From Anaerolineales bacterium (lineage in GTDB: Bacteria; Chloroflexota; Anaerolineae; Anaerolineales; RBG-16-64-43), in assembly GCA_049516595.1 (NCBI GenBank), contig JBEKSY010000011.1, positions 25,063-89,062 of the forward strand: 64,000 nt of DNA, written 5' to 3'. How positions within the stretch are numbered: the first letter of the stretch is position 1; each line of letters starts with the position of its first letter. Position numbers and translations under genes: made by a program. The notes beneath the pieces were generated by a model, which saw nothing but the letters and a program-made list of their open reading frames with translations, made no database searches and had not been told where the DNA came from. Below are positions 1 through 64,000 of this stretch, one piece after another.

Positions 1-127
1 TGGCCACGGCGCGCGCAGGCGGAGCCTGGCGGCGCCGCGCCCCACCGCAGGCGTTCCGCTCGGGGAAAGGCTCATGCCGCCCTGACGGAGGATCCAGAAT
101 ATGCGACCGACGGACTCTCTGACCGGT

Positions 128-904
128 TCATAGGTAGCCCAGGGTTTTCAGGGTCGGACCCGCGATCTCCAGGACCTGATCCGCTTCCTCCGCCGAGAGC
201 CCCATCTGGTATTTCCCGATGCTGGCCTCGTGCACGCGCTGGGTCGAGAAGCCGCGGGGGTCGACCCCCAGCCACTCCCCTAGGGCGCTCAGTTCCCGAT
301 CTGGGTTGCGCACCAAGTCCTCATAGCGGATGCAGTAGGCCTGCGCCCGGTGCCTCTCCATCGCCTGGATGGCCCGCACCCAATCCTGGGCCACCTGTGC
401 CGCCGTGTGGACATCCTTCCACAGCGGGCGATTCCGCCAGACGGTCCGCACTTGTTTCAGGGTCGAACTCACCACATCGCGAGCGTCGCGGTAGATGACC
501 AGGATCTGCAGGCCGGGCTCACGCGCGAGGTCATCGAGCCGGAAGATGTAACGGGGGTACTTGTCTCCCACAATCCGGGCTTGGGGAAAGATGGCATGCA
601 GGACGCGCTCGACCTCCCTCACCCCGATCGGGCCCCCCGCGTTCGGCAAGAGTCCCAGGAGATATTGGGCCAAGAAGGCTGCGCTCGGGAGCTTGGCACG
701 CAGGGGGACCTCGCGACCCGTCCGGCCCACATACGCGCGATAGTACCAGTTCTTGCGCAGGGCGCGCACGTGTTCCAGGTATCCGACATTAAGAGCTCTG
801 AAGTTCTGGAATTCGATGGTGACCTGGATCTCGGGATGCAGGTTGAACAGCTGGGCCAGGAGGGTCGTTCCCGAGCGGGCATGTCCCGCAATCACCAAAG
901 CCAT
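128..904 (-). CDS. P-loop (PAPS-dependent type) sulfotransferase, NodH/Stf0-like
   Basis: ORF 128..961. MALVIAGHARSGTTLL matches the 5'-phosphosulfate-binding P-loop of sulfotransferases. The ATG at 904 aligns with the start of the paralog MALLICGHQRSGTTIL, and the two proteins are collinear (…VIYRD.RDV.SST…RYEDLV..P). Confidence 0.8.
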   Translation of the reverse strand: MALVIAGHARSGTTLLAQLFNLHPEIQVTIEFQNFRALNVGYLEHVRALRKNWYYRAYVGRTGREVPLRAKLPSAAFLAQYLLGLLPNAGGPIGVREVERVLHAIFPQARIVGDKYPRYIFRLDDLAREPGLQILVIYRDARDVVSSTLKQVRTVWRNRPLWKDVHTAAQVAQDWVRAIQAMERHRAQAYCIRYEDLVRNPDRELSALGEWLGVDPRGFSTQRVHEASIGKYQMGLSAEEADQVLEIAGPTLKTLGYL

Positions 905-970
905 GCGCACCACTCCCACGCGGGGGGCACGATCCAGACAAAGGGCCCAGCTTCGCGCCACCCCGGCTGG

Positions 971-1756
971 CTACAGCCGATACCCAAACCGCTCCATGGT
1001 CGGGCCCGCCACCTCGATCACCGCCCGAAGCTCCTCAGGGGTTAACCCCTCCCGGTGCTTTCCGATCTTGTCCGCCTGCAGGTACCGCGACGGGAAGCCC
1101 TGGGGGTCCAGCCCCAGCCAGTCCCCAATCCCCTTCAGGACCGGACCGGGATCCTGGACCAGGTCTTCGTAGCGGACGACGTGGATCCGGTCGGCGAATT
1201 GGTCCATGATCTGCATGCCCTTCACCCAGCGGCGAGCCACCTTCTCGGGGGTGTCGAGCCCTTGCACGAAGCCCCGCGTGCGCCAAGTCGTGCGAGCCAT
1301 CCTCAGGGTGGAACTGGCGACGTCCCGGCAATCGCGGTAGATGACCAGGCACTGCGCTTGCGGGCTGGCCGTCAGCTCGGGCAGGTGGGAGAGGTAGTCG
1401 GGGAACTTGTCCCCCACCACCCTGGCCCGCGGGAAGAGGCACCGTAAGGCCCCTTCGATGGCGGCGACCGAGACTCGCTCTCTCCAGAAACGAGTGTAGG
1501 CGAGAAGGTAGCAGGGAACAAGAAGGTGATTGCGCAGGAAATTGAGCGGGCCCAGGGCCACGGGCACGAGTAGATTGTTGCGCCGACGGAGCAGCCACCA
1601 GCGACCCAGAATCCATCGCACGTAGACACGGTAGGAAAGGCCGAGCTGCCAAAAGTTGGCGAATTCCACCGTCAGGCGGATATCTGGATGGCGGCCGACC
1701 ACGTCGGCCAGGATCGTGGTTCCCGAACGTTGGTGCCCACAGATCAGAAGGGCCAT
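971..1756 (-). CDS. P-loop sulfotransferase, paralog of 128..904
   Basis: N-terminal MALLICGHQRSGTTIL, then VIYRDCRDVASSTL and RYEDLVQDP. The start lies 1 nt downstream of the ABC gene stop, consistent with one operon. Confidence 0.8.
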   Translation of the reverse strand: MALLICGHQRSGTTILADVVGRHPDIRLTVEFANFWQLGLSYRVYVRWILGRWWLLRRRNNLLVPVALGPLNFLRNHLLVPCYLLAYTRFWRERVSVAAIEGALRCLFPRARVVGDKFPDYLSHLPELTASPQAQCLVIYRDCRDVASSTLRMARTTWRTRGFVQGLDTPEKVARRWVKGMQIMDQFADRIHVVRYEDLVQDPGPVLKGIGDWLGLDPQGFPSRYLQADKIGKHREGLTPEELRAVIEVAGPTMERFGYRL

Positions 1757-1757
1757 G

Positions 1758-3590
1758 CTAAGCCTCGGTGGAGCCGGTGTCCATCAGCTGCTGGTGCAAG
1801 CGGAATAAGTTGGCATAGAGACCTCCGAGGGCGACCAGTTCCGCGTGGGTTCCGGTTTCGACAATCCGTCCGCTGTCAATCACCACGATGCGGCTGGCGA
1901 GCCGGACAGTGGAAAACCGGTGGGAAATGAGCACCGTCGTGCGCCCGCGGGCCAGCTCGCGGAACTGCGAGAATAGCTGGAACTCGGCCCGGGCGTCCAG
2001 ATTCGAAGTCGGTTCATCCAGGATGAGCACCCGGGCCTCGCGCGCGAAGGCGCGGGCCACCGCGATCTTCTGCCATTGCCCGCCTGAGAGGTCGACCTCC
2101 CCGAACATGCGGCCAATGAGGGTGTCGTAGCCCTGGGGGAGTCCCCTCGCCAACTCATCCAGCTGGGCCAGCCGCCCCAGCTCTTCCACTCGGCGCCGGT
2201 CGTCCAGCAAGCGGCGCCAATCCCCCAGGGCGATGTTCTCCCAGAGGGTCCCTTCATAACGGCCGAAGTTCTGAAATACACATGCGATCTCCCCGTGCAA
2301 GGCCTCCAGGGCGTACTCCCGCAGGTCGATCCCGTCCAGGGTGATGGTCCCTTGGTCGGGGTCGTAGAGCCGGGCAATCAGCTTGACCAAGGTGGTCTTC
2401 CCGGCTCCGTTCTCACCGACCACGGCCAGCGTCTCCCCGGGCCGGATCTCGAGTGTGATGTCGGACAAGGCCGGAACGCTGGTGCCGGGATAGGTGAAGG
2501 TCACGTGGTCGAGGGCCAAACCGCCGCGGAAGGTCTCCGGCCGCCGCTGGCCGTGATCGCGCACCTGGGGTTCCAGAGCCAGGAACTCGCGGAGATTGGA
2601 CACATACAGCGCTTGTTCCAGGATGGTGGCAAAGGCCCGGGTCGTGGAGTCGAGCGAGCTGCGCAGACGCGCCGCGCTGCCCCCGTAAATGGCTACGTCG
2701 CCGATCGTGAGTTGGCCCGCCACGGCGCGAATCACCACGTGCCCAAAGGCCACAAAGTAGGCTGCGGTCGAAAGGATGCCAAAGAGAAGGCCCCCGTTCA
2801 GCCCCCGCGCATAGAGCTTGCGGTCCTCCTCCTTGAAGGCCGTCATGAGCTTCCGGAAGCGCTGGATCAAGAGCGGAGCCAGATCCAGGATCTTGACCTC
2901 CGGGATGTACGCCTGACCGGTCAACCTCGTCACGAAGTAGCGGCTCCAGCGCCGCTTGGTCGTCCGCGAGTGCTCTTCGGCGAATCGCCGCCGGGCAAGT
3001 TGCCACTGGAACACCAGTTGGGGAGCGAAGATGGGCACAATCGCGAGGGTCAGGACGGGCTCGATGACGATCAGCACGGCGGAGAGGGAGGCCACCTGGG
3101 CCATGCCCGTGAGACCCGCCAGGACGGCGTTCACAAAGAGGGTGAAGTGCTGGGCCGTGTTCTCCTGCGCGCGGTCCATGATGTCCTGGATCGCCGGGTC
3201 CTCAAAGGCCGGGACGTCGAGCCGGGCCGCGTGTTCGAGAATGCGGTGGGTAATTCCCAGGTTGAGTTCGTCGAACAGGCGCTGCGAGAGGTACGCTTGC
3301 CACAGGCTGATCGCCACGTCCAAGAGCGCCAATCCGAGCGCCAGCAGGAGCCAGGGCAGGACCGCCGGGAGGGCGGCCCCCTTCCCGGTCAGGGCCTTGA
3401 GGGCCGCGTTGACGATTCCCCGAGCTGCAAGCGCCGCGCCGGCCGGCAGAAGGCTGTCGATCAAGGTGCTGCTCGCCAGCATCGCCGTTAGAGGGCGATG
3501 GGTGGCCCAGGTCAGCCGGAGCGCCCAGCGGGCGTTCTGCCAAAGCTTGCGTGGGCCAAAGTCAACAGCTGGATTGCTTTCCGTGGACAT
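1758..3590 (-). CDS. ABC transporter, fused permease/ATP-binding exporter (MsbA-like)
   Basis: N-terminal multi-TM half. Walker A GENGAGKTTLVKL, signature LSGGQWQKIAVARAF, Walker B VLILDEPTSNLD. ATG at 3590 is preceded by GGAGG/GAGGTGGG on the minus strand; the ORF track starts at a GTG at 3599. Confidence 0.9.
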   Translation of the reverse strand: MSTESNPAVDFGPRKLWQNARWALRLTWATHRPLTAMLASSTLIDSLLPAGAALAARGIVNAALKALTGKGAALPAVLPWLLLALGLALLDVAISLWQAYLSQRLFDELNLGITHRILEHAARLDVPAFEDPAIQDIMDRAQENTAQHFTLFVNAVLAGLTGMAQVASLSAVLIVIEPVLTLAIVPIFAPQLVFQWQLARRRFAEEHSRTTKRRWSRYFVTRLTGQAYIPEVKILDLAPLLIQRFRKLMTAFKEEDRKLYARGLNGGLLFGILSTAAYFVAFGHVVIRAVAGQLTIGDVAIYGGSAARLRSSLDSTTRAFATILEQALYVSNLREFLALEPQVRDHGQRRPETFRGGLALDHVTFTYPGTSVPALSDITLEIRPGETLAVVGENGAGKTTLVKLIARLYDPDQGTITLDGIDLREYALEALHGEIACVFQNFGRYEGTLWENIALGDWRRLLDDRRRVEELGRLAQLDELARGLPQGYDTLIGRMFGEVDLSGGQWQKIAVARAFAREARVLILDEPTSNLDARAEFQLFSQFRELARGRTTVLISHRFSTVRLASRIVVIDSGRIVETGTHAELVALGGLYANLFRLHQQLMDTGSTEA

Positions 3591-3647
3591 TGAACCCACC
3601 TCGTTCCTCCAGGGCGACCGCGTGCTTCGGCCCAGAGGAGCCTGGCC

Positions 3648-6497
3648 TCAGTTCCATTGCGTGACCCGACGGGCCACCTCCCCACTCAATTGCGCACTCG
3701 CCCGAAGCCATACCCCCCACCCGCGCGGTCGTGCCAGCTGCTTGAGGGCCGGGACCGCCAATTCGAGCAGGGATCTGCGCCAGCGCCTTTGCAGGGCCCG
3801 CGCTGCCAGGGCAAGGTACAGGCCCATCACCTCCATTCGCTCCTCGGAACCCACAACTCCCGCACGCAAGGCCTCCCCCCACAATTGATCCAGGTTCTCT
3901 TGCCGGACGGGTTGGCTGGACTCGAGAAGCGCGCCCTGGGTCCACTCGACCAGCTCCCGCGTGGTGAGGCGCGGGAAGTGGTTGAGGGCGTCCCGCCCCT
4001 CAGCCGTGTCTCCCTGCGCATACGGCTGCCAGACCTGAAGCCAGAAATCCAGCGCCCGCTCCGTCTCCTCCCAGGCGCCGGGTCCCATCTTGGAGGCGCG
4101 CCGGAAGACCGGCCAGAGGGCCCTCAGCCGGCCGAGCGGCACGCTCCCGCCCGGTTCGCGTCGGGCCCGTCCGGCAAGGTCGTTCAGCCATTCCAGAACA
4201 AGCGGTGTCCCCCAGAGGCGGGTGTATCCCTGAGTTCGCCCCAAGTAGGCGGCGGCCGCATCCGCCTGTCCGCTCTGGATCAGGTACCAGGAGATCCACA
4301 GCAGGGAAAAGAAGAACGCTCTCTTCTCCAGCCGGCGGATGCGCCGCGGCACGGGCTGCTCTCGGAAGAAGCGCAGGAGGGTGGCGTCTAGATCGCGGGC
4401 TTGGTGCAGGCTGTCGCGCGTGATGTTGGTAGCATGCATTCTCCGGCAGACCGTGACTGAGGGGATCCAATCGCCCCGGGATCCGAGGAGCGCCAGGCGA
4501 AGGAGCAGGTCCACATCCTCCGCTTGCACCAGCCGAGTGTCGAATCCTCCGCTGCGCTCCAGCCAATCCCGGCGGAACATCATGCCCCCCAGGAACACCG
4601 GCTTCCACATCAGCCAGCCCTCTAGGTCGAGCCGGGGAACTTCTTTCCAGGGAGTCTCGTCGGCGATCGCTTCCCCCCGGGTGCCGACGAGCCTCCAGCC
4701 GCTGTGAGAGAACCCGTGGGATCGGTGGGCAGCCAGTTGTCGCGCATGCGCGCGGAGCGTGCCTGGGAGCAGAAAATCGTCGGCATCCAGGAAAAGGATG
4801 AACTCCCCATGCGCGATCCCCAGCCCCCGGTTGCGCGCCGCGGCCGGGCCCTGGTGCGACTGGCGGACGTAGGTCAACTCCGGGGCCTGCGGCGTCAGCG
4901 CCTCGGCCGTCCCATCCGTGGACTCGTCGTCGACCACGATGATTTCCCGCTGCGGGTAATCCTGGGAAAGGATACTCTCCACCGCCTGGGCGACATAGGG
5001 CTGCTGGTTGTAGGCCGCAATGATCACGCTCACCAGACCGCTCTCGCACGGCGGCGGGCTCGCCGCTAAGGATCCCCTCACCGCCGGCGGATGGGCCGTT
5101 CGGCCGCCAGGCAGCCTCGTTCGGACCACCCAGCTGCGAGCCCCCGACCGCAGGAGACCCAGCCAGGCCCGCAGGCTGACCCGACTGAGGCCTTGGGCGA
5201 GGGCCTTCCCCAGCGCCGCCCAGGCTCGGCGCCTGTCCTGCACCTTGAGGCTGTCGGCCAACACGGCCAGGTACAGCGTCATGACCTCATGCCGCGCCGC
5301 CCCGCGCACGAGGCCGCGGCGCTCCAGTTCATCCCAAACGGCCCTCACGCTGCGCGCATCCACGGGACGGGGAGCGCCCACCAGGATGGGCACGGTGAGA
5401 TCGGTCAAGAGATGGCCGTCTTCCACGGGCTCCTTCATTAAAGAGCCGAGATCCCAAGGTTCTCCTTGGCTGCAGGGCCACCAGACTCGGCAAAACCAGT
5501 CATACTGGGTTTCAACCCGGTCCCACTGCTCGCGGGAGATCCCGGCCGCCTCGCGCAGGAGCAAGCGGGTTTCCTGGCTCTGTGAGGGTGGCACGTCCTG
5601 CCCCTGGCCCCAGGCGTGGAAGCGCATCATCCAGCGCAGCGCTGATTGCGGCGCGGGCCAGTCGGCCAGGGCCAGGGAAGCCCGGAGACGCGCCTCGGCC
5701 TGAGGGCGGTAGCCCGTTCGCCACAGGTGCCACGCCGCCCAGACCGTTGTGTCGTGGCGAACTCGCCGTTCCATCCGCTGCAGATTCCCGGGAAGCCCCG
5801 GAAGCGAAAAGAAACGATCCAAGACCAGATCCAGCGCCTCGGCCTGCACCACCCCCTGGCGCGTGAGGTTGTCGGCATGCAACCGACAGCAAAGCGTGGC
5901 CTCGCGCAGCCAGACCGACCGGCACCCCCGCCACGCCAGGCGCAGCATCAAATCGACATCCGCGGATTGGGGCAGCGTCTCGTCAAACCCGCCGGCACGC
6001 TCCAGCCAGCGCCTCTCCACCAGAGTAGCTCCCATACGGGCGGGCTTCCAGATCAGCCATCCCCTCAGGTCAAGCCGGGGCGCATCCTGCCAGGGCTCAA
6101 CTTGGCGCAGGAGAGTGCCGTCCGCCTGGACGAACCGCCATCCGCTGTGCACCAGGCCGGCCCTGGGGTTGGCGGCCAGGCGCTCCGCCAACCGCTCCAG
6201 GTGCTCGGGAAGATAGTAGTCGTCGGCATCCAGAAAGGCGATGAGCTCGCCCCGGGCCTGGGCGATCCCGCAGTTCCGGGCCGCCGACACCCCGCGGTGC
6301 GGCTCGGGAAAGTAGCGAATGCGCCCCAGAATGGGTTGCAGGACCTGGAAGGTGCCGTCGGTCGAGCCATCATCCACCACAATGATCTCCGCCGGAGGAT
6401 GGTGTTGCCTGAAGATGCTCTCCAGGGCCTCCCGGATGAAGCGGCCGCCATTGTAGGTGGCCATGACCACGCTGATCGGAGCATCGGCCCTGCTCAT
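3648..6497 (-). CDS. Tandem double glycosyltransferase family 2 protein (two GT2 + helical modules)
   Basis: Two GT2 cores. Module 1: ISVVMATYNGGRFI…IIVVDDGSTDGT…FLDADD. Module 2: VSVIIAAYNQQPYV…IIVVDDESTDGT…FLDADD. The modules stay collinear beyond the GT2 core (…HSGWR.V…PRLDL.GWL.WKP…W.ER.GGFD…DVDL.LRLA…). Confidence 0.85.
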   Translation of the reverse strand: MSRADAPISVVMATYNGGRFIREALESIFRQHHPPAEIIVVDDGSTDGTFQVLQPILGRIRYFPEPHRGVSAARNCGIAQARGELIAFLDADDYYLPEHLERLAERLAANPRAGLVHSGWRFVQADGTLLRQVEPWQDAPRLDLRGWLIWKPARMGATLVERRWLERAGGFDETLPQSADVDLMLRLAWRGCRSVWLREATLCCRLHADNLTRQGVVQAEALDLVLDRFFSLPGLPGNLQRMERRVRHDTTVWAAWHLWRTGYRPQAEARLRASLALADWPAPQSALRWMMRFHAWGQGQDVPPSQSQETRLLLREAAGISREQWDRVETQYDWFCRVWWPCSQGEPWDLGSLMKEPVEDGHLLTDLTVPILVGAPRPVDARSVRAVWDELERRGLVRGAARHEVMTLYLAVLADSLKVQDRRRAWAALGKALAQGLSRVSLRAWLGLLRSGARSWVVRTRLPGGRTAHPPAVRGSLAASPPPCESGLVSVIIAAYNQQPYVAQAVESILSQDYPQREIIVVDDESTDGTAEALTPQAPELTYVRQSHQGPAAARNRGLGIAHGEFILFLDADDFLLPGTLRAHARQLAAHRSHGFSHSGWRLVGTRGEAIADETPWKEVPRLDLEGWLMWKPVFLGGMMFRRDWLERSGGFDTRLVQAEDVDLLLRLALLGSRGDWIPSVTVCRRMHATNITRDSLHQARDLDATLLRFFREQPVPRRIRRLEKRAFFFSLLWISWYLIQSGQADAAAAYLGRTQGYTRLWGTPLVLEWLNDLAGRARREPGGSVPLGRLRALWPVFRRASKMGPGAWEETERALDFWLQVWQPYAQGDTAEGRDALNHFPRLTTRELVEWTQGALLESSQPVRQENLDQLWGEALRAGVVGSEERMEVMGLYLALAARALQRRWRRSLLELAVPALKQLARPRGWGVWLRASAQLSGEVARRVTQWN

Positions 6498-6575
6498 CGC
6501 TGGCGCCTCCGAATCCCGACCCCGGCCCTCACGCCATCCTCCTCCCCAAGCCGCTGAGCCACAAGGACCCCCCGG

Positions 6576-7454
6576 TCAAGCACCGCCGCGCATCCGTTCA
6601 TAGCGCGAGCCGATGAAGTGCGCGCCCTGGGAGAGGGCCAGGAGGGCCCACATCGCGAGCGGCGCCCTGTCCTCTTGCAACTGCCTGGCCAGCGCAAGAT
6701 GAAACTGCGGCCGTCTTCGCTGGCCAATCCACCGAGGCAGGCGGTTTCGGAGCAGCGCGCGCCGGAAGCCGTCATCCCCTCGGCCGTAGCGGAACTGGAG
6801 CCGGACGTACTGCCAGGCGGTGAGGGCGTGGTCGTGCCACACGCGAGCTTCCGGCTGATAGCCCTGCCGGAAGCCGCGCGCCAGAAGCCGATGACCCAGC
6901 TCGCGGTCCTCGGCGCCCGGCCACCGAAAGGAGCGGTCATACCCCCCCAGACTCTCAAAGACCTCTCGCTTGTAGGCGGCGTTGTTGCTGCAGGCCAGAT
7001 AGACATCCCCGTTGGGGAAGCGCGAGTAGTTTTGGAGGAAGTCAATCAGATACTCATGGCTTCTCGCCGGCACGCGTCTCGGCCAGGGGTTGAGGCTCCG
7101 GCCGGCCAACGCGTCCCAAGAACCCTCCGCGAAGGCCTCCGCAAAGCGGCCCAGCCAATCCGGGAAGGGCCGACAGTCGTCGTCCGTGAAGGCCAGATGG
7201 GTGCCGTGCGCCTCGCGGGCCCCTGCATTGCGCGCGGCGGCGGGGCCCTGATGCGGGATGTCCAGGGCGCGCATGGGTAGGACCCCCTGCAACTCGGAGG
7301 GCAGATCCGCCCAGGGGGCGCGGCCTCCATCGTTGACCACCAGCAGCTCCCACCCCCCCGGCGGGTCAGTAAGGCCGCACAGGCTGACCAAGCAGGCCCG
7401 CAACTGCTGCGGGCGGTTATAGGTGGGGATCACGACGCTAAACGAGAGGGGCAT
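6576..7454 (-). CDS. Glycosyltransferase family 2
   Basis: FSVVIPTYNRPQQL, LLVVNDGG and a FTDDDC (DxD) motif. ATG at 7454 lies 4 nt after the GT4 stop; the ORF track uses a TTG at 7478. Confidence 0.85.
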   Translation of the reverse strand: MPLSFSVVIPTYNRPQQLRACLVSLCGLTDPPGGWELLVVNDGGRAPWADLPSELQGVLPMRALDIPHQGPAAARNAGAREAHGTHLAFTDDDCRPFPDWLGRFAEAFAEGSWDALAGRSLNPWPRRVPARSHEYLIDFLQNYSRFPNGDVYLACSNNAAYKREVFESLGGYDRSFRWPGAEDRELGHRLLARGFRQGYQPEARVWHDHALTAWQYVRLQFRYGRGDDGFRRALLRNRLPRWIGQRRRPQFHLALARQLQEDRAPLAMWALLALSQGAHFIGSRYERMRGGA

Positions 7455-7458
7455 AGGC

Positions 7459-8595
7459 TTATCGCGCCTCTCGAGCAACCGCGATGGCCTGGCGGAAGCG
7501 CTCCGCCACGGCGTGCGCGTCGAACCGGTCCGCCAAGGCCTGGCCTTGGGCCGCGAACGAGCCGCGCAGATCCGGGTCGCGCAGAAGCGCGAGGATCTTC
7601 CCGGCCATTTCCTCCGTCCGCTCCGGGTTCACGACGAACCCGTCCTTTCCCTCGGTGACGTAATCGCACACGCCCGCGTATTGCGAGCACACCACCGGGA
7701 GGCCGCTCGTCCACGCTTCCACCACCACCACCCCGAAGGTGTCCTCCAGGGAGGGAAGGGCGAGGACATCGGCGTCCGCGAAGACGCGCGGCAAGCTGCC
7801 CGGCTCCACAAAGCCGAGGAACTCCACGCGGTCGCGGTAACCTCCGCGTGAGGCTTGTGACTCCAGCTGAGGCCGTAGCGGTCCCGACCCGGCCAGGATC
7901 AGGCGGGCCTGGGGCATCTCGCCGGCCACCCGAGCGAAGGCCTCCAGCAGAAGTGCCACCCCCTTCCGATCGCTGAGGCTGCCGACATACAGCAGGGTGG
8001 GCGGACGCGGCCGAAGCTGGCCGCGAGCGCGTTCCACCCTCTCCCGAAAGAGGCGCACGTCGTGGCTCTGAGGCGCCTCGTAGATGCGATCCGGCCGCGC
8101 CCCAAGGGCTTGCAGGTTGGCGCAGGCAGCGCGGCTGGTGCCCAGGTAGGCACTGGCTCGAGGCACGATGATCCGGCGGGTCAGCCTCTGCCCCCGGGTG
8201 AGCCCGCGGTCGCTGTGCGCGGTGCACTCGCTCCACGCGACGTATCCGCATCGGCGCAGGCGCGAGTACAGCAGGGCCGTCAGGGCCGGGAGGGAGTACT
8301 CATATCCGATGACCACTTCGGGCGACAGGCGCAAGAGGTGCGGGAGGAGCGTTGGGTTCACGTAGAGCGTGCGCCATTCGCGGTAGCGCGGCTTGGGCAG
8401 CCGGAAGAAGAATCCGGGCAATACCGTATGCGGGAAGGGGAGAACGTGACCGGAGAGGTCCCAGGCGCGGTCCCAGCCTCGCCGGGCCGAGTAAAGGATA
8501 TGCAGGTCAATCCCCTCCAGAGAGCTGAGGGCCGCAAAGAGCGGGATGCGATAGGGGACGATCTCGTTGTTGAGGATAACGACCCGGCATCTCAT
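7459..8595 (-). CDS. Glycosyltransferase family 4 (GT-B, Glycos_transf_1)
   Basis: C-terminal LPSLEDTFGVVVVEAWTSGLPVVCSQ…GFVVNPE (EX7E-type motif). The ATG at 8595 (MRCRVVILNNEI…) is an internal start within ORF 7459..8769. Confidence 0.85.
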   Translation of the reverse strand: MRCRVVILNNEIVPYRIPLFAALSSLEGIDLHILYSARRGWDRAWDLSGHVLPFPHTVLPGFFFRLPKPRYREWRTLYVNPTLLPHLLRLSPEVVIGYEYSLPALTALLYSRLRRCGYVAWSECTAHSDRGLTRGQRLTRRIIVPRASAYLGTSRAACANLQALGARPDRIYEAPQSHDVRLFRERVERARGQLRPRPPTLLYVGSLSDRKGVALLLEAFARVAGEMPQARLILAGSGPLRPQLESQASRGGYRDRVEFLGFVEPGSLPRVFADADVLALPSLEDTFGVVVVEAWTSGLPVVCSQYAGVCDYVTEGKDGFVVNPERTEEMAGKILALLRDPDLRGSFAAQGQALADRFDAHAVAERFRQAIAVAREAR

Positions 8596-8918
8596 GGCCA
8601 ATCCAGGCGAACCTCGATCTCGGCATGAGCGGAAGCCGTCCGAGACCGGGCCGTTCAATATGGAATCGCGAAGAGGGGGGTAGCCAAGCCGATTATACAG
8701 GGTTCCCCATCCGCCACGCTCCTCCGAAGACCTACCATGGCCGCAGGTCTCGACGGCCTCAGAGGGCAACCCTCAGGACAGCTGATGCTACCGTCGCGTG
8801 GCAGAAGAGGCCGGTCCGATCGTGCGCCCAGGCCGGAAGGCCCGATCCTGCCAAGCGGGCGCCTCTCCCTGCGGGTCCCTTCTCCCCTTGGGGCTCGCCG
8901 CGCCCTTGCCGGCCCTCT

Positions 8919-9420
8919 TCATTCTTGGGTGTTCTCCTCCCGGTCTTCACGCACGAACCCGCGCGGCCGCACGAGGCTCAGGATCGGCCGGGCGGATTGC
9001 TCGGGAGAGGTTTGAACGGTGTCGCGCGCGATCTCTGGAGACCCGGGCGGCTCAATGGGATCATCGATCCCCGTGAACCTCGTAATCTCCCCGCGCCGTG
9101 CCTTGGCGTACATCTCCTGGGTGTCGCGCGTTCCCAGGACCAAGGAGGCCGTGGCCTCGTGGTCCCATCCGCAGATCTCCTCCAACCGCAGGATCGCCAG
9201 CGGCTCGTTCTTCGAATTGCGCAGCGCAATCTCCGCGCCCAGGCCAGAATCAGGGCCCCCCCAGTCCCCAGAGCCGACTGGACAGAGGTTGCCTGATCAT
9301 ACCGGATCGCCCCTTTCCTCGAAAAGGAGGAAGGATGCCGTGCTGAGGGGCGGCGAGAATTGCACGTTCCAGCCACGAACTCCCATCCGGCCAAGCCCGG
9401 CGGGGAAGTCTCGAAAGCAA
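8919..9420 (-). pseudogene. Remnant of a second sulfate adenylyltransferase/APS kinase gene (internal in-frame deletion plus in-frame stop)
   Basis: The translation …[38 protein letters not shown]|[30 protein letters not shown]… joins the N-terminal and C-terminal ends of the intact protein at 10674..12422. There is an in-frame TGA at 9297..9299. DNA similarity to 10790-10894 and 12009-12140 is visible. The upstream boundary is approximate. Confidence 0.7.
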
Positions 9421-9899
9421 GCAGCATGTGCAGGCGGGAACTCCGCTCCTTCTCCGGGGCCGTCTGAAAGGGGGCTGGGCCGAGTCGGTCCTCGGCTGCC
9501 GCGGAGAAGGTGCAGGCCGGGGCAATCGCCGCCGGCGCCGACCCCGGCTTGGCCTATGAGCCCGGCTCCGTCCGGCGCCCGGCGGTTACGGCTCTGCGAG
9601 GCTGGGGGTGCGCGGTCTGCGGAAGGCCGAACCCTTACACCGGGGAACCATTTTTGAGGGAAGGGGGATAGCTGCCCACTCGGCGGAACCGGCCAGGCGA
9701 CGGAAGCCGCTTCAGGAGCAGGAGCCGGGCAGAGTTGGGCCAAGCCCGCGCCCGCCTTACTCGGGCTCACCACGATGGCACTCGCTCTTGGTTCGTGCAG
9801 CAGGGCCCCCGCGCTCGTTCCCGCCGTGAGCCCGGCGGTCCCGGCCACCCTTCCCGCAAGCGCAAGGGTGTGGACGGTGCCGTCCAGATCCGCGCCTCC

Positions 9900-10595
9900 C
9901 TACGAACTCTCCGACATTGCCAGGCGCAGGGCCTCTCTCCATGGAGGCAGCCTTACGCCAAAGGCTTCCTCCGCTCGCTGGCAGTCCAGCACCGAATAGG
10001 CGGGCCTTTCGGCCGGGGTCGGGAAGTCGCTGTGCCGCGCGGGCTGGATCTCGCGCACGCGATGCTCCTGCGCCCGCGGATCGCAGCCCAGGATCTCGCG
10101 GGCCCACCCCAGCCGGCCGTCCACGAGCGGCCAGTCGATTCCCAGCCGCGGGTCATTCCAGAGCAGTGTCCGTTCGGAGGCCGGGTCATAGATCTCGGTC
10201 ACTTTGTACAGCACGTCAGCGAACTCGCTGAGGACGTAGAACCCGTGGGCGAAACCCGGTGGAACCCACACCTGGCGCCGGTTGTCATCCGATAGGGGCG
10301 CACCGGCCCAGCAACCGAAGGCCGCGGAACTTCGTCGCAGGTCGACCGCCACGTCGAATACCTCGCCCCGCACCACTCGCACCAGCTTCCCCTGCGGGTG
10401 GCGAATCTGGTAGTGCAACCCGCGCAGCACGCCCTGGCGTGATCCGGAATGGTTGTCCTGAACAAAGGTCGCCGGCACGCCGAGCGCCGCGAACCGCGCG
10501 GCGTTGTAGGTTTCCAAGAAGAAGCCGCGCTCGTCCTCGTGCACGTCGGGATCAAGCAGCAAGACCCCCGGCAACTCCGTGGGCTGGATCTTCAC
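9900..10595 (-). CDS. rmlC: dTDP-4-dehydrorhamnose 3,5-epimerase fused in frame to the C-terminal ~70 aa of dTDP-4-dehydrorhamnose reductase
   Basis: RmlC core: ERGFFLETY…RGLHYQ…VPPGFAHGF…DPRLGIDWPL. The tail GWAREIL…FPTPAERPAYSVLDCQRAEEAFGVRLPPWREAL is the conserved RmlD C-terminus. No Rossmann N-terminus of RmlD is present. Confidence 0.8.
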   Translation of the reverse strand: MKIQPTELPGVLLLDPDVHEDERGFFLETYNAARFAALGVPATFVQDNHSGSRQGVLRGLHYQIRHPQGKLVRVVRGEVFDVAVDLRRSSAAFGCWAGAPLSDDNRRQVWVPPGFAHGFYVLSEFADVLYKVTEIYDPASERTLLWNDPRLGIDWPLVDGRLGWAREILGCDPRAQEHRVREIQPARHSDFPTPAERPAYSVLDCQRAEEAFGVRLPPWREALRLAMSESS

Positions 10596-10673
10596 CGCGG
10601 CATCCCTCCCTCGGGAAATGCCTCATCGGCCACCGCCCGCTTTGCTGTCCGGACCGGCGCCTTTTGCGCCGGA

Positions 10674-12545
<1,872 letters not shown>

Positions 12546-13235
12546 TCATAACCGTGGTCTTCGATCCAAATCCGGCTCAGGCCCCACGGTCAATTCGGCG
12601 ATGGGCCAGTATTCATCCCCGCTCGCAGCTACAAGGGCCTGACTCCCATGCACAAACATTTGCCGTCGCGGTAGATTGAACACGAGGGAGATCGCCAAGC
12701 TGAAGGCCGAGGCGATCCGCCTTTCTGTCCAGCGCACTGGGGATGTTCCCCGATCCACAGATCCGAAATCCAAGACAATCGACTGCCCCGATCGTTTCAA
12801 TGGCCATGCCACTTCCGAGACCCAAAGGGATAAGGTGACGACCGGAAGGAAGTCGGGCGTGAAATGGACGAGGCCTGCAATGAGAGCGATCCCCTAGGGC
12901 ACGATGACCACTGAGAGGGACCGCCAGCCGTGCCTGTCCGCAGCGGCTCAAACCGCGGAGGCTTACCCACTGCAGGATTGCGTATCCGGGAAGCCGGCCG
13001 CCCGCACAAGAAACAACAAGAAACAACGGCCCATAGGCCATTCCCGCATTCCTGGTCTCACACCCCTGGGACAAGAAGGAGTTTCAACACGGACTTGATC
13101 CAGCCCCACATGGTGATGAGATCATGGCTCCGCCCCGGCTGGGCCAAATAGAACGCGGCAACGCCCCAGGTCAGGGCGACGAAAGCCAAGCTGCCAAGCT
13201 CGGCCTCAGCGCGTCTCCATCTGGAGGACCTTCCA

Positions 13236-15188
13236 TTACCTTCGTTTGAAGACCGTGACACCCCCATCGGAAGCCACCTCCTGGAATTCTGGGTCCTCTG
13301 TCGTCATCGTGAATTCTGGCTTGCCCTTCACAGCAATCACATACTCGACCCCGCTGTGATCTAGATCCTCTTGCCATTCGTGCGGATCCGAGGCGCGAAA
13401 TGCGACCACACGATTCCTGAGGTCCGCGCCGTACAAAGGGTATATGAATCGCACCAGTCCTCCATAGGCGATCGTAGCGGGGCTTACGCTAGTTTCCTTC
13501 TCAAGGTACAGAAACGCTTTCCGCCCGACCCAAACAAAATCGGCGCTGGATCGACTTCGATCGTCTCGCCAGGCTACATAATCCCTGAGTACTCTGGGGG
13601 TGACTTGGGCGAGATCCATCGTGAGGAACACCGAGAGGGCCGCCATCGCCAACAATAGGATCGTGGTGGCATGTCGGGCAAAAGGCCGCAGGCGATCTAG
13701 TAGCCAGCCGATGGCCAGTGCCCCGAGCAGAAGGACCGGGACGCTGTACCTGGGCACCCAGAATGCCGGCGTGGCCAGGAGAGCGAGAAAGGTCAGAACA
13801 CATAGCAGCAACTGCAACCATTGGCGACGCAGGATAATGGAAACGAGCCATGCCGCCAAAGCGGGTACGCCCAGGATAATCCAAAGGGGGCCGAGACCAG
13901 CCAGGAATTCGTCCTCAAGGCTTCCCGTCTTCTCCAGCCAGGTCGTCGCCAAGCGCTCTGGGATGGGCATAGCCAGCAGCTGGGGAGAGGAATTATTCGC
14001 GATGAATTGATCCAGGCCCGTCTGCCCCTGGAAAACCACGTGACCGAGCAATGACACCTCATACGGCGCAATTGGATTTCGAAACACATACAGGTTGCGC
14101 AAGTAGGGATACGCGCCCAGGGCGATTACGGCGACCAGCGCCGGGCCGACGACCCGGGGTGCCCCCCAGGCCCACCCCCTCCCCCCGGCGGAGGCAACCG
14201 TCCCCTTCAAGCTGCCGAGCCACCATCCCAGGAGAAGCAACCCGAGCGCCAGAGAATAGAAGAGGCCGGTATATTTGGCCCCCGCCAGGATACCCGCCGC
14301 GAGGCCGACCTCGAGGCCAACGATCGCAGGCTTGGCCTTGACATCGAAAGCATGCGACGCTCCAAAGAGCAGGTACACGCCCATTGCAAAAATCGAGGCC
14401 ATAAAGGCGTCAACATGGGAACTGACTTGTTGGAGGACCATGGTCGGCGCAAAGGCAAAGATACAAGCACCCGCAAGGGCGGCATCTCGACTTGCTCCCC
14501 ACCGGCGGGACAATCCATATACGGCAAGCGCCCCAGTCACAATCGCCGGCAGCGAGGGGATGTCGACCAACTTGTCGACGCCCAGGAAGAGCAAGTTCCA
14601 AAGCGACAGCAACTCGACATTGAATGGATAGGCCCGTACCCATATCACGAGGCTCGAAAACGGCCGGATGGCATGGGCCTGGTAGATTTCGGCCATGATC
14701 GGCAAATGGAAGACCAGAGCATCCCACTCCCGGGGTGCCAAGAAGAAACCCTCGAAGGCACTTCTAAGTAGCACCAGAAGGTAGAGTCCCAAGACCGCCC
14801 TGCCGAAAAGCGAAAGCCTAATGGTCCTCACCTGCGAGAGCAGTTGGCGCTGTGCCTCGATCACCCGACCCCATTTGGGCACCACGCGGGTCAACAAAAC
14901 GATGCCGGTCGCTACCAGGTTAACTCCAATCACGACGGGCGCGTAAAGCAGCCCGATCAGGCCGAGGCCGAGTTCGCTGAGAATGATTTGCGCAATCGTC
15001 ATTAGCATGGAGGCCACCATGGCATATGGCGCAGAGCGGCAGAATCCACAGAGCGCCAGGTACCAGGCAGCCCATATCAAGCCTGTGATCGCGACCAGGG
15101 CGGCCATGCCCAACCACGTGTTCAGGCCGCTCCCCAACAATCCACCATGACGAATTGCACTGAGCATTCCAAGCAGCCACTGTTGCAT
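13236..15188 (-). CDS. Polytopic membrane protein, GT-C-like (ArnT/PMT/O-antigen-polymerase-like); function uncertain
   Basis: 650 aa with many hydrophobic spans and a soluble C-terminal domain of about 130 aa. The loop motif REWDALVFHLP resembles GT-C first-loop acidic motifs. Family assignment is by eye only. Confidence 0.5.
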   Translation of the reverse strand: MQQWLLGMLSAIRHGGLLGSGLNTWLGMAALVAITGLIWAAWYLALCGFCRSAPYAMVASMLMTIAQIILSELGLGLIGLLYAPVVIGVNLVATGIVLLTRVVPKWGRVIEAQRQLLSQVRTIRLSLFGRAVLGLYLLVLLRSAFEGFFLAPREWDALVFHLPIMAEIYQAHAIRPFSSLVIWVRAYPFNVELLSLWNLLFLGVDKLVDIPSLPAIVTGALAVYGLSRRWGASRDAALAGACIFAFAPTMVLQQVSSHVDAFMASIFAMGVYLLFGASHAFDVKAKPAIVGLEVGLAAGILAGAKYTGLFYSLALGLLLLGWWLGSLKGTVASAGGRGWAWGAPRVVGPALVAVIALGAYPYLRNLYVFRNPIAPYEVSLLGHVVFQGQTGLDQFIANNSSPQLLAMPIPERLATTWLEKTGSLEDEFLAGLGPLWIILGVPALAAWLVSIILRRQWLQLLLCVLTFLALLATPAFWVPRYSVPVLLLGALAIGWLLDRLRPFARHATTILLLAMAALSVFLTMDLAQVTPRVLRDYVAWRDDRSRSSADFVWVGRKAFLYLEKETSVSPATIAYGGLVRFIYPLYGADLRNRVVAFRASDPHEWQEDLDHSGVEYVIAVKGKPEFTMTTEDPEFQEVASDGGVTVFKRR

Positions 15189-15354
15189 GTGCTTATCCTC
15201 AGAGCCGCTATGAGCCTAGGTAGAGATCCTCACCCGCTGGAGAGGTCGTCAAGAGGAGAGGGTGCGGGCACGGGCTGGATGGGTCAACCCCGCCCGATCG
15301 TAAGGCGCGGCTTCTTCGATAGACGGCGCCCGGCGGCTGGCCGTGCCGGCCTTG

Positions 15355-17727
15355 CTACCGGCCTGCCCCATAAAGCTGCCGGTAGATCGCGTAGATCTCG
15401 TAAATGTCCTTGATGTAGGTGCGCGTCTCCGCGTAGCGGACGGTCTCTACGAACAGGTCCGGGTCGTTTGGGGCGAGCGCCTGCCACTGGGCCGCATTCC
15501 CAGGGCCGCCGTTGTAGGCCGCCAGGGCTACGTAGGGGTTGCCCCCGAGCGCGTCTCGTTGCTCGGCCAGGTACGCCGTTCCGAGCTTGACGTTGATCAC
15601 CGGGCGGGCGAGATCCGCGTTGGTGAAGTCGGTCAGGCCGAGCTTCTTGGCGACCTCCTCCCCCGTGGAGGGGATGATCTGCATCAGGCCATAAGCGTTC
15701 GAGGTGGAGCTGGCGGTCGCCCCAAAGAGCGATTCCTGCCGGACCACGGCGAAAAGCAGCAAGGGGTCAAGCTGGTAGGCCTGAGCCTGAGGCAGGAGCA
15801 AGTCGGCAAAGTAAGGGCCGAAGCGGACATGGCTGAAGTAGGCCGGGGCGGTGAGGGTCGTCGCATCGTTCATTCCCGCCAGGTCGAGTACCTGCCGGGC
15901 GGAGAAGATCGCTCCTGGGTAGTAGCCGAGGTCGACCAGGTAGTTGGTTAAATAGAAGGAAGCGACCGCATCCTTGGATAAGTCGCCCCTGAGTTGGTCG
16001 AACTCGTCCTCGGCCTGCGAATAGAGCCCGAGATCCCAGAGAGCCTGACCTCGCTTAACCCTTGGGTCATTGAGGAGCGCCGCCTGAATAGCCTGAGAGG
16101 GCTCCGGGGTGGGCTGGGGGAACCGCTGCAGGACCCAGGCCTCCGCTTGGGCGCGCTCGGTCGCCAGGTCGAATCCGAGACCATACTGGCCCAGCGGCGC
16201 GAAAGGCTCGCGCCCGACCAGCAGGTCCTGCGCCCGGTCGGAGTAGTAACCGGTCGGGTCCGCCTGCGCGGCTTGCGTCCACTGCGCCCTGGCGCCCGCT
16301 GTGTCGCCCTGAGCAGCGCGGGCCTTCCCCATCCAGAATAGCGCTCGGGAGCGAATGCTGGCATCCGTGGAGTTCGCCAGGCTCGTGAACTGGGCCTGCG
16401 CGCTCGGAAAATCGTTGCTGCGGTAGTAGCTGATCCCGGCCAGGTGCGCGCAATCGGGCCCGTCATCGGAACTGGCGTACTCCTGGCCACAGCGCTTCCA
16501 GAGCGAGGCGGCCGTCGCAAGGTCGCGGCTCTCCTCCGCCAGCCGGGCGGCGTCGAAGAGCGCCTCCGCCGCGCGCGGATGGGTCGGGTCGGCGGCCACG
16601 AACTGCAGGTAGGTCTGAATCGCACCCGCAGTGTCCCCCTTGCCGGCAGAGCGAGCGTCGGCCAGCTCGAACCAGGCCCGATCCCAGACATCACTCGAGG
16701 GCCCTTGTTGGATCGCAGACTGAAGGTCGGAGATCGCGCTGTCCGGCTGGTTGAGGGCCAGGTCCGTCAGGCCGCGGTAGTAATAAGCCTTGGCGGCCAG
16801 TGTGGGCGAACTAGCCAGATAACGGTTGAGCGCGGCCAGGGCCGGCTGGTATTGGTCGGCGTAGTAGTCGACGAGGCCGCGCTGGAGTTCGTCTATCTGG
16901 AATCCCGCGTTGACCAGTTCCACCAGCGCCAGGTAGGAGTCATGGCTGAGGGGATAGTTGGCTACCGCGTCGATATACCGTGTGTACCCGTCCTGGGTCT
17001 TGCCCTGGGCCACGAGAATCTCCCCCATCTTGAGGTCCAGGCGCGCCTTGTCGTAGTCGTTCGTGCTGATCTTGAAGATCTGAGCGTAGAGGGATAGCGC
17101 TTGATCATCGGACCCGCCCTGGTGCAGGACGTCGCCTTCCTTCTCCAGGAGAGGCAACGGGCTTCCGGCCCGGGGAGCGTTGGCCGCGGCAGCGTAGGCC
17201 TGTGCGGCGAGGCCGGCTTGACCTGCCGCGCCAAGCGCATCCCCCAGGTTCTCTTCCGCGTAGGAGTCAATTATCCCCGGATGCAAGGACAGATAGGCCT
17301 CGTATCCCTTGGCCGAACCCGAGTAGTCCTTAAGGTCACTGTCCGCCTCTCCCAGGAGAAACTGCGCCTGGCCCAGAAGCGGACTGTCGGGATGGGTGCT
17401 GATCAGCGACTGCAGCGTGAGCTGGGCGGTCTCGGGGTCTCCCGCCGCCAGCTGGGTGCGCCCCAGGCCGAGCAGCGCTTGATCTGCATGCGAACCGGTG
17501 GCCAATGCCGCCTGGTACTGGGTAAGGGCGGTAGGATAATCCCCAAGGAAGAGAGCGTGATCCGCTTGCTGAAGGTATGGGAAGGGGGTGGAGGAAGGAG
17601 CAGCGGCTGGGGCCAGGAAGGGAATCTGCGTCGCGAAGGGAAGCCCCTGGGTCAGGGAGCAGGCGGGCAGTACGCCGGCCGTTACTAGCAAGAGAGCCCG
17701 CCACAAAGGGCCGCTGGCTTTGCCCAT
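15355..17727 (-). CDS. Lytic murein transglycosylase (SLT domain) with N-terminal TPR-like repeats; lipoprotein signal
   Basis: C-terminal SLT motifs VVRQESLF…AYGLMQIIPSTG…AAYNGGPGN. The internal ATG at 17727 gives MGKASGPLWRALLLVTAGVLPAC (a lipobox). Confidence 0.85.
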   Translation of the reverse strand: MGKASGPLWRALLLVTAGVLPACSLTQGLPFATQIPFLAPAAAPSSTPFPYLQQADHALFLGDYPTALTQYQAALATGSHADQALLGLGRTQLAAGDPETAQLTLQSLISTHPDSPLLGQAQFLLGEADSDLKDYSGSAKGYEAYLSLHPGIIDSYAEENLGDALGAAGQAGLAAQAYAAAANAPRAGSPLPLLEKEGDVLHQGGSDDQALSLYAQIFKISTNDYDKARLDLKMGEILVAQGKTQDGYTRYIDAVANYPLSHDSYLALVELVNAGFQIDELQRGLVDYYADQYQPALAALNRYLASSPTLAAKAYYYRGLTDLALNQPDSAISDLQSAIQQGPSSDVWDRAWFELADARSAGKGDTAGAIQTYLQFVAADPTHPRAAEALFDAARLAEESRDLATAASLWKRCGQEYASSDDGPDCAHLAGISYYRSNDFPSAQAQFTSLANSTDASIRSRALFWMGKARAAQGDTAGARAQWTQAAQADPTGYYSDRAQDLLVGREPFAPLGQYGLGFDLATERAQAEAWVLQRFPQPTPEPSQAIQAALLNDPRVKRGQALWDLGLYSQAEDEFDQLRGDLSKDAVASFYLTNYLVDLGYYPGAIFSARQVLDLAGMNDATTLTAPAYFSHVRFGPYFADLLLPQAQAYQLDPLLLFAVVRQESLFGATASSTSNAYGLMQIIPSTGEEVAKKLGLTDFTNADLARPVINVKLGTAYLAEQRDALGGNPYVALAAYNGGPGNAAQWQALAPNDPDLFVETVRYAETRTYIKDIYEIYAIYRQLYGAGR

Positions 17728-18337
17728 CCAGCCCACCTCAAAGAACTCCTTTCTGAAAGATGAACGGCGGTATGGTACCACAGGCCAATGGAGCCCTCGC
17801 GCAAGGCGCCCGTCTGCTCGAGCAGGGGGCAGGGCTCGCCCCCGTCCCCAGAGTGGGGCGCACTCGGAGGACAAGCAGACAAACCCCCTCGCGCGGCCTC
17901 GCGAGAATGCGCCTGCGGCAGGGCCTGGCAGGGTAGCTTCCTCTGCGCAGTTCCTCCGTTCCTGGTCAACGGTCCTCGCGCCCGGAGTGAGGGCAGACCT
18001 CGAAGGCGCGTTTGGCGACACGTTGGCATGATATGATCAGTGCGCTGCGGGCCGCCAACGAAGCTCTGCGGGGTGACGCTTGAGTTCGGATAAGCGGCCC
18101 GCCTGCGAAACCCTGGGGACCGTAAACATTTACTCCGACCGGTTCGCGACTGCTCGCCTGGCCCTGGCGATCCCTTCCCTGTTCTTCCCGGTGGAGAAGC
18201 GGATGTTTTCCCGCCGTCGAGCGCAAGAGGAAGCCGCAGACCGTGATTGATCCGTGCAGAGAGCTCAGCCGAGAGGCCGTTTCGGCCGCGGCCTTTCGGT
18301 CTGGCCGGGTCTGCGAGCGAGGAAAACCCTGCCGCCC

Positions 18338-20938
18338 ATGACCCATCCTCAGCCGACCAACGAATTCATCCCCTTCGGCCGCGAGTGGATCGATCGGTCC
18401 ATCAAGGACCGGTTTGAACATGTCGTGCGTTCCTATCCCCAAAACGTTGCCCTGCTGGAGGGAGGGCGCGCAATTACCTATGAGGAACTCAACGGCCAAG
18501 CCAATCGCCTGGCCCACGCTCTCCTCGATCGCCTCGGGGATGGCGAGGTGGCCGTGTCGGTCCTTCTTGGACACGGCTCAGCAGCCATCCTTGCGCTCCT
18601 GGGAGTCCTAAAGGCAGGCAAGGTCTGTGTTCCCATGGATCCCTCCCTGCCGCAATCGCGAGCGGCCCAGATTGCACAGGACGCCGAAGCCGCGATGTTC
18701 ATCACGCGGGCGGACTATCGGTCGCAGGCCTTGGCCCTGTGTCGGGGAGAGGAGCTCATTGAGGTGGATCGTTTGCCTGGGGGGCTCTCCGAGCGGAATC
18801 CCCAACTCGATATCCCACCGGAACGGATCGCCTACGTGCTCTACACCTCGGGGTCCTCAGGGGGGCCCAAGGGGGTGATGTTTAGCCAGCGCACGCTTTT
18901 GCACCCCGTCCTCGTGCAAACCAACAGCCTTCACTCGAATTCCACCGACCGATTCTCCTTGTTGACCTCGGTGGGGGTGGGGATGGCGGTTATACATCTC
19001 TACGGCTCGATCTTGAACGGGGGAACGCTTTGTCCTTTTGTGGTTGCGGGTGGCGGGCTCTTGGAGATGATTGACTGGATGCGGGAGCAGAAAATCAGCG
19101 TCCTGCAATCGACGCCCTCGCTTTTCAGGCGGTTGGCTGCGGAGCCGAACAGCGAAGCCGGCTTTGCTTCGCTTCGTTTGTTGAAGCTCAGTGGCGAGAT
19201 GGTCCTGCGGTCGGATTTTGACCTCTACCGACGTACCTGTCCTCCGGATTGCCTGCTGCGGGTTGGCTACTCAACGACGGAAGCAGGCGTCGTCACGGAG
19301 GATCTCCTCGACCGCAATTCGCAGGTGCTCGCGGAGCAACTCCCGGCCGGCTACCCCGTCTCGGACGTGGAGATCCGACTGTGCAACGAGGTCGGGGAAC
19401 CTGTGGCAGAGGGGGAGGGGGAGATTGTGGTGAGGAGCCGTTATGTCTCTCCGGGGTATTGGAGGCGCCCCGATCTCACCCAGGCCGCTTTCTCGGAGGA
19501 TCCCTCGGGCAAGGGCAGGCGGTCCTTTCGGACAGGGGATCAAGGGCACCTCTTGGGGGATGGGTGCCTGGTGTTGCGTGGCCGAAAGGACAGCCAGGTG
19601 AAGGTCAGAGGGTACCGGGTTGAGCTTTCGGAGGTTGAGCAGGCGCTCCTGCGGATGAAGGGCATCCAGGAAGCAGCCGCGGGGACCTGGGAGCGAAACC
19701 TGGGAGAAGAGGTCCTGGTGGCCTATGTGGTAGCGGGGGCTCAACCGCCCCCTCGCCCTGCCGAGCTGCGCTCCGCGCTGAGGCAGTCGCTGCCCGACGC
19801 CATGATCCCCTCGGCCTTTGTGTTCCTGGAATCCATGCCCCTCACCGAAAGTGGGAAGATCGATCGACAAGCGCTGCCCGCGCCTTTGCCTGCGCCGGCG
19901 CATTTCGACGGGCAGCCGCCGAACAGCCTGCTTGAGGCGCAGCTTTGCCATATCTGGGAGGAAGTCCTTGGAGTTCGGCCGGTGGGTATCCAGGATGACT
20001 TCTTCGACCTAGGGGGCACGTCTTTGCAGGCCCTGCAGCTCTTTGAGAGGATCCGACAGCAGCTTGGGCAAAGAATCCCTCTGGAGGTAATCCTCCGGGC
20101 CTCGACGGTGGAACAACAGGCAGAGGTCCTTTTGGCCCCGGGGGGAACCGACCTGCCCGCCACCCTGGTGCCCCTGCAGCCCGCCGGCTCCCGGCCTCCG
20201 TTTTTCTTCATCCATCCAGCGAGGGGCCATGTGCTCTGCTATCGCCTCCTGGCCCACTGGCTCTCCGCCGATCAGCCGGTGTATGGCATCCAGGCGCAAG
20301 GGGTCCGTCCCGAACAGAAGCCTCATACGTCCATCGAGGACATCGCAGCGGGTCATCTCAACTCCGTGCGCAACTTCCAGCCCAAGGGCCCCTACTTTCT
20401 GGGAGGTTATTCCCTTGGCGGAGTGATCGCCTTTGAGATGGCGCGGCAGCTGGCCGCGCAGGGAGAGCAGGTCGCCCTGCTCGCCCTGCTGGACACGCCG
20501 TGCCCGGCCCGCAAGATCAGAAGGCGCACGCTGCGGCAACGCTTGCAACGGCGCGCCGCGCAACTCAGGCGCAGGACGCTCCGGGGGAAAGCCGCCTTCT
20601 TGTGGGGCTTACTGAGGAGGTCGCTGCCCGCACACCTGTGGCACCTCGAAGAGGTACATTGGGCCGCCGCTCAGCGCTATCGGCCGGGCCCCTATGCGGG
20701 CAAGGTGCTCCTCCTTCGGGCGCAGGGGCGGCGGGACCACATTGATGGGGATCCGAGCCTGGGGTGGAGCGAATGGGTGACGGGGCCGTTGGAAGTTGCG
20801 GAGGTCCCTGGCAATCACATCAGCCTCTTGCAGGAACCCAACGTGCGCAGGCTGGCGGAGGTCCTGCGCCATCACCTGGCCGAGACCTTGGAGAAAGAAC
20901 AAGGTCCATCCGGTCACGACCGGCGACCCGCTGGGTGA
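18338..20938 (+). CDS. NRPS-like adenylation-thiolation-thioesterase (A-T-TE) enzyme
   Basis: A-domain cores: LKAGKVCVPMDP (A2), YTSGSSGGPKGV (A3), YSTTEAG (A5), FRTGD (A7), GRKDSQVKVRGYRVELSEVE (A8), SGKIDR (A10). PCP DDFFDLGGTSLQALQL. TE GYSLGG plus a C-terminal His. ATG at 18338. Confidence 0.9.
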   Translation: MTHPQPTNEFIPFGREWIDRSIKDRFEHVVRSYPQNVALLEGGRAITYEELNGQANRLAHALLDRLGDGEVAVSVLLGHGSAAILALLGVLKAGKVCVPMDPSLPQSRAAQIAQDAEAAMFITRADYRSQALALCRGEELIEVDRLPGGLSERNPQLDIPPERIAYVLYTSGSSGGPKGVMFSQRTLLHPVLVQTNSLHSNSTDRFSLLTSVGVGMAVIHLYGSILNGGTLCPFVVAGGGLLEMIDWMREQKISVLQSTPSLFRRLAAEPNSEAGFASLRLLKLSGEMVLRSDFDLYRRTCPPDCLLRVGYSTTEAGVVTEDLLDRNSQVLAEQLPAGYPVSDVEIRLCNEVGEPVAEGEGEIVVRSRYVSPGYWRRPDLTQAAFSEDPSGKGRRSFRTGDQGHLLGDGCLVLRGRKDSQVKVRGYRVELSEVEQALLRMKGIQEAAAGTWERNLGEEVLVAYVVAGAQPPPRPAELRSALRQSLPDAMIPSAFVFLESMPLTESGKIDRQALPAPLPAPAHFDGQPPNSLLEAQLCHIWEEVLGVRPVGIQDDFFDLGGTSLQALQLFERIRQQLGQRIPLEVILRASTVEQQAEVLLAPGGTDLPATLVPLQPAGSRPPFFFIHPARGHVLCYRLLAHWLSADQPVYGIQAQGVRPEQKPHTSIEDIAAGHLNSVRNFQPKGPYFLGGYSLGGVIAFEMARQLAAQGEQVALLALLDTPCPARKIRRRTLRQRLQRRAAQLRRRTLRGKAAFLWGLLRRSLPAHLWHLEEVHWAAAQRYRPGPYAGKVLLLRAQGRRDHIDGDPSLGWSEWVTGPLEVAEVPGNHISLLQEPNVRRLAEVLRHHLAETLEKEQGPSGHDRRPAG

Positions 20939-21620
20939 GAAGTGAGCGAGGCCCTCGTGCTTGTGGGGCGATCGGCTCGGCCGGGTCTGTGGGCCTCAGG
21001 GCTTCGACCGGAGCCGGCCGGAAGCAGGCCTGGCCTTGAGGAGGGGGATGGTTGTTCTGGCCATGACAATCGCCAAAACCAGAACTGGAGGGGCGGCGCC
21101 CAGGCCGCCGCTAGGGATTGCCTCACTCTTTTCTCCACGCACCGCCCGTTCGTCGAGGGCTTGGATGCTCGTGGACGGAACAAGCCGCTCTGGATATCCA
21201 GGACTGTGGGCGTGGGGAACAGGCCCTGTCACTCTGGAACCGTGGCCTCGATGCCACACCCCTTCCAGGACGGCCGCGTGGCTTCTGCGAGGTTATTGAA
21301 CGAGAGGAGATAGAACCTTCGATCGGGGCGGGATTGGAGAAGCTGAGATTCTGGAGGCGAAACCCTCCCGCGGGGCATCCGCAGCGCCCGCCGAGGGTGG
21401 AGGTCACGGGCGCAATCATCGCGTTGCGAACCGGCTGATCTCGGCAGGTCACGGCGGAGTCGGACAATAAGGCGTCTCTCTCCTCTGCCCCGGAGGGATG
21501 GCTATGGTTGGAACCACCCGGGTATCCAAAGGAATGGATCGTTGGCGGGTTGGGGTTGACCGAGGAACCGTCTCGAGGCGGTCCAGGCAGCCTCACGCGC
21601 CCTCTTGGGAGCCGGATCCG

Positions 21621-22371
21621 GTGAAGGTTCTCCATGGGTCCCTCGAATCGATTCCAGACCTGAGGGACTCGGGGATCCACGTTTGGAAAGCTGGGCTGGA
21701 CCGCCAGTATGCTGCCGAGTGGGGAGAGGAAATCCTCTCGCCCGAGGAGATCGAGCGGGCGGGCCGCTTCCGGTTCGGGGCGGATCGACTGCGCTTTCTC
21801 ACCGGCCGGATCGTCCTGCGCCTGTTGTCGGCGGCCTACACAGGAGTTTGCCCGCGAGAGCTGATCCTTGAACCGGACGAGACGGGTAAGTTGCGCCTGG
21901 GCAATCGAGAGAACGCCGGGATCGTTCAGTTTAACCATTCCCATTCCGGGGAAGTGATCCTGCTGGCCTTCTCCAGGGGGCGGCGGGTGGGGGTTGATGT
22001 GGAGTGCCTGGGGCGGGGCGTCCCCTACGAGGAAGTACTCGGCCCCCTGCTCTCACCCGGCGAGCGCCAATAGATTCAGTCCTCTCCACCCGAGTTCGTC
22101 CCGGTAGCCCTGCTGAGGATTTGGATTCGGAAAGAGGCCTACCTCAAGGCCCAAGGAACGGGGCTCAGGGCCGTGCTGGAATCCGTACCCGGGCTGCCGA
22201 TCGGAGAGGGCCGTGCTCGCAGGCCCAGGGGGTGGAAGGACCTGGAAGATCTTCGACCTCGCTCTCGGTCCTGATTGCCTGGGGGCGCTGGCAGCCGAGG
22301 GGAGGAATTGGCGGGCCCGGTGTTGGGAATGGTCGCTGGACTTGGCCGCGAGAATCGGCGGTCTTGAGTAA
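21621..22371 (+). pseudogene. Sfp-type 4'-phosphopantetheinyl transferase, disrupted (in-frame TAG plus +1 frame change)
   Basis: Frame 0 reads …FNHSHSGEVILLAFSRGRRVGVDVE…LSPGERQ, then TAG at 22071..22073, then IQSSPPEFVPVALLRIWIRKEAYLKAQGTGL (the W/KEA motif). The C-terminus WKIFDLALGPDCLGALAAEG continues in another frame after about 22200-22212, ending at the TAA at 22369..22371. The start (GTG 21621) is uncertain. Confidence 0.7.
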
Positions 22372-22663
22372 GGTTCAGCCTCGCAGGTTCCCAGGGCGCA
22401 CGCGTCCCGAAGATGCAGCGTTGGCCATGGGGCGGTAGGTCCTGGCCTCCCCGCCCCAGCTTGGGGGACGGAACCCCCGTGAATGATCGATGGGTCCAGG
22501 GCCCATGGGGAGCGTGGAACGTGACGCCGTTGGTCTTTTTTGACAAGCCCAGCGCGCCATGTTACGATCACTCAAGCGCTCTCGCACGGAGAGCGCTATT
22601 TGTGCCGGCGGGGCAAAGGCGCAGTTACGACCCCCGGGGGGCACCCCCGACCAACGGAAGGGT

Positions 22664-23718
22664 ATGCGCACACTCGAGTGGGATTCCGCGCGCGGCCTGT
22701 TGCGCCTGATTGACCAGAGAAGACTGCCGGGCGAGCTGCGCTGGCTGGAATTGCGCTCGAGCGGCGAGGTGGCCGAGGCGATTCGCGACATGGCAGTGCG
22801 CGGGGCGCCCGCCATCGGAGTTGCGGCGGCATTCGGGCTCGTCCTCGCCTGCCGCGGAAGCCCCTCCCCAAGCAGCGCTGAGCGGGAACAGGAGCTGCGT
22901 CAAGCCGCAGAGGAACTGTGTCGGGCGCGCCCGACCGCCGTGAACCTGCGCTGGGCTGTCGAGCGCATGCTGCGCGCGGCAGGGTCGGCCGCCGGAGAAC
23001 CCGAGCTGGAATTGGGAGAGAGGCTTCTCCTTGAGGCTCAGCGCATGGCGGAGGAGGACATCGCGACCAACCGGCGCATGGCCGGTTTTGGCGCGGACCT
23101 CCTTCGGGACGGGGACACGGTCCTGCACCACTGCAACACCGGAGCTTTGGCCACCGTCGACTATGGGACCGCGCTGGGCGTAATCCGGGCGGCCCATGAC
23201 CAGGGCAAACGCATCCACGTGCTCGTTGACGAGACCCGGCCTCGCTTGCAAGGGGCGCGCCTGACCGCCTGGGAGCTGCAGCAGCTGGGGATCCCTTTCG
23301 AGGTGATCGTGGATGGTGCCGCCGGGCACTTCCTGCATCGAGGCGAGGTGCAGGCCGTGCTGGTCGGAGCGGATCGAGTGGCCGCCAACGGGGATCTGGC
23401 CAATAAGGTCGGCACCTACATGCTGGCCCTCGCAGCGCATGAAAACCACGTCCCGTTCTACGCGGTTGTGCCCACCTCGAGCATCGACCTCACCTTGCCG
23501 GATGGAAGGCATATCCCCATTGAGGAGCGGGAGGAAGCGGAGGTGCTGGATCTCGAGCTGGGCGGGGAGCGCGTAACCCCGCCTGGGATCCGGGCGCGCA
23601 ATCCCGCCTTCGATATCACCCCGCAGGAGTACCTCACGGCCTGGATCACAGAGTGCGGCCTGATCCTGCCTCCCTTTGAAAGGAATGCGCAGGCCCTTCT
23701 CGGGGGCGGAGCCACAGC

Positions 23719-23722
<4 letters not shown>
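22664..23722 (+). CDS. mtnA: S-methyl-5-thioribose-1-phosphate isomerase
   Basis: MRTLEWDSARGLLRLIDQRRLPGE…AIRDMAVRGAPAIGVAAAFG…VGADRVAANGDLANKVGTY. ATG at 22664 follows GGAAGG. Confidence 0.9.
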
Positions 23723-25999
<2,277 letters not shown>

Positions 26000-26072
26000 C
26001 CTCTTCCTGGCTCGAACGATGGGCGGCGGGCGCGAAGCGCTCGCCTTCGTGTTTTCAAGGCCGGGTGAGAAG

Positions 26073-27335
26073 ATGAGAGCAGGCAGGGGAGGCTCCTTGC
26101 TGGAGCCCCTGGGCGTGCGGAACTTCCGCCTCCTGTGGCTGGGGGAAAGCGTCTCGCTCCTGGGCGACCAGTTCTTTTTTGTCGCCCTGTCCTGGCTGAC
26201 GCTCGAGCTGACGGGCTCGGGCCTGGCCCTGGGCACGGTTCTCATGGCGGGGGCCATCCCGCGGGCGATCTTCATGCTCCTGGGAGGCGCCCTCAGCGAC
26301 CGGATCTCGCCCCGCACCCTGATGCTTGCCTCCAATGCCTTCCGCGCGATCCTCACCGCATTGCTCACCCTGCTGGTGCTGCTCCGCGCAACTCAGCTCT
26401 GGCAGCTGTACCTCCTTTCGGTCGCCTTCGGCCTGGTGGATGCCTTCTTCTACCCCTCCTTTCAGGCCATCACCCCTCGGCTCGTCGAGGCCGGGAAGCT
26501 GGAGGGGAGCAATGCCCTGCTGCAGGCCACGGCCCAGCTCACGGGGTTGGTGGGCCCGGCCCCGGCGGGCCTGGCCATATCCGCGCTCGGCCTCCCCGTC
26601 GCGTTTGGATTCGACGCGTTCACCTTCGTCTTTGCGGCGGCCATGCTGGGGCTGATGCGAGGGGTTCCCTCACCTTCCTTGGTCCTGGGGGGAGCGGCCC
26701 CTGGATCGAGAGCCGGGGGGAGGAGAAAACCCGCTTCACTCTTCGCCGACATCGGGCAAGGGATGCGCTTTGCCCTGGGACATCCCATGATCCGCGCGCT
26801 GCTGGTCATTGTTGCCACGGTGGATTTTTCCTTCGTCGGGCCCTTCAACGTTGGGGCGGCGTGGCTCGCGGATCACCGCTTCGCTGGAGGGGCGACCGCC
26901 CTGGGTATTATGTTATCCGCCTGGGGGGGAGGAGCGTTGGCCGGGGCGCTCGTTGCCGGTTCGATCGGCCACCTCCGTCGGCGAGGCTGGCTGGCGATCG
27001 GAGTAACCTCGCTCATGGGGGTGATGCTCGCCTTGGTCGGGGTCGTCCCGAATGTCCTCTTCGCCTCGCTGGTCGTCGCCTGGATGGGGCTGGGCAGCGG
27101 CTTCATCAACGTGATCATCGTTTCCTGGCTGCAGAGATCGGTAGAAACGGGCCTGCTGGGCAGGTTGATGAGCCTGGTAATGTTTGCCTCCCAGGGATTG
27201 GCCCCGGTATCGTATGTGATTGCGGGATTCCTGGTGGATGCGCATGCCACCGTGATGTTCCTTGCGGCGGGGTGCCTGGTTTTGTTGGGCAGCGGATACG
27301 CGGCGGCGAACCGCGCCGTGCGGGAGTTTGATTGA
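26073..27335 (+). CDS. MFS transporter (12-TM type)
   Basis: …FRLLWLGESVSLLGDQFFFVALSWL… with repeated hydrophobic spans throughout. Start is ambiguous (ATG 26019 or 26073). Confidence 0.8.
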   Translation: MRAGRGGSLLEPLGVRNFRLLWLGESVSLLGDQFFFVALSWLTLELTGSGLALGTVLMAGAIPRAIFMLLGGALSDRISPRTLMLASNAFRAILTALLTLLVLLRATQLWQLYLLSVAFGLVDAFFYPSFQAITPRLVEAGKLEGSNALLQATAQLTGLVGPAPAGLAISALGLPVAFGFDAFTFVFAAAMLGLMRGVPSPSLVLGGAAPGSRAGGRRKPASLFADIGQGMRFALGHPMIRALLVIVATVDFSFVGPFNVGAAWLADHRFAGGATALGIMLSAWGGGALAGALVAGSIGHLRRRGWLAIGVTSLMGVMLALVGVVPNVLFASLVVAWMGLGSGFINVIIVSWLQRSVETGLLGRLMSLVMFASQGLAPVSYVIAGFLVDAHATVMFLAAGCLVLLGSGYAAANRAVREFD

Positions 27336-27522
27336 AACCAGAGGAAAGAACCCCCGGTACGGTCCAGAGGGTTCCATGCGCTCTCGAGAGGCGGCGGGGG
27401 CCCTGCGCCAGGATTCCCGGCGAGGAACAGGACGCGCCAGGGCCCAACCGGGATTTGCTCGGGGTGCCAAGGGGCACGGACGGGCCCCGTCGCCCGCTTC
27501 TTCCGGGACGGGATGCAAGCGC

Positions 27523-28935
27523 ATGACCTCGGGCCCCATTCCCCTGGACCCCCGGTACCGGGACCGCTATTGGGTGCTGCTGACGGCTGGCGTCGCGACC
27601 TTCATGTCCGCTCTGGACGGGAGTGTGGTCAACACGGTCCTGCCGGTGATCGCCAAGGAGTTCGGCAGCAACCTTTCCAGCATCGAGTGGGTCGTCACTG
27701 TGTACCTACTCGTACTGAGCGGACTGCTGCTCAGCTTCGGGCGGCTGGGGGACATACGCGGGCAGAAACGCGTCTTCCAGCTGGGCTTCCTCTTGTTTCT
27801 GGCCGGCTCGGCCTTATCCGGGCTGTCGGACTCGACGGCCATGCTGATCGTATTTCGCGCCTTCCAGGCCTTGGGAGGTGCCATGCTCTCGGCCAGTTCA
27901 CCGGCCATCCTGACCAAGAACTTCCCGGCCAAACAGCGTGGCCAAGCCCTGGGCCTGCAGGCGACGCTGACCTACCTCGGTCTCACCATTGGCCCGTCTT
28001 TTGGCGGCTGGCTGGCCGATCAGCTTTCTTGGCGCGCGGTTTTCTATATCAATGTTCCGGTGGCTATTGCGGCCTTCCTTTTGACCCTGCGCTTCGTCCC
28101 TCCCGATCCGCCCTCCGAGGGCGCGGAAGAATTCGATCTACCCGGGGCCCTGCTCTTTCTGGCCGGCTTGGTGGCGTTGTTGCTGGCACTCAACCAGGGG
28201 CCCACCTGGGGCTGGGGCTCCCTGCCGGTTGTGGCCCTGTTCGCGCTGGCGGCCGTGCTGCTGGGTGCCTTCCTGCGCTTGCAGCACAGCCTTGCTGGGC
28301 CCATGCTGGATCTTTCCCTATTTCGCAGCCGCCTCTTCTCGGCCTCAACCGGGGCGGCCGTGGCCAATTATGCCTGTGTGTACTGCGTGCTTTTCCTTCT
28401 CCCCTTCTATCTAATCGACGGCAAAGGGCTCACCCCGGGCGCAGCGGGTCTCCTGCTCACGGCGGAACCCCTGGTCATGGCCGTCATCGCTCCCCTGAGC
28501 GGCACCCTCTCGGACCGCGTTCCCATCTGGATCCCGAGCACCTTCGGCATGGGTGTGCTGGCGGGCGGCCTTTTCCTACTCTCCCGGCTGGGGGCTGCTT
28601 CCACGCAACTCGCGGTGGTCGTGGCCCTCGCGGTTTCCGGATTTGGGATCGGGGCCTTTATTTCCCCCAACAGCAGTGCCCTGATGGGTTCCGCTCCCGC
28701 CAACCGCCAGGGGATTGCGGCAGGCATCCTGGCCACCGCACGGAATGTTGGCATGGTCCTGGGAGTGGGCTTTGGGGGCGCGGTCTATACGACCGTGCTC
28801 GTGCGCGCCGGAGGCGGAACCGGTGCGCTCTTCACGGCGATTCACACCAGCTTCCTCGCGGCGGTCGGCGTGGCCTTGGTAGGGGTGATCCTGTCGTTGG
28901 TGCGAGCCGTCCGGGATGATTCCCGCGCAGGGTAG
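27523..28935 (+). CDS. MFS transporter, DHA2 (EmrB/QacA-like, 14-TM) family
   Basis: Internal ATG 27523 gives MTSGPIPLDPRYRDRYWVLLTAGVATFMSALDGSVVNTVLPVI…, followed by LGDIRGQKRVF and FQALGGAML motifs. Confidence 0.85.
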   Translation: MTSGPIPLDPRYRDRYWVLLTAGVATFMSALDGSVVNTVLPVIAKEFGSNLSSIEWVVTVYLLVLSGLLLSFGRLGDIRGQKRVFQLGFLLFLAGSALSGLSDSTAMLIVFRAFQALGGAMLSASSPAILTKNFPAKQRGQALGLQATLTYLGLTIGPSFGGWLADQLSWRAVFYINVPVAIAAFLLTLRFVPPDPPSEGAEEFDLPGALLFLAGLVALLLALNQGPTWGWGSLPVVALFALAAVLLGAFLRLQHSLAGPMLDLSLFRSRLFSASTGAAVANYACVYCVLFLLPFYLIDGKGLTPGAAGLLLTAEPLVMAVIAPLSGTLSDRVPIWIPSTFGMGVLAGGLFLLSRLGAASTQLAVVVALAVSGFGIGAFISPNSSALMGSAPANRQGIAAGILATARNVGMVLGVGFGGAVYTTVLVRAGGGTGALFTAIHTSFLAAVGVALVGVILSLVRAVRDDSRAG

Positions 28936-29023
28936 AGCGGGAGCTACTCAAACCCAGCCGGGGGCCAGGCAGATCGGCTCCCGGTGGTCGGCGCTGGATG
29001 GGCGGGACTCACCCGTGCGATTG

Positions 29024-29041
29024 GGTAGTGGGTCAGTTTGA
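29024..29041. repeat. Left terminal inverted repeat core of the IS1-like element
   Basis: Exact reverse complement of 32273..32290. Confidence 0.85.
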
Positions 29042-29878
29042 CTTTTCTAGATTTACGATCTCCTCCAATGTCCACGGCCTAGCGGCCAAGCCCGCGGCCA
29101 TCGCCGGGGTGGTGATGCGGCCCTTGATCGCTTTGGTCAAGCTCTGGTGCGGGCGGGCGAAGTTGGAGTGCATGAAGTGGGGCGCAACGGCGGGAGTCAG
29201 GTTCTCGACCTTCTTCGAGAACCCGTTGGTGAGCCGAGTGAGGCGCCGCATGCTCATTCGCATCGTGAGGTTTTGGCGTTCCACGAAGCGGGTTGAGATA
29301 TGGGCTGGGTCGGGGTTGCCCTGGACAACTTCGGTCCTGGTCCCAATGCACTTTGCTGGACTGTAGTGCCTCTGGCCTTCGTCTGATGCTCCGTATAGCT
29401 TCTGAAGCATGGCGTAGTCAATCTCCGACCCAAATGCCTCTTTCACTGCATCAAGATAGGCAAAGTGGCTGTCTGTGGTCAGTTGCACCCGGTTTGAAAG
29501 CCGCCCCGCAAGATCGTCAATGAACGCCCAAGCCGTGTCCCTGTCCCGGTCGCCGATCATGAAGGAAAGGGGCAACTTCGTCTCCGCGTCAAGGGCTGTC
29601 CAGGTCCAAACGTCGCCATATCCGAACACGCCCTGCTTCTCAGGGGGAAGATTCTTCTGCTTGGCATAGCAGAATGACCAAATCTCGTCGCACGGAACGC
29701 GCTTGCAGGCGGGGTCTCTGATCGCCCGGCCTTGGTACTCCGCGCAACCTTCCCCCACGCGAACCAGCAGGCCGACAACGGTATTCTTCGACGCCCCGGT
29801 TATCCGCCTGGTTGCCCGGATGCTGTTTCCCTCGACCAGACACCCAATGACATTAGCGCGCTCGCTCAGCCTATTCAT
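29033..29878 (-). CDS. IS1-family transposase (single-ORF, HTH + DDE)
   Basis: DEIWSFCYAKQKN…DVWTWTALD…LTTDSHFAYL…TRFVERQNLTMRMSMRRLTRLTNGFSKKVENL parallels IS1 InsB (DE.W…TD…Y…IER.NL.LR…RL.R…FSKS.E.H). Confidence 0.85.
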   Translation of the reverse strand: MNRLSERANVIGCLVEGNSIRATRRITGASKNTVVGLLVRVGEGCAEYQGRAIRDPACKRVPCDEIWSFCYAKQKNLPPEKQGVFGYGDVWTWTALDAETKLPLSFMIGDRDRDTAWAFIDDLAGRLSNRVQLTTDSHFAYLDAVKEAFGSEIDYAMLQKLYGASDEGQRHYSPAKCIGTRTEVVQGNPDPAHISTRFVERQNLTMRMSMRRLTRLTNGFSKKVENLTPAVAPHFMHSNFARPHQSLTKAIKGRITTPAMAAGLAARPWTLEEIVNLEKSN

Positions 29879-29982
29879 GAAACTATTATACTTGACCGCT
29901 CAAGCAATATCAATAGTGACTTTTACACTTCCTGTAAAACTGGTATTGGGTATACCTCAATGCCGTGGTATGCTATGGCCGC

Positions 29983-30279
29983 ATGGAATTCGAATTCGGG
30001 GAGGGCGACTCGGAAGAGGCTTACTACGACCCCAAGGCCTCACTCAGGCATGGCCCTGCGGTTGACAAGGGATTCAGAAAGGTAATGGGAAAGATAGATG
30101 CGGCCAATGACGAGCAAGATCTTCGAGCGCTGAAAGGTTTGCACTATCACAAATTGGAGGGAAATCGAAGTCACCAGCACGCCCTAAACGTCACTGACCA
30201 ATGGAGACTTGTCGTAGAGCGCATTGAGGAAAAGGGACGGACGAGGCTGCTAATTGTCTCGCTTGAGGACTACCACTAA
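29983..30279 (+). CDS. higB: HigB-like toxin (RelE/ParE superfamily, plasmid maintenance system killer type)
   Basis: …DLRALKGLHYHKLEGNRSHQHALNVTDQWRLVVERIE…LEDYH fits the HigB-like pattern (L.G.R.G..S.R.ND.WR…DYH). Its stop TAA overlaps the next ATG (TAATG). Confidence 0.75.
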   Translation: MEFEFGEGDSEEAYYDPKASLRHGPAVDKGFRKVMGKIDAANDEQDLRALKGLHYHKLEGNRSHQHALNVTDQWRLVVERIEEKGRTRLLIVSLEDYH

Positions 30280-31430
30280 TGGCTAAGGAGGAACCCATGG
30301 GAGATCGAAGGCCGGCAGAGGTCTTTCATCCGGGCGAACACCTGCTCGATGAATTGGAGGCGCGCGGCTGGACGCAGACCGAGTTCGCCGAGATCATCGG
30401 TCGCCCTCTTCGGCTTGTGAATGAAATCATCAATGGGAAGAGGGGGATTACCCCCGAAACCGCCAGGGAATTCGCTGCTGCACTGGGGACTAGCGCAGAG
30501 TTCTGGATGAACCTGGATTCAGCCTACCATCTGTGGAAGGCGAGAGAGGATGTTTCTCCAATCGAGCATCGGGCCAGAATGCGAAGCCAGTATCCCGTTC
30601 GCGATATGGCCCTTCGAGGGTGGATTCGTCCCTCCGAGGATGCTCAGGTAATGGAAAGTCAATTGCTCAGGTTCTTTGAAGTGGGTTCTCTGGCGGACCA
30701 ACCAAAGTACGCGCACACGGCTGCCCCGAGGCGCTCCGACGCCGAGGGTGCAGGAATGAGCCCAATTCAGATGGCTTGGTTGTACAGGGTAAAGCATATT
30801 GCCGACACCATGCAGGTCCCGCGGTATTCCGCTAAGGGATTGAGGGCCGCCCTGGAGCCATTGAAAGCCTATAGGGAGGCCCCGGAGGAAATCCGACACA
30901 TTCCGAGGTTGCTAGCACAGAATGGGGTGTGCCTTGTCATTGTAGAGCCATTGCCTTCCTCCAAGATTGACGGTGTTTGCTTGTGGCTCGACAATTCTCC
31001 GGTAATAGGCTTGTCCCTTAGGTTTGATCGGATCGACAACTTCTGGTTTGTGCTGCGACATGAAATCGAACACATTCTCAACCGAGACGGGAGGGACTCG
31101 GCAATAGTAGATTCTGAGGTCTTCGAAGAGTCGGGAGCGAAGGATTTGCCACCCCAGGAGAATGCGGCAAATGCGGCAGCGGCGGAATTCTGCGTTCCCC
31201 AACAGGAGCTCAGTGACTTCATGCTGGGTGGGGGACCGCTCTTCTCGCGCAAGCGAGTAGTAGCCTTCGCGAGGAGTCTGGGACTTCATCCAGGGCTAGT
31301 TGTGGGGCAGCTTCAGCGCCGGACTGAGCGCTATGATTTGTTTCGTCAGATGCTTGTGCCCATTCGAAGCACGATCACACCTGTAGCGATGACGGACGGG
31401 TACGGTCACGCCTGCCCAGTCCTGGTCTGA
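30279..31430 (+). CDS. HigA-type HTH antitoxin fused to an ImmA/IrrE-family (COG2856) metallopeptidase domain
   Basis: N-terminus HPGEHLLDELEARGWTQTEFAEIIGRPLRLVNEIINGKRGITPETAREFAAALGTSAEFWMNL is the HigA/VapI HTH. HExxH motif LRHEIEHIL is encoded at 31059..31073. Confidence 0.8.
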   Translation: MAKEEPMGDRRPAEVFHPGEHLLDELEARGWTQTEFAEIIGRPLRLVNEIINGKRGITPETAREFAAALGTSAEFWMNLDSAYHLWKAREDVSPIEHRARMRSQYPVRDMALRGWIRPSEDAQVMESQLLRFFEVGSLADQPKYAHTAAPRRSDAEGAGMSPIQMAWLYRVKHIADTMQVPRYSAKGLRAALEPLKAYREAPEEIRHIPRLLAQNGVCLVIVEPLPSSKIDGVCLWLDNSPVIGLSLRFDRIDNFWFVLRHEIEHILNRDGRDSAIVDSEVFEESGAKDLPPQENAANAAAAEFCVPQQELSDFMLGGGPLFSRKRVVAFARSLGLHPGLVVGQLQRRTERYDLFRQMLVPIRSTITPVAMTDGYGHACPVLV

Positions 31431-31451
31431 GGCTGGGAAGGAGTACATCCG

Positions 31452-31963
31452 ATGGCCGACTATGCGAAGCAATTGCAGCGGATTGTGAGAGAATACCGCC
31501 AGGACGGTCAGGAATGGCCCGCCAGCACAAAGGAGATTGCCCGGTGGGTTATCAGAACCCACAGGTATGATCTCCGAGCCCCGGCGATTGAGAAGATACT
31601 CGCCCGAGACATGCGCAAGCCATGCGTGAAGAGTACCTCACCGACTCGAGGGGCAGGCGCGTTTGTGCGAAGCATCCGGCAGAGGTAAGGCGTGGCTGTG
31701 AGCAGACAATGCTATGGAACGATATTCGCACGGCGCCACGCAGTCATATGGCAATGGCCTTTCAGTTGCGCCGAAATCACATCGTAGAAGAATGCCGTCA
31801 GACAAAGGCTGACGTGGACAGCTACAACGATTTGCACCCCAGCGAGCAGCCAATCCAAATGGTGTTGGATTTCACCAGAGATGTCGAGGAACTGGAGGTA
31901 CTTGAGAGGTTGAATGAGATTGAGGAGGAGGGGGCGTTCGAGGAAATCGATGCGGTCGCCTAG
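31452..31963 (+). pseudogene. Hypothetical gene split into two overlapping frames (31452..31688 and 31622..31963)
   Basis: Frame 1 ends …ILARDMRKPCVKS…, while frame 2 begins MREEYLTDSRGRRV… at 31622. A single-nucleotide indel near 31620 would give one ORF of about 170 aa. No family was recognised. Confidence 0.4.
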
Positions 31964-32229
31964 TCACTTTTCTTCCAGCGTGCTCTCGCAGCAATCCTTG
32001 CGATTTCCTGGCGGCGCTTGGCCGACAGCTTCGCAGCCCTAGCCTTTCCGCCCTTCTTCCCTCCCAGACGACCTAGCGCCTGCGCGTGGGGGTTTTTCCT
32101 CTCCTCGGTGGGCTCGGCCTCGTCCGCGATTGGCCTTTCTGGCTCAGGCGGAGCCTCCTCCGCCACGATCTCCGCGGCCAAGACGTTCGGATCATCCCTT
32201 GGGCGCTTCTTGCTTGAACGCTTTGGCAT
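31960..32229 (-). CDS. Small basic protein, hypothetical
   Basis: 89-aa ORF with an acidic middle and a Lys/Arg-rich C-terminus: GRLGGKKGGKARAAKLSAKRRQEIARIAARARWKK. It lies inside the IS1-like element. Confidence 0.45.
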   Translation of the reverse strand: MPKRSSKKRPRDDPNVLAAEIVAEEAPPEPERPIADEAEPTEERKNPHAQALGRLGGKKGGKARAAKLSAKRRQEIARIAARARWKKSD

Positions 32230-32272
32230 GCGCCTACTCTAGCCCGAACGCCGCGTCAAGGCAAGCGCCGAT

Positions 32273-32290
32273 TCAAACTGACCCACTACC
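32273..32290. repeat. Right terminal inverted repeat core of the IS1-like element
   Basis: Exact reverse complement of 29024..29041. Confidence 0.85.
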
Positions 32291-32437
32291 TCCAATTGCC
32301 ATTCCGCACGCCGCCTCGACGCGTTGGGGACGGTGCGGCCGGGTGATCCCACCCATGCCGAGAGGGGGCCGGCGGGGAGGCCAGCGGCGGGCTCTCCCAC
32401 CGGGCGGTCGGCTGTGTGCCCCGGATCAGGAGATTTG

Positions 32438-33247
32438 ATGGAGATCCTGTGTTTCGTTGCCCATCCCGACGATGAAACCGTGTTCTTTGGCGGAACCATG
32501 GCGCTCCTCGCGCAGGGCGGGGTGGCGGTGCACGTGGTCAGCGCAACCCGAGGCGAGGGGGGAGAAGCCGGCGAGCCGCCCGTCTGCGCTCGCAGCGAGC
32601 TGGGCTCCGTGCGGGAGAGGGAGATGCGCTGTGCCGTCGAAGCTCTGGGCGCCCGCTCCCTGTCGTTCCTCGGATACCGCGACCCCGAGATGAAAAGCAG
32701 CGAGGAGTTCTTCCCATTCACCGACCATCCGGAGGAGGCGGCGGAAAGGCTGGCCGCCCTCTTGCGCGTCCACAGGGTTTCGGCGGTTGTCACCCACGGC
32801 TCGACCGGGGAGTATGGGCACCCGGCCCACCAGCTGGCCCACCAAGTGGCGCGCCTTGCGGTGGAGCGGGTGGCGAGTGGACCCGCGCTCTACGGGTTCA
32901 GCGCCTTCTTCCCCGCGCACCCTCGCCCGCGCCTGAGCAACGCCCAGGACCCGGCGGACTTCGTCCTGGATTTGGGTCCCGTCTGGGAGCATAAACTGGC
33001 CGCGGCGCGATGCTATGTCACCCAGGCGCCGGTCTTCGTCCGCCGCATTTCCCGCGAGCGCGGATACCCGGTGCCTCTGGAACAGGCTTTGATGCCCCGG
33101 GAGTCCCTCCATCGCTTCCTTCCCGGTCCCCTGGCGCGAGAGCAGGTGGGCGGAGAGCCGGGAGGGGATCCGCTGGCCGACTGGATCGAGGAGAACCTGC
33201 GCGACTCCCTGGTCATTCCCCAGGGCGGGACGACGGCGGCAGGCTGA
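32438..33247 (+). CDS. PIG-L/LmbE-family N-acetylglucosaminyl deacetylase
   Basis: MEILCFVAHPDDETVFFGGTMA… (AHPDDE motif) and …HGSTGEYGHPAH. ATG 32438 follows CAGGAG. Confidence 0.85.
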   Translation: MEILCFVAHPDDETVFFGGTMALLAQGGVAVHVVSATRGEGGEAGEPPVCARSELGSVREREMRCAVEALGARSLSFLGYRDPEMKSSEEFFPFTDHPEEAAERLAALLRVHRVSAVVTHGSTGEYGHPAHQLAHQVARLAVERVASGPALYGFSAFFPAHPRPRLSNAQDPADFVLDLGPVWEHKLAAARCYVTQAPVFVRRISRERGYPVPLEQALMPRESLHRFLPGPLAREQVGGEPGGDPLADWIEENLRDSLVIPQGGTTAAG

Positions 33248-33259
33248 AGGGCTGTTCTT

Positions 33260-33946
33260 TCAGAGCAGCGCCTTCGCCTCCTTCCAGATGCGGTCGAACA
33301 TCGGCCGGGTGAGGCGCCCGGTCTGGGTGTTTTGACGGCTGGGATGATAGGAAGCAATCAGCCAGGGGAGCCCATCTCCCAGAGGATAGCGGGCGCCGTG
33401 GGCGAAAGCCAGCCTGCTGGTCTCAAAGCCCCGGTCGCGGTAGAGGCGCAAGATCTGGTCGAAGGCCATGCGCCCCAGGGCCACCAGGACCTGCAGGCGC
33501 GGCAGCCAGTCCATCTCCCTCTGAAGGAACGGCAGGCAATTGGTGATTTCCTGCGTCGTGGGTTTGTTCTCGGGAGGCGCGCACCGGCACAACGCGGAAA
33601 TGAACACGCGCTGCAAGGAAAGCCCATCTTCCCGCTCGGTCGAGGTCGGTTGGCTGGCCAGCCCAGCGCGATGCAAGGCCGCATACAGGAATTCCCCCGA
33701 GGCGTCGCCGGTGAACATCCGCCCGGTTCGGTTCGAACCGTGCGCGCCGGGCGCCAGGCCCACGGCCAGGATCCGGGCCTCCCGGTCGCCGAAGCCCGAG
33801 ACCGGTTTTCCCCAATAGGTCCAGTCTCGAAAAGCGCGGCGTTTGGTCCGGGCGACCTGCTCCCGCCAGCTCACGAGCCGCGGACACTTGCGACAGGCAA
33901 GGATCGTTTGATTGAGCTGATCCCATTCGGGGTTGAGCGAGGCCAT
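33260..33946 (-). CDS. Uracil-DNA glycosylase, family 4/5 (UdgB-like)
   Basis: CRKCPRL…GLAPGAHGSNRTGRMFTGD…SYHPSRQN. ATG at 33946 avoids overlap with the upstream gene. Confidence 0.85.
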   Translation of the reverse strand: MASLNPEWDQLNQTILACRKCPRLVSWREQVARTKRRAFRDWTYWGKPVSGFGDREARILAVGLAPGAHGSNRTGRMFTGDASGEFLYAALHRAGLASQPTSTEREDGLSLQRVFISALCRCAPPENKPTTQEITNCLPFLQREMDWLPRLQVLVALGRMAFDQILRLYRDRGFETSRLAFAHGARYPLGDGLPWLIASYHPSRQNTQTGRLTRPMFDRIWKEAKALL

Positions 33947-33965
33947 GGGCGGGATTGCGGGGGAT

Positions 33966-35045
33966 CTAGGACTCAAGGCAATAGGTGTAGTACTGACCCT
34001 CGCAGGGATTGCCCCAGGCGACGTGCATCTGCTTTTCGGTCAGGTCGATGATCATGGAGCAAATGGTCTTTTGGCGGTCCAGCGGGTTGTCGTCGATCGC
34101 CTCGTGGGAACAGACGGAATTGGGGTAGTTGACGTGATCCCGCAGGATCTCCTGCAGGGATTGGATGTTGTGGCGGGGGCGATGGCGCAGGAGCCGCTGG
34201 GCGCGGAAGTAGCGCACCCGCGAGCCGATCAGGAGGTCGGAGCTGCTCTCCAGGCGGGCCATGTGCCGGCTGAGGTAATGGTTCGTGTGGACCAGGTTCC
34301 CGTTTCCGGCATAGGCAATGGAGTGGTGGCGGGCCGACACCTCGACGTTATAGGCTTCGCCGCTGGAATGCACCAGGAAGTGGTTGTATCCGGCCGCGCG
34401 ATGAGGGGTGAGCGTAGTGTAGATGGCATCCGATATCGTGCGCGACGCAAGCACGCCGCGCGAAACAAAGATGCGGGGCACCCCCACGCGCACGTCGCTG
34501 GGGTACACCGAGTCGCAGCATTGAGCGATGCCGGCCGAGTTAAACCCGATGTTCGGGAGCAGCGCCCCGTAGGTCATGGCCAGGAAGGCCGGCTCCCCTT
34601 CGGGTTGGGCATGCACCAGGAACACCTCGTCCTCGTCCTCCGGGATCCAGTCTTCGTTGTGGGCGACCAGGACATGGCCATTCTGGCTGTGATCTTCGTT
34701 GACCATGAAGGTGGTGCAGCCCAACAGATGAAGGGCGTCGACCGTGATGGCCTCCAGACAGTTGAGCACCATGACCTCGTCGATTTCGACTTCGGCCCCC
34801 TCCGCCACAGCGCGCAGTTCCTCCAGGTAGCGGGGGGTGTGCTCCTGGCTGAAGGGTTCATACTTCCGGGCCTGAAGGAGGGCGTCCGTCCAGCTGAGGT
34901 GGACCTGGTCGTAGGTGGAATCGAGGAACTGGCGCACGTTGCCGATCATGCGCTTGATCGAGGCGCTGCGCTTGCGCCCCAGTTCCATGCCCATCTCCGT
35001 GGGCGTGCCGCCAATGCGGATTAGAGGAAGCTGTCCTTCATGCAT
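33966..35045 (-). CDS. Peptidase C45 / acyl-CoA:6-APA acyltransferase-like Ntn hydrolase
   Basis: …LHLLGCTTFMVNEDHSQNGHVLVAHNEDW… shows the nucleophile Cys and NEDW motifs typical of the C45 family. Confidence 0.75.
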   Translation of the reverse strand: MHEGQLPLIRIGGTPTEMGMELGRKRSASIKRMIGNVRQFLDSTYDQVHLSWTDALLQARKYEPFSQEHTPRYLEELRAVAEGAEVEIDEVMVLNCLEAITVDALHLLGCTTFMVNEDHSQNGHVLVAHNEDWIPEDEDEVFLVHAQPEGEPAFLAMTYGALLPNIGFNSAGIAQCCDSVYPSDVRVGVPRIFVSRGVLASRTISDAIYTTLTPHRAAGYNHFLVHSSGEAYNVEVSARHHSIAYAGNGNLVHTNHYLSRHMARLESSSDLLIGSRVRYFRAQRLLRHRPRHNIQSLQEILRDHVNYPNSVCSHEAIDDNPLDRQKTICSMIIDLTEKQMHVAWGNPCEGQYYTYCLES

Positions 35046-35521
35046 AACGTCTTGCCTTGTTGCAAAGAGTGCTGAGGGAAGGCGAGGCTGCGCAACAAGC
35101 AGTGGCGGGATTATACGGCCCGGAGAACCGCACGGTCAACAAGGGGCGGAACTAGCATTCTTGCGCTCCGGCGATGATACGCAAGATCGGTGGCATCGCC
35201 TGCTATTTGGGCCGAGACCCAAGCGACGGGAAAAGCATGCAGCTTCTGAGCAAATCGGCCGTGCGAGCAAAAGGGGGAGTTGGGTCCCGCAGGGGGCAAC
35301 CTGCAATCCTGCCGCCGTTTCTGGCGCTTTTCCTGCTCAGGACGATCGGGCAGTCAAATCATCATGAAGCGCCAAGGCTGCGGAACCAGGAAAGAACCTC
35401 CAAGCCCCAGACCCTGGCGTGGGTCGTCCTCTTAGCAATATTCTCCATATGTAGATCCTATTCCTCCGGCTTTATGATTGCCCCCGTCCAAGGTTGGCCC
35501 CAGGGTGAGGAGATCTTCCGG

Positions 35522-36370
35522 ATGGGTTGGATGTTCTGGCTCAGCACGTTGCCGGCGCTACTGATCGGACTTCGAGAGGGACTGGAGGCCGCCCTGGTCG
35601 TGGGCATTGTCTTGGGCGTGCTTGCGCGAGCAGGACGGCCACACTTAGCGGCTCCCGCTTGGCTGGGGGTTGGCTCGGCGGTAGCCGTGAGCGGGATCAC
35701 GGCGGCAATGCTCCAAGGGCTGGGGACGTCCTTGCAAGGGTCGTCCGAGGCGATCTTCGAAGCGCTCACGATGCTTTTGGCCGCGGCCTTGCTCAGCTGG
35801 ATGATCTTCTGGATGAGCCGCGTGGGAAAGAACCTCAGCTCCAGCTTGGCGGACGAGGCGCGCAGGGCCATCTCTCGGAAACAAGGCTGGGGGGTTTTTG
35901 CAATCACTTTCTTTTCCGTGCTGAGGGAGGGGGTCGAGACCGCGTTGTTCCTTGTCGCTGCGGCCTTCCGTGCCTCCCCGCAGGAGACGCTGGTCGGTGG
36001 AGGGTTGGGTTTGGCGCTGGCCGCCTGCCTCGGCTGGGGACTCTTTGCCACGGCGCTGCGCCTCAACCTGCGAAGCTTCTTTTCCGCAAGCGGCGCTCTG
36101 CTCTTGCTCTTCGCCGCGGGGCTGGTTGGCCACAGCATCCAAGAGTTCAACCAGGCCGGCTGGGTCCCGGCCATCATTGATCCCCTTTGGAATACGAACG
36201 GGTGGGTGAACGAGACCTCGTTCACGGGACAGATTCTCAAGGCTCTTTTCGGGTACAGCGGTTCGCCCTCCCTCACCCAGGTTCTGGCCTACCTGGTCTA
36301 CTTTGCCGGCGTATCCTTCGCGGTTCTGCGGGGCCGAGTGGGGGGAGCGCGCGAGGCGAAGCGCGCCTGA
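35522..36370 (+). CDS. FTR1/EfeU-family high-affinity iron permease
   Basis: Two REGxE motifs (LREGLEAAL and LREGVETAL) in TM segments. ATG 35522 is preceded by GGTGAGGAG. Confidence 0.85.
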   Translation: MGWMFWLSTLPALLIGLREGLEAALVVGIVLGVLARAGRPHLAAPAWLGVGSAVAVSGITAAMLQGLGTSLQGSSEAIFEALTMLLAAALLSWMIFWMSRVGKNLSSSLADEARRAISRKQGWGVFAITFFSVLREGVETALFLVAAAFRASPQETLVGGGLGLALAACLGWGLFATALRLNLRSFFSASGALLLLFAAGLVGHSIQEFNQAGWVPAIIDPLWNTNGWVNETSFTGQILKALFGYSGSPSLTQVLAYLVYFAGVSFAVLRGRVGGAREAKRA

Positions 36371-36396
36371 GCTTCCAAAGGACGGGAGGCGTAACC

Positions 36397-36420
36397 AGCA
36401 GATGGCCATCGCCATCTGCT
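36397..36420 (+). terminator. Perfect 10-bp hairpin just after the permease gene (terminator-like, weak U tract)
   Basis: AGCAGATGGC-CATC-GCCATCTGCT, starting 27 nt after the TGA at 36368..36370. It is followed only by TGT, so rho-independent function is uncertain. Confidence 0.4.
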
Positions 36421-37244
36421 TGTCGATGTACGCCCAGCATGGGCGCTGACTAGGAAGGTGAAAGTTCTTCCCGGGGGTTGATGGCACCAACCGTAGCCAA
36501 GGGCAAGGGCGTCGCCGCGAGGCGGGGTCCGGAGGAAGCCGGAGGCAAAACCGTGACCTGAGGGACACGAACCCGATCAGAGGCCGTGAGCTCGGACGAG
36601 TGGGCATCGGACCACGAAGTCCAGGCCATCAAGGGGCAAAGCGGTAAATCGGGCAGGGATGCGGGGACAGCCAACGCTCTTATCTGGGGAGACCTGTCGC
36701 TATGCCAAGATACATGGCAACCTCGGCTGAGAAGCCGGGCTGAAGCGACAGGGGTCAGCCGAGGCCATAGTACCGGTTAGGTCGCAGGTATCCACCGGGA
36801 AGGGCCGAACGGTGAATGTGCCTGGAGTGGAAAGTTCGTGGAACGAACAAAGAAGGCCGCTTTCCCCGAATGGGGATACTGCTGGTGGGGCGAAGGCGGT
36901 GAAGCCGCTGGGCTCCTGCCAGAGGGCCGAGTCGTTCCCGGCACGGACCGCTAACAAGGGCTCGAGGGCTAAGGCTCGTTTGGTGCCCTGACGTTCACCG
37001 AACCGCCGGATGCGGACCCGCATGTCCGGTGGTGTGAGAGGGGGAGCGGGCGACCTGCTCTCCCTACTCAATTGTTTCCGCAGCGAGCCCCAGGCGGGTG
37101 GTCGTGATCTCCACCCGCCGTTCGCAACTTGCGAGCCGCTTTCTTTCAGAAGGCGCCATGTCCTCGGGCTGGATCGGGGCCGTTTCACCGACAGGCTTCT
37201 CGAGTCGACGGCTCGAACTTTCCGGGATCTGAAATGGGCTATGA

Positions 37245-38150
37245 TTGCGGAGTGCCTGCTATCCTGACCACCTCGGCCCGGATAAGCAGGGAGCCCCGCT
37301 TTTGGCCTTGAGCAGCCCGCGCTTGATCAGACGCCTCAGGTTCCTCCACATCCCGCGGACGGCCGGCACGACGTTCACGCAGATCCTGCTGCGCCAGTAC
37401 CGCGGCAAGGCGCGTTTCCAGTTCACGGGCGAGATCGGCGACGACGTGCGCCGGTATAACGATCTTTCGGAAAGCGAGAGAGAGAACGTGTTCCTGTTCA
37501 TCGGTCACGCGCCCATCGCGACCGGGGTACCCGCAGCAGACGGGGCGACGGTGATCACCTTCCTCAGGGATCCGATCGCGCGCGTCAGGTCCTTTTGCCA
37601 GCATGTCTACGCGGGCAAGGTTCTCTATCTGAGGGATGAATTCCCGCCCGAGTCATTCGATCTCGGCCGATTCCTGAGGAGCGGCAAGGGAGAACTGTCC
37701 AACCTGCAAACCAAGATGCTGATCAATCGGGGCGTGGTTGGCTCCCCCTACCTGATCGAGAAGATGTCTGCTTCCGGCGCGAGAGACCTGGCCCTCGAGA
37801 ACCTCCTGCACAGGATCGCTGGCTACGGCCTCCAAGAGCGTTTTGATGAGAGTGTCATCGCCTTCAGCGCCATGCTGAATTGGAGCATCCCCGTGTACGT
37901 CTCCGTCAACCGGAGCGCCTCTTCCGGTAGGCTTGAATTCGAACCACGTCATCTTGAGCAGATAGCCGCGCTCAATGCGATAGACGCCGAGGTATACGAA
38001 ACGGCGAAGGTCAGATTCGCCAATGCTCAGCGCGATCGTCGATTCATCCAGGGCAGGCTGGCGATGTTCCGGCTCATCCGGCGGCTATTTGCCGCGCGGG
38101 TGAGTGCGGCATCCCGAATCCGGGGGAGAACCCCCTCGGATGGCCGCTGA
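37245..38150 (+). CDS. Sulfotransferase (HIP.TGGT-type family, distinct from the 128-1756 pair)
   Basis: N-terminal LRFLHIPRTAGTTFTQIL (a FxHIPKTGGT-like PAPS loop). The ORF start is a TTG; the true start is uncertain. Confidence 0.75.
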   Translation: MRSACYPDHLGPDKQGAPLLALSSPRLIRRLRFLHIPRTAGTTFTQILLRQYRGKARFQFTGEIGDDVRRYNDLSESERENVFLFIGHAPIATGVPAADGATVITFLRDPIARVRSFCQHVYAGKVLYLRDEFPPESFDLGRFLRSGKGELSNLQTKMLINRGVVGSPYLIEKMSASGARDLALENLLHRIAGYGLQERFDESVIAFSAMLNWSIPVYVSVNRSASSGRLEFEPRHLEQIAALNAIDAEVYETAKVRFANAQRDRRFIQGRLAMFRLIRRLFAARVSAASRIRGRTPSDGR

Positions 38151-38231
38151 CCCTCTAATCACCGCATAATCGTGGAGCCGAGCAAAGCTCATGTCCGGCC
38201 ACCTTATTCAGTTTGGTTGAAGGACGCGACG

Positions 38232-38744
38232 CTAGGGGTTTACGGCCTGCAGATAGTTTTGGACGGCCCAACCCTTGCGGGTGGGATCATACAGGCCCTG
38301 CAAGTACCACCAGGTGTAGCCGTCCGCCCGCTCGGGGCCCTGCTGAACCGAGAACACCTCGTTGTCGCCCACCACCAGGAGGATGCCCCCTTTCAGGCTG
38401 GGCTTGTCGCGCAGCCGCAAGCCGTCGCTGCCCGTACCCACCACCTGGACAGACCCGCCTACCCCCAGGACCCCGGGACCCGGTGTCGGCGGGACCGCGC
38501 TCGGGGTGGCTTCAAGCGGAACTGGGCTCGCCCCGGGGGTCAAACTGGGCGGCGGATAGACGGTGAATTGCGGGGGAACGACCTGGGCCGAGCTCGAGGG
38601 AAGCGGGAGAGCGAGAAAGAGCGCCCACCCCAGGATCGCCAGCAGGAGCCCGACAAGACCTCCCAGAGGCCACTGCCACCAAGGAAAGAGCGGAGGACGA
38701 GCCGGGCGGCCAGAGCCTTGCGGATCGGTCGGAGAAGAGGGCAT
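38232..38744 (-). CDS. Membrane-anchored bacterial SH3-domain protein
   Basis: One TM segment (WPLGGLVGLLLAILGWALFLAL), a Pro-rich linker, and a C-terminal SH3b-like VQVVGTGSDGLRLRDKPS…GPERADGYTWWYLQG…GWAVQNYL. Confidence 0.7.
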   Translation of the reverse strand: MPSSPTDPQGSGRPARPPLFPWWQWPLGGLVGLLLAILGWALFLALPLPSSSAQVVPPQFTVYPPPSLTPGASPVPLEATPSAVPPTPGPGVLGVGGSVQVVGTGSDGLRLRDKPSLKGGILLVVGDNEVFSVQQGPERADGYTWWYLQGLYDPTRKGWAVQNYLQAVNP

Positions 38745-38752
38745 GGGGCTGA

Positions 38753-40486
38753 TCACCGGCCCTTCGGCTGGCGCCGCTTGAGCCAATCCTGGATCTTCCC
38801 GGTTTTCCAGGCTGTTACCACCTCCTTGCGGGTGAGCCAGGCGCGTCGGGCGACCCCGACGCCATATTCACGCAGGGCGAACTCCTGTGGGCTGTGAGCG
38901 TCCGTGTTGATGGCCAGGAGGCAGCCGAGCTCCGCCGCTCGCCGTGCGTGGGCATCATTCAAATCGAGGCGGGCCGGGTTGGCGTCGATCTCCATCGTCA
39001 CTTTCCGCTCGGACGCCTCCTTCAGGATGGCTTCCATGTCCAGGTCGGCCGGCTCCCGATCCGGGATCAACCGGCCGGAAGGATGCGCGACCAGATGTAC
39101 GTACGGGTTGCGGATGGCCCGCAGCATCCTTTCGGTGATGTGCTCGCGTCCTTGCCGGAGCGAGGTGTGGACCGCGGCGATCACCAGGTCCAGCTCGGCC
39201 AGGACCTCATCCGGGTAGTCCAGGGCTCCATCGGCCCGCACCTCCACCTCGGATCCCTGCAGGAGGAGGATGGAGTCGCCGAGCTTGCGTTGGACGCCCT
39301 GGATTTCCTTCCTCTGTTCGCGCAGCCGGGCCGGGCTGAGGCCATTGGCAACCCCCAGGCTCTGGGAGTGATCGGTGATGGCCAGGACCTTGAGACCCAA
39401 ATCGCGGGCCGACTGAGCCATTTCGAGAATGCTGGCACGCCCGTCGCTCCAGGTGCTGTGCGTGTGCAGGTCGGAGGTCATCTGGGAGAGCTCCAGCAGG
39501 GAAGGGAGCTTCCCCGCCAGGGCGGCCTCGATCTCGCCTCGATCCTCGCGCAGCTCGGGAGCAATCCAGGGCAGTTTCAGGTGCTCGTACACCTCGGCCT
39601 CCGAGGCGCAAAGGATTTCCTTGCCGTTCTTGCGCGTCAAGGCATGTTCCGAAAGGGACAGCCCCAGGCTGAGGGCGCGTTCGCGCAGTCGAACGTTGTG
39701 CTCCTTGGACCCGGTGGCATACTGGAGCGCGGTGCCGAAGCGCTCGGGCGGGTGCACCCAGAGCTGGGCGCGAATGCCTCCCTTGAGCTCGACCGAGGCC
39801 TTGGTCTGGCCCCGGGCAATGACATGGGTCACCAGGGGATCCTGGCTGAAGAGGGCCAGGACCTCCTTCGGGTCGCTGCTGGCGGCCAGGAGATCCAGGT
39901 CCCCCACGGTTTCCTTCCGCCGCCGCAGGCTGCCCGCGGGTTCGGCCGCCCGCACCGCGCCCTGTTGGCGCAGCCGCTCGAGCAGCTCCTGCGCCAGCGG
40001 CCAGGCCGTGCCGATGGGGAGGCGATCCGTGCGGCGCGCGAGCGCCTCGATCCCGGTCAGGATGTTCTTCTCCACCCCAGGGCCCAGGCCTCGGACGGTG
40101 CGAAGCTTCCCGGCGCGGGCCGCCTTCTCCAGCCCGCGCAGGTCCGTGATGCGGAGTTCCTTCCAAAAGAGGGCAGCGCGCTTGGGTCCGACCCCAGTGA
40201 CCTGAAGCAGCTCGAGCAGACTGGGCGGGACCGCCTTGCGCGTCCGCTCCAGCGCTTCCATCTTTCCACTCGAGAGCAGCTGTTCGATCTTCTCGGCAAT
40301 CGCCTGGCCCACCCCCGGGATCTCCTGGAGTTCCCCCGCTTGGGCGATCTCCTCCAGGTCGCGCCCCAAGCCGCGGATCGTTTCGGCGGCGCGTCGATAG
40401 GCGTTCACCCGAAATGAGCTTTCGCCCTGGATGGCGAGCAAATCAGCGAGTTCGTCGAACTTCGCGGCGACCGCTTGGTTGTCCAT
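38753..40486 (-). CDS. polX: DNA polymerase X with C-terminal PHP domain
   Basis: MDNQAVAAKFDELADLLAIQGESSFRVNAYRRAA… (PolX N-terminus), HhH GVGPKRAALF, and PHP DLHTHSTWSDG…AITDH. ATG at 40486. Confidence 0.9.
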   Translation of the reverse strand: MDNQAVAAKFDELADLLAIQGESSFRVNAYRRAAETIRGLGRDLEEIAQAGELQEIPGVGQAIAEKIEQLLSSGKMEALERTRKAVPPSLLELLQVTGVGPKRAALFWKELRITDLRGLEKAARAGKLRTVRGLGPGVEKNILTGIEALARRTDRLPIGTAWPLAQELLERLRQQGAVRAAEPAGSLRRRKETVGDLDLLAASSDPKEVLALFSQDPLVTHVIARGQTKASVELKGGIRAQLWVHPPERFGTALQYATGSKEHNVRLRERALSLGLSLSEHALTRKNGKEILCASEAEVYEHLKLPWIAPELREDRGEIEAALAGKLPSLLELSQMTSDLHTHSTWSDGRASILEMAQSARDLGLKVLAITDHSQSLGVANGLSPARLREQRKEIQGVQRKLGDSILLLQGSEVEVRADGALDYPDEVLAELDLVIAAVHTSLRQGREHITERMLRAIRNPYVHLVAHPSGRLIPDREPADLDMEAILKEASERKVTMEIDANPARLDLNDAHARRAAELGCLLAINTDAHSPQEFALREYGVGVARRAWLTRKEVVTAWKTGKIQDWLKRRQPKGR

Positions 40487-40542
40487 GGTTGATGACACGA
40501 GCCTGTGGGGTGTGCTATGCTCCGTGGCGAGGCGAGGTGGGC

Positions 40543-41613
40543 ATGATCGAGATCGTCGGCAACCTTCACATCCACACGCCGTATTCCGACGGCGCATTGT
40601 ATCACGCGGACCTGGCCCGCATCGCGCTGGAGCAGGGGCTGGACTTCATTGTGGTCACGGACCACAACGTATGGGTTCAGGGCCTGGAAGGTTACCGCAG
40701 CACACCGGACGGCCGCCGTCTGCTTCTACTGGTGGGGGAGGAGATTCACGATCGGCAGCGCGAGCCCCAAAAGAATCACCTCCTGGCGCTGGGAGCCGAG
40801 CGCGAGCTAGCCAACCTGGCGCACGACCCACAGCTCTTGATCGACGGGGTGAAGGCGGCCGGAGGGGTGGCGTTCCTGGCGCATCCCTTTGAACGGCCGG
40901 GGCCCGCAATCGGGGAGGGGGATCTGAGCTGGGTGAGCTGGGAGGTCACCGGGCAGGCTGGCTTCGAGCTGTGGAACTACATGAGTGAGTTCAAGGCCCT
41001 GCTGCGATCCTGGCCTCGTACCATCCTGTACGTGCTCTTCCCTTCGCTCGGGATCCGCGCCCCGTTTCCCGAGACCCTCGCCAAATGGGATCAGCTTCTC
41101 TCGCAGGGAAAGCGGGTGGCTGTCTTTGGGGGCACGGATTCGCACGGCCTGGTCTTCGGATCCGGGGTCTGGAAGGTCGTGGTCTTTCCGTACGAGTACC
41201 TGTTCCGGACCGTCAACACTCACCTGCTGATCGCTGATCCGCTCCGCGGCGAGGCGGGCGGCGATCGAAGGACGATCCTGGAGGCCCTGGCCCACGGGGC
41301 CAGCTGGGTCGCCTACGACCTGCCCGGGTCGACCCGTGGCTTCCGCTTTTGGGCAGAGGCCGGAAAGGCCCAGGCGAGCCTGGGCGGTGAGATTGCCCTT
41401 GCGGCAGGCCAATGCGTGTTGCGAGCGGAGCTCCCGCGCAGGGCCAGAATCGAGGTCCAGCGGGCCGGGCAGGGGCTGGTATTTGCAGGGGAAGGGCAGG
41501 AGATGCAACAGCCTGTCCAGGAGCCGGGGCCGTACCGCCTGCAAGCTTGGATTCGCTTTCGGGGAAAGGAACGAGGCTGGATCTTCTCCAATCCGATCTA
41601 CGTCCGGCCCTGA
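40543..41613 (+). CDS. PHP-domain metallohydrolase (CehA/McbA-like)
   Basis: MIEIVGNLHIHTPYSDGALYH…FIVVTDHN…AHPF. Divergent from polX, with 56 nt between the two starts. Confidence 0.8.
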   Translation: MIEIVGNLHIHTPYSDGALYHADLARIALEQGLDFIVVTDHNVWVQGLEGYRSTPDGRRLLLLVGEEIHDRQREPQKNHLLALGAERELANLAHDPQLLIDGVKAAGGVAFLAHPFERPGPAIGEGDLSWVSWEVTGQAGFELWNYMSEFKALLRSWPRTILYVLFPSLGIRAPFPETLAKWDQLLSQGKRVAVFGGTDSHGLVFGSGVWKVVVFPYEYLFRTVNTHLLIADPLRGEAGGDRRTILEALAHGASWVAYDLPGSTRGFRFWAEAGKAQASLGGEIALAAGQCVLRAELPRRARIEVQRAGQGLVFAGEGQEMQQPVQEPGPYRLQAWIRFRGKERGWIFSNPIYVRP

Positions 41614-41750
41614 CAAAGGGGACCCAAGGATCGACCGGGCCGGGTTGTCCTGGGGATTTGGCTCCCTCGCCTCGAGGGTTTATAATGCGGGCAGACGGGG
41701 GTGAAGGTGCCCCCGGCAAGGTTGCGCGAAGGGGTTCAGCGCAGGAGGTG

Positions 41751-41984
41751 ATGACTATGCCTGAGACGTCCAAGAGCGACAAATCCCATGATCGATTCAT
41801 CCCAGCCGAGGCCAGGGAGCATCTGAAAGCAGCCGGGGAGGAGATGCGCAAGAGCATCGAGGCCTTCTTCCCGCCTGAGCTGGCCGACCATCGGCGCACG
41901 GCGCGCAAAGAAGCGTTGCTCGCCGCTCGCAGCATCATCGACGCCGCCTTGGTGCGCATGGAGGAGCGGGCGAAGAAGAGCTAG
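41751..41984 (+). CDS. Small hypothetical protein (77 aa)
   Basis: ATG 41751 directly follows GCAGGAGGTG. The ORF is followed by a canonical terminator at 42022..42051. Confidence 0.55.
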   Translation: MTMPETSKSDKSHDRFIPAEAREHLKAAGEEMRKSIEAFFPPELADHRRTARKEALLAARSIIDAALVRMEERAKKS

Positions 41985-42021
41985 CCCAAACCAAGAGGCG
42001 TCTCCGTTTCGGAGCTTGCAA

Positions 42022-42051
42022 GGCCGGGCACCAGCCCGGCCTTTTCAATTT
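42022..42051 (+). terminator. Rho-independent terminator
   Basis: GGCCGGGC-ACCA-GCCCGGCC followed by TTTTCAATTT. Confidence 0.75.
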
Positions 42052-42239
42052 CTCTCCTGGCGGGAGGGGAGCCCGGTTGCGAGGAGGCTCCACCCGCTGG
42101 AGGCCTTCCCGGATTGGGCGGGCGGATCCTGGCGCATTCCCTGGGTGGCTCTCGAGGGGCCAGGGGCCAGCCGTTCGAAATCGGAGCCCCTCTGCTAGAT
42201 TTCTTTGGCATACCGTTTAGAAGGTTGTAAAGTTGGGTA

Positions 42240-42272
42240 TGGACAATTTGGCGTTACAGGGTAATAATTGTC
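42240..42272 (+). promoter_or_regulatory. Candidate cox promoter overlapped by an 8-bp inverted repeat
   Basis: TGGACA (42240..42245), a 16-17 nt spacer, then TAATAAT (42262..42268) in an AT-rich patch. GGACAATT (42241..42248) and AATTGTCC (42265..42272) are exact inverted repeats. Confidence 0.4.
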
Positions 42273-42370
42273 CGGCTTGACCTTCCACAGGGTCTGGCAG
42301 CCTGCTCTCAGCAGGTCATGGCAAAGGGGACGTGGAGCGGATGGCTCGGTCCCCTGGGAGGACACTCTCA

Positions 42371-43360
42371 ATGAAACTGGGATTCAAAACTGTGGCGCCC
42401 GTTCTGCTGGGCCTCCTCGTGAGCGGGTGTTCAAGCCCCCAGGATCTTCTGGCTCCCCACGGCTACATCGCAGGCAAGGAAGCTTGGTTGTTTTGGATCG
42501 TGCTCGCGATGGGGGCCGTCGTATTCCTGGGGGTCGAGGGGCTGATCCTCTTCATCGCGCTCCGCGATCGGCGCCGCAAGGGCGATCTGGCCGAACCCAA
42601 ACAGGTCTACGGAAACCGGTCCCTCGAGATCCTCTGGACGGCTATCCCCATTGGCCTGGTCCTCATCCTCTTTGGCCTCACCCTGGGCGTCATGGCGGCG
42701 GTGGCCCCTCCCTCGCCCTCCGCGGGGGATCTCACGGTCCAGGTCGTTGGCCATCAGTGGTGGTGGGAGTTCGATTACCCCAGCCTGGGGATCGTCACGG
42801 CCAATGAGCTGCACATCCCGGTGGGCGAATCGGTCCGGGTCCAGCTCGTGTCGGCCGACGTGATCCACAGCTTCTGGGTGCCCCAGCTGGCCGGCAAGAC
42901 CGATGTCATCCCTGGGCAGACCAACCTGATGTGGCTCCAGAGTAATCAAACCGGGACCTTTGACGGGCAGTGCGCCGAATTCTGCGGGCTGCAGCACGCG
43001 CACATGCGCTTCCAGGTTGTGGTGCAATCCGCGCAGGATTTTCAAACCTGGGTGGCGGCTCAGCAAGCTTCGCCCCCTGCGCCGCAGACCGACCTGGAGC
43101 AGCAGGGCTACCAGATTGTCATCAAGGGGGTTTGCTCGGGATGTCACACGGTCAACGGCACCACCGCTCGGGGCACGATCGGGCCCAACCTGACGCACGT
43201 TTTCTCACGCCAGACGATAGCGGGTGGCTCGATTCCGATCGGGCAGATGAGCGAATGGATCGAGGACCCGCAGGGCATGCTGCCGGGGAATGACATGGTC
43301 ATTCATCTCTCCAATGACGAGATCACCGCGGTTCTGGCCTACCTGGACACGCTCAAGTAA
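42371..43360 (+). CDS. ctaC: Cytochrome c oxidase subunit II with fused C-terminal cytochrome c (caa3 type)
   Basis: CuA site HSFWVP…CAEFCGLQHAHM. Heme-c motif CSGCH. Signal/lipobox-like MKLGFKTVAPVLLGLLVSGC. Confidence 0.9.
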   Translation: MKLGFKTVAPVLLGLLVSGCSSPQDLLAPHGYIAGKEAWLFWIVLAMGAVVFLGVEGLILFIALRDRRRKGDLAEPKQVYGNRSLEILWTAIPIGLVLILFGLTLGVMAAVAPPSPSAGDLTVQVVGHQWWWEFDYPSLGIVTANELHIPVGESVRVQLVSADVIHSFWVPQLAGKTDVIPGQTNLMWLQSNQTGTFDGQCAEFCGLQHAHMRFQVVVQSAQDFQTWVAAQQASPPAPQTDLEQQGYQIVIKGVCSGCHTVNGTTARGTIGPNLTHVFSRQTIAGGSIPIGQMSEWIEDPQGMLPGNDMVIHLSNDEITAVLAYLDTLK

Positions 43361-43371
43361 GCAGGGTTGAC

Positions 43372-45024
43372 ATGACCACACCAGCTCAAGCGCGACCGTT
43401 CCCGTTTCCCCTCCTGCGACCGGAGAGCCGGCTCATGAGCTGGCTGATGACGGTCGATCACAAACGCATCGGCCTGCTCTACCTGAGCACCGGATTCGTT
43501 TTCTTTCTGGTAGGCGGGCTGGAAGCGATGCTCATCCGCATGCAGCTGGCGCAGCCCAACGGCACCGTGCTCAACCCGGATCTCTACGACCAGATCTTCA
43601 CCATGCACGGGACCACCATGATCTTCCTGGCGGTCATGCCTCTGGGAGTCGGTTTCGCCAACTATATGATTCCGCTCCTGATCGGAGCACGCGACGTCGC
43701 TTTTCCCAAGCTTAACGCGCTCAGTTACTGGGTTTTCGTCTTGGGCGGAATCTTGATGTACAGCAGCTTTCCTCTGGGAGGGGCTCCTTCCGACGGCTGG
43801 TTCAGCTATGCGCCGCTCACCGAGCGCGCCTTCTCCCCCGGCAGCGGCATCGACTTCTGGATCCTGGGGATCCTGCTTCTGGGGCTCTCCACCACGATCG
43901 GCTCGATCAACTTCATCGTCACCATCATCCAGCTGCGCGCCCCGGGGATGACCTTCGACCGCATGCCGATCTTCGTCTGGGCCTTCCTGGTCACCTCGCT
44001 GATCGCGGTCTTCGCCCTGCCCTCGCTGACCGTGGCCGTGCTCCTGCTTCTCCTGGACCGCCAGCTGGGGACTCATTTCTACAACGTGGGGGCGGGGGGC
44101 AACGCCCTGCTGTGGCAGAACCTGTTCTGGTTCTTCGGCCACCCCGAGGTCTACATCCTCATCTTGCCCGCCATGGGCATCGTTTCCGAGGTGGTCCCGG
44201 TTTTCTCGCGCAAGCCGCTCTTCGGCTATCGCGTGGTGGCCTACTCCTCGGTGGCCATCGGCCTGCTGGGGTTCATGGTCTGGGCCCATCACATGTTCAC
44301 CACGGGCCTGCCCGCGGCCTCGCTGGCCGTCTTTTCTGCCGACAGCTTCGCGATCGGGGTGCCGACCGGGGTCAAGATCTTCTCGTGGCTCGCCACGATG
44401 TGGAGGGGCAAGCTGCGCCTCTCCACCCCCCTGCTGTTTGCGATCGGGTTCATCGCCCTGTTCGTGATCGGCGGCATTACCGGGATCATGCTGGCGGTCA
44501 TCCCTATTGACTGGCAGGTCGAGGACAGCTATTTCGTGGTCGGCCACCTGCACTACGTGCTCTTCGGAGGCTCGGTCTTCGGGCTGACCGCCGGGCTCTA
44601 TTACTGGTTCCCGAAGATGACCGGAAGAATCCTCAGCGAGGCGCTGGGCAAGCTGCACTTCGGGTTGATGTTCATCGGCATGAACCTGGTGTTCATGCCC
44701 TTCATCGTGTTGGGCCTGCTGGGCATGCCGCGCCGGATCTACACCTACTCTCCCGATCAGGGCTGGAGCAGCCTGAACCTCTTGGCCAGCGTGGGTGCCT
44801 TCCTGATTGCCATTTCGTTCCTGGTGCTCCTGTGGAATTTCATCCGCACCATGCGGCGGCCGGCGCAGGGCCTGGCCGACCCCTGGGACGCCTTCACCCT
44901 CGAGTGGAAGACCAGTTCCCCTCCGGCGCCTTACAACTTTAAGGAAATCCCGACGGTCGGCGGGCGCCGGCCCCTGTGGGACGAGAAGCATCCCGAGCAA
45001 GCAGACTGGAGGGCGGGACAATGA
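43372..45024 (+). CDS. ctaD: Cytochrome c oxidase subunit I
   Basis: WFFGHPEVYILILPAMG, HHMFTTG and other canonical heme-copper oxidase subunit I motifs. Confidence 0.95.
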   Translation: MTTPAQARPFPFPLLRPESRLMSWLMTVDHKRIGLLYLSTGFVFFLVGGLEAMLIRMQLAQPNGTVLNPDLYDQIFTMHGTTMIFLAVMPLGVGFANYMIPLLIGARDVAFPKLNALSYWVFVLGGILMYSSFPLGGAPSDGWFSYAPLTERAFSPGSGIDFWILGILLLGLSTTIGSINFIVTIIQLRAPGMTFDRMPIFVWAFLVTSLIAVFALPSLTVAVLLLLLDRQLGTHFYNVGAGGNALLWQNLFWFFGHPEVYILILPAMGIVSEVVPVFSRKPLFGYRVVAYSSVAIGLLGFMVWAHHMFTTGLPAASLAVFSADSFAIGVPTGVKIFSWLATMWRGKLRLSTPLLFAIGFIALFVIGGITGIMLAVIPIDWQVEDSYFVVGHLHYVLFGGSVFGLTAGLYYWFPKMTGRILSEALGKLHFGLMFIGMNLVFMPFIVLGLLGMPRRIYTYSPDQGWSSLNLLASVGAFLIAISFLVLLWNFIRTMRRPAQGLADPWDAFTLEWKTSSPPAPYNFKEIPTVGGRRPLWDEKHPEQADWRAGQ

Positions 45025-45590
45025 GAACCGCGGTCGAAGCGCGCAGGCGTGACGAAGGACTGGCGAAAACGGGCCTTCTGGCCGTCCTGGCTAGCGAGGC
45101 GGTTTTCTTTGGCACCCTGCTTACCGCTTACCTGTTCCTGCGCCTCAGCCAGCCGAACTGGCCCCTGCAAAAGGTCGGCCTCAGCCAGCTGGTCGTGCCC
45201 GGGCTCAATACCGGGATCCTGCTCCTGAGCGCCCTGGTGATCTCGCGCGCCAACCGGGCGATCGCCCGGGGGGATCGGCAGGGGCTGCAAGCCAGGCTGC
45301 TCCTGGTCGTGCTCCTGGGAGCGGTCTTCATTGCAGGGCAGCTGTTTGAGTTCCTGCGCCTGGGCTTGCGTCCAGGCGATCAGGCCTTCGGGGGGGTCTT
45401 CTTCACCCTGATGGGGTTCCACGCCTTGCACGTGGTCGCGGGGATGGTGATCGTGATCCTGGCCTACCTGCGGGCTCGTCTGGGCGATTTCAGCGCGCAT
45501 CGCCATATTGCGGTCCAGGTGTCTGCCTGGTTCTGGTACTTCGTCACGGCCGTCTGGGTCGTGATGTTCCTGGGACTGTATGTGGTCTGA
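45021..45590 (+). CDS. ctaE: Heme-copper oxidase subunit III family protein (5-TM type)
   Basis: ATGA overlap with ctaD. …ASEAVFFGTLLTAY…FFTLMGFHALHVVAG…WFWYFVTAVWVVMF. Confidence 0.85.
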   Translation: MRTAVEARRRDEGLAKTGLLAVLASEAVFFGTLLTAYLFLRLSQPNWPLQKVGLSQLVVPGLNTGILLLSALVISRANRAIARGDRQGLQARLLLVVLLGAVFIAGQLFEFLRLGLRPGDQAFGGVFFTLMGFHALHVVAGMVIVILAYLRARLGDFSAHRHIAVQVSAWFWYFVTAVWVVMFLGLYVV

Positions 45591-46416
45591 CCTATCGGCC
45601 TTCTGGGCGCTCGGCTGGCAGCCCGAACCCACGGCCATCGCCGGGGTGATCCTCCTCACCCTGGGGTACCTTCTTGCCGTCGGTCCCCTGCGGCAGCGGC
45701 TGGGAGGGGATCGGACTCCCTCGGCCGGGCAGCAAGCCGGTTTCCATCTGGGCACGCTGGTGGTGCTCCTGGCTCTGGTCTCGCCGCTCGACGTGCTGGG
45801 GGACCAGTACCTTTTCAGCGCCCACATGGTCCAGCATCTGCTCTTCCTGCTGGTGGCGGGGCCGTTGTGGCTGCAGGGCATTCCCCCCTGGCTCATGGGC
45901 TGGATCGTTCCGGCGGGATGGCCCCGCCGCGCCTTGCGCGCCGCCACTCGGCCGCTGGTCGCGTTCCTCCTCTATAGCGGGGTGATGTGGATCTGGCATC
46001 TGCCCGGGCTGTACAACGCGGCCCTCGAGAATGAGAGCCTGCATGCTTTTGAGCACCTCTCCTTTCTGGCGGCGTCTGTAATCGGCTGGTGGCCGGTGCT
46101 GGGACAGCTGCCGAGAGATGCTCCTCGGGCTTCCACCCTCACCCAAATGGTCTACCTTTTCCTGCTCGGGTTCCCCTGCACCGCCCTGTCCGCACTGCTG
46201 GTCTTTGCCCACCAGCCTCTGTACTCCTTTTACTTGACCGTTCCAAGGATTTGGGGCACGAGCGCCCTGGGGGATCAGGTCCTGGGCGGGGTCCTGATGT
46301 GGGTCCCCAGCCACATGGTCTACCTCACAGCCCTCTCCATCGTCTTCTTTCGCTGGCTCGAAGAGACCTCCGCCCAGTCCAGGGGTCTCCCGGTCGGCGG
46401 CGTGCACACCCGCTAG
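45580..46416 (+). CDS. ctaG: Cytochrome c oxidase assembly factor CtaG (caa3_CtaG family)
   Basis: Polytopic protein with FSAHMVQHLLFLLVAGPLWL and …HAFEHLSFL… motifs. Overlaps the ctaE end. Confidence 0.8.
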   Translation: MWSDLSAFWALGWQPEPTAIAGVILLTLGYLLAVGPLRQRLGGDRTPSAGQQAGFHLGTLVVLLALVSPLDVLGDQYLFSAHMVQHLLFLLVAGPLWLQGIPPWLMGWIVPAGWPRRALRAATRPLVAFLLYSGVMWIWHLPGLYNAALENESLHAFEHLSFLAASVIGWWPVLGQLPRDAPRASTLTQMVYLFLLGFPCTALSALLVFAHQPLYSFYLTVPRIWGTSALGDQVLGGVLMWVPSHMVYLTALSIVFFRWLEETSAQSRGLPVGGVHTR

Positions 46417-46425
46417 GAGTTGCCC

Positions 46426-46644
46426 ATGGACAATTCACCGGCACCCAACCTGCACATGCCCCGGCCCAGTCTCTGGCCCCTCGTCCTGGCGATCGGGCTG
46501 ACGATGATCATGGCGGGGGTGATCTCGACCCTCTGGGTGAGCCTGCTCGGCCTGGGAGTCCTGCTCATCGCCATCTGGCGCTGGACCCAAGAAAACCGCG
46601 AGTTCTCCCGCGAGGTCGATCCGCAGGAGGGGCGCAATGACTGA
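46426..46644 (+). CDS. Two-TM protein resembling the N-terminal module of oxidase subunit III
   Basis: HMPRPSLWPLVLAIGLTMIMAG resembles the Cox3 N-terminus (…PPS.WP…A.G…G). AGGAG sits 6 nt before ATG 46426. There is an 8-nt overlap with the next gene. Confidence 0.55.
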   Translation: MDNSPAPNLHMPRPSLWPLVLAIGLTMIMAGVISTLWVSLLGLGVLLIAIWRWTQENREFSREVDPQEGRND

Positions 46645-47221
46645 ATACCGTCCCGCCATGGCGCCGGTCGCCGAGCGCGACAACCCCAAGCTCGGGATCT
46701 GGGTTTTTCTCGGCAGCGAGGCCGTCTTCTTCCTCGCGCTTATTCTCACCAACGTGTACATCCGCTTGCACGATCCGGCAGGATATGCTCTGGCCCGACC
46801 GTTTCTGGACATCCCCCTGGTAGCATTCAATACGCTCGTCCTGATTGCCAGCAGCTACATGGTCGTGCGGGCGCTCGAAGCGATCCGCAAGGGAAGCCTG
46901 CGCGGCTTGCGCGCCAACCTGATCGGGGTCGGGATCCTGGGAGCGATGTTCCTGGGGGGTCAGGCCGTCGAATGGACTTTGCTCTTTCGAGCGGGGGTTT
47001 CTGTCACGAGCACGTTCGGCACGCCCTTCTTCACCCTCACGGGCATCCATGGCACCCACGTATTCATCGGATTGATCTGGCTCGCTTTGGTCCTGGCCTC
47101 GGCCTTGCGTGGGGCGTACAGCCGCGAAAACCACCGCGGGGTCGAGGCCTTTGGCCTCTACTGGCACTTCGTGGATGTGGTCTGGATCATCCTGTTCACC
47201 CTCTTCTACCTGGTTTATTGA
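46637..47221 (+). CDS. Second heme-copper oxidase subunit III family protein (5-TM type)
   Basis: …LGSEAVFFLALILTN…FFTLTGIHGTHVFIGLIWL…LYWHFVDVVWIILF. Confidence 0.85.
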   Translation: MTEYRPAMAPVAERDNPKLGIWVFLGSEAVFFLALILTNVYIRLHDPAGYALARPFLDIPLVAFNTLVLIASSYMVVRALEAIRKGSLRGLRANLIGVGILGAMFLGGQAVEWTLLFRAGVSVTSTFGTPFFTLTGIHGTHVFIGLIWLALVLASALRGAYSRENHRGVEAFGLYWHFVDVVWIILFTLFYLVY

Positions 47222-47229
47222 GCCCAGCC

Positions 47230-47514
47230 ATGAACGAACCTGCCGTTTCCTCTGCGCACGGAGCTTCCTACACCCTGGTCTTTGCCGGGCTGGTGGTCCT
47301 GACCGCGCTGGAGCTGGCCGCCAGCTACCTGCCCTTCGCGGCCAAGCTCCCCCTGCTGGTTCTCTTTGCTCTGACCAAAGCCTCGCTGGTCATCCTGTTC
47401 TTCATGCACGTGCGCTACGACAAAAAGATCTTCTTCATTTTCTTCGCGATCGGTCTGGTCCTGACCATCCCGCTCATGCTGGTCTTGGGACTGGTGATGC
47501 CCCCGCTGCACTGA
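47230..47514 (+). CDS. ctaF: Prokaryotic cytochrome c oxidase subunit IV (COX4_pro)
   Basis: 94 aa, three hydrophobic spans, with …KASLVILFFMHVRYDKK… typical of caa3 subunit IV. ATG 47230 is internal to ORF 46972..47514. Confidence 0.8.
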   Translation: MNEPAVSSAHGASYTLVFAGLVVLTALELAASYLPFAAKLPLLVLFALTKASLVILFFMHVRYDKKIFFIFFAIGLVLTIPLMLVLGLVMPPLH

Positions 47515-47870
47515 GCCAGGCGGCAGGCCGGCGCGCGGTTCCGCCGCCGAAAGTTATCCGCACAGAGGGTCCTCTTCCAGCCCCCCGGTATCCCCCCAAG
47601 GCTCTCGGCCTCATCCTGAAATGGACCTTCTGGTCTGGGCCCCTGGGTCGCTTCGGACGGTCGTGTCGCCCCGCCTCGTGTGAATCGGCACGCGTGGTCT
47701 GGTTCCCTTCCCCAGGCCGTTTCGCGTCATTGGATCGAACCGGGAGGTCTCTGCCCAATTCATTCCGCCGAACGCGACGGAAGGTGCCGGATGACTGGCC
47801 CCACGACCCGGGGAGGATGGACCGGGGAACTGGGATCGAGGCGGCACCCGCTGGGCAGGACCTGGACCGC

Positions 47871-49571
47871 TCAGGGCGCAGCCCGGAATCCAGCCCCCAG
47901 GTGTCCAGGCTGGAGAAGCTCCAGTTTCGGGCTGAAGAACCGCGTGCAGGGAATCGCGAGATTCCAACAATCAGCACCTTCGAGCGGCACCTTGAGGTCC
48001 AGACCGCTGTCGGTGGCGAGGAGCTGGTACGGGGGGAAAAGGGATCCGTCGGGAGGGCGGACGAGGTGGCTAGAGGAGATCGAGATCGGAACCGCGCGGA
48101 GTGGGATCAGGAAAACCAGAGAGGCCATCCAGACCAGGATCACCCAGGGGATCCGCCCGGTCTCCTTCAGGAAACCGAGCTGGTCGGCGACGAGAACCGC
48201 CATGCCCATCAGCAGTATCCAGAATGAGGCCCCCGCGAAGCGATAGGCCGGGGCGGTCAGGAACCAGAAAACAAGAGAGCTGAGCGGGAGGAGCGGAAAG
48301 AGCCAAAGGGCTGTCCGCTTCCATCGCGAGCGCCGGACGATCCAGAGCGCGATGGCGGCGATCCCCAGCAGGCCGGACCCGATCAGCGGGTAGACTGCGA
48401 AATTCGAGAGCTTGCTCAGCCAGTTGGGGAACCAGTCGTGGGGAGAATAGGCCTCGGAGGCGGACACGTCGGGATTGCGCGAGCGGGTCCAGATCCAATT
48501 CTGGTTAGCCAGGACACTCTCGGCGGGCATCCGCCACTCCACCGGCAGGGGAGCGAGCGCGCTGGGATAGCCCAGATACCCGCTCAGTAGGGCCGCTCTT
48601 CCCAGGTACCCGGCGGCGAGCACGGAGGCCGCCAGCCCGGGAGCGAGCAGGGCCGTCCAGGCGCGAGGACGATCGGGTTTTGGCGCGGAGCGCGCCCAGA
48701 CCGCAGTGGACATCAGACAGGCCACCGCCCCTGGCGCGATGAAGCTTAGCTTAACCGTAACCCCCGCCGCCGCGATCAGCCAGGTGAAGAACAGGGAATG
48801 GGCCCTGGGCCTTTGGTTCTCGTCTTCCGTCAGCAGGCGCAAGACCTGACTGGAAAGGACGATGCCCAGTGAGAAAAGCCCGGAGTCCGGCGAGAGGCTG
48901 GCAAACGTGTCACTGGTCGCATGGATGAGGATCGGGGCCAGAAGCAGCGCGTCAAACAGATGGTGGGGGCGCAAGGAGGCGCCCCGCCGCAGGACGTGGG
49001 CCAGTCCCACCACACCCTGGGCCGCGGCGAGGAAGAGCAGCAGGCCATTGGCCAGGTGAGCGGCGTTATTCTGGAAAGGCCCCTGATCCAGGAGCGCGGT
49101 GTAGAGGAAGTAAGCATTGTTGTACGCGAGAGCCGGGTCCAGGTTCCCCAGGCCGGGAACCACGGCCAAGGCCTTGGCCCAGGCTGTGGCCGACAGGTGG
49201 TAACGGGCCGTGTCCCCCAGGGCAATGGGCCGCATGGACTCGATCGCCAGGAAGGCCCCCACGGCGATCCAGGCCAGAAACAAAACCCGGCGGGTCCGCA
49301 TCGCTCGCCAGGCCAGGCCCAGCAGCCCCTTGGCCTCGAGCCCAAGGCCGAGCAGTCCCGATCCGATGAAGACCAGCACGACCGGCAGGCCAATGGGGGC
49401 GAAGAAGTTGACGATTTGCAGCGCCGCGATGACAGCGGCCCAGCCGATCCAGAAGCTCGCCAGCCAGGCTTCCAGGTCGGGGATCCCGAGGGCAAATGCC
49501 CGGCGTGCGATCAGGCCGATGCCGGAAAAGGCGAGGCCGAGCACGGCCCAGGCCACCAGGATCAGGATCAT
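47871..49571 (-). CDS. Large polytopic membrane protein, unknown function (possible glycan polymerase/ligase-like)
   Basis: 566 aa, hydrophobic through most of its length. C-terminal soluble tail has Cys pair …EGADCWNLAIPCTRFF…. No catalytic motif was recognised. Confidence 0.5.
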   Translation of the reverse strand: MILILVAWAVLGLAFSGIGLIARRAFALGIPDLEAWLASFWIGWAAVIAALQIVNFFAPIGLPVVLVFIGSGLLGLGLEAKGLLGLAWRAMRTRRVLFLAWIAVGAFLAIESMRPIALGDTARYHLSATAWAKALAVVPGLGNLDPALAYNNAYFLYTALLDQGPFQNNAAHLANGLLLFLAAAQGVVGLAHVLRRGASLRPHHLFDALLLAPILIHATSDTFASLSPDSGLFSLGIVLSSQVLRLLTEDENQRPRAHSLFFTWLIAAAGVTVKLSFIAPGAVACLMSTAVWARSAPKPDRPRAWTALLAPGLAASVLAAGYLGRAALLSGYLGYPSALAPLPVEWRMPAESVLANQNWIWTRSRNPDVSASEAYSPHDWFPNWLSKLSNFAVYPLIGSGLLGIAAIALWIVRRSRWKRTALWLFPLLPLSSLVFWFLTAPAYRFAGASFWILLMGMAVLVADQLGFLKETGRIPWVILVWMASLVFLIPLRAVPISISSSHLVRPPDGSLFPPYQLLATDSGLDLKVPLEGADCWNLAIPCTRFFSPKLELLQPGHLGAGFRAAP

Positions 49572-49642
49572 CGGGAGACCTTCCTCTGTCCCTGTTCAGC
49601 CCAAGCGGGGCGCTTCGCCTCGGCCCGCCCGGGCTCCAAGGG

Positions 49643-51355
49643 CTAGCGGGAGAGAATGACCCAGAGCAGGGCAATCGCGGACGCCCCGAAAAGCACGAAC
49701 GAAAAGGCCAGCTGCCCAGAGAGGTAGAGCTGGGAGGCCGTGACGAGTAAAGCGGCGAACACGATCCCCCCCACCATCTTGCGCATGGCCGTCTCAAGGC
49801 GGGACATGGCCCGGGTGACATCCGGTGTGCCCACGTCGAGTTCGCCCCGTTCGATCCGGGTCAAAAGCCCCTCGAAGCGCGAGGGCAGGCCCACCAGGAT
49901 CCTTCCCCAGCGCTCGCCCTCCTCCAGCAGCCACTCCCAGCGCGTGCCGGCTTCCTCCGCCAGCAGCTTCTGGGCAAAGGGCTCGATTCCCTGCCACACA
50001 TTGAAGGCAGGGTCCAGCCCGGTGCACATTCCGGAGAGGATGGCAACGGCTCGAACGAGCAGGATCAGGTTCTGGGGAACCTGGAAAGGCATGTCGTAGA
50101 TCAGCTCGCGGAATTCGCCCGCCAGTTCGTGCATTTCGGCGTGGCTGATATTGCGGAGCTCTGCCATGCTTTTGCCCCAGAACCGCTCCAGCACGCGGTT
50201 CTCGGCTCGTTCCAGCAGGGCCAGGTCCGCGCTGGGGAGCAGGATGCCCAGACTCTGGTAGGCCTGGACCATCCGATGCGTGTCGCGTGTGCCGACCGAG
50301 ATGGCCAGCTCGCGTACCGCCGTGCGCAGGCTCCTGGGCAGGCGCCCCACCATTCCGAAATCAACAAAGGTGAGCTGCCAGGGGCGGTGGGACGAATCCC
50401 CGCCGTATTTTTCCCCGAGCGGCGAAACAAACAGGTTGCCCGGATGCGGGTCGGCGTGGAAGAAGCCATCCTCAAAAACCTGCTTGAGGTAGGTGCGGAA
50501 GAGCCGGTCGGCGACCTCGGCTCGATTGACCCCGGCGGCCTCGATGGAGGTGTAGTCCGTGATCTTAATCGCGTAAACGTCCTCCAGCGTGAGCACGCGT
50601 CGGGTGGTGTGGCTCCACACCACCCGCGGAACCCGCACCTTTGAGTCGCCGCGGAAGTTTTCTGCGAAGACCTCCGCATTTCTTCCCTCGGCCAGGTAGT
50701 CCAACTCCTCATAGAGGATGCGGGTGAACTCCTGCAGGAGCGAGGGGATGTTCACCCGCCGCCGGATGGGCTCATAGCGATGAAGCCAATTCCCGATCGT
50801 GCGCAGGGCGGCCAGGTCAACCGCGATGATTCGCTCGATGTGAGGACGCTGGATCTTGACCACCACCTGGGTCAGGGGCGCAGGCCGCCCGCCTTCTTCG
50901 CCCGGCTGGAGACCGCCGCCTGAGGCGGCGGAGGCAGCGGCGGGCGGCTGCAGTCTGGCCCGATGGACTTGCCCAAGCGAGGCGGCCGCGAGCGGATCCT
51001 GCTCGAAGCTGGCAAATCGTTGCGCCAGGGGCCCGAGTTGGGCTTCCAGCTCCCGGCGGATTTCAGAGAAGTTCTCTGCGGGGACTTCATCCTGCAATCC
51101 GGAGAGCTCGGAAGTGATCTCCTCCGGGAAGACGTCCAGCCGGGAAGAGAAGAACTGGCCGACCTTGATCAGCACCCCGCCCATGCGGATGGCCAGCTTG
51201 CGGAAGTTGGCGGCCACCCGCCGCAGGCGAGCGGGTCGGGTCCGCTCCGCCCAACGCCGCAGCCCCAACCGGGGAAGGATCGCTTCCCAGAAGACCAGCG
51301 AGGCAATCGCCGAGGCGAAGAAGAATAGAATGCGGCGGTAGCGAACGGCAAACAT
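49643..51355 (-). CDS. ABC1/UbiB-family atypical kinase
   Basis: LIKVGQFFSSRLDVFPEEITSELSGLQDEVP…ASLGQVHRA…FHADPHPGNLF, plus C-terminal TM helices. ATG at 51355. Confidence 0.9.
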   Translation of the reverse strand: MFAVRYRRILFFFASAIASLVFWEAILPRLGLRRWAERTRPARLRRVAANFRKLAIRMGGVLIKVGQFFSSRLDVFPEEITSELSGLQDEVPAENFSEIRRELEAQLGPLAQRFASFEQDPLAAASLGQVHRARLQPPAAASAASGGGLQPGEEGGRPAPLTQVVVKIQRPHIERIIAVDLAALRTIGNWLHRYEPIRRRVNIPSLLQEFTRILYEELDYLAEGRNAEVFAENFRGDSKVRVPRVVWSHTTRRVLTLEDVYAIKITDYTSIEAAGVNRAEVADRLFRTYLKQVFEDGFFHADPHPGNLFVSPLGEKYGGDSSHRPWQLTFVDFGMVGRLPRSLRTAVRELAISVGTRDTHRMVQAYQSLGILLPSADLALLERAENRVLERFWGKSMAELRNISHAEMHELAGEFRELIYDMPFQVPQNLILLVRAVAILSGMCTGLDPAFNVWQGIEPFAQKLLAEEAGTRWEWLLEEGERWGRILVGLPSRFEGLLTRIERGELDVGTPDVTRAMSRLETAMRKMVGGIVFAALLVTASQLYLSGQLAFSFVLFGASAIALLWVILSR

Positions 51356-51581
51356 GGTTTTCCGGGCATCCTTCGCCCGGGAATTGGTCGAAGAGTGGGA
51401 CAGGGCACCCGGGGGGACCCAGTATAGCATGCAGGTCTGGGCGGCCCTCTCCCACCCGCGGGGAGCCTGCCGCCCAACGCGGAGTGTGCGCCCGCGGGCC
51501 AGCGAATGGAGGCCATCGCTCTGTTAGAATGTCTGCTCACGGGTTCTCGGGGAAAAGTAGAGGCTGGGGCAGGGAGGAGAA

Positions 51582-52205
51582 ATGAGACGGATCCAGGGCA
51601 AGTTCCTGCTGGTCGCAGGGGTCCTCCTGGGTTCCGCCGTTGGCTGCCTGGGCCTGCTCCCTCCGGCCTCGCCCACCCCCGATCTGGCGGCGGTGGTCCA
51701 GGCGACGGTGAGCGCGTTGGGACTGAGCACCCAGGCCGAGGCCCCGGTGTCCCCCACCCCGACCAGGACGCCGGCCCCGTCCTCTACGGGAGTGGCCCTG
51801 CCCGAGGTCACGATCACCCCCGTCGTTGTGGGCCAGGGCAGCATTTCGGGACACCTTTCGTACCCTTCCGAGGCGATTCCAGCGGAGAGGGTGGTCGCGT
51901 TCAGCACCGGCTCCCCGGCGTACTTTTTTGTGGATACGGCCGCCAACTCGGCCACCTACAAGATCCCCAACCTTCCTGCGGGGACCTACCACGTCGTCGC
52001 CTATGTGGCCCCCTCCGCGCCGGCGGGTTTCCCGATCGGTCTGGCGGCCGGGTACAGCCAGGCCGTGTTGTGCGGGTTGGTGTACGGCTGCAACGACCAC
52101 TCGCTGCTGGCGGTGGTGGTGAGTACCGGATCGGACACCCCGCAGATCAACCCGCAGGACTGGTATGCTCCGGCGGGGAGCTTCCCCCCGATGCCGACCC
52201 CCTGA
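51582..52205 (+). CDS. Secreted lipoprotein, hypothetical
   Basis: [22 protein letters not shown] (lipobox), a Pro/Thr linker, and a beta-rich domain. RBS GGGAGGAG lies upstream. Confidence 0.6.
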
Positions 52206-52234
52206 GGTTTGAGCTCTCCCGGCTTCCGAGGTTG

Positions 52235-54322
52235 ATGATGGAGTTCCAGCTGCACGCACCCTATCAGCCCACCGGCGACCAACCGCAGGCCATTCAGGAG
52301 CTCCTGGAAGGCCTGCGCGCGAACGAGAAACACCTCGTGCTTCTGGGAGCCACCGGAACGGGCAAGACCTTCACGATCGCCAATGTGGTCGCCGCGGTCC
52401 AGCGACCCACGCTGGTGATTGTCCACAATAAGACCCTGGCGGCCCAGGATTACGCGGAGTTCCGCGACTTCTTTCCCCAAAATGCGGTGGAGTACTTTGT
52501 CTCCTATTACGACTACTACCAGCCGGAAGCCTATGTCCCTCGCCACGATCTGTACATTGAAAAGGAGACCGAGATCAACGAGGAGATCGAGCGGCTGCGG
52601 CTGGCCGCCACCACGGCCTTGCTTTCCCGTCGGGACGTGCTCATCGTCGCTTCCGTCTCCTGCATTTATGGCCTCGGGTCGCCGGAGGCGTACGGCAAGG
52701 TCGTGATCACCCTGGAAAAGGGCAAAGCCTACCGGCGCCAGGGCCTCTTGCGCCAACTCGTCGAGGGGCATTATGAGCGCAATGACACGGACCTGCGGCG
52801 TGGCACGTTCCGGGTGAGAGGCGACACGCTGGAGGTCATGCCGGCCTACGGCGAAACGGCCCTGCGCATTTCTTTTTTTGGAGATGAGATCGAACGCCTG
52901 ACCGAGCTGCAGCCGGTGACGGGAGAGCTGCTTTCCGATCTGGATCGGCTGGAAATCTATCCCGCTCGGCACTTCATCACCGAGGAGGAGAAGCTACGGG
53001 ATGCCCTCACCGACATCCAGGCCGAGCTCGAGCAGCGCCTGGCCTACTTTCGCGATCAAGGCAAAGTCCTGGAGGCCGAACGCCTGGAGCAGCGCACCCG
53101 CTACGACCTGGAGATGATCCGCGAGATCGGCTACTGCGCCGGGATTGAAAACTACTCCCGGCACCTGGACCGCCGGGCCGCCGGCTCGCCTCCCTGGACG
53201 CTGGTGGATTACTTCCCCGCGGACTACCTGCTGGTGCTGGACGAAAGCCACATGACGATCCCTCAGATCCGCGGGATGTGGGGCGGGGACCGCTCGCGCA
53301 AGCAGGTCCTGACGGATTATGGCTTTCGCCTGCCCTCGGCCCTTGACAATCGCCCCCTATCCTTTGAAGAGTTCGAGAGCCGGACCGGCCAGGTGATCTA
53401 CACCTCGGCCACGCCCGGGCCCTACGAACTAAAACGAGCCAACCGCGTGGTGGAGCAGGTGATCCGGCCGACCGGGATCCTCGACCCGCAGGTGGAAGTC
53501 CGGCCGATCGAGGGCCAGGTCGACGACCTCATGTCCGAGATCCGTTCCCGCGTGGCCGCAGGCGAGCGGGTTCTGGTCACGACCCTCACCAAGCGGATGG
53601 CCGAAGACCTTGCGGATTTTCTGCGGGAGGCGGGGGTCAAGGTCCACTACCTGCATTCGGAAGTCGAGACCCTGGAGCGGGTGGAAATCCTGCGGGATCT
53701 GCGCCTCGGGGAATACGACGTGGTGGTGGGGATCAATCTCTTGCGGGAGGGCCTGGACCTGCCGGAGGTTTCGCTGGTCGCGATTCTCGACGCGGACAAG
53801 GAGGGCTTCCTGCGCTCCGACACGGCCTTGATCCAGACCATCGGACGCGCCGCGCGCCACGTGCACGCCAAGGTCATCATGTATGCCGACCAGGTGACCG
53901 AGTCCATGCAGCGGGCGATCGACGAGACCGACCGCCGGCGCGCCAAGCAGGTGGCCTACAACCAGGCGCACGATATTGAGCCCGTGACCATCATCAAGGC
54001 CGTGCATGATCTCACCGAGCGTCTGCGCCTCGAGCACGAACCGGAGAAGCCCGTCCCGCCCGCCGCGGCGGGCCTACCCAGGGCCGAGATGGAACGGGTG
54101 GTTCGTGAGCTGGAGAAGGAAATGAAAGCGGCGGCTCAGGACTTGGAGTTCGAGAAAGCCGCCCTGCTGCGTGACCAGATCTTCGAGTTGCGGGGTGCCC
54201 TGGAAGAGCAGGGACTGAAAGAGAGGCTGGAGCGCGGGAAGGTTTCCTCGCGCTCGCCCGCTGGCCGGTTCTCTGGGACCCGCCGGTCTCGCGCTAACTC
54301 TCCCGGACGTCGATCACCTTGA
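52235..54322 (+). CDS. uvrB: Excinuclease ABC subunit B
   Basis: [23 protein letters not shown]…[12 protein letters not shown]…, helicase motifs, and C-terminal UVR …[19 protein letters not shown] 52235 lies within the long ORF 51506..54322. Confidence 0.95.
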
Positions 54323-54935
54323 GGGCCAGGGGCTGGAGCGCCGCCAGGAGCGACTCGCGGTTCACCTCGGCCACCTTGACCGTGGCCACGCGATTGCTGG
54401 GGTCCTCCCCCATGAAAAGACCCATCGCCACAATGTTGCCGCCCAGGTTGGTGATGGTCCGCGCGAGCTGAGCCAAACCCCCTTTCTCCTCCTTGACCAG
54501 CAGGGTCAAGCGGATCCCTCGTTCGCGCGCGCCCATGAACTCCAGGAAGGTTTTCATCAGGTCGGACTCCGTGATGATCCCCACCAGCTGTTCCCCCCGC
54601 AGCACCGGGAGCCCGCCGATCTTGTTGTCGACCATGATGCGGGCCGCTTCCTCCAGAGGCGTATCCTCGGAAACCGTGACGAGCTGGCGCGACATGATTC
54701 GATCCACCCTCAGCTTGCTCAACAGGTAGGTGATTTCCCATACACTCAGGCTCGTCGCGGGAGAGGGAGAGGCCGAGAGCAAATGCTTGTCGGTGACGAT
54801 CCCGACCAGCTTGCCGTGATCCATGACCGGCAAACGGCGGATGTGCTCCTCCTTCAGCAGATTGAGCGCATCCGGAACGGTCGTCTGGGGTGGGATGGTG
54901 ATAACCGGCTTGCTCATGCGTTCGCGCACCAACAT
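54294..54935 (-). CDS. CBS-pair plus ACT domain protein (AcuB-like)
   Basis: Two CBS repeats (…[21 protein letters not shown]… and …[21 protein letters not shown]…) and an ACT-like C-terminus. Its 3' end overlaps uvrB by 29 nt, convergently. Confidence 0.85.
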
Positions 54936-55182
54936 GATGGCCTCCTCACTCAGGTCGCCCGAGATCCGGCCGCGGCAGGAATCTCTCGGCCGCCGGGACG
55001 GCTTATCTCACACCAGTTTACCTTGAGCTCAAATCCTTCCGCAATCAGGTAATGGGGCCCGGCCCATCCCCTGGCCACGGGCAAGCGCGCCGGAGCTATT
55101 CTCAGGCAGATTAGAGTCCCCTCTTGTCATCTACCTCCCAGGTTTCGGCCCATAACCGCAATTGGATAAAAAAGGTCTATCT

Positions 55183-55212
55183 TTGACAAATCGTCTCCCG
55201 GACTGGTAGAAT
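55183..55212 (+). promoter_or_regulatory. Near-consensus sigma70-type promoter of moaA
   Basis: TTGACA (55183..55188), an 18-nt spacer, then TG-g-TAGAAT (55207..55212). Only 9 nt separate the -10 element from the moaA ATG at 55222. Confidence 0.6.
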
Positions 55213-55221
55213 GGCGAAGAT

Positions 55222-56220
55222 ATGGCCATCGATCGATTCGGAAGGAAAATCCACTACCTGCGCATCAGCCTCACCGACCGATGCAACTTGCGCTGCGTGT
55301 ACTGCATGCCGGAGAGCATGCGCTTCCGCCCCCGGCCCGAGCTGATGACCGACGAGGAGGTCCTCAGCCTGGCGCGTGTCTTCGCCGACCTGGGCTTTGA
55401 CAAGTTCCGCCTCACCGGTGGTGAGCCCACCATGCGCGAGGGCCTGGTCGACCTGGTCGGCGGCCTGCGCCGGACCCCGGGCGTCGATTCGATTTCGATG
55501 ACCACCAACGGGTTGCTGCTCGAAAAGCTAGCCGAACCGCTGGCCCGGGCGGGCCTGAAGCGCGTCAATGTCAGCCTCGACACCCTCGATCCGGAGCGCT
55601 TTCACCGCATTACGCGCTGGGGGCGCTTGGACAAGGTGTGGGCGGGAATCGTCGCCGCCGAGCGAGCGGGCCTGGCCCCCATCAAGATCAACGCCGTGGT
55701 CGTTCGCGGCTTCAACGAGCAGGACCTGCCCGCCATGGCAGCACTTACCCTGGAGCACCCATGGCAGGTCCGCTTTATTGAAGTGATGCCCTTTGCCGGG
55801 CCGAGCGAACTGCAGCAAGGCTCGGTGGTCCCGGCGGCGGAAATGATGCATGCCATCGAGCAGGCTCTGGGCCCTCTCGAGCCCCTGCTCGAGGAGGGGT
55901 CGCCAGGCAGGCCGATCCTGGACGGAGAGGCCCGCCTCTATCGGCTTTCCCAAGCGGAAGGCACCCTCGGGTTTATCTCATCGGTGACCCAACCCTTCTG
56001 CGCCCAATGCACCCGGGCCCGGCTAACCGCCGACGGGCGCTTGCGCCTGTGTCTCCTGCGCGAAAAGGAGGTCGACCTGCTCAGCCCTCTCCGGGCGGGT
56101 GCCTCCATTGAGGAGATCGAGAAGCGCATCCTCGAAGGGGTCTGGTTCAAGCCCTGGGGCCACGGCTTGGCGCACAACGTCTTTGCGCACAACCGGGTCA
56201 TGAACGAGATCGGTGGCTGA
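55222..56220 (+). CDS. moaA: GTP 3',8-cyclase (molybdenum cofactor biosynthesis protein A)
   Basis: YLRISLTDRCNLRCVYCMP (radical-SAM CxxxCxxC) and a C-terminal CAQCTRARLTADG cluster. Confidence 0.95.
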   Translation: MAIDRFGRKIHYLRISLTDRCNLRCVYCMPESMRFRPRPELMTDEEVLSLARVFADLGFDKFRLTGGEPTMREGLVDLVGGLRRTPGVDSISMTTNGLLLEKLAEPLARAGLKRVNVSLDTLDPERFHRITRWGRLDKVWAGIVAAERAGLAPIKINAVVVRGFNEQDLPAMAALTLEHPWQVRFIEVMPFAGPSELQQGSVVPAAEMMHAIEQALGPLEPLLEEGSPGRPILDGEARLYRLSQAEGTLGFISSVTQPFCAQCTRARLTADGRLRLCLLREKEVDLLSPLRAGASIEEIEKRILEGVWFKPWGHGLAHNVFAHNRVMNEIGG

Positions 56221-56465
56221 GGGCCCTTTCCCCCGCTAGGCCAGCCGACCCGCGCCCTGCCGAAACTGTTCTCCCCGAAACCTCCTCCCCTTTCCATCCA
56301 TTCGCAGTCGGCCGCCTCGGCTTAGGGCGCGCCCAAGAGACGAGGCCGGGAACTTTCTGGGTCCCCAGATCGTCTACTGGAGGAATGGCAGGGCATGGGA
56401 TAATGGACCCATCCCGGCTGCCTCGATCCGCGCAGCATCATTACACCATCCCACAGGAGGAAATC

Positions 56466-57203
56466 ATGAGACGCCGCACGAAGATTCTGGGACTGGGCCT
56501 CCTGGTCACCGCTTTGCTGGCCAGTTGTGCCGGTGGGGTTCCACCCGCCTCCGTCGCAACCGCCGCGCCCAATGCAATGGATCACACCATCTCCGTCAGC
56601 GGGGAAGGCAAGATTAACGTCAGCCCGGACGTTGCGGTGGCGACCCTGGGGGTCGAGACGCGCAACCTGGATGTCACCGCGGCCGTCACGGACAACACGA
56701 CCAAGGCCAAGGCGATAGGCGATGCGATTCGAGCCCTGGGTGTCCAGGACAAGGACATTCAGACCTCGAATTTCACAGTCTATTCCCAGGACATCACTGG
56801 CCCGAATGGCCAGTCGACCGGCCAGGTGAACTACGTGGTGGACAATTCGGTATCGATCACGCTACGCGATCTATCCAAGGTGGGGCAGATTCTGGGGGCC
56901 GCGCTGGGGGCGGGCGCCAACTCGGTCCAGGGGGTGAGCTTCAGCCTGCAAGACCCGACCCAGGCGATGTCCCAGGCGCGTGTCAAGGCCGTGGCCGACG
57001 CCCAGGCTCGGGCCGCAACCCTGGCCGCGGCCGCCGGCGTGAAGCTGGGGACACCACTCTCTATCAGTGAGGTCGCGGTCTCCCCCGTTCCGGTCATGGC
57101 GGCTGCGCTGGGACTGGGCGGAGGGGGCGGCGGTTCCGTGCCAGTCTCCTCCGGCACCGTGTCGGTGGATGTTAGCGTGACGATGGTGTTCCAGATCCAG
57201 TAA
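56466..57203 (+). CDS. SIMPL-domain (DUF541) lipoprotein
   Basis: MRRRTKILGLGLLVTALLASC (lipobox) and ISVSGEGKINVSPDVAVATLGVETR…IQTSNFTVY… RBS CAGGAGG lies upstream. Confidence 0.85.
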   Translation: MRRRTKILGLGLLVTALLASCAGGVPPASVATAAPNAMDHTISVSGEGKINVSPDVAVATLGVETRNLDVTAAVTDNTTKAKAIGDAIRALGVQDKDIQTSNFTVYSQDITGPNGQSTGQVNYVVDNSVSITLRDLSKVGQILGAALGAGANSVQGVSFSLQDPTQAMSQARVKAVADAQARAATLAAAAGVKLGTPLSISEVAVSPVPVMAAALGLGGGGGGSVPVSSGTVSVDVSVTMVFQIQ

Positions 57204-57229
57204 CCTGCCCGGGGTTCAAAGAGTCATAC

Positions 57230-57268
57230 GGCGGCGCGCCGAGTGGGTCTGGCGCGCCGCCTCCTAGT
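57230..57268 (+). terminator. GC-rich 11-bp hairpin after the SIMPL gene
   Basis: GGCGGCGCGCC-(10 nt)-GGCGCGCCGCC followed by TCCTAGTTGGG. The U tract is poor. Confidence 0.45.
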
Positions 57269-57374
57269 TGGGCTCATTCCTCGCCGAAGCCTGGAGCCTG
57301 CGGGCGTTGTCCTGGCCAGACACTCCCGAGATGAATCTGGGTGTGCCCAGGGCCTCCAGGGTCCTGCCAATCTC

Positions 57375-58700
57375 AGCCCGCGGAAGAGACTTGCAGGCTG
57401 GGGTAGCCGAAACCCCCGTCCGAACTTGTTGAGGGGATTTCCAGCTCAAGCCGCGCGCCGGTAGGCGTGGTGCAATCCATGGAGGAACGGAAGCGCGACA
57501 AATCGCCCTTGGCGAGGCCCGGCGCGCTTGGATTCGATCCTCCCTGAGACCTTCTGCGCAATCCCCTGGCGCGGCCGGGCACGGTTGAAGTAGTCGACGT
57601 ATTCCTCGACTATGCGATGCAAGTGTCTTTCTCCGACGATTAGCAAGTGATCGAGGCAGTCTCTCCGCACACTGCCCAGGAACCGTTCGCAGACCCCTTG
57701 GCTTTTGGAGCGCGACAGGGCGTCTTCAGGGCTTCAAGGGAGCTTGCCTTGGCGACTCGTGCGAAATCGTTGCCGTACTTGCTGTCCCGATCGCGACTCA
57801 GAAAACGCGGCGCATGGCCAAAGGGCATGGCTTCGCGAAGTTGTTGTGCCACCCAGGCATCGGTCGGATGAGAGGTGCCCCGGAAGGAAACGACCCGCCG
57901 CGAGCGGGGCTCGAGGATGAAGAAGGCGTAGATCTGCCGAAAGACCAGGTTGATGACTGGAAGGAAGTGGCAGGCCCCCACACCGGTTGGGCGTGATTCC
58001 TGACGGAAGTTGACCAATTCTGAGTTGGGGCGGGGTGGGGGCGCGCCAAACGCATGTACTTCTGGATCGTCGGCCCCTGGCCTGCGGCTAGGGCAGGCTT
58101 GCGACCTGGATTCCGAGTTTCATGAGTTCGCCACGGATGCGTTCCGTGCCCCACAGGGTATTCTCCCTGGCCATCTGCTGGATCAAAGCGATGGTTTCGG
58201 AGGCTACCCTGGGGCGCCCAACCCCGTTGCGGGACTTGAACTTCGAGAACAGCCGGAAGCTTTGGCGATCCCAGCCCAGGAGGGTATCGGGCTTGAGGAT
58301 GAGGAACGTTTCCTTCCAACGGTGGGCCCGGCTGGCGAGGAGGACGACCCAGAGGCGATCGGTTTGGGTGAAGCGTGGTTTCTGGACCAGGTGCTGGAGG
58401 AGGATCAGTTGTTGGCGGAGGAGAGCATTCTCGGCGATGAATTGGGCCTTGGTGCGGGTGACATCGCGCGCTATGGCGAGAACGACGGAAACGCGGGAGG
58501 CCTTGGTCAGGTGGCGGAAAGCCTGTTCCAGTGTGGGCACTGCTGAGCAAACGGTTGGATAAATGGCTTGACAATGGAGGACACGCGGATTGATCCCTCG
58601 ACAGCCTGACAGAATCGGTCGATAGAGTACATTGCACACCCGATCCGAATCCATCGTCGGGCGGATGAGGTTCTTGGCTAGGACAGGTGGCCTTGGCTCT
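57375..58700 (-). mobile_element. Decayed IS copy A: rve (integrase-core) DDE transposase split over at least 4 frames
   Basis: The N-terminal part reads …AENALLRQQLILLQ…PRFTQTDRLWVVLL…ARENTLWGTERIRGELMKLG (ORF 58088..58912 frame). Then …TIQKYMRLARP…QNWSTSVRNHA; then …FLPVINLVFRQIYAFFILEPRSRRVV…HPTDAWVAQQLREA…RDRDSKYG; then …RRDCLDHLLIVGERHLHRIVEEYVDYFNRARP. Family is IS481/IS3-superfamily-like. The upper boundary is approximate. Confidence 0.7.
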
Positions 58701-58735
58701 CGGAACAGGGGGCATCTTTCGATGGTTTCTGGGTA

Positions 58736-58780
58736 TTGACGTCGGCATATCCAGTGATATAATATGGGTATTCTGGATAT
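58736..58780 (+). promoter_or_regulatory. Promoter plus palindromic operator of the MqsR-like/antitoxin operon
   Basis: TTGACG (58736..58741), a 16-nt spacer, then TATAAT (58758..58763). Exact 8-bp inverted repeat ATATCCAG (58747..58754) and CTGGATAT (58773..58780) brackets the -10. Confidence 0.55.
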
Positions 58781-58838
58781 CACATGATATTGGAATCGCC
58801 CATGCTGGGTGTTGGACCGGACATGACAGGAGCAGAAG

Positions 58839-59194
58839 TTGCCCGAGGCCAACAAAGAAGAGGTCCGGCGGTTCCTGCATCGCTTCAAGGGAATCGCGGG
58901 CTCCAGACACATCTACCTTGTCGACACGGACAAGACCGACCAGACACTCCTTCGCTTGGCCTCACCAGGGGCAACTGCAAGGACGAGATTCTGGCATTGT
59001 CTGTCCTAGACTACTCTTTAGGACCCCAACCTGACCTTAACCGCTCCGGTGAAGTTTGGGTGTTCGGCAAGAGCATTAGCGGACTCGAGATCTACATCAA
59101 GCTGAAGATTGTGGAGACTCCCTCATCTGAAGCTGCAGTTTGTCTGTCGTTCCACATCGCCGAGAGGCCCATGGCCTATCCGCTGAAACCCTGA
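58839..59194 (+). pseudogene. MqsR-like toxin, frameshifted
   Basis: A TTG at 58839 (after AGGAG) opens a frame reading PEANKEEVRRFLHRFKGIAGSRHIYLVDTDKTDQTLLRL. The conserved C-terminus GLTRGNCKDEILALSVLDYSLGP…EVWVFGKSISGLEIYIKLKIV…VCLSFHIAE (cf. MqsR …DFYKSM…WQDVY…YLKITV…SFKE) continues in the -1 frame from about 58958. Confidence 0.6.
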
Positions 59195-59232
59195 TCCAGC
59201 GTCAGCCTGCAAGACAAAAGAGGAGGACCGCA

Positions 59233-60234
59233 GTGAAAGGCTTCTGCCCACATTGCGAGAAGGAGCGCGATCTAACTTCGATTCAGAGCTTAAGAGAATA
59301 CACAGTCAAAGGGGAGAAGATTGCAGTACAGAGGCATGTCCTCAAGTGCCAAACCTGTGACAAGGAGTTTGATCCCCCGGATGATTCTCATGACCCCTTG
59401 GATGAGGCCTATCGCGAGTATCGAGCCCGCCATGGGATGATTCAACCGGCGGAAATCCGGCGATTCCGAAGCTCACTCGGTCTAAGCCAAAGTGATCTCG
59501 CCGGTCTGCTGGGGTGGGGGGGTGCCACTCTCAGTCGCTACGAGAACGGCGCTCTCCAAGACGACGCCCACGACAGAGCTCTCTTACTCGCTATGGATAC
59601 GGCTAACCTCCTGCGGCTCGCGGAAGCGAACCCAATTGCACTCCCTTCAGATAAACTTGGTCGCCTCATTTCGACCCTAAGGGCGCGCTTGGGGGAGGAC
59701 GAGGTGACGCTCAAAAGGCTCTACGAGGCACGGTTCGGTCAATACGAACCGGATATTTACACTGGCTACCGCAGGTTCAGTCTTGAGAGGGTCTTCAACG
59801 CGATCCTGTTCTTCTGCACAAACCTGGAAGTGGTCAAGACTAAGCTGAACAAACTCCTCTTCTACTCGGACTTCAAGCACTTCAAAGACTATACAGTCTC
59901 GATCACAGGTGCCCGGTATGCACATCTCCCCTATGGTCCTGCACCCGACGGCTACTCCTCCTTCCTGGCCATGCTGCAGGAGGGAGAGAAATCCATCGTG
60001 ACCGAGGAGCGAATGTTCAATGACCATGTCGGCGAGGTGCTGATTGCATTGCGGTCTCCTGACATCGCGGCATTTTCCTCAAGCGAGATCAAAGTCCTTG
60101 CTCTGGTGAAGGAAAGATTCGACTCCTACTCAGCGAAGCAGCTCAGCGACCTTTCTCACAAGGAGAAGGGCTACCTGGAAACCCATGATGGGGAGCTGAT
60201 CTCGTACGACCACGCAGAGTCGCTTGCTCTGTAG
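59233..60234 (+). CDS. Antitoxin: MqsA-like zinc ribbon + XRE HTH fused to a Panacea (DUF4065/SocA-like) domain
   Basis: CPHCEKERDL…KCQTCDKEF (Zn ribbon). IRRFRSSLGLSQSDLAGLLGWGGATLSRYENG (HTH). C-terminal …VKTKLNKLLFYSDFKHFKDYTVSITGARYAHLPYGPAPDGY… (DUF4065 pattern). GTG 59233 follows AGAGGAGGA. Confidence 0.8.
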   Translation: MKGFCPHCEKERDLTSIQSLREYTVKGEKIAVQRHVLKCQTCDKEFDPPDDSHDPLDEAYREYRARHGMIQPAEIRRFRSSLGLSQSDLAGLLGWGGATLSRYENGALQDDAHDRALLLAMDTANLLRLAEANPIALPSDKLGRLISTLRARLGEDEVTLKRLYEARFGQYEPDIYTGYRRFSLERVFNAILFFCTNLEVVKTKLNKLLFYSDFKHFKDYTVSITGARYAHLPYGPAPDGYSSFLAMLQEGEKSIVTEERMFNDHVGEVLIALRSPDIAAFSSSEIKVLALVKERFDSYSAKQLSDLSHKEKGYLETHDGELISYDHAESLAL

Positions 60235-60361
60235 TCCCTGCCCCTCGCCTGCTCCCTGGTCCGTATCGCGACTCATGGGAGCAATCGGGTCGGCTGAGAA
60301 CGCGGATCCCACTTACCCCCAAGCGCTGAGGGGAATTGGCTGACGGCGATCCAAAGGCTTG

Positions 60362-60429
60362 GCCCGCGGAAGAGACTTGCAGGCTGGGGTAGCCGAAAAC
60401 CCCGTCCGAACTTGTTGAGGGGATTCCCA
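60362..60429. repeat. Solo ~68-nt copy of the sequence at the 3' end of IS copy A
   Basis: GCCCGCGGAAGAGACTTGCAGGCTGGGGTAGCCGAAAACCCCGTCCGAACTTGTTGAGGGGATTCCCA nearly matches 57375..57442, with 2-3 differences. Same orientation. Confidence 0.75.
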
Positions 60430-60893
60430 AGGCGGATTCGCGTTGCGGCACCAAGAGGATAGGGTAAGCAGGCTACCCACAGCGTGCATTGCCCAACGCC
60501 AGAGTGGGTTCAGGCTGCTTCGAACTGACCGCAGACTGGGCGAGAAGCAGGCTCAATCACGAAAGGATCGACTTGTTGCCCTACTGCCGCGTGCGAGTTG
60601 AGGTGAAACCTGGGACGGCGAACGACGGAAAGCCCGCGAAACTTCCATCCAGCCCCGCGGTAGTCCTTCGTTGGGCTTCTGGCATGGCCTCTTGCTCAAC
60701 CCGTCTCGGCTGGGAGGCGGAAGGGCAACGTTGCTTGGCCTGTCTTGTCGGTCGACAATGAAGGCTGGAGTTCATGAGCCGGTCTAAGTCGGCCAAAGAG
60801 TCACTTAATTTCTGGGCCCTTTCGTATCAATGCGTTCTGGGCAATACATGCACTACTCTTTTCACAAAGCGCCAGCCAGTGGCTGGGTTGCGG

Positions 60894-61331
60894 TCACCCC
60901 AGGCGCTCGGGCCATGCTACCAATCCAACTCGTTGCGCCCCGCGCCAGAGGTCCTTGTCGTAGGTGGCCAACGTCACAGCCCTCTCCAAGGCACGTTGCC
61001 AGGAGAGAGCGCTCGCCAGGTGGACAGCATCGTACCCGCGAAGATCCTGCTCCCATGCCAGAGTGTCAGATTCGGCTGTGATGGCCTCTGTCAGTTGGAT
61101 GGCTGTGAGTTCCGACCATTGCCTCCTGAACGCTCTCAGGGCAGCCTCGCCGTGCTGGCGATCAAGCGAGCCCAAACGCACGAGCTTGGCGATGGCTGCC
61201 GAGATCTCAGGGCGCGTGATCAGCGCTGTGCCGACCACGTCGGCTTGGCGGACCAGCGCTTCCACTTCTCGCGATCCCGCTTCTGCAAGATAGCGCTTGG
61301 CGAACGCACTGGAGTCAACATACAGGATCAT
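60894..61331 (-). CDS. vapC: PIN-domain toxin VapC
   Basis: MILYVDSSAFAKRYL… (N-terminal Asp), …GYDAVHLASAL…TYDKDL. ATGA overlap with the upstream antitoxin gene. Confidence 0.9.
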   Translation of the reverse strand: MILYVDSSAFAKRYLAEAGSREVEALVRQADVVGTALITRPEISAAIAKLVRLGSLDRQHGEAALRAFRRQWSELTAIQLTEAITAESDTLAWEQDLRGYDAVHLASALSWQRALERAVTLATYDKDLWRGAQRVGLVAWPERLG

Positions 61332-61603
61332 CGTCTCTCCGCGACGATGGTCTCTGCAACCGTCCTCTTGCCTCGCGCCCTGGCCACCGGCTTCGCCGGA
61401 GAGAGTCTCTTCCCGCTCCAGCGGATCAGCCCGGCCTGGTCCAGCTCCGCAAGCCGTTCTTCAAGGGTCTGACCTTGAGGAATGAGCCGTCCTACGGGTT
61501 TCCCGCGCTCCGTGACGACGATCGTCTCACCCTGCTTGACGCGCCTTAGGTACTCGCTCAGTCGCGACTTGAGTTCTCGCACTCCAACTGTCATCTCGCC
61601 CAT
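61328..61603 (-). CDS. Phd/YefM-family antitoxin
   Basis: VGVRELKSRLSEYLRRVKQGETIVVTERGKPVGRLIP is typical of the Phd/YefM N-terminal domain. Confidence 0.9.
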   Translation of the reverse strand: MGEMTVGVRELKSRLSEYLRRVKQGETIVVTERGKPVGRLIPQGQTLEERLAELDQAGLIRWSGKRLSPAKPVARARGKRTVAETIVAERR

Positions 61604-61634
61604 GGTTCCCGTCCTCCCCCGATCATGTGCCTAC

Positions 61635-61663
61635 ATTATACAACATGTGGACACTTTCTCCAA
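61635..61663 (-). promoter_or_regulatory. Promoter of the phd-vapC operon
   Basis: The minus strand reads TTGGAG, a 17-nt spacer, then TATAAT (plus-strand ATTATA at 61635..61640 and CTCCAA at 61658..61663). RBS GGGGGAGGA precedes the ATG. CACATG is repeated on both sides of the -10. Confidence 0.55.
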
Positions 61664-61699
61664 ACTCGCCGTGGTGCCGAATGACCAGGGGAGACAGCT

Positions 61700-62410
61700 G
61701 AGGTGGCCGAAAACCCCGTCTGAGCCTGATCAGGGAATTCCTGACTCGTACTGGGCGCCGGTAGTCGTGCTGTAATCTGTGGAGGACCGGAAAGGCGATG
61801 ATTCTCCCTTGCTGTGGTCCCGCTCGCTGGGATTCGATCCTCCCTGGAATTCTCTGCCCAATCCTCTGATAGGGCCGGGCACGCTTGAAGTAGTCGACGT
61901 ATTCCTGGACTAGGCGATGCCAATGTCTTTCTGCGACGATTAGCAGGGGATCGAGGCCTTCTCTCCGCACACTGTCCAGGAACCGTTCGCAGCCCCAATT
62001 GGCCTTCGGGGCGGGATAGGGCATCTTCAGGACTTCGCTGGAGCTTGCCTTGGCGACTCGTGCGAAATCGTCGCCGTCCTTGCTGTCCCGATTGCGAATG
62101 AGAAAACGCGGCGCTTGGCCAAAGGGCGTAGCTTGGCGAAGTTGCCGTGCCCCCCAGGCGTCGGTTGGGTGGGAGGTGAACCCAAACTGAACGACCCGCG
62201 GTGAGGCGAGTTCGATGATGAAGAATGCGTAGATCTGCCGGAAGAACAGGTCGATGACTGGAAGGAAGTCGTAGGCCCACACCAGTTGGGCGTGATTCCT
62301 GACGAAAGTTGACCCATTCTGACCTGGGGCGGGTAGGGGGCGTGCCAGACGGATGTACTTCTGGATCGTCGCCCCCTGGCCCCCGGCCTGCCGATCCGGG
62401 GCAGGCTGCA
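61700..62410 (-). mobile_element. Decayed IS copy B: 3' ~700 bp of the same rve transposase, 5'-truncated
   Basis: ORF 61623..62516 reads …TIQKYIRLARP…FLPVIDLFFRQIYAFFIIELASPRVV…HPTDAWGARQLRQA…RNRDSKDG…LIVAERHWHRLVQEYVDYFKRARP, collinear with copy A. Nucleotide similarity runs from about 61706 to about 62405. Confidence 0.7.
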
Positions 62411-62424
62411 AACCAGTCGGTTCG

Positions 62425-62919
62425 GGCAAAGCGGCCCTCAGGTACTTGGCCCCGTACATCTTCCGTGTCGCCCTCAGCAATCGCCTCTTGATGAAGCTCG
62501 AAAACCACCGCGTCACATTCCCCTACACCGCTTCGCAAACGGGCCAGACCAAACTCTGCACGCACCCGCGCGGGGGGCACGTTGCCCGTCCATGAGTTCT
62601 TGCATCGCTTCCTACGACATGTCCTGCCCAAAGGGTTCGTCAAGGTCCGCTGCGTCAGTGGCGGACGCAACTACCGCTACTACAGGGTCTTCCCCGTGCC
62701 GGGGCTCTTCGGCAGCCCGGCTCACCGAGCACGGCTGGCCGCCCTGAGCCAGCAGCCGCGCAGCAGCGACTCAGTGCGACCGAGATGGAGCCGCCGGTTC
62801 AGGCTACCGGGCCCGCGCTCAACCATCTGGCTTTGGACGACACCGTCCGTTGCCCCATCTGTGGTTGTCCGATGCAGGTGCGCACCCTGCCTCCCATCCA
62901 GGCCGGTTGCCCACCTTGA
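62425..62919 (+). mobile_element. IS91-family (Y2/HUH) transposase C-terminal remnant, frameshifted
   Basis: …LRYLAPYIFRVALSNRLLMKLENHRVTFPY… then, in another frame, EFLHRFLRHVLPKGFVKVR…, then RCPICGCPMQV…. This matches the IS91 C-terminal pattern (…RYL.RYTHRVAISN.RL…FRY…F..RFL.HVLPKGF.R.R.YG…CP.CG). Confidence 0.55.
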
Positions 62920-63316
62920 GCCTCACCACCGCTTGAGTCAGCCCCCGTTTCCGTCTCCCAAGCACCCAGCCGACTTCCTCACGGTGGCAGCTCCGTGTAC
63001 CCTTCCGCCGCCCAAACATCTCCAGCACTTCTCGCACATGCTGCTCGGCCAGCCTAGCCCGCCTCCCCCACCCGAGCTAGGCGCCGTGGTGATCCTTTCC
63101 TCCACCACGTCACTCCCAAGTCCAATCCGCCATCCCCGGCACCACCAGCCTTGCTCGCCCCGCCTACTTTCCTCAAGCCCCAAGCTACCCCAAACTTGTT
63201 TCGACCCGGTTTGGCCCGGCCGCCTCCCGGCTTAGTTCAACTCGGGATCATGTGGCGGCTTCGCCCCACATCAGTCCTTAACCGTTGGGCAGCAGGTGAA
63301 GCTCGTTTCCTTGGGC

Positions 63317-63345
63317 TTGCCATAGCATGGTAGCCGTGTTATCAT
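63317..63345 (+). promoter_or_regulatory. Candidate promoter of higBA-2
   Basis: TTGCCA (63317..63322), a 17-nt spacer, then TATCAT (63340..63345). Confidence 0.45.
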
Positions 63346-63351
63346 GTTGCT

Positions 63352-63651
63352 CTGATCCAGAGCTTCCATAAGCGGGCCACCGAAGACGTCTTCAACGGTG
63401 TGAATTCAGCCGCCGCGCGAAGACAGTGCCCGCAGGGGCTCTGGGCACTCGCCCGAAGGAAGCTTGACCAGCTCGACTCTGCTCAGGAGCTCAAAGATCT
63501 GGGTGTCCCGCCGGGCAACCGACTAGAGCCCCTGCGTGGGGATCGGACAGGGCAACATAGCATCCGGATCAACGAACAGTATCGGATCTGTTTCGTCTGG
63601 ACACGGCAAGGGCCTGGAGAGGTCGAGATCGTCGACTACCACATGGCGTAG
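63352..63651 (+). CDS. higB: HigB toxin (RelE/ParE superfamily)
   Basis: …PPGNRLEPLRGDRTGQHSIRINEQYRICFVW…EIVDYH. The conserved N-terminus (L)IQSFHKRATEDVFNG is in frame from 63352 but has no ATG/GTG/TTG. The ORF track starts at GTG 63400. Confidence 0.75.
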   Translation: MIQSFHKRATEDVFNGVNSAAARRQCPQGLWALARRKLDQLDSAQELKDLGVPPGNRLEPLRGDRTGQHSIRINEQYRICFVWTRQGPGEVEIVDYHMA

Positions 63652-63675
63652 GGTGCGAAGATTGGGGAGGTACAT

Positions 63676-63996
63676 ATGGTGCGCGTTCCCACACACAGAG
63701 AGCCCACCCATCCCGGTGAGATGCTGCTTGAGGAGTTCCTCAAGCCGATGGAGGTCAGCCAGCGAGAACTGGCAGACGCTCTCCACATGCCTTACCAGCG
63801 CGTCAATGAGATTGTGAACGCGCGGCGGGGAATCACTCCTGCGACGGCCTTGAGGTTGGCGAAGTACTTTGGGACCACTGAGGGCTACTGGATGAACCTC
63901 CAGCAGCGGTGGGATCTATACCGAGCGCGGCGGACGGAGGCCAGCGTTCTCAGGGACATTCGGCCACATCAGCACACGACTCCATCCCCGGGCTGA
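63676..63996 (+). CDS. higA: HigA antitoxin (XRE HTH)
   Basis: HPGEMLLEEFLKPMEVSQRELADALHMPYQRVNEIVNARRGITPATALRLAKYFGTTEGYWMNLQ. Confidence 0.9.
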   Translation: MVRVPTHREPTHPGEMLLEEFLKPMEVSQRELADALHMPYQRVNEIVNARRGITPATALRLAKYFGTTEGYWMNLQQRWDLYRARRTEASVLRDIRPHQHTTPSPG

Positions 63997-64000
63997 GGTG

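Follow-up and report, generated by a model that had tools for sequence, protein, structure and literature searches.

What is the short stretch of sat/cysC-like sequence that follows an intact bifunctional sat/cysC gene in this Anaerolineales genome: a small gene of its own, a piece copied from the neighbour, an error of assembly or what is left of another gene? The question arose from a sequence-only reading of the window (the whole 64-kb stretch of DNA analysed here), in which positions 8919 to 9420 had been taken for the ghost of a second sat/cysC gene with a 374-codon in-frame deletion at an 8-bp microhomology. The evidence gathered below indicates that the stretch is very probably a non-functional relic of the resident sat/cysC (PAPS synthase) gene of the cluster, shortened by a 1122-bp deletion at a short repeat and presumably redundant to the intact copy.

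The remnant and the intact sat/cysC gene

The intact bifunctional sat/cysC gene, which served as the reference for the deleted 1122 nt, occupies positions 10674..12422 of the minus strand and encodes a protein of 582 aa, in which Pfam recognized the PUA_2, ATP-sulfurylase and APS_kinase domains. This protein was 100% identical to P0041, from a MAG named Anaerolineales by its source, and its closest solved structure was 2gks, the Aquifex enzyme (E 8e-227). The remnant of the second sulfate-activation (sat/cysC) gene extends from 8919 to about 9258 on the minus strand (∼340 bases), so that the intact gene lies ∼1.4 kb upstream of it on the same strand. No sat/cysC sequence other than these two was found in the 64-kb window.

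A blastn comparison of 8800-9700 with 10500-12700, both on the minus strand, rendered two matches. The first paired 9227..9121 with 12113..12007 (84/107 positions, 79%, E 2e-21), and the second paired 9130..8949 with 10894..10713 (136/182 positions, 75%, E 3e-31). Both matches share the 10 nt CGCGCGACAC at 9121-9130, and an independent repeat search found both matched families again. At the protein level, the remnant matched the intact gene product at 70% over 46 aa (E 2e-16) and at 62% over 76 aa (E 1e-26). Similarly, Pfam detected in the remnant positions 95-135 of 159 of the PUA_2 profile (21.5 bits, versus a cut-off of 27) and positions 114-150 of 152 of the APS_kinase profile. The blastn, protein and profile matches were thus in agreement with the proposal of a second sat/cysC gene in which an N-terminal part is joined to the C-terminus of the APS kinase, and the pairwise alignment displayed strong similarity on both sides of 9123-9130.

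The 5' piece of the remnant (9131..9258, minus strand) corresponds approximately to codons 94-136 of Sat/CysC, which form part of the PUA-like domain, and to query residues 95-141 by tblastn. Its DNA identity was 79% to 12113..12007 of the window by blastn and 82% to a 118-nt stretch (10303-10420) of L011, a locus whose intact sat/cysC gene encodes the protein P0042. The deletion junction (9121..9130, minus strand) holds one copy of CGCGCGAC(AC), which encodes R-D-T and appears on the plus strand as GTCGCGCG at 9123-9130. For its part, the 3' piece (8919..9120, minus strand) comprises ∼67 final codons, for the end of the APS-kinase domain together with the C-terminal tail, and the native stop codon at 8919-8921, the C-terminus being ...RGFVREDREENTQE*. 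It showed 75% identity to 10894..10713 by blastn and 77.6% to positions 11529-11742 of L011 (214 nt), the latter match running through the stop codon. An additional copy of GTCGCGCG, absent from the sequence-only reading, was observed within the remnant at 9021-9028.

The 5' boundary of homology to either intact relative was abrupt; it fell within 9234-9258, near codon 94-101. In a three-way alignment, all similarity was gone upstream of about 9255. Homology therefore does not reach 9420, where the remnant had been said to end, and what had been described as gradual upstream decay is instead an abrupt 5' truncation. The in-frame TGA listed as a sign of decay is indeed present at 9297-9299; it lies outside the homologous DNA, so it does not represent decay of the remnant. 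The similarity said to fade in this direction (FSPPLSTA versus FSPLATF) was below chance, since local alignment of 9235-9899 with the 5' part of either intact relative gave a score of 20, compared to a mean of 22 for shuffled controls.

The deletion junction and its microhomology

On both flanks of the junction, the remnant is collinear with one full-length homolog, with a single gap between the two flanks. This gap measures 1122 nt (374 codons) whether the intact paralog or P0042 is taken as the reference. A pattern search located GTCGCGCG at 9123-9130, 10887-10894 and 12009-12016, exactly the positions and the spacing that had been reported. In the orientation of the genes, CGCGCGAC occurs twice in the intact gene and GACACCAAG occurs twice in P0042, while the remnant contains a single ACG CGC GAC ACC; the junction was examined for filler bases, and none were found. 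The upstream copy of the intact gene is located at 12007..12016 (minus strand; ACG CGC GAC ACG, T-R-D-T) and the downstream copy at 10887..10894 (minus strand; GCG CGC GAC TCC, A-R-D-S). The sites of P0042 read ACG CGC GAC ACC AAG (TRDTK) and GCG CGG GAC ACC AAG (ARDTK).

The exact microhomology was 8 nt in the paralog, as previously proposed, and 9 nt in the ortholog P0042, where 13/14 positions matched when the flank was included. The figure of 8 bp, taken from the paralog, would thus be a minimum estimate. The repeat structure of the parent gene would be the one suggested by these two relatives, a paralog at a dS of about 1 and an ortholog at a dS of about 0.8. A full-length allele would run ...GGAACGCGCGACACC into ...AAGCA(T/C)CC... 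(TKHP) at the 5' breakpoint. No pre-deletion allele was found among 13 contigs with an identical GT4 glycosyltransferase, the JGI metagenomes or 80 GTDB species loci.

The microhomology is longer than random breakpoints predict. When 200,000 random deletions per gene were simulated in both intact relatives, the probability of a microhomology of at least 8 nt was about 2-3e-4 (2.0-2.6e-4). This value, and the presence of a single repeat copy at the junction where the intact relatives have two, upheld the earlier suggestion of a microhomology-mediated deletion. Both breakpoint repeats encode RD(T/S)K in each intact relative, and since they share one codon phase the deletion was bound to be in frame. 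It took away the last part of the PUA-like domain, all of the ATP-sulfurylase domain (PF01747) and the part of the kinase with the P-loop. The loss from the kinase amounts to approximately half to three quarters of the domain, and the P-loop of the intact gene, GLSGSGKST, falls within the deleted part.

Loss of constraint and coding capacity

The remnant lacks the attributes of a functional Sat/CysC enzyme: its PUA-like domain is partial, its own start is missing, the sulfurylase domain is absent, the kinase has no P-loop and conserved residues have been lost. The remnant was compared with 120 intact homologs at the positions conserved in at least 90% of them. It differed from the consensus at 9 of these 45 positions, 7 of which bear residues seen in 0/120 homologs, whereas the intact homologs departed from it at 5 positions at most (median 0). 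Examples are the changes of K to Q and G to E in KGMYAK and of Y to I in DDPYEPP. Moreover, a variant found in the population (P0001) converts the invariant MYAKARRG to MYAKTRRG.

The ratio of nonsynonymous to synonymous changes was 20:15 on the remnant branch, compared to 15:20 and 11:15 for the other two, all of them small counts. Compared to P0042 over the same 103 codons, dN/dS was 0.21 for the remnant and 0.14 for the intact gene. Given that the value for the remnant is just 0.21, most of its divergence would predate inactivation, and the neutral change accumulated since the loss of constraint would be, as a rough estimate, ∼0.04-0.07 substitutions per site.

Some of these features might also be expected if the Sat'-'CysC fusion were a functional small gene, whose peptide of 88-125 aa would be kept by selection, for example because it partnered or regulated the intact enzyme or because it kept ribosomes translating through the operon. 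The frame of the remnant is open for 125 codons to the native stop, without frameshift; an 88-aa ORF with a PF01583 match is called in the JGI and ENA annotations; the dN/dS with respect to the ortholog is low; and the two adjacent deletions are, as it happens, both in frame. We nevertheless consider a functional gene very unlikely. Translation could start only at a TTG, located at 9185 within the old LRLEE motif, with no ATG, GTG or TTG between the upstream TGA and this codon and no AG-rich Shine-Dalgarno-like sequence visible just upstream of it. The region yielded neither promoter-like nor terminator-like sites and no Rfam family, and a similar fusion protein was not found outside this one population. 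In addition, all the catalytic parts are gone, the number of conserved residues replaced is beyond the range of the 120 homologs, and a variant is segregating in the invariant MYAKARRG motif. The low dN/dS would be expected if the divergence had mostly arisen in the still-intact gene. The peptide FTGIDDPIEPPGSPEIAR belongs to the putative product of 8919-9185.

Orthology of the remnant

P0042 was the closest relative of the intact protein, with 83% amino-acid identity. In L011, its intact gene is located directly before a block formed by a GT4, a GT2, a double GT2, an ABC exporter and a sulfotransferase. In the window, the same GT4-to-sulfotransferase block comes after the remnant; its first gene is the GT4 glycosyltransferase gene (7459..8595, minus strand), and two sulfotransferase genes lie at its end. 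The synteny was anchored by a blastn match between 8623..6576 and positions 12165-14211 of L011 (75.4%).

Among 160 proteins, P0042 gave the highest scores with the two pieces of the remnant (75% and 72%); the neighbouring copy reached 70% and 67%, and none of 118 others exceeded 58% and 67%. P0042 ends in ...RGFLREDREKNLQE*, to which the end of the remnant corresponds, and the tail REDRE(E/K)N(T/L)QE, the position of the stop codon and rare residues are common to both, while the C-terminal tail of the neighbouring intact copy differs from that of the remnant. In accordance with this, dS was 0.82 between the remnant and P0042 and 1.01 between the remnant and its neighbour, with a DNA identity between the latter two of about 73-79%. 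Both the position and the gene-specific characters of the remnant thus match the single copy of L011, which indicates that the remnant is the older resident of the cluster, a positional ortholog, and that the intact upstream gene is an extra copy. The dS of about 1 between the copies reflects an old divergence, not a recent tandem duplication. The ghost of a second copy inferred previously is, then, a genuine sat/cysC remnant, but the L011 synteny, the tail and the DNA identity argue that it is not a degenerate duplicate of its neighbour.

The same data bear on a patchwork partial duplication, in which two fragments of the neighbour would have been copied and joined. Although the neighbour is only 1.4 kb away, in the same orientation, and contains both junction sites, such an origin is scarcely credible when the DNA identity to the neighbour is only 73-79% and dS is about 1, when both pieces are nearer to P0042 and carry its tail and stop, and when the remnant occupies the exact site of the intact ortholog of L011, with homology that includes the stop codon.

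Relatives with two intact copies, which it had been proposed to look for, were not encountered: none of the 80 GTDB species loci had two bifunctional genes within 10 kb, and an extra stand-alone cysC was present in 3. The sole match of a metagenome scan with the remnant was the remnant itself. A protein word-index search with the remnant yielded short CysC proteins only and missed both P0041 and P0042; it was not used as evidence of absence. A candidate for the other paralog in a decayed state, as reciprocal decay would predict, was detected by tblastn upstream of the L011 sat/cysC gene (31% over 114 aa, E 0.013) and was rejected because it contains a stop codon and gaps and has no DNA similarity to either gene.

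Conservation of the junction across samples

Contigs covering the locus were found through the exact proteins of the neighbouring genes in public assemblies and through the metagenome scan with the remnant, and they came from Logan, MEGAHIT, SPAdes and JGI assemblies (three assemblers). Contigs from 14 samples spanned the junction, all at least 99.95% identical to the window and with the same arrangement. The deletion is fixed in the sampled population.

An origin of the junction in faulty assembly or binning, whether by the collapse of a repeat or by a chimeric join, has next to no probability. In its favour are the metagenomic nature of the data, the contigs from other samples that stop at 9358 (two) or start at 9279 (one), and the JGI contig L092, whose chimeric 79-nt end lies elsewhere, within rmlC. 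Against it, the junction and its flanks are identical in 14 samples processed with different software, the repeat of 8-10 nt is far below the k-mers of the assemblers (k141 in several contig names), and the neighbour is about 25% divergent, so that the missing 1122 nt cannot have collapsed onto it. A structural variant hinted at by the contig ends at 9358 and 9279 was discarded, as every contig spanning the area was identical.

Neighbouring deletion scars

The interval between the intact gene and the remnant contains an rmlC'-'rmlD fusion ORF (9900..10595, minus strand) of 231 aa, formed by residues 1 to ∼160 of RmlC and ∼224-294 of RmlD. Pfam matched it to positions 2-153 of 168 of the RmlC profile and to positions 223-284 of 287 of the RmlD profile. 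The rmlC-rmlD junction lies at GCCGGC, at about 10112-10117 of the window, where rmlC codon ∼160 is in frame with rmlD codon ∼224. The locus L102 contains an intact rmlC-rmlB-rmlA-rmlD set with about 89% DNA identity to the fragments in the window, and blastn paired 10663..10112 with its positions 1879-2430 (89.7%) and 10117..9887 with positions 5153-5383 (88.3%). Compared to L102, the window lacks 2728 nt between two GCCGGC copies; with them went the 3' end of rmlC, rmlB and rmlA in their entirety and the larger part of rmlD. The fusion results from a second microhomology deletion, with a 6-nt repeat. No other rml gene was found in the 64-kb window. L102, the closest relative, stops short of the position of the remnant.

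Next to the rmlD match, and contiguous with it, is a 35-nt island (9852..9886, minus strand) that corresponds to the interior of the secreted-protein gene located after rmlD in L102 (31/35, E 7e-7). The jump, of about 893 nt, occurs 13 nt past the rmlD stop, so the island implies that another ∼893 nt were lost just behind this codon. On the other side, ∼68 nt (10596..10663, minus strand) are homologous to the 3' end of the ABC-ATPase gene that precedes rmlC in L102. This stretch is non-coding in the window and begins 11 nt past the stop codon of the intact sat/cysC gene.

The rml scars are separated from the remnant by an unrecognizable spacer of ∼590 nt (9259..9851). Its 183-aa ORF had no Pfam match; the spacer had no similarity to L011 or L102, and no Rfam family, promoter or terminator was found in it, the one sub-threshold snoRNA match of the Rfam scan being noise. 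A tblastx comparison of the spacer with 81 loci yielded compositional noise only.

In more distant Anaerolineales, the genes after sat/cysC are rmlC-rmlB-rmlA in L045 and at least rmlC in L050 and L091, an order that makes the sat/cysC-rml block an old unit. As a whole, the interval 8919-10673 consists of a chain of at least four or five deletion scars. The window also contains sulfotransferase genes at 128-904 and 971-1756, together with an ABC exporter and several glycosyltransferases, the gene content of a sulfated-glycan cluster.

Discussion

The collinearity on both sides of the junction, the copy numbers of the repeat, the orthologous position, the loss of constraint and the fixation in the population all fit the relic of a resident gene. 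According to the history that we propose, the resident sat/cysC (PAPS synthase) gene would originally have headed the sulfated-glycan cluster. The intact sat/cysC gene 1.4 kb upstream presumably supplies PAPS to the sulfotransferases of the cluster, and if it can do so the resident copy would have been redundant. This copy would then have lost 1122 bp between two short direct repeats that encode (T/A)-R-D-(T/S)-K, one in the part for the PUA-like domain and the other in that for the APS-kinase domain. A separate event would have removed its first ∼93-100 codons (the 5' third) and its promoter. More generally, the rhamnose genes between the two PAPS-synthase genes, and the resident sat/cysC gene itself, may have been eroded by successive short-homology deletions, and the rmlC'-'rmlD fusion would have arisen likewise, at its 6-nt repeat.

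Deletions between short direct repeats arise in bacteria by slipped mispairing or alternative end-joining, and the classic lacI deletions of Albertini et al. (1982) reportedly lay between short direct repeats. Here, a RecA-independent short-homology deletion would have occurred by replication slippage or by microhomology-guided end joining, which produce the same sequence outcome. The junction resembles known short-repeat deletions in that one repeat copy is kept, there is no filler, the repeat is of 6-9 nt or longer and the deleted length is a multiple of three, and its mechanism does not differ from theirs. It departs from them in that the repeat is non-random, the same RD(T/S)K peptide being encoded in two unrelated domains. 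The deletion pattern of bacterial pseudogenes has been described by Danneels et al. (2018; PMC6054270): the deletions are flanked by microhomologies, and both the deletions and the microhomology spacings favour multiples of three. The 3n length and the flanking microhomology observed here are in agreement with that pattern, although our deletion is large (1122 nt) while that paper analysed small indels.

The intact neighbour matches end to end the SAT/APS kinase of Aquifex aeolicus (2gks), with the order PUA-like domain, ATP-sulfurylase, APS kinase. One piece of the remnant aligns with the PUA-like domain of this type of enzyme and the other with the final portion of its kinase, but the remnant has no sulfurylase domain, kinase P-loop, N-terminus or start codon, and it is thus a descendant of the type rather than a functional member. 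With respect to the rmlCBAD dTDP-rhamnose operon, L102 has it intact, whereas the window keeps codons 1 to ∼160 of rmlC and the last ∼70 codons of rmlD.

Two copies of nodPQ serve Nod-factor sulfation in Sinorhizobium meliloti, NodPQ being an enzyme of the CysD/CysN-CysC type and not a Sat-CysC fusion. As in that organism, a sulfate-activation gene is tied here to sulfation genes, and a second genomic copy makes one of them dispensable. The difference is that here the copies are 1.4 kb apart in one cluster and one has already been destroyed.

It is tempting to ask whether the in-frame Sat'-'CysC and RmlC'-'RmlD fusions were favoured because they cause no polarity, or whether the 88-aa peptide has a role of its own. 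Both ideas seem to us quite improbable. If true, translatable ORFs with native stops would spare the downstream glycosyltransferase and sulfotransferase genes transcriptional polarity. A more modest idea akin to these, which we do not regard as likely either, is that an old pair of sat/cysC duplicates underwent reciprocal loss between sister Anaerolineales lineages.

From the point of view of annotation, the 88-aa "adenylylsulfate kinase" and the 231-aa "dTDP-4-dehydrorhamnose 3,5-epimerase" are to be regarded as pseudogene fragments or spurious calls, and the same applies to the opposite-strand ORFs called in 8919-10673. The mechanism and the outcome are textbook ones, and the remnant opens no new biological question; it represents ordinary bacterial gene decay, unusually well documented. 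A peptide motif repeated in two domains of one protein can turn the gene into a hotspot for in-frame deletion. The locus offers a natural example of how a bacterial gene cluster is trimmed, with at least four or five deletions in 1.75 kb, two of whose scars have both breakpoints reconstructable from relatives, in both cases at short repeats.

Fusion of rmlC and rmlD beside the remnant

The minus-strand ORF at window positions 9900-10595, annotated as dTDP-4-dehydrorhamnose 3,5-epimerase, joins residues 1 to ~160 of RmlC in frame to residues ~224-294 of RmlD, with the junction at approximately 10112-10117. With the intact rmlC-rmlB-rmlA-rmlD cluster on a relative's contig (L102) as the reference, this RmlC-RmlD fusion was produced by the loss of 2728 nt at a repeat of GCCGGC. 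In comparison with the same contig, dN/dS was ~0.3 for the RmlC part and the RmlD part alike.

Both flanks of the fusion carry further traces of L102-like sequence. Directly after the rmlD stop, a 35-nt island (9852-9886) is 31/35 identical to the gene for a secreted protein found downstream of rmlD in L102, and it implies the loss of an additional ~893 nt relative to that contig. On the other side, the 68-nt intergenic stretch between the intact sat/cysC gene and rmlC (10596-10663) is homologous to the final ~20 codons of an ABC-ATPase ORF, the one located ahead of rmlC in L102. A further breakpoint, from a truncation or a rearrangement, is thereby marked 11 nt past the sat/cysC stop. In L102 itself, this ABC-ATPase (Wzt/TagH-like) gene, at 1015-1950, is seemingly broken over several reading frames, reflecting either a pseudogene or contig errors.

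Repeats in and around the remnant

The junction sequence CGCGCGACACC is present twice within the minus-strand remnant of the second sat/cysC gene, at 9018-9028 and 9120-9130, with an in-frame spacing of 102 nt. Adjacent codons of the remnant carry three changes specific to it (TLDT/TLGT to ARDT) that gave rise to the second copy, whether by chance or by templated mutation. A direct repeat with 14/15 matching positions, GCGCCCAGGCC(G/A)GAA, encloses the entire remnant (8824-8838 and 9235-9249); this 4.3-kb region would be expected to contain about one pair of this kind by chance.

Spacer and contig ends

No recognisable origin was found for the spacer at 9259-9851, and the ORFs of 184-223 aa that gene callers placed there, on the opposite strand, had no Pfam match. 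Two of the seven single-base differences detected across all contigs fall in this spacer, at 9401 and 9477. Contigs of two samples end exactly at 9358 (the ends involved are those of L098, L002 and L009), and in one of these samples a second contig begins at 9279. At this point, a short distance upstream of the remnant, either the assembly graph breaks or a minor variant is present. The JGI contig Ga0187861_10058488 (L092) is chimeric, nt 1-79 being rmlC of a different organism, joined at the conserved VLRGLH-coding stretch.

Neighboring genes and sulfated-glycan context

In the relative's contig with an intact sat/cysC at the position of the remnant (L011), a dehydratase or epimerase gene of the Epimerase/GDP_Man_Dehyd family (3124-4110) falls into two separate ORFs (212 and 113 aa), which may reflect a frameshift or a long-read assembly error. 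In three GTDB genomes (L068, L072 and L073), the bifunctional sat/cysC is followed immediately by an additional stand-alone cysC with ~49% identity to the kinase domain.

Downstream, the minus-strand block at 128-8595 contains GT4 and GT2 genes, a double GT2 (949 aa), an ABC exporter (610 aa) and two Sulfotransfer_1 genes. It is a sulfated-glycan cluster, which accounts for the presence of a PAPS synthase at this locus.

Follow-up and report, generated by a model that had tools for sequence, protein, structure and literature searches.

The adenylation (A) domain of a stand-alone adenylation-thiolation-thioesterase (A-T-TE) enzyme, encoded in the window (the whole 64-kb stretch of Anaerolineales DNA that was analysed), does not possess Asp235, which was confirmed by two independent alignments (GrsA/LgrA) and by an AlphaFold model. 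By sequence comparison, with RalA as the member compared, the clade to which the enzyme belongs was shown to be separate from the quinone/furanone synthetases, and the substrate is probably a non-amino organic acid. The whole explanation, favoured here with moderate confidence, is that of an autonomous nonribosomal peptide synthetase (NRPS)-type module without condensation (C) domain, from a large multi-phylum clade of A domains devoid of Asp235, which would load a non-amino acid and release it by its TE domain.

Domain organization and specificity code

The following features of the window were involved.

128..12536, minus strand: sulfated-polysaccharide-type cluster with two sulfotransferases, ABC exporter, GT2/GT4 glycosyltransferases, RmlC, ATP sulfurylase/APS kinase and gene remnants
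18338..20938, plus strand: A-T-TE gene, complete, ATG start, TGA stop, 866 aa
18413..19858, plus strand: A domain, N-terminal core aa 26-375, C-terminal subdomain aa 432-507
18980..18994, plus strand: codons of Gly215, Met216 and Ile219 (Stachelhaus positions 235, 236 and 239), Asp235 absent
19856-19858, plus strand: codon of A10 Lys507, within the A domain
19940..20128, plus strand: thiolation (carrier, T) domain, aa 535-597 (PF00550, 5.6e-15)
20021-20023, plus strand: codon of the phosphopantetheine-attachment Ser562 (GGTSL)
20198..20869, plus strand: type I TE domain, aa 621-844 (PF00975, 1.2e-30)
20411-20413, 20492-20494 and 20816-20818, plus strand: codons of the TE triad Ser692, Asp719 and His827
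21648..22371, plus strand: Sfp-type 4'-phosphopantetheinyl transferase (PPTase) gene with two disrupting lesions, an in-frame TAG (22071-22073) and, near 22200-22215, a +1 frameshift

The longest possible ORF for the A-T-TE gene would begin with a GTG at 18254, and no consensus promoter was detected by promoter scan in the interval separating the A-T-TE gene from the SLT gene. In the Pfam search the A domain was composed of AMP-binding (PF00501, 26-375, 1.7e-55) and AMP-binding_C (PF13193, 432-507, 2.6e-12), followed by the PP-binding and Thioesterase domains listed above, while no Condensation domain was found in the 866-aa protein, so the enzyme is indeed the stand-alone A-T-TE protein proposed in the initial annotation. 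The domain order, the lack of a C domain, the carrier Ser and the TE triad are all those of the non-reducing NRPS-like enzymes. The A-domain core motifs were also present as had been claimed, including A3 (YTSGSSGGPKG), A7 (FRTGD), A8 (GRKDSQVKVRGYRVE) and A10 (SGK507IDR), in which Lys507 occupies position 517, a feature of amino-acid A domains. All catalytic residues were kept, namely Lys507 (SGKIDR), Ser562 (GGTSL, invariant across the family alignment), Ser692 (GYSLGG), Asp719 and His827. Of 135 highly conserved family columns, the query deviated in just 4 (131/135 kept; family median about 5), so the A-T-TE ORF bears no sign of decay. The score against NCBIfam TIGR01733 (amino acid adenylation domain) was a near miss, 298.4 bits with a curated cut-off of 317.4, which would be consistent with a divergent subfamily.

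The role of Asp235 in A domains has been described (PMC11355689, PMC10949194). With GrsA (1amu_A residues 189-526, whose chain index equals the standard numbering) as reference, MAFFT alignments of 120 and 276 homologues placed Gly215 at position 235, Met216 at 236 and Ile219 at 239, the same residues that had been read by eye, and pairwise alignment by HMMER with each of the two LgrA A domains gave the same assignment of 235. The spacing from the DR anchor was also identical, with 11 residues from D204-R205 to G215 as from D224-R225 to D235 in GrsA. D204 was the sole acidic residue in 201-232, residues 206-232 containing neither Asp nor Glu, therefore no plausible alignment shift could put an Asp at 235. 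The AlphaFold2 model (pLDDT 86.7) showed a strand at 205-208 and then a helix whose first residue is exactly 215, in agreement with 1AMU, where Asp235 is at the N-terminus of its helix. The full specificity code was G-M-I-Q-K-S-G-(G/V)-V-K, again with no Asp at 235 and with Gln at 278 and Lys at 299, positions 330/331 being ambiguous due to a one-residue deletion after the TE of the A5 motif, which reads GYSTTE instead of NxYGPTE.

The clade without Asp235 and its gene neighbours

In a tree of 276 A domains (a simple neighbour-joining distance tree without bootstrap support), the query was located inside a clade of 143-155 sequences. Asp235 was missing in 138 of 155 clade members (about 90%) and retained in 115 of the 121 sequences outside. 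Stand-alone proteins of A-T-TE size accounted for 116 members, which came from Chloroflexota, Acidobacteriota, cyanobacteria, archaea and other groups, and some of the other members were N-terminal A-T loading modules of multimodular NRPSs (A-T-C-A...), the place where non-amino starter acids are loaded. Since the residue is lost in most of the clade and the domain type serves as loading module, the earlier suggestion that the substrate is not an alpha-amino acid is strengthened and stands as the best reading. For the clade, the probable substrate class is read from one missing residue and the composition of the pocket. Some keto-acid domains such as HcaB keep Asp235 (PMC10949194), thus Asp235 is an imperfect predictor in either direction.

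Among the 138 members without Asp235, position 299 was basic in half (Arg in 42, Lys in 28), positions 301/322/330 were mostly Gly, and Lys517 was present in all 138. The query shared G235, G322 and G/V330 with the clade pocket, with S301 where most members have Gly; its placement in the tree, small residue at 235, Gly-rich pocket and N-terminal A domain (from residue 26) are all features of clade members. The closest homologue (P0003) was 52% identical and also had a PPTase gene after it, and the database search yielded no A-T-TE orthologue in the range from 52% to 100% identity. In the genome scan the best match was 41% identical. The genome and metagenome contig scans used a 7-sequence alignment and yielded mostly ordinary C-A-T-TE termination modules with Asp235, which were taken as controls and not as relatives. 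No characterised bacterial clade member appeared in the literature, which gave only fungal quinone synthetases, RalA/EchA, PacP, LgnA and FrsA.

Recurring neighbours of the clade were few: PPTases, genes for SsuA-family (sulfonate-type) binding proteins and ABC importers, and URO-D at two loci only (L004 and L016). Of 25 stand-alone loci, 7 had the importer genes next to them, against none of 125 canonical loci (Fisher p = 1.6e-6); with L177 as an eighth locus, where a matching permease lies upstream, the count becomes 8/27. Such genes were seen in about 30% of clade members, a recurrent and not a defining feature. SsuA-like binding protein genes were situated in orthologous operons at L169:2684-3736, L171:335-1369 and L172:965-1999, and the compact importer-linked operons seen contained no other biosynthetic enzyme. 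The query locus was without importer, with no homologue of the binding protein in the whole window, and Rfam revealed no riboswitch upstream of the importer/A-T-TE operons or across the window.

Several other candidate associations were rejected. Weak matches to NCBIfam "Sao" transporter models refer to an unrelated selenoprotein-linked system, and HMGL-like, isopropylmalate dehydrogenase, aldehyde dehydrogenase and methylmalonyl-CoA mutase genes each appeared once as possible partners, which is anecdotal. The apparent link to Bac_transf priming glycosyltransferases (14 loci) came from C-A-T-TE modules whose codes, for Gly or other residues, contain Asp235, and did not concern the stand-alone clade. 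The idea that a basic side chain at 299 reads a sulfonate group was not supported either, as most importer-linked members are without one (A, N, T, I or M being present there) and no correlation was seen.

Proposed reaction and alternative explanations

What we infer of the A-T-TE enzyme, namely its substrate class, release mode and activity in vivo, may be put together as follows. The A domain would use ATP to adenylate a carboxylic acid without alpha-amino group, for which it retains Lys507, equivalent to the carboxylate/ATP-binding Lys517. Acidic residues are absent from the pocket (G-M-I-Q-K-S-G-G/V-V), several of its residues are small and position 299 is Lys, so that an amino acid would be less suited to it than an oxygenated or anionic acid; the case for an anionic substrate is weak, because Lys/Arg299 does not track with the sulfonate-type importer. 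The acyl group would then be shifted to the phosphopantetheine arm on Ser562, accepted by the canonical Ser692-Asp719-His827 TE and released, most likely by acyl transfer to water or an acceptor nucleophile, whereas Claisen/Dieckmann dimerisation in the style of quinone synthetases seems a less likely mode. If the TE merely hydrolysed an unmodified acyl thioester the result would be a futile cycle, and an acceptor or a self-condensation step would have to be involved.

A more far-reaching proposal, offered tentatively and rather improbable as a whole, is that this multi-phylum family of self-sufficient enzymes has abandoned the recognition of amino acids and is functionally coupled to sulfonate/taurine-type importers and, in the query subclade, to sulfotransferase/polysaccharide genes, forming an unrecognised route via a carrier-protein thioester. 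By this route an organic acid, either imported or bearing a sulfur oxyanion, would be activated, or an acid would be joined to an imported sulfonate amine. If true, a new product class would follow, e.g. acyl-sulfonates, oligo-esters or acylated sulfated glycans.

Kinship with the aryl alpha-keto-acid-dimerising synthetases (TdiA, atromentin synthetase, RalA), by which two arylpyruvates would be joined by the TE into a quinone or furanone, was implied by the initial annotation and is very unlikely. The shared A-T-TE order without C domain, the missing Asp235 and the apparent autonomy of the enzyme, with a PPTase as its sole need, would suit such a reaction, quinone/furanone synthetases being self-sufficient after PPTase priming (PMC9047271, PMC10316625), and Lys at code position 5 could in principle bind a ring substituent, as this position tunes para-substituent recognition in quinone synthetases, with Asn for 4-HPP (PMC10316625). 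However, the Ralstonia RalA (ORF L168:23455-26268; ralfuranone cluster RSp1419-1434, PMC4989320), which was the sole member of the family compared, was only 25-27% identical to the query (27% overall) and ranked last of 289 comparators both for the A domain (67 bits, 25% identity) and the T domain. Among the TE domains RalA ranked 235 of 267, with alignment over the first 112 or so residues only. The A domain of RalA matched best with fatty-acyl-AMP/CoA-ligase models and that of the query with NRPS amino-acid models; the query has Gly at code position 1 instead of Val, the mark of alpha-keto-acid activation in quinone synthetases (PMC10316625); its pocket is polar (Q, K, S) and not hydrophobic; and no aminotransferase gene lies within 10 kb of the A-T-TE gene. 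From the distance of RalA, the different best models and Gly in place of Val, the common layout is therefore regarded as convergent architecture instead of family membership. It is even harder to believe, and in our judgement highly improbable, that an amino acid is still activated despite the loss of Asp235 (beta-, gamma- or N-blocked, or an alpha-amino acid held by backbone carbonyls). The nearest clade relatives with Asp235, 39-42% identical, are C-A-T-TE modules that have DAMHVGGTVK as their code, and the best overall HMM matches are amino-acid-activating NRPS modules, but no acidic residue exists in the 10-residue code or in residues 206-232, beta-alanine-type domains move the Asp to 236 (VDxVVSLxDK, L039 and L093) where the query has Met, and the Lys in the pocket would repel an ammonium group.

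The neighbourhood gives rise to two more explanations. The sulfated-polysaccharide cluster may be functionally linked with the A-T-TE gene, and by analogy with the transesterifying TEs of FrsA/Sln9 or with Dlt D-alanylation, the TE might transfer a loaded organic acid in trans to a hydroxyl or amine of the sulfated polysaccharide, a cell-surface glycan or another acceptor, which is unlikely. The gene is near the cluster with its two sulfotransferases, ABC exporter, GT2/GT4, RmlC, PAPS synthesis and an SLT transglycosylase; elsewhere, two Wzy_C genes lie around P0003 together with WecG, Bac_transf and GT1, P0099 is immediately preceded by Wzy_C and a sulfotransferase, a sulfotransferase is upstream of P0033, and P0031 comes after Wzm/Wzt genes. 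A single-module NRPS has been shown to carry out intermolecular transesterification with its TE (PMC7794379). On the other hand, the A-T-TE gene and the cluster are about 5.8 kb apart, with the SLT gene, transcribed divergently, between them, most stand-alone loci are without polysaccharide genes, and the strong Bac_transf association belongs to C-A-T-TE modules bearing Asp235. Polysaccharide genes are common in bacterial genomes anyway, and glycan decoration is often extracellular, whereas neither a signal peptide nor a membrane anchor is present in the TE domain. The enzyme might also be a non-functional remnant of a cassette being lost, its ORF intact only through recent inactivation, though this is quite improbable. 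The nonsense codon in the cognate PPTase gene (TGG to TAG, replacing Trp) is accompanied by a frameshift, and TAG is an ordinary stop codon in the window, used by 13 of 39 genes; the disrupted PPTase is 53% identical to the intact one beside the closest homologue (L001:10968-11735). Other remnants are nearby (RmlC with the C-terminus of RmlD fused to it, a fragment of IS1 and an orphan one of APS kinase). Relatives with UvrB 92-96% identical exist in the databases, and no A-T-TE orthologue in the 52-100% range came out of the search. With the neighbouring PPTase broken, the carrier domain would depend on a different PPTase for priming, and the A-T-TE protein may stay in the apo form. Against decay, the 866-codon ORF is open with all catalytic residues kept and fewer deviations than the family median, possession of more than one PPTase is common in bacteria, and the PPTase lesions could be assembly errors.

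To return to the preferred reading, an autonomous module loading a non-amino acid, its interest lies in the clade. Of the biosynthetic genes of uncultured soil and sediment bacteria that are still without explanation, stand-alone A-T-TE genes, labelled "NRPS-like" by genome-mining tools, are some of the most frequent, and the quinone/furanone synthetases represent, to our knowledge, the only characterised A-T-TE chemistry. The coherent clade without Asp235 that contains the query stands apart from them, and its statistical link to sulfonate-type importers provides a concrete handle on its substrate through the binding proteins and a defined acid panel. If the chemistry is new, it would give a new starter-unit or off-loading logic in NRPS enzymology and better annotation for hundreds of genomes. 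For the query locus the lesson is more modest: the gene is intact and its PPTase partner is broken.

Comparison with known systems

The quinone/furanone synthetases (TdiA, AtrA, RalA and EchA) resemble the query in the A-T-TE order, the lack of a C domain and the missing Asp235. They differ in having Val at code position 1, and the query is without partner aminotransferase; RalA in particular has an acyl-AMP-ligase-type A domain, and the C-terminal half of its TE does not align with the query.

In fold and domain order, the query is closest to canonical termination modules. The best structural matches by Foldseek were the A-T-TE parts of EntF, AB3403, SrfA-C and ObiF1 (E 8e-68 to 2e-57, about 860 aligned columns), and the A-domain fold of the model agreed with EntF, LgrA and GrsA. 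HMMER gave E-values of 1e-79 to 1e-97 against such modules, the NCBIfam EntF model aligned to residues 31 to 845, the EntF alignment reached the C-terminus, and the TE shared 39-42% identity with those of canonical C-A-T-TE modules. In contrast to these modules the query has no C domain, Gly in place of Asp235 and GYSTTE as A5, and it acts alone, not at the end of an assembly line.

StsA-type keto-acid A domains are likewise NRPS-type with Asp235 replaced (PMC10949194, PMC11355689), but they are housed in A-KR-T modules followed by C domains, while the query has neither KR nor C. An aliphatic residue is usual at their position 235, and the remaining code mimics that of the cognate amino acid, whereas the query has Gly235 and a polar and basic pocket. 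FrsA and Sln9 are monomodular, with a TE performing intermolecular acyl transfer (PMC7794379), although FrsA is leucine-activating and includes a C domain. The A-T-TE tridomain protein PacP acts in trans (PMC8748450) and its TE has no catalytic triad, while the triad of the query is intact. FrsA, Sln9 and PacP are all within large biosynthetic gene clusters, and the query is not.

Domain architecture and specificity code

The open reading frame at 18338-20938 (+) of the window comprised 866 codons, with GTG 18254 as the start of its longest version, and the following domains were assigned to its product by Pfam.

aa 26-375: AMP-binding domain (1.7e-55)
aa 432-507: AMP-binding C-terminal subdomain
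aa 535-597: phosphopantetheine-binding domain
aa 621-844: thioesterase domain

No condensation domain was found in the Pfam search of the 866-aa protein. The A10 lysine (Lys507, in SGKIDR), the carrier serine (Ser562, in GGTSL) and a complete thioesterase triad of Ser692 (GYSLGG), Asp719 and His827 were present, and 131 of the 135 highly conserved family columns were kept, better than the family median. The stand-alone A-T-TE layout without C domain, proposed in the initial annotation, was thus borne out by domains and catalytic residues.

The specificity code was extracted with residues 189-526 of 1amu_A (GrsA) as reference, whose identity was checked against PDB and whose chain index is the standard numbering. 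Whether 120 or 276 relatives were included in the MAFFT alignment, the code was G-M-I-Q-K-S-G-(G/V)-V-K vs DAWTIAAICK in GrsA, and known codes such as DILQLGMIWK of glycine modules were recovered as a control. Positions 330 and 331 were uncertain because the family lacks one residue after the A5 motif; the remaining positions were not. The same glycine (Gly215) stood opposite the Asp of both LgrA A domains in HMMER pairwise alignments, and the distance from the upstream DR anchor to position 235 was 11 residues in the protein and GrsA alike. D204 was the only acidic residue within 201-232, and a helix started exactly at Gly215 in a confident AlphaFold2 model (46 family members, mean pLDDT 86.7). 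These results confirm the absence of Asp235 noticed earlier by eye, and an Asp could not be brought to this position by any reasonable structure-based shift.

An A-T-TE clade and its genomic partners

About 100 stand-alone A-T-TE proteins (850-960 aa, 37-52% identity) were revealed by protein search in MAGs of Chloroflexota, cyanobacteria, Aminicenantes, Methanotrichaceae, Nitrosotalea and others, while a genome scan contributed Acidobacteriota, Deltaproteobacteria, Verrucomicrobiota and more. Asp235 was missing in nearly all relatives, residue 235 of the best 120 being mostly Ser (31), Gly (27) or Ala (25); nine carried Asp, eight of which also had a C domain. Neighbour-joining of 276 A domains placed the protein in a clade of 143-155 sequences, 90% of which lacked Asp235, whereas 115 of the 121 sequences outside kept it. 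N-terminal proteins of A-T-TE size accounted for 116 members, the members with Asp235 formed a C-A-T-TE group with code DAMHVGGTVK, and A domains of the clade type were also found at the start of multimodular synthetases, in an A-T loading module ahead of C-A. The pocket composition was not random: among 138 members position 299 was Arg or Lys in 70 and position 278 His in 41, positions 301, 322 and 330 were mostly Gly, and Lys517 was invariant. The protein is thus a member of an uncharacterised A-T-TE enzyme clade spread over many phyla.

The neighbours that recurred broadly in 25-27 independent stand-alone loci were PPTases and importer genes alone; URO-D recurred in two. PPTases also stood beside canonical NRPSs, so they were uninformative for the clade. 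The clade-specific partner consisted of SsuA-family genes for a binding protein, an ATPase and a permease, immediately upstream in the same orientation. They adjoined 7/25 stand-alone vs 0/125 canonical loci (p = 1.6e-6), and a matching permease lay upstream in one further stand-alone locus. The importer occurred in five of nine other members of the protein's own subclade, while the loci of the window, the closest homologue P0003 and P0099 had Wzy-type polysaccharide or sulfotransferase genes nearby and no importer. No riboswitch was found.

The URO-D-family gene accompanied an A-T-TE and PPTase pair in two unrelated loci, L004:6499-7695 (peat metagenome) and L016:9321-10373 (Vicinamibacterales MAG). 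At L018:5745-7931, PLP-dependent (PALP) and HMGL-like (alkylmalate-synthase/aldolase family) genes preceded a stand-alone A-T-TE gene directly with 4-bp spacings, which looks like an operon producing its own acid substrate. Loci conserved between phyla (L040, L042, L051 and L067 in Acidobacteriaceae/Verrucomicrobiia; L024, L035, L047, L075, L077 and L085 in Nostoc) paired C-terminal C-A-T-TE modules with Bac_transf priming glycosyltransferases at a distance of 1-3 kb. Some were single-module proteins (~1360-1390 aa), others the end of ~2000-aa proteins; their codes were canonical (DILQLGMIWK or DILQLGLVWK for glycine, DVWHFSLIDK, DVRHFALLAK), and they are apparently NRPS modules built into polysaccharide loci.

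Neighbourhood in the window

The region is chromosomal, with genes of UvrB, COX1, PolX and MoaA. Its UvrB was 77% identical to that of Anaerolineales MAGs, which places the source, a Chloroflexota bacterium, near Anaerolineales. Genes of an SLT/TPR transglycosylase, a polytopic membrane protein, ATP sulfurylase/APS kinase, RmlC, three glycosyltransferases, an ABC exporter and two sulfotransferases were located upstream of the A-T-TE gene on the opposite strand; taken as a group, they resemble a gene cluster for a sulfated polysaccharide.

128-1756 and 10674-12536 (-): paralogous pair of sulfotransferases with 41% mutual identity
8919-9185 and 9900-10595 (-): isolated C-terminal APS-kinase fragment and RmlC-RmlD remnant, inside the polysaccharide cluster
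13236-15188 (-): polytopic membrane protein, 650 aa, between the PAPS-synthesis and SLT genes
21648-22371 (+): Sfp-type PPTase gene, downstream of the A-T-TE gene

The sulfotransferases were near the fused ATP sulfurylase/APS kinase, the glycosyltransferases and the exporter, which makes this a probable locus for a sulfated exopolysaccharide in an Anaerolineales-like genome. In the RmlC-RmlD remnant, RmlC continued in frame into RmlD, of which just the C-terminal ~65 residues were left. The two remnants point to deletions or erosion, or possibly to assembly artefacts. The 650-aa membrane protein had no Pfam match and resembled a GT-C/ArnT-type glycosyltransferase by eye. Elsewhere, group II intron RNA domains (RF02001 108 bits, RF01998, RF00029; Rfam) were present at 36511-37072 (+), followed by an ORF at 37245-38150. 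At 29033-29878 (-), where G+C is lower (about 56-62%, 28-32 kb), there was an IS1-like transposase fragment followed by an HTH/IrrE-like gene, possibly a mobile-element scar.

The PPTase gene was 53% identical to the intact one 3' of P0003 (locus L001). It was broken by an in-frame TGG to TAG change at 22071-22073, with loss of a conserved Trp, and by a +1 frameshift at about 22200-22215. In the window, TAG serves as a regular stop codon. Further gene remnants were nearby.

Possible function and known synthetases

The best-supported reading is an autonomous NRPS-type module for a carboxylic acid without alpha-amino group, which the A domain would activate, Ser562 would tether and the canonical thioesterase would release. 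Since Asp235 (role described in PMC11355689 and PMC10949194) is lost, the pocket is polar, basic and glycine-rich, and the same domain type is used in starter modules, the initial suggestion of a substrate other than an alpha-amino acid seems reasonable. A cryptic amino-acid substrate has lower probability.

The links to importer and sulfotransferase genes hint at chemistry related to sulfur oxyanions. Low weight was given to this, because the basic residue at 299 showed no covariation with the importer, which the locus itself lacks. Less probably, the acyl group might be passed on to the glycan of the neighbouring cluster. With its PPTase partner broken, the A-T-TE gene could also be part of a decaying cassette, again less probably, its own catalytic residues being intact. 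The module is significant chiefly for its family, through the importer link and the conserved unusual pocket, and less for this locus with its broken PPTase gene.

The initial annotation had also pointed to TdiA, atromentin synthetase and RalA, and dimerisation of keto acids by the protein is possible, with lower probability. Of this family, the direct sequence comparison covered the enzyme of the ralfuranone cluster (RSp1419-1434 in Ralstonia GMI1000, PMC4989320). The 937-aa A-T-TE ORF at the expected megaplasmid position (L168:23455-26268) was only 27% identical and ranked last of 289 comparators in both A and T domains, with a TE that aligned over the first ~112 residues only. Its A domain scored best with fatty-acyl-AMP/CoA-ligase models, whereas that of our protein did so with NRPS amino-acid modules. 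Code position 1 was Gly instead of the Val of quinone synthetases (PMC10316625), and the kinship was not supported. The TE of our protein resembled those of ordinary peptide-releasing modules (39-42% identity) as closely as those of its clade, so the shared layout is no evidence of kinship with quinone synthetases. Among PDB structures, the model was closest to the A-T-TE parts of termination modules (EntF, AB3403, SrfA-C and ObiF1; Foldseek E-values 8e-68 to 2e-57).

Follow-up and report, generated by a model that had tools for sequence, protein, structure and literature searches.

An IS1-type transposase gene and several small genes are flanked by the genes of an MFS transporter and a PIG-L deacetylase in the genome of an Anaerolineales bacterium, which raises the question of whether they form one mobile unit and what such a unit carries. 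The window, by which we mean the whole stretch of 64 kb of DNA that was analysed, contains this unit from 29024 to 32290 (3,267 bp, core genes on the minus strand). The GC content of its interior is 0.50-0.60 against 0.65-0.71 in the flanks and is uniformly low over the whole 3.3 kb, in agreement with the AT-richer interior described in the initial annotation. The neighbouring PIG-L/LmbE gene had been named correctly as well, but its start at 32438 is 147 bp and not about 130 bp away from the repeat tip. The feature is very likely one copy of a transporter IS (tIS) from a large IS1-related clade, a copy which is old, fixed and probably immobile.

The unit is bounded by two terminal inverted repeats of 18 nt, GGTAGTGGGTCAGTTTGA at the transposase end (29024..29041, plus strand) and its exact complement at the orfA end (32273..32290, minus strand). 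The exactness claimed for these repeats holds, and a search of the 64 kb that allows up to three mismatches finds no further match, the expectation from shuffled sequences being 0. According to ISfinder the terminal inverted repeats of the IS1 family start with GGnnnTG, and GGTAGTG, which is found at both tips, fits this form. Classical IS1-family members are about 0.7-1.2 kb long and have no passenger genes; with 3,267 bp and three passenger genes the element lies outside that length and content. Longer members, of up to about 4.6 kb, are listed by ISfinder in the IS1-family subgroups 'single ORF' and 'ISMhu11'.

The transposase (29033..29878, minus strand) is a single ORF of 281 aa with an N-terminal HTH and the DDE residues D64, D136 and E200. 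Its TGA stop codon (29033-29035) is located inside the left repeat, as already noticed in the initial annotation. The best-scoring IS family model is the IS1 model of NCBIfam (NF033558, transpos_IS1 equivalog) with 46.7 bits, which is under its curated cut-off of 100, while IS6 and IS481 reach only about 18 bits. Pfam PF03400 is matched with 28 bits (cut-off 24.1), the alignment covering only profile positions 84-125, and BLASTP aligns residues 194-236 with residues 117-161 of IS1A InsB at 41% identity over 46 aa (E = 4e-6). Residues 10-35 are similar to the HTH of InsA, and the homologues carry the JGI and NCBI name 'IS1 family transposase'. By these homologies the transposase is of the IS1 type. 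The InsA-type zinc-finger region is absent from the 281-aa ORF, since the NCBIfam alignment begins at model position 46, and the insA/insB' organisation of classical IS1 with two frames and a programmed -1 frameshift is replaced in the window by the single ORF. D64, D136 and E200 are invariant in an alignment of 20 homologues. Four substitutions at otherwise invariant positions (G137S, S197R, F213L and Y238S) are unique to the window transposase and adjoin the catalytic residues.

IS1A from E. coli (NC_000913.3, 19796-20563) and the window element have the DDE motif ERxNLxxRxxxxRLxRxxxxFSK, an InsA-like HTH and repeat tips of the form GGTnnTG in common (GGTGATG and GGTAATG in IS1A, GGTAGTG here). 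In IS1A the InsB stop likewise lies within a terminal repeat. A short target duplication is a feature of IS1 and, in decayed form, a probable one of the window copy. IS1 is 768 bp long, has no passengers and makes InsA as well as an InsAB' frameshift fusion which carries a zinc finger. In the window element the single ORF lacks that region, the small basic protein is encoded separately and is unrelated, and the distal repeat is 2.4 kb away from the transposase start.

A search for other copies with the same ends revealed about 50 relatives with the terminal repeat GGTAGTGGGTCAGTTTGA in metagenomes, on two alphaproteobacterial plasmids and on viral contigs, with transposases that are 50-81% identical. 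Among the metagenome loci and the three close relatives L153, L154 and L157, 46 complete relatives are units of 1,885-6,374 bp with the same repeat pair, and in nearly all of them a perfect 8-bp duplication directly adjoins the GG tips. The consensus repeat of 47 elements is identical to that of the window, GGTAGTG being invariant. A Mesorhizobium loti plasmid (CP050295.1) contains an element of 3,370 bp with the same repeats and the duplication CGCTGGTG, an Acidiphilium plasmid one of 2,634 bp with the same repeats and the duplication AAGCCGAG. L153, whose transposase is 81% identical, has the same gene order and is 73% identical at the nt level along all 3.3 kb; it sits between unrelated genes and is flanked by a perfect duplication, GCAAGGAT. 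In L154-156 (78%) the ends, orfA and the transposase are kept and the cargo is an 888-aa type IIG restriction-modification enzyme, while the cargo of L157 is an unknown 245-aa gene. Judged from these comparisons the whole repeat-to-repeat unit is the mobile element, and the cargo moves with it, as indicated by the same gene set with a perfect duplication at the different site of L153. The central claim of the initial annotation, an IS1-family transposase in a 3.3-kb unit that is bounded by inverted repeats and moves together with a toxin-antitoxin-type passenger, is therewith borne out. The cargo load itself had been regarded as unusual, which is not the case within the clade: every complete relative found carries extra genes, and the cargo is rich in defence-type genes (restriction-modification, GmrSD, Fic/SoFic, STAND ATPase, RmrA-like, MazF and HicB).

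The second core gene, orfA (31960..32229, minus strand), encodes a small basic protein of 89 aa on the transposase strand and starts 61 bp inside the distal repeat. With a family HMM orfA is detected in nearly all complete relatives and as a rule at a constant position, typically 40-60 bp inside the distal repeat on the transposase strand. At least 8,000 homologues could be identified, all without a functional name apart from the label 'histone H1' on one plasmid copy. The protein matches no Pfam family, similarity to InsA could not be detected, and the confidence of its structure model is low. The small basic protein had previously been counted as cargo, an assignment that does not hold: by its retention beside the transposase-distal repeat in almost every complete relative, orfA is a conserved core gene of the clade. 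Its product is probably a DNA-binding accessory or regulator.

Two simpler views of the locus have to be weighed at this point. The transposase could belong to a conventional IS1-like IS of about 0.9 kb beside resident host genes, with 32273-32290 as an unrelated solo repeat, so that the 3.3-kb unit would be no transposable entity. Such an IS would agree with the 768 bp of classical IS1, and a weak gapped resemblance to the repeat is seen at about 29909-29931 (score 17). However, no second terminal repeat is present near the transposase start at up to three mismatches; instead of a right repeat just upstream of this start, which would have spoken against the initial annotation, a candidate sigma-70-like promoter is found there (29885..29913, minus strand, TTGATA-17-TATAAT, 11 of 12 consensus matches). 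In none of the relatives is a terminal repeat located directly upstream of the transposase; the distal one is always found past orfA, and it is the long unit that the 8-bp duplications enclose. Together with the same two repeats bounding about 50 relatives and the GC content, which is lower than in the flanks across the whole 3.3 kb, this makes a short IS with a solo repeat extremely improbable. It is also very improbable, if slightly less so, that orfA is a mere passenger and no part of the transposition machinery. The protein resembles neither InsA nor any known transposition protein, and the orfA motif occurs also inside larger cargo proteins (L037, L060) and in the phage protein family phrog_2384. 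Against this stand the presence of orfA in almost every complete element despite a complete turnover of the other cargo, its usual place 40-60 bp inside the distal repeat on the strand of the transposase, and the divergence of the orfA end in step with the transposase end (72% versus 78% nt identity in L154).

Target duplications of IS1 comprise 8-9 bp. The 8-mers which abut the GG tips of the window element, TGCGATTG on the left (29016..29023) and TCCAATTG on the right (32291..32298), match at 6 of 8 positions; in the variant L152 (98% identical) the flank is TCCGATTG and the match is 7 of 8. The 6/8 match is better read as a decayed copy of the 8-bp target duplication of the family, because in relatives this position is taken by perfect 8-bp duplications. 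A duplication of 8-9 bp, as looked for here, is perfect in nearly all complete relatives and imperfect in the window copy and L152, and the outward imperfect inverted matches described earlier are better explained by this decayed direct repeat. The chance probability of a 6/8 match is roughly 0.004-0.01, so that with the imperfect duplication an origin by recombination or adjacent deletion is conceivable. The two repeats show 0 changes in 36 nt and the duplication 2 mismatched positions in 8, which is odd under purely neutral decay.

In an Anaerolineales peat lineage every contig has the window element at one and the same site, and proteins identical to its transposase and to the MFS and PIG-L neighbours are found in this arrangement only. 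A comparison with an empty site had been proposed, and none was found. No second copy of the element was found either, including within the 64 kb, nor do the passengers occur at this site in any relative that lacks the transposase, an arrangement which would have spoken against the initial annotation. With neither a second copy nor an empty site found, we infer the transposition of the window element itself from its relatives. The copy is probably an old, immobile insertion in view of the single site, the lack of an empty site and the unusual transposase substitutions. The decayed duplication (6/8, and 7/8 in L152) and the frameshifted gene C also point to an old and fixed insertion.

The cargo consists of three genes on the plus strand. 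Gene A (29983..30279) encodes a HigB-like RelE-family protein of 98 aa, which matches Pfam PF05015 (HigB-like_toxin, 32.7 bits, cut-off 27) and phrog_3066 'toxin of TA system'; among the PADLOC models, PD-Lambda-2 A included, it has no match at E <= 0.01. Its stop overlaps the start of gene B (30279..31430), which encodes 383 aa with an Xre/HigA-type HTH and an M78 (ImmA/IrrE) peptidase (Pfam HTH_3 and Peptidase_M78). Gene B also passes TIGR02607 HigA (61.4 bits) and matches PADLOC PD-Lambda-2_B with E = 1.2e-42 (144.6 bits, profile positions 58-387 of 402). Gene C (31452..31963) had rightly been described as a split hypothetical gene: its halves, 31452-31688 and 31622-31963, are in different frames due to a 1-nt frameshift near 31614-31621. 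In L153, L016, L071, L078, L079 and L086 the homologous gene is a single ORF of 158-205 aa, and no family could be assigned from Pfam, PADLOC or PHROG models. A co-oriented third gene is conserved alongside gene B in seven elements, while some relatives contain only B and C without gene A. A canonical HigB/HigA type II toxin-antitoxin was considered and rejected, the HTH protein having 383 aa with a fused M78 peptidase and not about 100 aa.

The same three-gene order is known from the operon of the E. coli system PD-lambda-2 (Vassallo et al. 2022, PMC9519451), in which a HigB-like protein is followed by an Xre-HTH protein with a peptidase at its C-terminus and by a third gene. In that system the Xre-peptidase B is toxic unless A is present, protection from phages is by abortive infection, and PD-lambda-2C is necessary for defence (PMC9519451). 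In contrast to PD-lambda-2, genes A and C of the window have no PADLOC model match and gene C is frameshifted. Of the toxin-antitoxin pair claimed earlier, the HigB-like and the HigA-ImmA genes are confirmed but not their standing as a pair, the cargo being by its homology and gene order a three-gene PD-lambda-2-like toxin/defence module. By analogy the toxin and antitoxin roles of A and B may be reversed with respect to HigB/HigA, because the Xre-peptidase is the toxic part of the published system. Type II toxin-antitoxin pairs are also located near the transposition genes of Tn3-family transposons, where a role in stabilising the element or its carrier has been proposed. These transposons differ, however, in transposase family and mechanism and are much larger, and the window module has three genes.

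For the function of this cargo we give about even chances to a primarily anti-phage abortive-infection system of the PD-lambda-2 type, whose benefit for the host would be the reason why the clade carries such genes, and whose defence would have been lost here by the frameshift in gene C. The match of gene B to PD-Lambda-2_B (E = 1e-42), the identical A-B-C order, the defence-type cargo of the relatives and the necessity of PD-lambda-2C for defence (PMC9519451) argue for it; on the other side, genes A and C lack sequence matches to the PD-lambda-2 models, and the halves of gene C could still function. That the element is a still active transporter IS, stabilised by the HigB/HigA-type pair as an addiction module, as the initial annotation supposed with its self-stabilising transporter element, is unlikely. 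The full-length transposase ORF with intact DDE, both perfect repeats, the promoter-like site of its own and the intact genes A and B would be compatible with activity, and toxicity of the PD-lambda-2 B protein unless A is present (PMC9519451) may by analogy suggest addiction. But all contigs of the lineage have the element at one and the same site and the 64 kb contain no further copy of it; the duplication is decayed, and four unusual substitutions lie next to the catalytic residues. Stabilisation by toxin-antitoxin pairs is moreover established for plasmids, and in a chromosomal insertion sequence such as this one it would be presumptive.

As a transporter IS, the element would work as follows. 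Its core consists of the two 18-bp repeats GGTAGTGGGTCAGTTTGA, the single-ORF transposase (N-terminal HTH and DDE, without InsA-type zinc finger) with its stop codon in one repeat, and orfA, which has its start codon on the same strand, about 60 bp inward of the other repeat, and probably acts as DNA-binding accessory or regulator. The space between orfA and the transposase is a variable cargo slot, filled here with the PD-lambda-2-like three-gene module. The transposase is predicted to bind both repeats and to cut at the GG tips, and the repeat-to-repeat unit, cargo included, would be inserted at an 8-bp staggered cut, giving the 8-bp duplication. The window copy is an old insertion fixed in the Anaerolineales peat lineage and probably no longer mobile, in which the A/B pair may persist because loss of the neutralising partner would be toxic. 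Transporter IS were defined for the IS1595 family and others by Siguier, Gagnevin & Chandler 2009, as relayed in PMC3129680 and PMC9330008. The window element shares with them an IS-type transposase and terminal repeats around passengers unrelated to transposition. In tIS and in the homologous units the target duplication flanks the whole unit; that of the window copy is decayed, and homologues have perfect ones, one of them with the same cargo elsewhere.

A 3.3-kb low-GC insert between two housekeeping-type genes is herewith explained as an old transposon insertion. The annotation of its genes is corrected as well: the small basic 'hypothetical' gene is assigned to the element, and the HigB/HigA-like genes are two members of a PD-lambda-2-type module of three genes, the third of which is broken. 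The cargo-carrying family is very widespread, and the window element, old and fixed, is one copy of it and not a one-off. The transporter IS concept and defence genes on mobile elements are already known; the family-level description and the orfA protein might be new, and the literature searched contains no description of a clade with the repeat GGTAGTGGGTCAGTTTGA and a conserved orfA.

In dozens of copies from the environment and from plasmids, passengers that differ greatly are enclosed by the same ends and the same two core genes. The slot contents in the clade comprise PD-lambda-2-like, restriction-modification, Fic, GmrSD, STAND, MazF and other modules. Since these passengers are diverse and often of the defence or toxin type, the clade is a compact vehicle which moves such genes across phyla, and its 18-bp end, for which it is easy to search, might serve to harvest candidate defence genes. 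More far-reaching, and rather doubtful at present, is the view of the clade as an undescribed IS1-derived 'cargo shuttle' spanning phyla, with an almost invariant 18-bp end, a new orfA accessory and a slot that prefers defence and toxin genes. Part of it is that the slot between orfA and the transposase may turn over rapidly and be filled preferentially with defence or toxin modules; it also includes MITE-like derivatives and a frequent presence on viral contigs. If this is true, orfA would represent a novel type of transposition cofactor and the family a useful marker in the search for new defence genes.

The element of the window is bounded by two 18-nt terminal repeats, GGTAGTGGGTCAGTTTGA at 29024-29041 and its exact complement at 32273-32290. 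At up to three mismatches nothing else in the 64 kb of the window matches, shuffled sequence gave no match, and the same search found no second copy of the element there. The transposase of 281 aa is encoded on the reverse strand (29878..29033), and its TGA stop codon (29033-29035) lies within the left repeat. A sigma-70-like promoter, TTGATA-17-TATAAT, matching at 11 of 12 positions (29885-29913, reverse strand), is directed into the transposase ORF. It is situated in an AT-rich spacer of 104 bp which the transposase shares with the divergent HigB-like gene, so that divergent regulation is possible. The HigB-like ORF (gene A, 29983-30279) is followed by a fusion of an HTH_3 and a Peptidase_M78 domain (gene B, 30279-31430), by a gene split into two overlapping frames (gene C, 31452-31688 and 31622-31963) and, on the reverse strand, by a small basic ORF of 89 aa (orfA, 32229..31960). 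The GC content is 0.50-0.60 within the element versus 0.65-0.71 in its flanks, and the PIG-L/LmbE-type gene starts 147 bp past the right repeat. What the initial annotation had observed of the 18-nt repeats, the ORFs and the composition is thus correct in every material point.

Such an arrangement can be read in two ways: either the whole 3.3-kb unit is the mobile entity, as originally proposed, or a short IS ends close to the transposase start and the right repeat is a solo repeat. The second reading would place a canonical repeat beside the transposase start. At up to three mismatches there is none; only a gapped, low-scoring resemblance was seen, and the position is occupied by the promoter-like sequence. 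The related loci decide between the two. We collected 80 metagenome loci with transposases 57-63% identical to that of the window, and nearly all of them bear the same 18-mer, once at or beyond the transposase stop and once 0.7-3.3 kb upstream of the transposase start. In total 46 complete elements of 1,885-6,374 bp could be delimited (43 from these 80 loci, plus the closer relatives L153, L154 and L157), and in almost all of them a perfect 8-bp direct repeat abuts both GG tips. In none of the relatives' elements does a repeat stand immediately upstream of the transposase gene, and the related loci showed no version of about 0.9 kb that carries a transposase. Elements of the same kind are present on plasmids of Mesorhizobium loti (CP050295.1; 3,370 bp, identical repeat, duplication CGCTGGTG) and Acidiphilium multivorum (2,634 bp, duplication AAGCCGAG). 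Viral contigs of IMG/VR likewise contain the exact 18-mer, in at least 120 stretches. Four of these contigs contain MITE-like miniatures (L171 373-662, L218 5677-6179, L173 4334-4949 and L182 4011-5138) that share the 18-bp ends and are flanked by perfect 8-bp duplications but lack a transposase; at 290-1,128 bp they are too short for a transposase of about 280 aa. Judged from these sequences, the repeat-to-repeat unit, extra genes included, is what transposes, because repeats and 8-bp duplications bound the long units of the relatives and a short version is missing. The reading as a short IS with a solo repeat was rejected on the same grounds.

Extra repeats were noticed immediately outside or beside complete elements, at L035 98-115 (reverse strand), next to the element 124-2008, and at L175 4873-4890 and 4907-4924. 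Such positions hint at insertions next to or within one another, or at solo ends.

The assignment of the transposase to IS1 was examined by several comparisons. The Pfam IS1 DDE model is passed with 28 bits (cut-off 24.1), with an alignment confined to the C-terminal portion of the profile. Of the IS family models, that of NCBIfam for IS1 matches best, yet its score of 46.7 is below the curated cut-off of 100. Since this alignment starts at model position 46, the protein lacks the N-terminal zinc-finger region of IS1 transposases. Residues 194-236, the ERxNLxxR...FSK segment which bears the catalytic E, are 41% identical to residues 117-161 of InsB from E. coli IS1A, and residues 10-35 align weakly with the helix-turn-helix of InsA. 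When the protein is aligned with 19 homologues, D64, D136 and E200 do not vary. The search yielded at least 8,000 homologues, and the named ones (JGI, NCBI) are called IS1 family transposase. The window protein deviates from the 19 other sequences at four otherwise invariant positions (G137S, S197R, F213L and Y238S), of which G137S adjoins the catalytic D136 and S197R is near E200; most homologues have none to two such changes.

The small basic protein had been counted among the cargo. However, when all ORFs from within the elements were compared with one another, its family proved to be the only one which recurs everywhere, and an orfA profile has a match in almost all complete elements. As a rule the gene shares the strand of the transposase and begins 40-60 bp inward of the repeat distal to it (in the window 61 bp from the tip). 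By this recurrence and its conserved place and strand orfA is a core gene of the clade and not cargo. The hallmark of the family is KNPxAVALGRLGGxKGGxARAxKLxxxxRxEIAxKAAxxRW. Among at least 8,000 homologues those named by their sources are hypothetical proteins and none has a Pfam domain; the homologue of Mesorhizobium loti CP050295.1 (L167 3075-3284) is labelled histone H1. Searches of orfA against Pfam, NCBIfam and PADLOC gave no match, and in PHROG there was only a weak one, to family 2384 of unknown function. No kinship to InsA was detectable (hhalign probability 0.06%). An AlphaFold model, run on homologues, is helical and of low confidence (mean pLDDT 69), and Foldseek found no match for it in the PDB. 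From position and conservation we infer that the orfA product may bind DNA and serve the element as an accessory or regulator. The motif GGxKGGxARA...RW also occurs as a domain in larger cargo proteins of 339-381 aa (L037 331-1473 and L060 496-1512, both reverse strand) and at the N-terminus of PHROG family 2384, and in this respect seems to behave like a portable module.

The remaining genes had been described as a toxin-antitoxin pair. The HigB-like and HigA-ImmA-type genes are indeed present, but they belong to a three-gene module resembling PD-lambda-2, the third gene of which is broken. PD-lambda-2 is an anti-phage system found in E. coli by functional selection, and consists of a HigB-like protein, a HigA-like HTH-peptidase fusion and a third protein (PMC9519451). 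[quoted passage not shown] The window module repeats this set of three genes and its order. Gene B aligns almost end to end with PD-Lambda-2_B of PADLOC (E = 1.2e-42), whereas the HigB-like and third genes have no match to the PADLOC models. No family could be assigned to gene C, either in the window or in its intact homologues, with the PADLOC, Pfam and PHROG profiles. The annotated split of this gene was confirmed and can be further specified: the homologues in L153, L071 and L079 are single ORFs, relative to which gene C carries a one-base frameshift near 31614-31621 that is common to every assembly of the window lineage. If the analogy to PD-lambda-2 holds, defence would be lost in the window copy, and the pair of toxic protein and neutraliser would be left.

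Genes B and C together are the commonest cargo of the clade, present in six of the 46 complete relatives and in the Mesorhizobium element. The HigB-like gene accompanies them in only some elements, and is missing from that of CP050295.1 (L167). A closer relative at a different site, L153, has a transposase 81% identical to that of the window and, along the full 3.3 kb, a nucleotide identity of 73%, with the same gene order and an intact third cargo gene (170 aa). It is located between unrelated genes, for a transaldolase and an ABC transporter, and is flanked by the perfect duplication GCAAGGAT. The cargo-loaded lineage has therefore inserted at no fewer than two sites and diverged as a unit. 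In L154-156 (transposase 78% identical; element 4,384 bp, duplication CGCATCCG) both ends, orfA and the transposase are kept, and the cargo is an 888-aa type IIG restriction-modification enzyme. L157 (77%; 2,405 bp) carries a 245-aa gene without assigned identity. Two larger elements, L079 830-7203 (6.4 kb) and L071 273-4746 (4.5 kb), contain the HigB, HTH-M78 and third-gene module upstream of the transposase and further genes downstream of it, so cargo is possible on both sides. Other cargo of the clade comprises DNA methyltransferases, a type II restriction-modification pair, GmrSD, Fic/SoFic, STAND/AAA ATPases, RmrA-like HTH-peptidases, ClpP-like proteases, NYN, MazF/PemK, HicB and DUF3800 proteins.

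The host belongs to an Anaerolineales (Chloroflexota) lineage of the SPRUCE peat site. Exact-protein look-ups placed the transposase in 12 contigs, the MFS protein in 6 and the PIG-L protein in 7, drawn from several samples, and every contig which reaches the MFS-PIG-L interval has the same arrangement. These look-ups detected neither an empty site nor a second location; the further copies which the initial annotation had suggested looking for exist as relatives with the same ends, and none was found in the window or, by these look-ups, elsewhere in this lineage. The junction predicted for an empty site is ...CACCCGTGCG + one TCCRATTG + CCATTCCGCAC.... Of the other species in GTDB, the nearest (L089, Anaerolineales MAG SPRUCE 659; MFS protein 85% identical) has no element between MFS and PIG-L. 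Instead, L089 9383-14948 contains 5.5 kb of envelope-type genes, including a DUF2142 membrane protein, two methyltransferases and a GT2 glycosyltransferase. The site is therefore variable, and offers no clean comparison of the states before and after insertion.

The target duplication, perfect in almost all relatives, is probably decayed in the window, where the octamers 29016-29023 and 32291-32298 match at six of eight positions. In L152 (ERZ25039512 contig_62914), a 98.2%-identical variant of the locus, they match at seven of eight. As this is a noisy assembly with possible errors (its HTH-M78 gene is in three ORFs and its transposase protein only 89% identical), that value has to be treated with caution. 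The octamers would fit a real duplication which is now decaying. The outward imperfect matches had been taken for a continuation of the inverted repeat across a 2-nt gap; given the duplications of the relatives, they are better read as a decayed 8-bp direct duplication. The transposase substitutions, the frameshifted cargo gene, the single site and the apparently decaying duplication suggest an insertion that is old, fixed and probably no longer mobile. Both 18-nt repeats are nevertheless perfect, against two mismatched positions in the 8-bp duplication, a contrast which neutral decay alone does not explain. It could stem from selection acting on the ends, from gene conversion or from one flank having a non-standard origin.

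The catalytic domain and the end sequence speak for membership of the IS1 family, and so does the duplication of 8 bp, which is perfect in almost all relatives and probable in the window copy; with IS1A the element has in common the GGTnnTG tips of its repeats and a transposase stop codon within a terminal repeat. It departs from classical members in having neither the insA/insB' frameshift nor a zinc finger, in exceeding 1.2 kb and in scoring below the NCBIfam cut-off. Among the IS1 subgroups of ISfinder are some that have a single ORF and reach about 4.6 kb. The clade, its invariant end and orfA are not described in the literature searched, where 'ISMhu11' was unmatched too, and a family-level description might be new. 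On sequence grounds the window element appears to work like an IS1-type DDE insertion sequence, and it fits the published concept of the transporter IS (tIS), an IS carrying passenger genes unrelated to transposition (PMC3129680, PMC9330008). The finding is real and its structural interpretation right; its unusualness was overstated, because extra genes are the norm in this clade. The window copy itself is of modest interest, the family of somewhat more, as a carrier of defence and toxin genes.

What the first reader, a model, noticed from the sequence alone, without database searches (positions are those of the whole stretch)
58839..60234. Frameshifted MqsR-like toxin paired with an intact three-domain antitoxin (Zn ribbon + HTH + Panacea/DUF4065)
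- **The antitoxin:** it combines an MqsA-type N-terminus (CPHC…CQTC zinc ribbon, then XRE HTH) with a C-terminal DUF4065 'Panacea' domain (…KLNKLLFYSDFKHF…YAHLPYGPAPDGY…). That domain has been described as a promiscuous toxin-neutralising module.
- **The toxin:** the upstream gene has MqsR-like blocks, but its N-terminal half (from TTG 58839) and C-terminal half are in different frames. The junction is at about 58958, and adding one G to CGCTTGGCCTC restores the frame.
- **Why it matters:** a dead toxin with a conserved, apparently expressed antitoxin is a candidate for an orphan 'anti-addiction' or regulator role. I do not recognise the ZnR-HTH-Panacea architecture as a described one.
Basis: partly seen in the sequence, partly recalled or inferred. 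Interest (0 to 1): 0.65.

Follow-up and report, generated by a model that had tools for sequence, protein, structure and literature searches.

The report
Broken MqsR toxin, intact MqsA-Panacea antitoxin
This is a toxin-antitoxin gene pair of a type already published and tested, in which a one-base deletion has killed the toxin gene while the three-domain antitoxin and its promoter remain intact, which is an ordinary stage in the decay of such modules.

Summary
Window 58839-59194 is an MqsR-like RNase toxin gene with a 1-nt deletion in codon 39, at 58953/58954. It is followed by an intact 333-aa antitoxin (59233-60234) with an MqsA-type zinc-binding domain, an HTH and a Panacea (PF13274) domain.

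The frameshift is real. The same allele is 100% identical in contigs from several separately listed samples and three assembly sources. Two sister-lineage contigs (93% nt) and a third relative have an intact codon there.

The novelty claim fails. The ZBD-HTH-Panacea antitoxin paired with MqsR was dissected experimentally in Bacillus fungorum (Ernits et al. 2023, PMC10440598), and MqsR-like was the commonest recognised toxin domain next to Panacea antitoxins (Kurata et al. 2022). More than 1300 database homologs exist, and all 120 listed share the architecture.

New here:
- In 78 species-level loci with an intact antitoxin, the toxin is broken or absent in about 15.
- A palindrome, ATATC-N4-GATAT, usually two copies 29-30 bp apart, lies upstream of the toxin in 50 of 76 loci and is intact in the window.
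- Between the window and its sister lineage, antitoxin dN/dS is 0.11 and toxin dN/dS is about 0.45.

Best reading: routine erosion of a known module. Selected retention of the orphan antitoxin is possible but untested.

The parts
58736..58763 (+). Sigma-70-type promoter: TTGACG, 16-nt spacer, TATAAT with an extended -10 TG
   Evidence: It matches 11 of 12 consensus positions. The -35 and -10 hexamers are conserved in L009, and the -35 also in L010.
58747..58760 (.). Operator palindrome 1, ATATC-CAGT-GATAT, overlapping the spacer and the -10 element
   Evidence: two matches in the window against 0 expected; the motif occurs upstream of the toxin in 50 of 76 family loci and in 1 of 76 downstream control regions.
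58777..58790 (.). Operator palindrome 2, ATATC-ACAT-GATAT, 30 bp after the first
   Evidence: family spacing is 29-30 bp. In L009 the arms are conserved and the spacer differs.
58828..58832 (+). Shine-Dalgarno sequence AGGAG of the toxin gene, 6 nt before TTG 58839
   Evidence: Sequence. Homologs start with MPE at this position.
58839..59009 (+). ORF actually open from the toxin start. It encodes 38 native MqsR-like residues, then 18 out-of-frame residues, then TAG.
   Evidence: HMM positions 2-40.
58953..58954 (+). Site of the 1-nt deletion in codon 39 (ancestral CGG or CAG is now C-G)
   Evidence: DNA alignment A1. L092 also has CGG.
58955..59194 (+). Out-of-frame C-terminal 79 codons of the toxin, still free of stops. 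They carry the invariant YIKLK motif and the nearly invariant SFH motif.
   Evidence: HMM positions 38-117; AF2 model and MqsR fold match.
59220..59226 (+). Shine-Dalgarno sequence GAGGAGG of the antitoxin, 6 nt before GTG 59233
   Evidence: Sequence. Conserved in L009 and L010.
59233..59427 (+). Antitoxin residues 1-65: MqsA-type zinc-binding domain (C5, C8, C39, C42). By analogy this is the toxin-neutralising part.
   Evidence: TIGR03830 and PF15731; cysteines invariant; AF2 pLDDT about 90 and Foldseek match to 3gn5 MqsA, E 1.7e-5. Function taken from PMC10440598.
59428..59637 (+). Antitoxin residues 66-135: XRE-type HTH, the presumed dimerisation and DNA-binding domain
   Evidence: HTH_31 and HTH_3; fold matches to the MqsA C-terminal domain and the HigA2 HTH.
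59638..59817 (+). Antitoxin residues 136-195: helical linker region
   Evidence: AF2 secondary structure. It is no better conserved than the other antitoxin segments in the identity-to-consensus comparison.
59818..60234 (+). Antitoxin residues 196-333 plus the stop codon: Panacea (DUF4065 / SocA_Panacea) domain
   Evidence: PF13274, E 4.9e-20, residues 205-312. dN/dS 0.07 against the sister lineage.

Best explanation
This is a chromosomal type II toxin-antitoxin module of the published MqsR:PanA kind.

In intact relatives:
- One promoter drives a small MqsR-like (RelE-fold) RNase toxin followed by an antitoxin.
- The antitoxin's N-terminal zinc-binding domain binds and neutralises the toxin.
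- Its HTH dimer represses the operon at two ATATC-N4-GATAT palindromes.
- The role of its C-terminal Panacea domain is not established; a sensor role has been proposed.

In this lineage:
- A single-base deletion in toxin codon 39 truncates the product to 56 residues.
- That product lacks the whole beta-sheet with the YIKLK and SFH motifs, so the toxin is dead.
- The antitoxin keeps its promoter, operators, ribosome-binding site and full ORF, so it is probably still made. It would then act only as an autorepressor with nothing to neutralise.

This is an early step in the usual erosion of chromosomal TA modules: the toxin can be lost safely, whereas losing the antitoxin first would be lethal.

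Shown here: domain content, the frameshift and its reproducibility, the conserved operator motif, and purifying selection on the antitoxin.

Inferred: toxin activity before the lesion, neutralisation by the ZBD, HTH binding to the palindrome, and current expression.
For: - Domains.
- Toxin family. The repaired protein aligns end to end with 24 homologs. Of the 25 aligned sequences, 14 hit PF15723 at E<=0.01, best 3.7e-6. hhalign to E. coli MqsR gives E 0.0013, aligning YIKLK with VYLKI and SFH with SFK. The AF2 model has pLDDT 92.6, and its best TM match is MqsR 3hi2_B, TM 0.66 on target length, probability 0.98.
- Lesion: a 1-nt gap relative to L009, L010 and L092. The same allele is in 13 contigs; the eight fetched come from eight listed samples or assemblies (JGI, ENA, Logan). 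No intact copy closer than 90% aa was found among 5.8 billion clusters.
- Published precedent and mechanism: PMC10440598, PMC8832971.
- Gene pairing: an MqsR-like ORF or remnant lies upstream of the antitoxin in 77 of 80 species loci, although in L078 it sits about 670 nt away.
- Operator.
- Selection: antitoxin dN/dS 0.11 (7 nonsynonymous, 18 synonymous) and toxin 0.45-0.48 (11-12 nonsynonymous, 7-8 synonymous); Fisher p 0.04-0.06.
- Erosion is common. Toxin lesions or absence occur in about 15 of 78 loci in this family. Most non-functional predicted TAs in Photorhabdus have truncated toxins (PMC13617665).
- Horizontal origin: GC is 55% in the module against 64% in the window, and it sits among IS remnants and two other TA pairs.
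Against: - The window toxin's own Pfam match is sub-threshold (14 bits against 26.2), and the Foldseek E-values are weak (0.07-0.1).
- The residue aligned with E. coli MqsR K96 is His in this family.
- No expression data or read-level data were available.
- The several samples may share one clonal population, and some ENA and Logan contigs may be re-assemblies of the same reads.
- dN/dS is averaged over both lineages, so it cannot show selection since the frameshift.
- Nothing here shows that the ancestral toxin was toxic. Kurata et al. report one MqsR:PanA pair whose antitoxin did not neutralise the toxin in E. coli.
Confidence: 0.8

Rival explanations
1. The orphan antitoxin is kept by selection for a job that does not need its own toxin. 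It could neutralise MqsR toxins arriving on mobile elements or encoded elsewhere in the genome (anti-addiction or cross-immunity). Alternatively it could act as a Panacea-sensing transcription factor.
For: - All 14 antitoxins whose toxin is broken or gone (L067 left aside) are full length. Their profile scores (medians 471 and 494) are as high as those with an intact toxin (474). The zinc cysteines are kept in 13 of the 14.
- Three loci (L014, L015, L047) keep no trace of a toxin, and L071 keeps only a few codons together with the operator.
- In the window clade the antitoxin has dN/dS 0.11, and the Panacea part 0.07.
- Promoter and operators are intact.
Against: - The 80 loci were chosen as the best antitoxin matches, so decayed antitoxins were excluded by design.
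- The window toxin has one lesion only and no secondary stops in 79 downstream codons, so the event is recent. Antitoxin intactness therefore needs no selection.
- No second MqsR-like gene is present in the 64-kb window.
- No family relative was found in 2.9 million viral contigs.
- The palindrome occurs nowhere else in the window.
Confidence: 0.15
2. The frameshift is a sequencing or assembly error, and the toxin is intact in the organism.
For: Metagenome assemblies can carry indels. One relative (L010, named contig_62926) is full of indels in this and neighbouring genes.
Against: - An identical allele appears in the eight contigs fetched (of 13 that carry it) from JGI, ENA and Logan assemblies of several samples, at 99.9-100% identity over 1.8-5.5 kb.
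- The site (CTTC|GCTT) is not a homopolymer run.
- No intact copy of this lineage is in the protein collection.
Confidence: 0.03
3. The toxin is still made, either by programmed -1 ribosomal frameshifting or as the 130-136-aa frame-2 ORF (ATG 58784 or 58802) carrying a new N-terminus.
For: The frame-2 ORF is open from 58784 to 59194 and contains the catalytic half. Gene callers report it as a 130-aa or 136-aa protein.
Against: - By my reading of the sequence, there is no X XXY YYZ slippery heptamer near 58953 and no long A or T run.
- The intact sister lineages need no frameshift.
- ATG 58784 and 58802 have no Shine-Dalgarno sequence.
- The substituted 51 residues are Gly/Pro/Arg-rich. They replace helices 1-2 and strand 1, which are part of the predicted fold.
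Confidence: 0.02

Closest known systems
Bacillus fungorum MqsR:PanA (Ernits et al. 2023, PNAS, PMC10440598)
   Same: - Same gene order, with the toxin first.
- The toxin is MqsR-like.
- The antitoxin has the ZBD-HTH-Panacea domain order.
- A Bacillota member of the same antitoxin family was recovered here at 48% identity (L048).
   Different: - The window's toxin is a pseudogene.
- Neutralisation by the ZBD was shown there and is only inferred here.
- I did not compare the window's sequences directly with the B. fungorum proteins.
Escherichia coli MqsR/MqsA (PDB 3hi2, 3gn5)
   Same: - The toxin comes before the antitoxin.
- The antitoxin has a four-cysteine zinc domain followed by an HTH (Foldseek E 1.7e-5, 26% identity).
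- The toxin fold is closest by TM-score to MqsR.
- Both have two palindromic operators in the promoter (for E. coli this is from my own knowledge).
   Different: - E. coli MqsA has no Panacea domain and is 131 aa, against 333 aa here.
- The toxin is 118 aa with a longer N-terminal helix, and it has His where E. coli has K96.
- The operator sequence differs: ATATC-N4-GATAT here, an ACCT...AGGT type in E. coli (from my own knowledge).
PanA/PanT Panacea-domain TA systems (Kurata et al. 2022, PNAS, PMC8832971)
   Same: - The antitoxin carries PF13274.
- MqsR-like was the commonest recognised partner toxin domain.
- N-terminal HTH extensions are frequent.
   Different: In many PanAs the Panacea domain itself neutralises the toxin. 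In the ZBD-containing subtype it does not.
Caulobacter SocA/SocB (type VI TA)
   Same: They share the Panacea (DUF4065) domain.
   Different: - The SocA equivalog model is far below its cutoff (15.6 bits against 190).
- There is no SocB-like toxin.
- SocA works as a ClpXP adaptor.
Eroded chromosomal TA loci and orphan antitoxins (e.g. Belot et al. 2026, PMC13617665)
   Same: The toxin ORF is inactivated while the antitoxin is still intact, and the module sits in a small island with other TA pairs and IS remnants.
   Different: That study covers Photorhabdus and other TA families. Here the same pattern is shown for the MqsR:PanA family across phyla.

Membership tests
MqsA-family antitoxin (TIGR03830 / PF15731) | Sequence match above the curated cutoff | tested here: met
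   TIGR03830 scores 85.9 bits against 61.8, and PF15731 scores 38.2 against 30.
MqsA-family antitoxin (TIGR03830 / PF15731) | N-terminal CxxC...CxxC zinc ribbon followed by an XRE HTH | tested here: met
   C5, C8, C39 and C42 are invariant in the 29-sequence alignment. Across 81 sequences C5, C8 and C39 are kept in all and C42 in 80. HTH_31 and HTH_3 hits. Foldseek match to 3gn5 MqsA, E 1.7e-5.
PanA (Panacea-domain antitoxin, PF13274) | Panacea/DUF4065 domain above the Pfam gathering score | tested here: met
   73 bits against 25.7, residues 205-312, profile positions 1-110 of 113.
PanA (Panacea-domain antitoxin, PF13274) | Encoded next to a toxin gene in a conserved two-gene arrangement | tested here: met
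   An MqsR-like ORF or remnant lies upstream of the antitoxin in 77 of 80 species loci, directly adjacent in nearly all.
MqsR:PanA subtype with ZBD-HTH-Panacea (Ernits 2023) | Domain order ZBD, HTH, Panacea in one polypeptide | tested here: met
   All 120 listed homologs share it.
MqsR:PanA subtype with ZBD-HTH-Panacea (Ernits 2023) | The ZBD alone neutralises the toxin, and Panacea is dispensable for neutralisation | not testable with these tools
   This needs co-expression assays. It has been shown only for B. fungorum.
MqsR toxin (PF15723) | Sequence match above the Pfam gathering score | tested here: not met
   The repaired window protein scores 14 bits against 26.2. At family level, 14 of the 25 aligned sequences hit at E<=0.01, best 3.7e-6, and two homologs carry precomputed PF15723 hits.
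MqsR toxin (PF15723) | RelE-like alpha/beta fold superposable on MqsR | tested here: met
   AF2 pLDDT is 92.6. The best TM match is 3hi2_B MqsR: TM 0.55 on query length and 0.66 on target length, rmsd 3.6 A over 95 columns, probability 0.98, though E is only 0.097.
MqsR toxin (PF15723) | Catalytic residues equivalent to E. coli Y81 and K96 | tested here: inconclusive
   hhalign pairs the invariant Y86 (YIKLK) with Y81, and the nearly invariant H106 (SFH) with K96. Tyr is kept and Lys is replaced by His. The E. coli residue roles come from my own knowledge.
MqsR toxin (PF15723) | mRNA-cleaving toxicity | not testable with these tools
   This needs expression of the repaired gene.
Functional type II TA module | Intact toxin ORF | tested here: not met
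   A 1-nt deletion in codon 39 leads to a 56-aa product.
Functional type II TA module | Autoregulated promoter with operator palindromes | tested here: inconclusive
   The promoter matches 11 of 12 positions. Two family-conserved palindromes overlap it. Binding was not tested.
SocA (type VI antitoxin, NF047745) | Match to the SocA equivalog model | tested here: not met
   15.6 bits against a cutoff of 190.

The most novel reading that the evidence does not exclude
ZBD-HTH-Panacea antitoxins may repeatedly outlive their MqsR toxins because they have a toxin-independent, selected function. That function could be immunity against incoming MqsR-carrying elements, or regulation by a Panacea domain that senses a signal. 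On this reading the window shows the first step of that transition, rather than a gene simply waiting to decay.
Probability: 0.15. Interest if true: 0.5.

Novelty: new member of a known kind. Interest (0 to 1): 0.2.

Why it matters
For the window itself it matters little. It is a decaying copy of a published TA type, already named by NCBI as an MqsA-family antitoxin.

Three by-products may interest TA specialists:
- A candidate operator consensus for the MqsR:PanA family, ATATCATATGATAT, typically two sites 29-30 bp apart and conserved across phyla. This makes HTH binding directly testable.
- An estimate that roughly one in five intact antitoxins of this family sits beside a dead or missing toxin. 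This gives natural material for asking what the Panacea domain does when there is nothing to neutralise.
- A natural allele pair, frameshifted here and intact in sister lineages at 93% nt, that could be used for toxicity tests.

Tried and rejected
- Direct Pfam and NCBIfam assignment of the window toxin was sub-threshold or empty. I therefore relied on family-level hits, hhalign and fold comparison.
- A profile search of the toxin family against PDB sequences gave only RelE3 at E 0.75, which is uninformative.
- The PADLOC defence models gave no meaningful hit for either protein: only weak HTH-level RmrA matches, and nothing for the toxin. I dropped the idea of filing it as a known phage-defence system such as MqsRAC.
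- A viral-contig scan found no relative, so there is no sign that the family is phage-borne.
- L010 at first looked like an independent second inactivation, with both toxin and antitoxin fragmented. The whole contig shows 72 gap openings over 5.4 kb and fragmented neighbouring genes, and its name suggests a long-read assembly. I treated it as unreliable except at the frameshift site, where it is intact.
- I considered programmed frameshifting or transcriptional slippage and rejected both, because I saw no slippery motif or homopolymer at the site and the sister lineages are in frame.
- The slightly lower ZBD conservation in the four toxin-less antitoxins (0.56 against 0.64 identity to consensus) rests on too few loci to interpret.
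- I ran no further search on identifying the organism. The identical antitoxin is recorded from an Anaerolineales MAG.
Full report
**What is in the sequence**

Window 58839-60234 holds two co-oriented genes downstream of a strong promoter-like site.

The second gene runs from GTG 59233 to the stop at 60234 and encodes 333 aa. GAGGAGG sits 6 nt upstream of its start. Its matches are:
- NCBIfam TIGR03830, 'type II TA system antitoxin MqsA family', 85.9 bits against a cutoff of 61.8.
- Pfam MqsA_antitoxin, HTH_31 and HTH_3 in the N-terminal half.
- PF13274 SocA_Panacea at residues 205-312, 73 bits against a cutoff of 25.7.

The four zinc cysteines are invariant in the 29-sequence family alignment; across 81 family sequences only C42 changes, to Ser in one. 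An AlphaFold model (mean pLDDT 78) shows four parts: a beta-rich N-terminal domain, an HTH bundle, a helical linker and a mixed alpha/beta C-terminal domain. Its best PDB match is full-length E. coli MqsA, 3gn5, E 1.7e-5. The three-domain antitoxin is therefore confirmed.

**The toxin and its lesion**

- The toxin starts at TTG 58839, with AGGAG 6 nt upstream. Frame 0 encodes 56 residues and stops at 59007-59009.
- The remaining homology lies in another frame and ends at TGA 59192-59194.
- A family HMM hits the two frames at profile positions 2-40 and 38-117.
- DNA alignment with relatives fixes the lesion exactly. L009 and L092 (93% nt identity) read ...ATT CGG CTT GGC CTC..., L010 reads ...CTT CAG CTT GGC..., and the window reads ...CTT C-G CTT GGC.... 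One base of codon 39 is missing, between 58953 and 58954.
- The repaired 118-aa sequence aligns end to end with 24 homologs. Y86-I-K-L-K is invariant and S104-F-H is nearly invariant.

**Is the frameshift real?**

- The exact frame-2 product is carried by 13 contigs. The eight I fetched come from four JGI samples, three ENA assemblies and one Logan run, and are 99.9-100% identical to the window over 1.8-5.5 kb.
- Another 11 contigs carry a shorter gene call from the same cluster, a 44-aa C-terminal fragment identical to the window's toxin sequence.
- The site is not a homopolymer.
- The closest intact toxin in a collection of 5.8 billion clusters is only 90% identical and belongs to a sister lineage.
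- I take the deletion as a true allele, apparently fixed in this population. Caveat: some of these assemblies may reuse the same reads, and I could not look at reads.

**Is the toxin MqsR-like?**

The window protein's own Pfam match is below threshold (14 bits against 26.2). The assignment rests on converging but individually modest evidence:
- Of the 25 aligned family sequences, 14 hit PF15723 at E<=0.01, best 3.7e-6.
- One homolog is named an MqsR-family toxin by NCBI.
- hhalign against E. coli MqsR gives E 0.0013. It pairs LGL with LGL, LSxxDY with LSESDF, YIKLK with VYLKI, and SFH with SFK.
- A confident AlphaFold model (pLDDT 92.6) has MqsR (3hi2_B) as its best TM-score match: TM 0.66 on target length, probability 0.98, Foldseek E only 0.097. 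Other RelE/ParE toxins are next in the list.
- The partner is an MqsA-type antitoxin, and the gene order is the unusual toxin-first order of mqsRA.

The residue aligned with the catalytic Lys96 of E. coli MqsR is His in this family. Identity of the catalytic site is therefore only partly met.

**Comparison with the literature**

It has been described.
- Ernits et al. 2023 (PMC10440598) validated B. fungorum MqsR:PanA. [quoted passage not shown]
- In that system the ZBD alone or ZBD-HTH neutralised the toxin, while Panacea alone or HTH-Panacea did not. The authors favour a sensory role for Panacea.
- Kurata et al. 2022 (PMC8832971) found MqsR-like to be the most frequent recognised toxin domain next to PanA (n = 90) and found HTH extensions in 343 PanAs. 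They cite a 2013 chapter that had already noted DUF4065 in an alternative MqsR antitoxin.
- In the database search the window antitoxin has more than 1300 homologs. All 120 listed are about 330 aa with the same domains.
- The identical protein is NCBI MGA2820227.1 from an Anaerolineales MAG, named an MqsA-family antitoxin.

**Survey of the family**

I fetched 80 species-representative genomic loci from Chloroflexota, Thermodesulfobacteriota, Nitrospirota, Gammaproteobacteria, Bacillota and other phyla. All 80 antitoxins are single full-length ORFs. That was partly guaranteed, because the loci were chosen as the best matches.

Toxin state upstream:
- 2 loci are cut by contig ends, leaving 78 informative.
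- 63 are intact.
- 4 have frameshifts (L023, L046, L059, L062).
- 2 have early in-frame stops (L017, L049).
- 1 has a late stop (L067), which is ambiguous.
- 1 has a 1.2-kb insertion carrying a 409-aa transposase-like ORF inside the YIKLK motif (L041).
- 4 have deletions (L069, L071, L086, L089).
- 3 have no trace of a toxin (L014, L015, L047).

About 15 of 78 (19%) therefore have a dead or missing toxin beside an intact antitoxin. These antitoxins score as well against the family profile as the rest (medians 471 and 494 against 474), and they keep the zinc cysteines in all but one case. The window's state is a recurrent one.

This fits TA erosion in general. In Photorhabdus, most non-functional predicted TA systems have truncated toxin ORFs, and pseudogenisation is frequent (PMC13617665).

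**Regulation**

- The promoter is TTGACG, 16 nt, TATAAT with an upstream TG, at 58736-58763.
- It is overlapped by two palindromes, ATATC-N4-GATAT, at 58747-58760 and 58777-58790. None is expected by chance in the 64-kb window, and there are no other copies.
- In L009 the arms are conserved while the spacers differ.
- Across the family, the motif (at most one mismatch) lies within 200 nt upstream of the toxin start in 50 of 76 loci, against 1 of 76 in a size-matched downstream control. Exact matches are 28 against 0.
- When two sites are present they are 29-30 bp apart in 15 of the 18 spacings measured. The commonest form is ATATCATATGATAT.
- I infer that this is the HTH operator and that autoregulation is intact in the window. 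Binding was not tested. I did not find this motif in the papers I read, but I did not search for it specifically.

**Selection**

- Between the window and the sister lineage (L091), the antitoxin differs at 7 nonsynonymous and 18 synonymous sites. This gives dN/dS 0.11 overall and 0.07 in the Panacea part.
- The toxin differs at 11-12 nonsynonymous and 7-8 synonymous sites, giving dN/dS 0.45-0.48. Fisher p is 0.04-0.06.
- The antitoxin has been under clear purifying selection over this divergence, and the toxin much less so.
- These figures average both lineages, so they cannot isolate the time since the frameshift.
- The 79 codons downstream of the lesion contain no further stops, so the lesion is probably recent.
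- Several of the toxin's non-conservative differences lie on the sister lineage, whose ORF is intact. They include Y59H at a nearly invariant column, judged by comparison with the family consensus.

**Context**

- The module has 55% GC in a 64% GC window.
- Upstream are uvrB, moaA and a SIMPL-family gene.
- The module is flanked by two decayed copies of an integrase-type transposase (57397-58600 and 61697-62700, minus strand, 80-88% identical to each other, weak rve and HTH_32 hits) and by a 68-nt repeat (57376, 60362, 61676).
- It is followed by vapBC (60894-61603) and higBA (63400-63996).
- This looks like a small horizontally acquired TA and IS island.
- No second MqsR-like gene is present in the window.
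- No relatives were found in viral contigs, and there were no meaningful PADLOC hits.

**Verdict**

The module belongs to a published, experimentally dissected type and is undergoing ordinary erosion.

The remaining open point is whether orphan ZBD-HTH-Panacea antitoxins are kept by selection, and what the Panacea domain does. The data here do not exclude this and do not demonstrate it. I give that reading about 15%.

Interest is low for the locus itself. The family-level by-products (the operator motif and the frequency of toxin loss) add modest value.

Noticed in passing
window 58747-58760 and 58777-58790; loci L012-L090 upstream of the toxin genes: A palindrome, ATATC-N4-GATAT (commonest form ATATCATATGATAT), is conserved upstream of MqsR:PanA operons across phyla. 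It occurs in 50 of 76 loci at one mismatch or fewer, against 1 of 76 in control regions. Where two copies are present they are usually 29-30 bp apart. It is a candidate family operator and differs from the E. coli MqsA site.
   Followed up: yes
loci L014, L015, L017, L023, L041, L046, L047, L049, L059, L062, L067, L069, L071, L086, L089: About 15 of 78 species-level loci have a full-length antitoxin beside a toxin that is frameshifted, nonsense-mutated, deleted, IS-interrupted (L041, inside the YIKLK motif) or entirely absent. The selection of loci was biased towards intact antitoxins.
   Followed up: partly
window 57397-58600 (-) and 61697-62700 (-); 68-nt repeats at 57376-57443, 60362-60429 and 61676-61743: Two decayed, multiply frameshifted copies of an integrase-type transposase (80-88% nt identical to each other, weak rve and HTH_32 hits) lie either side of the region. 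A 68-nt repeat, 97% identical between two of its copies, brackets the transposase remnant plus the mqsR-panA module. This may be a footprint of how the module arrived or was rearranged.
   Followed up: partly
window 60894-61603 (-) and 63400-63996 (+): Two further, apparently intact TA pairs lie next door: a vapBC-type pair (PIN toxin with Phd/YefM antitoxin) and a higBA-type pair (HigB-like toxin with HTH_3 antitoxin). The region is a small TA island with lower GC (about 55-60% against 64%).
   Followed up: partly
window 59872-59952 (antitoxin residues 214-240): The most conserved stretch of the antitoxin (KLNKLLFYSDFKHF...ITGARYAHLPYGPAP, many invariant columns) falls largely in the only long low-confidence segment of the AlphaFold model (pLDDT 27-50). 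It may be a conserved loop or binding surface of the Panacea domain.
   Followed up: no
L009 757-1110 and L092 (sister-lineage toxins): The 'intact' sister-lineage toxin carries non-conservative changes at conserved positions: Y59H at a nearly invariant column, plus R23G, N46H and S70F. Its antitoxin is 98% identical to the window's. The toxin may be attenuated in that lineage too.
   Followed up: partly
L010 (ena:ERZ25039512:contig_62926), whole locus: A 94% identical relative has 72 gap openings over 5.4 kb, and both TA genes and their neighbours are fragmented. This is probably long-read assembly error rather than biology. At the window's frameshift site it is in frame.
   Followed up: partly
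window 58784-59194 (+): Gene callers in public collections report the frame-2 ORF as a 130-aa or 136-aa 'protein' with a Gly/Pro/Arg-rich N-terminus, or as a 44-aa fragment. JGI calls the antitoxin in some contigs as a 213-aa 'phage-associated protein' starting at an internal Met. These are annotation artefacts of the frameshift and of start-codon choice.
   Followed up: yes
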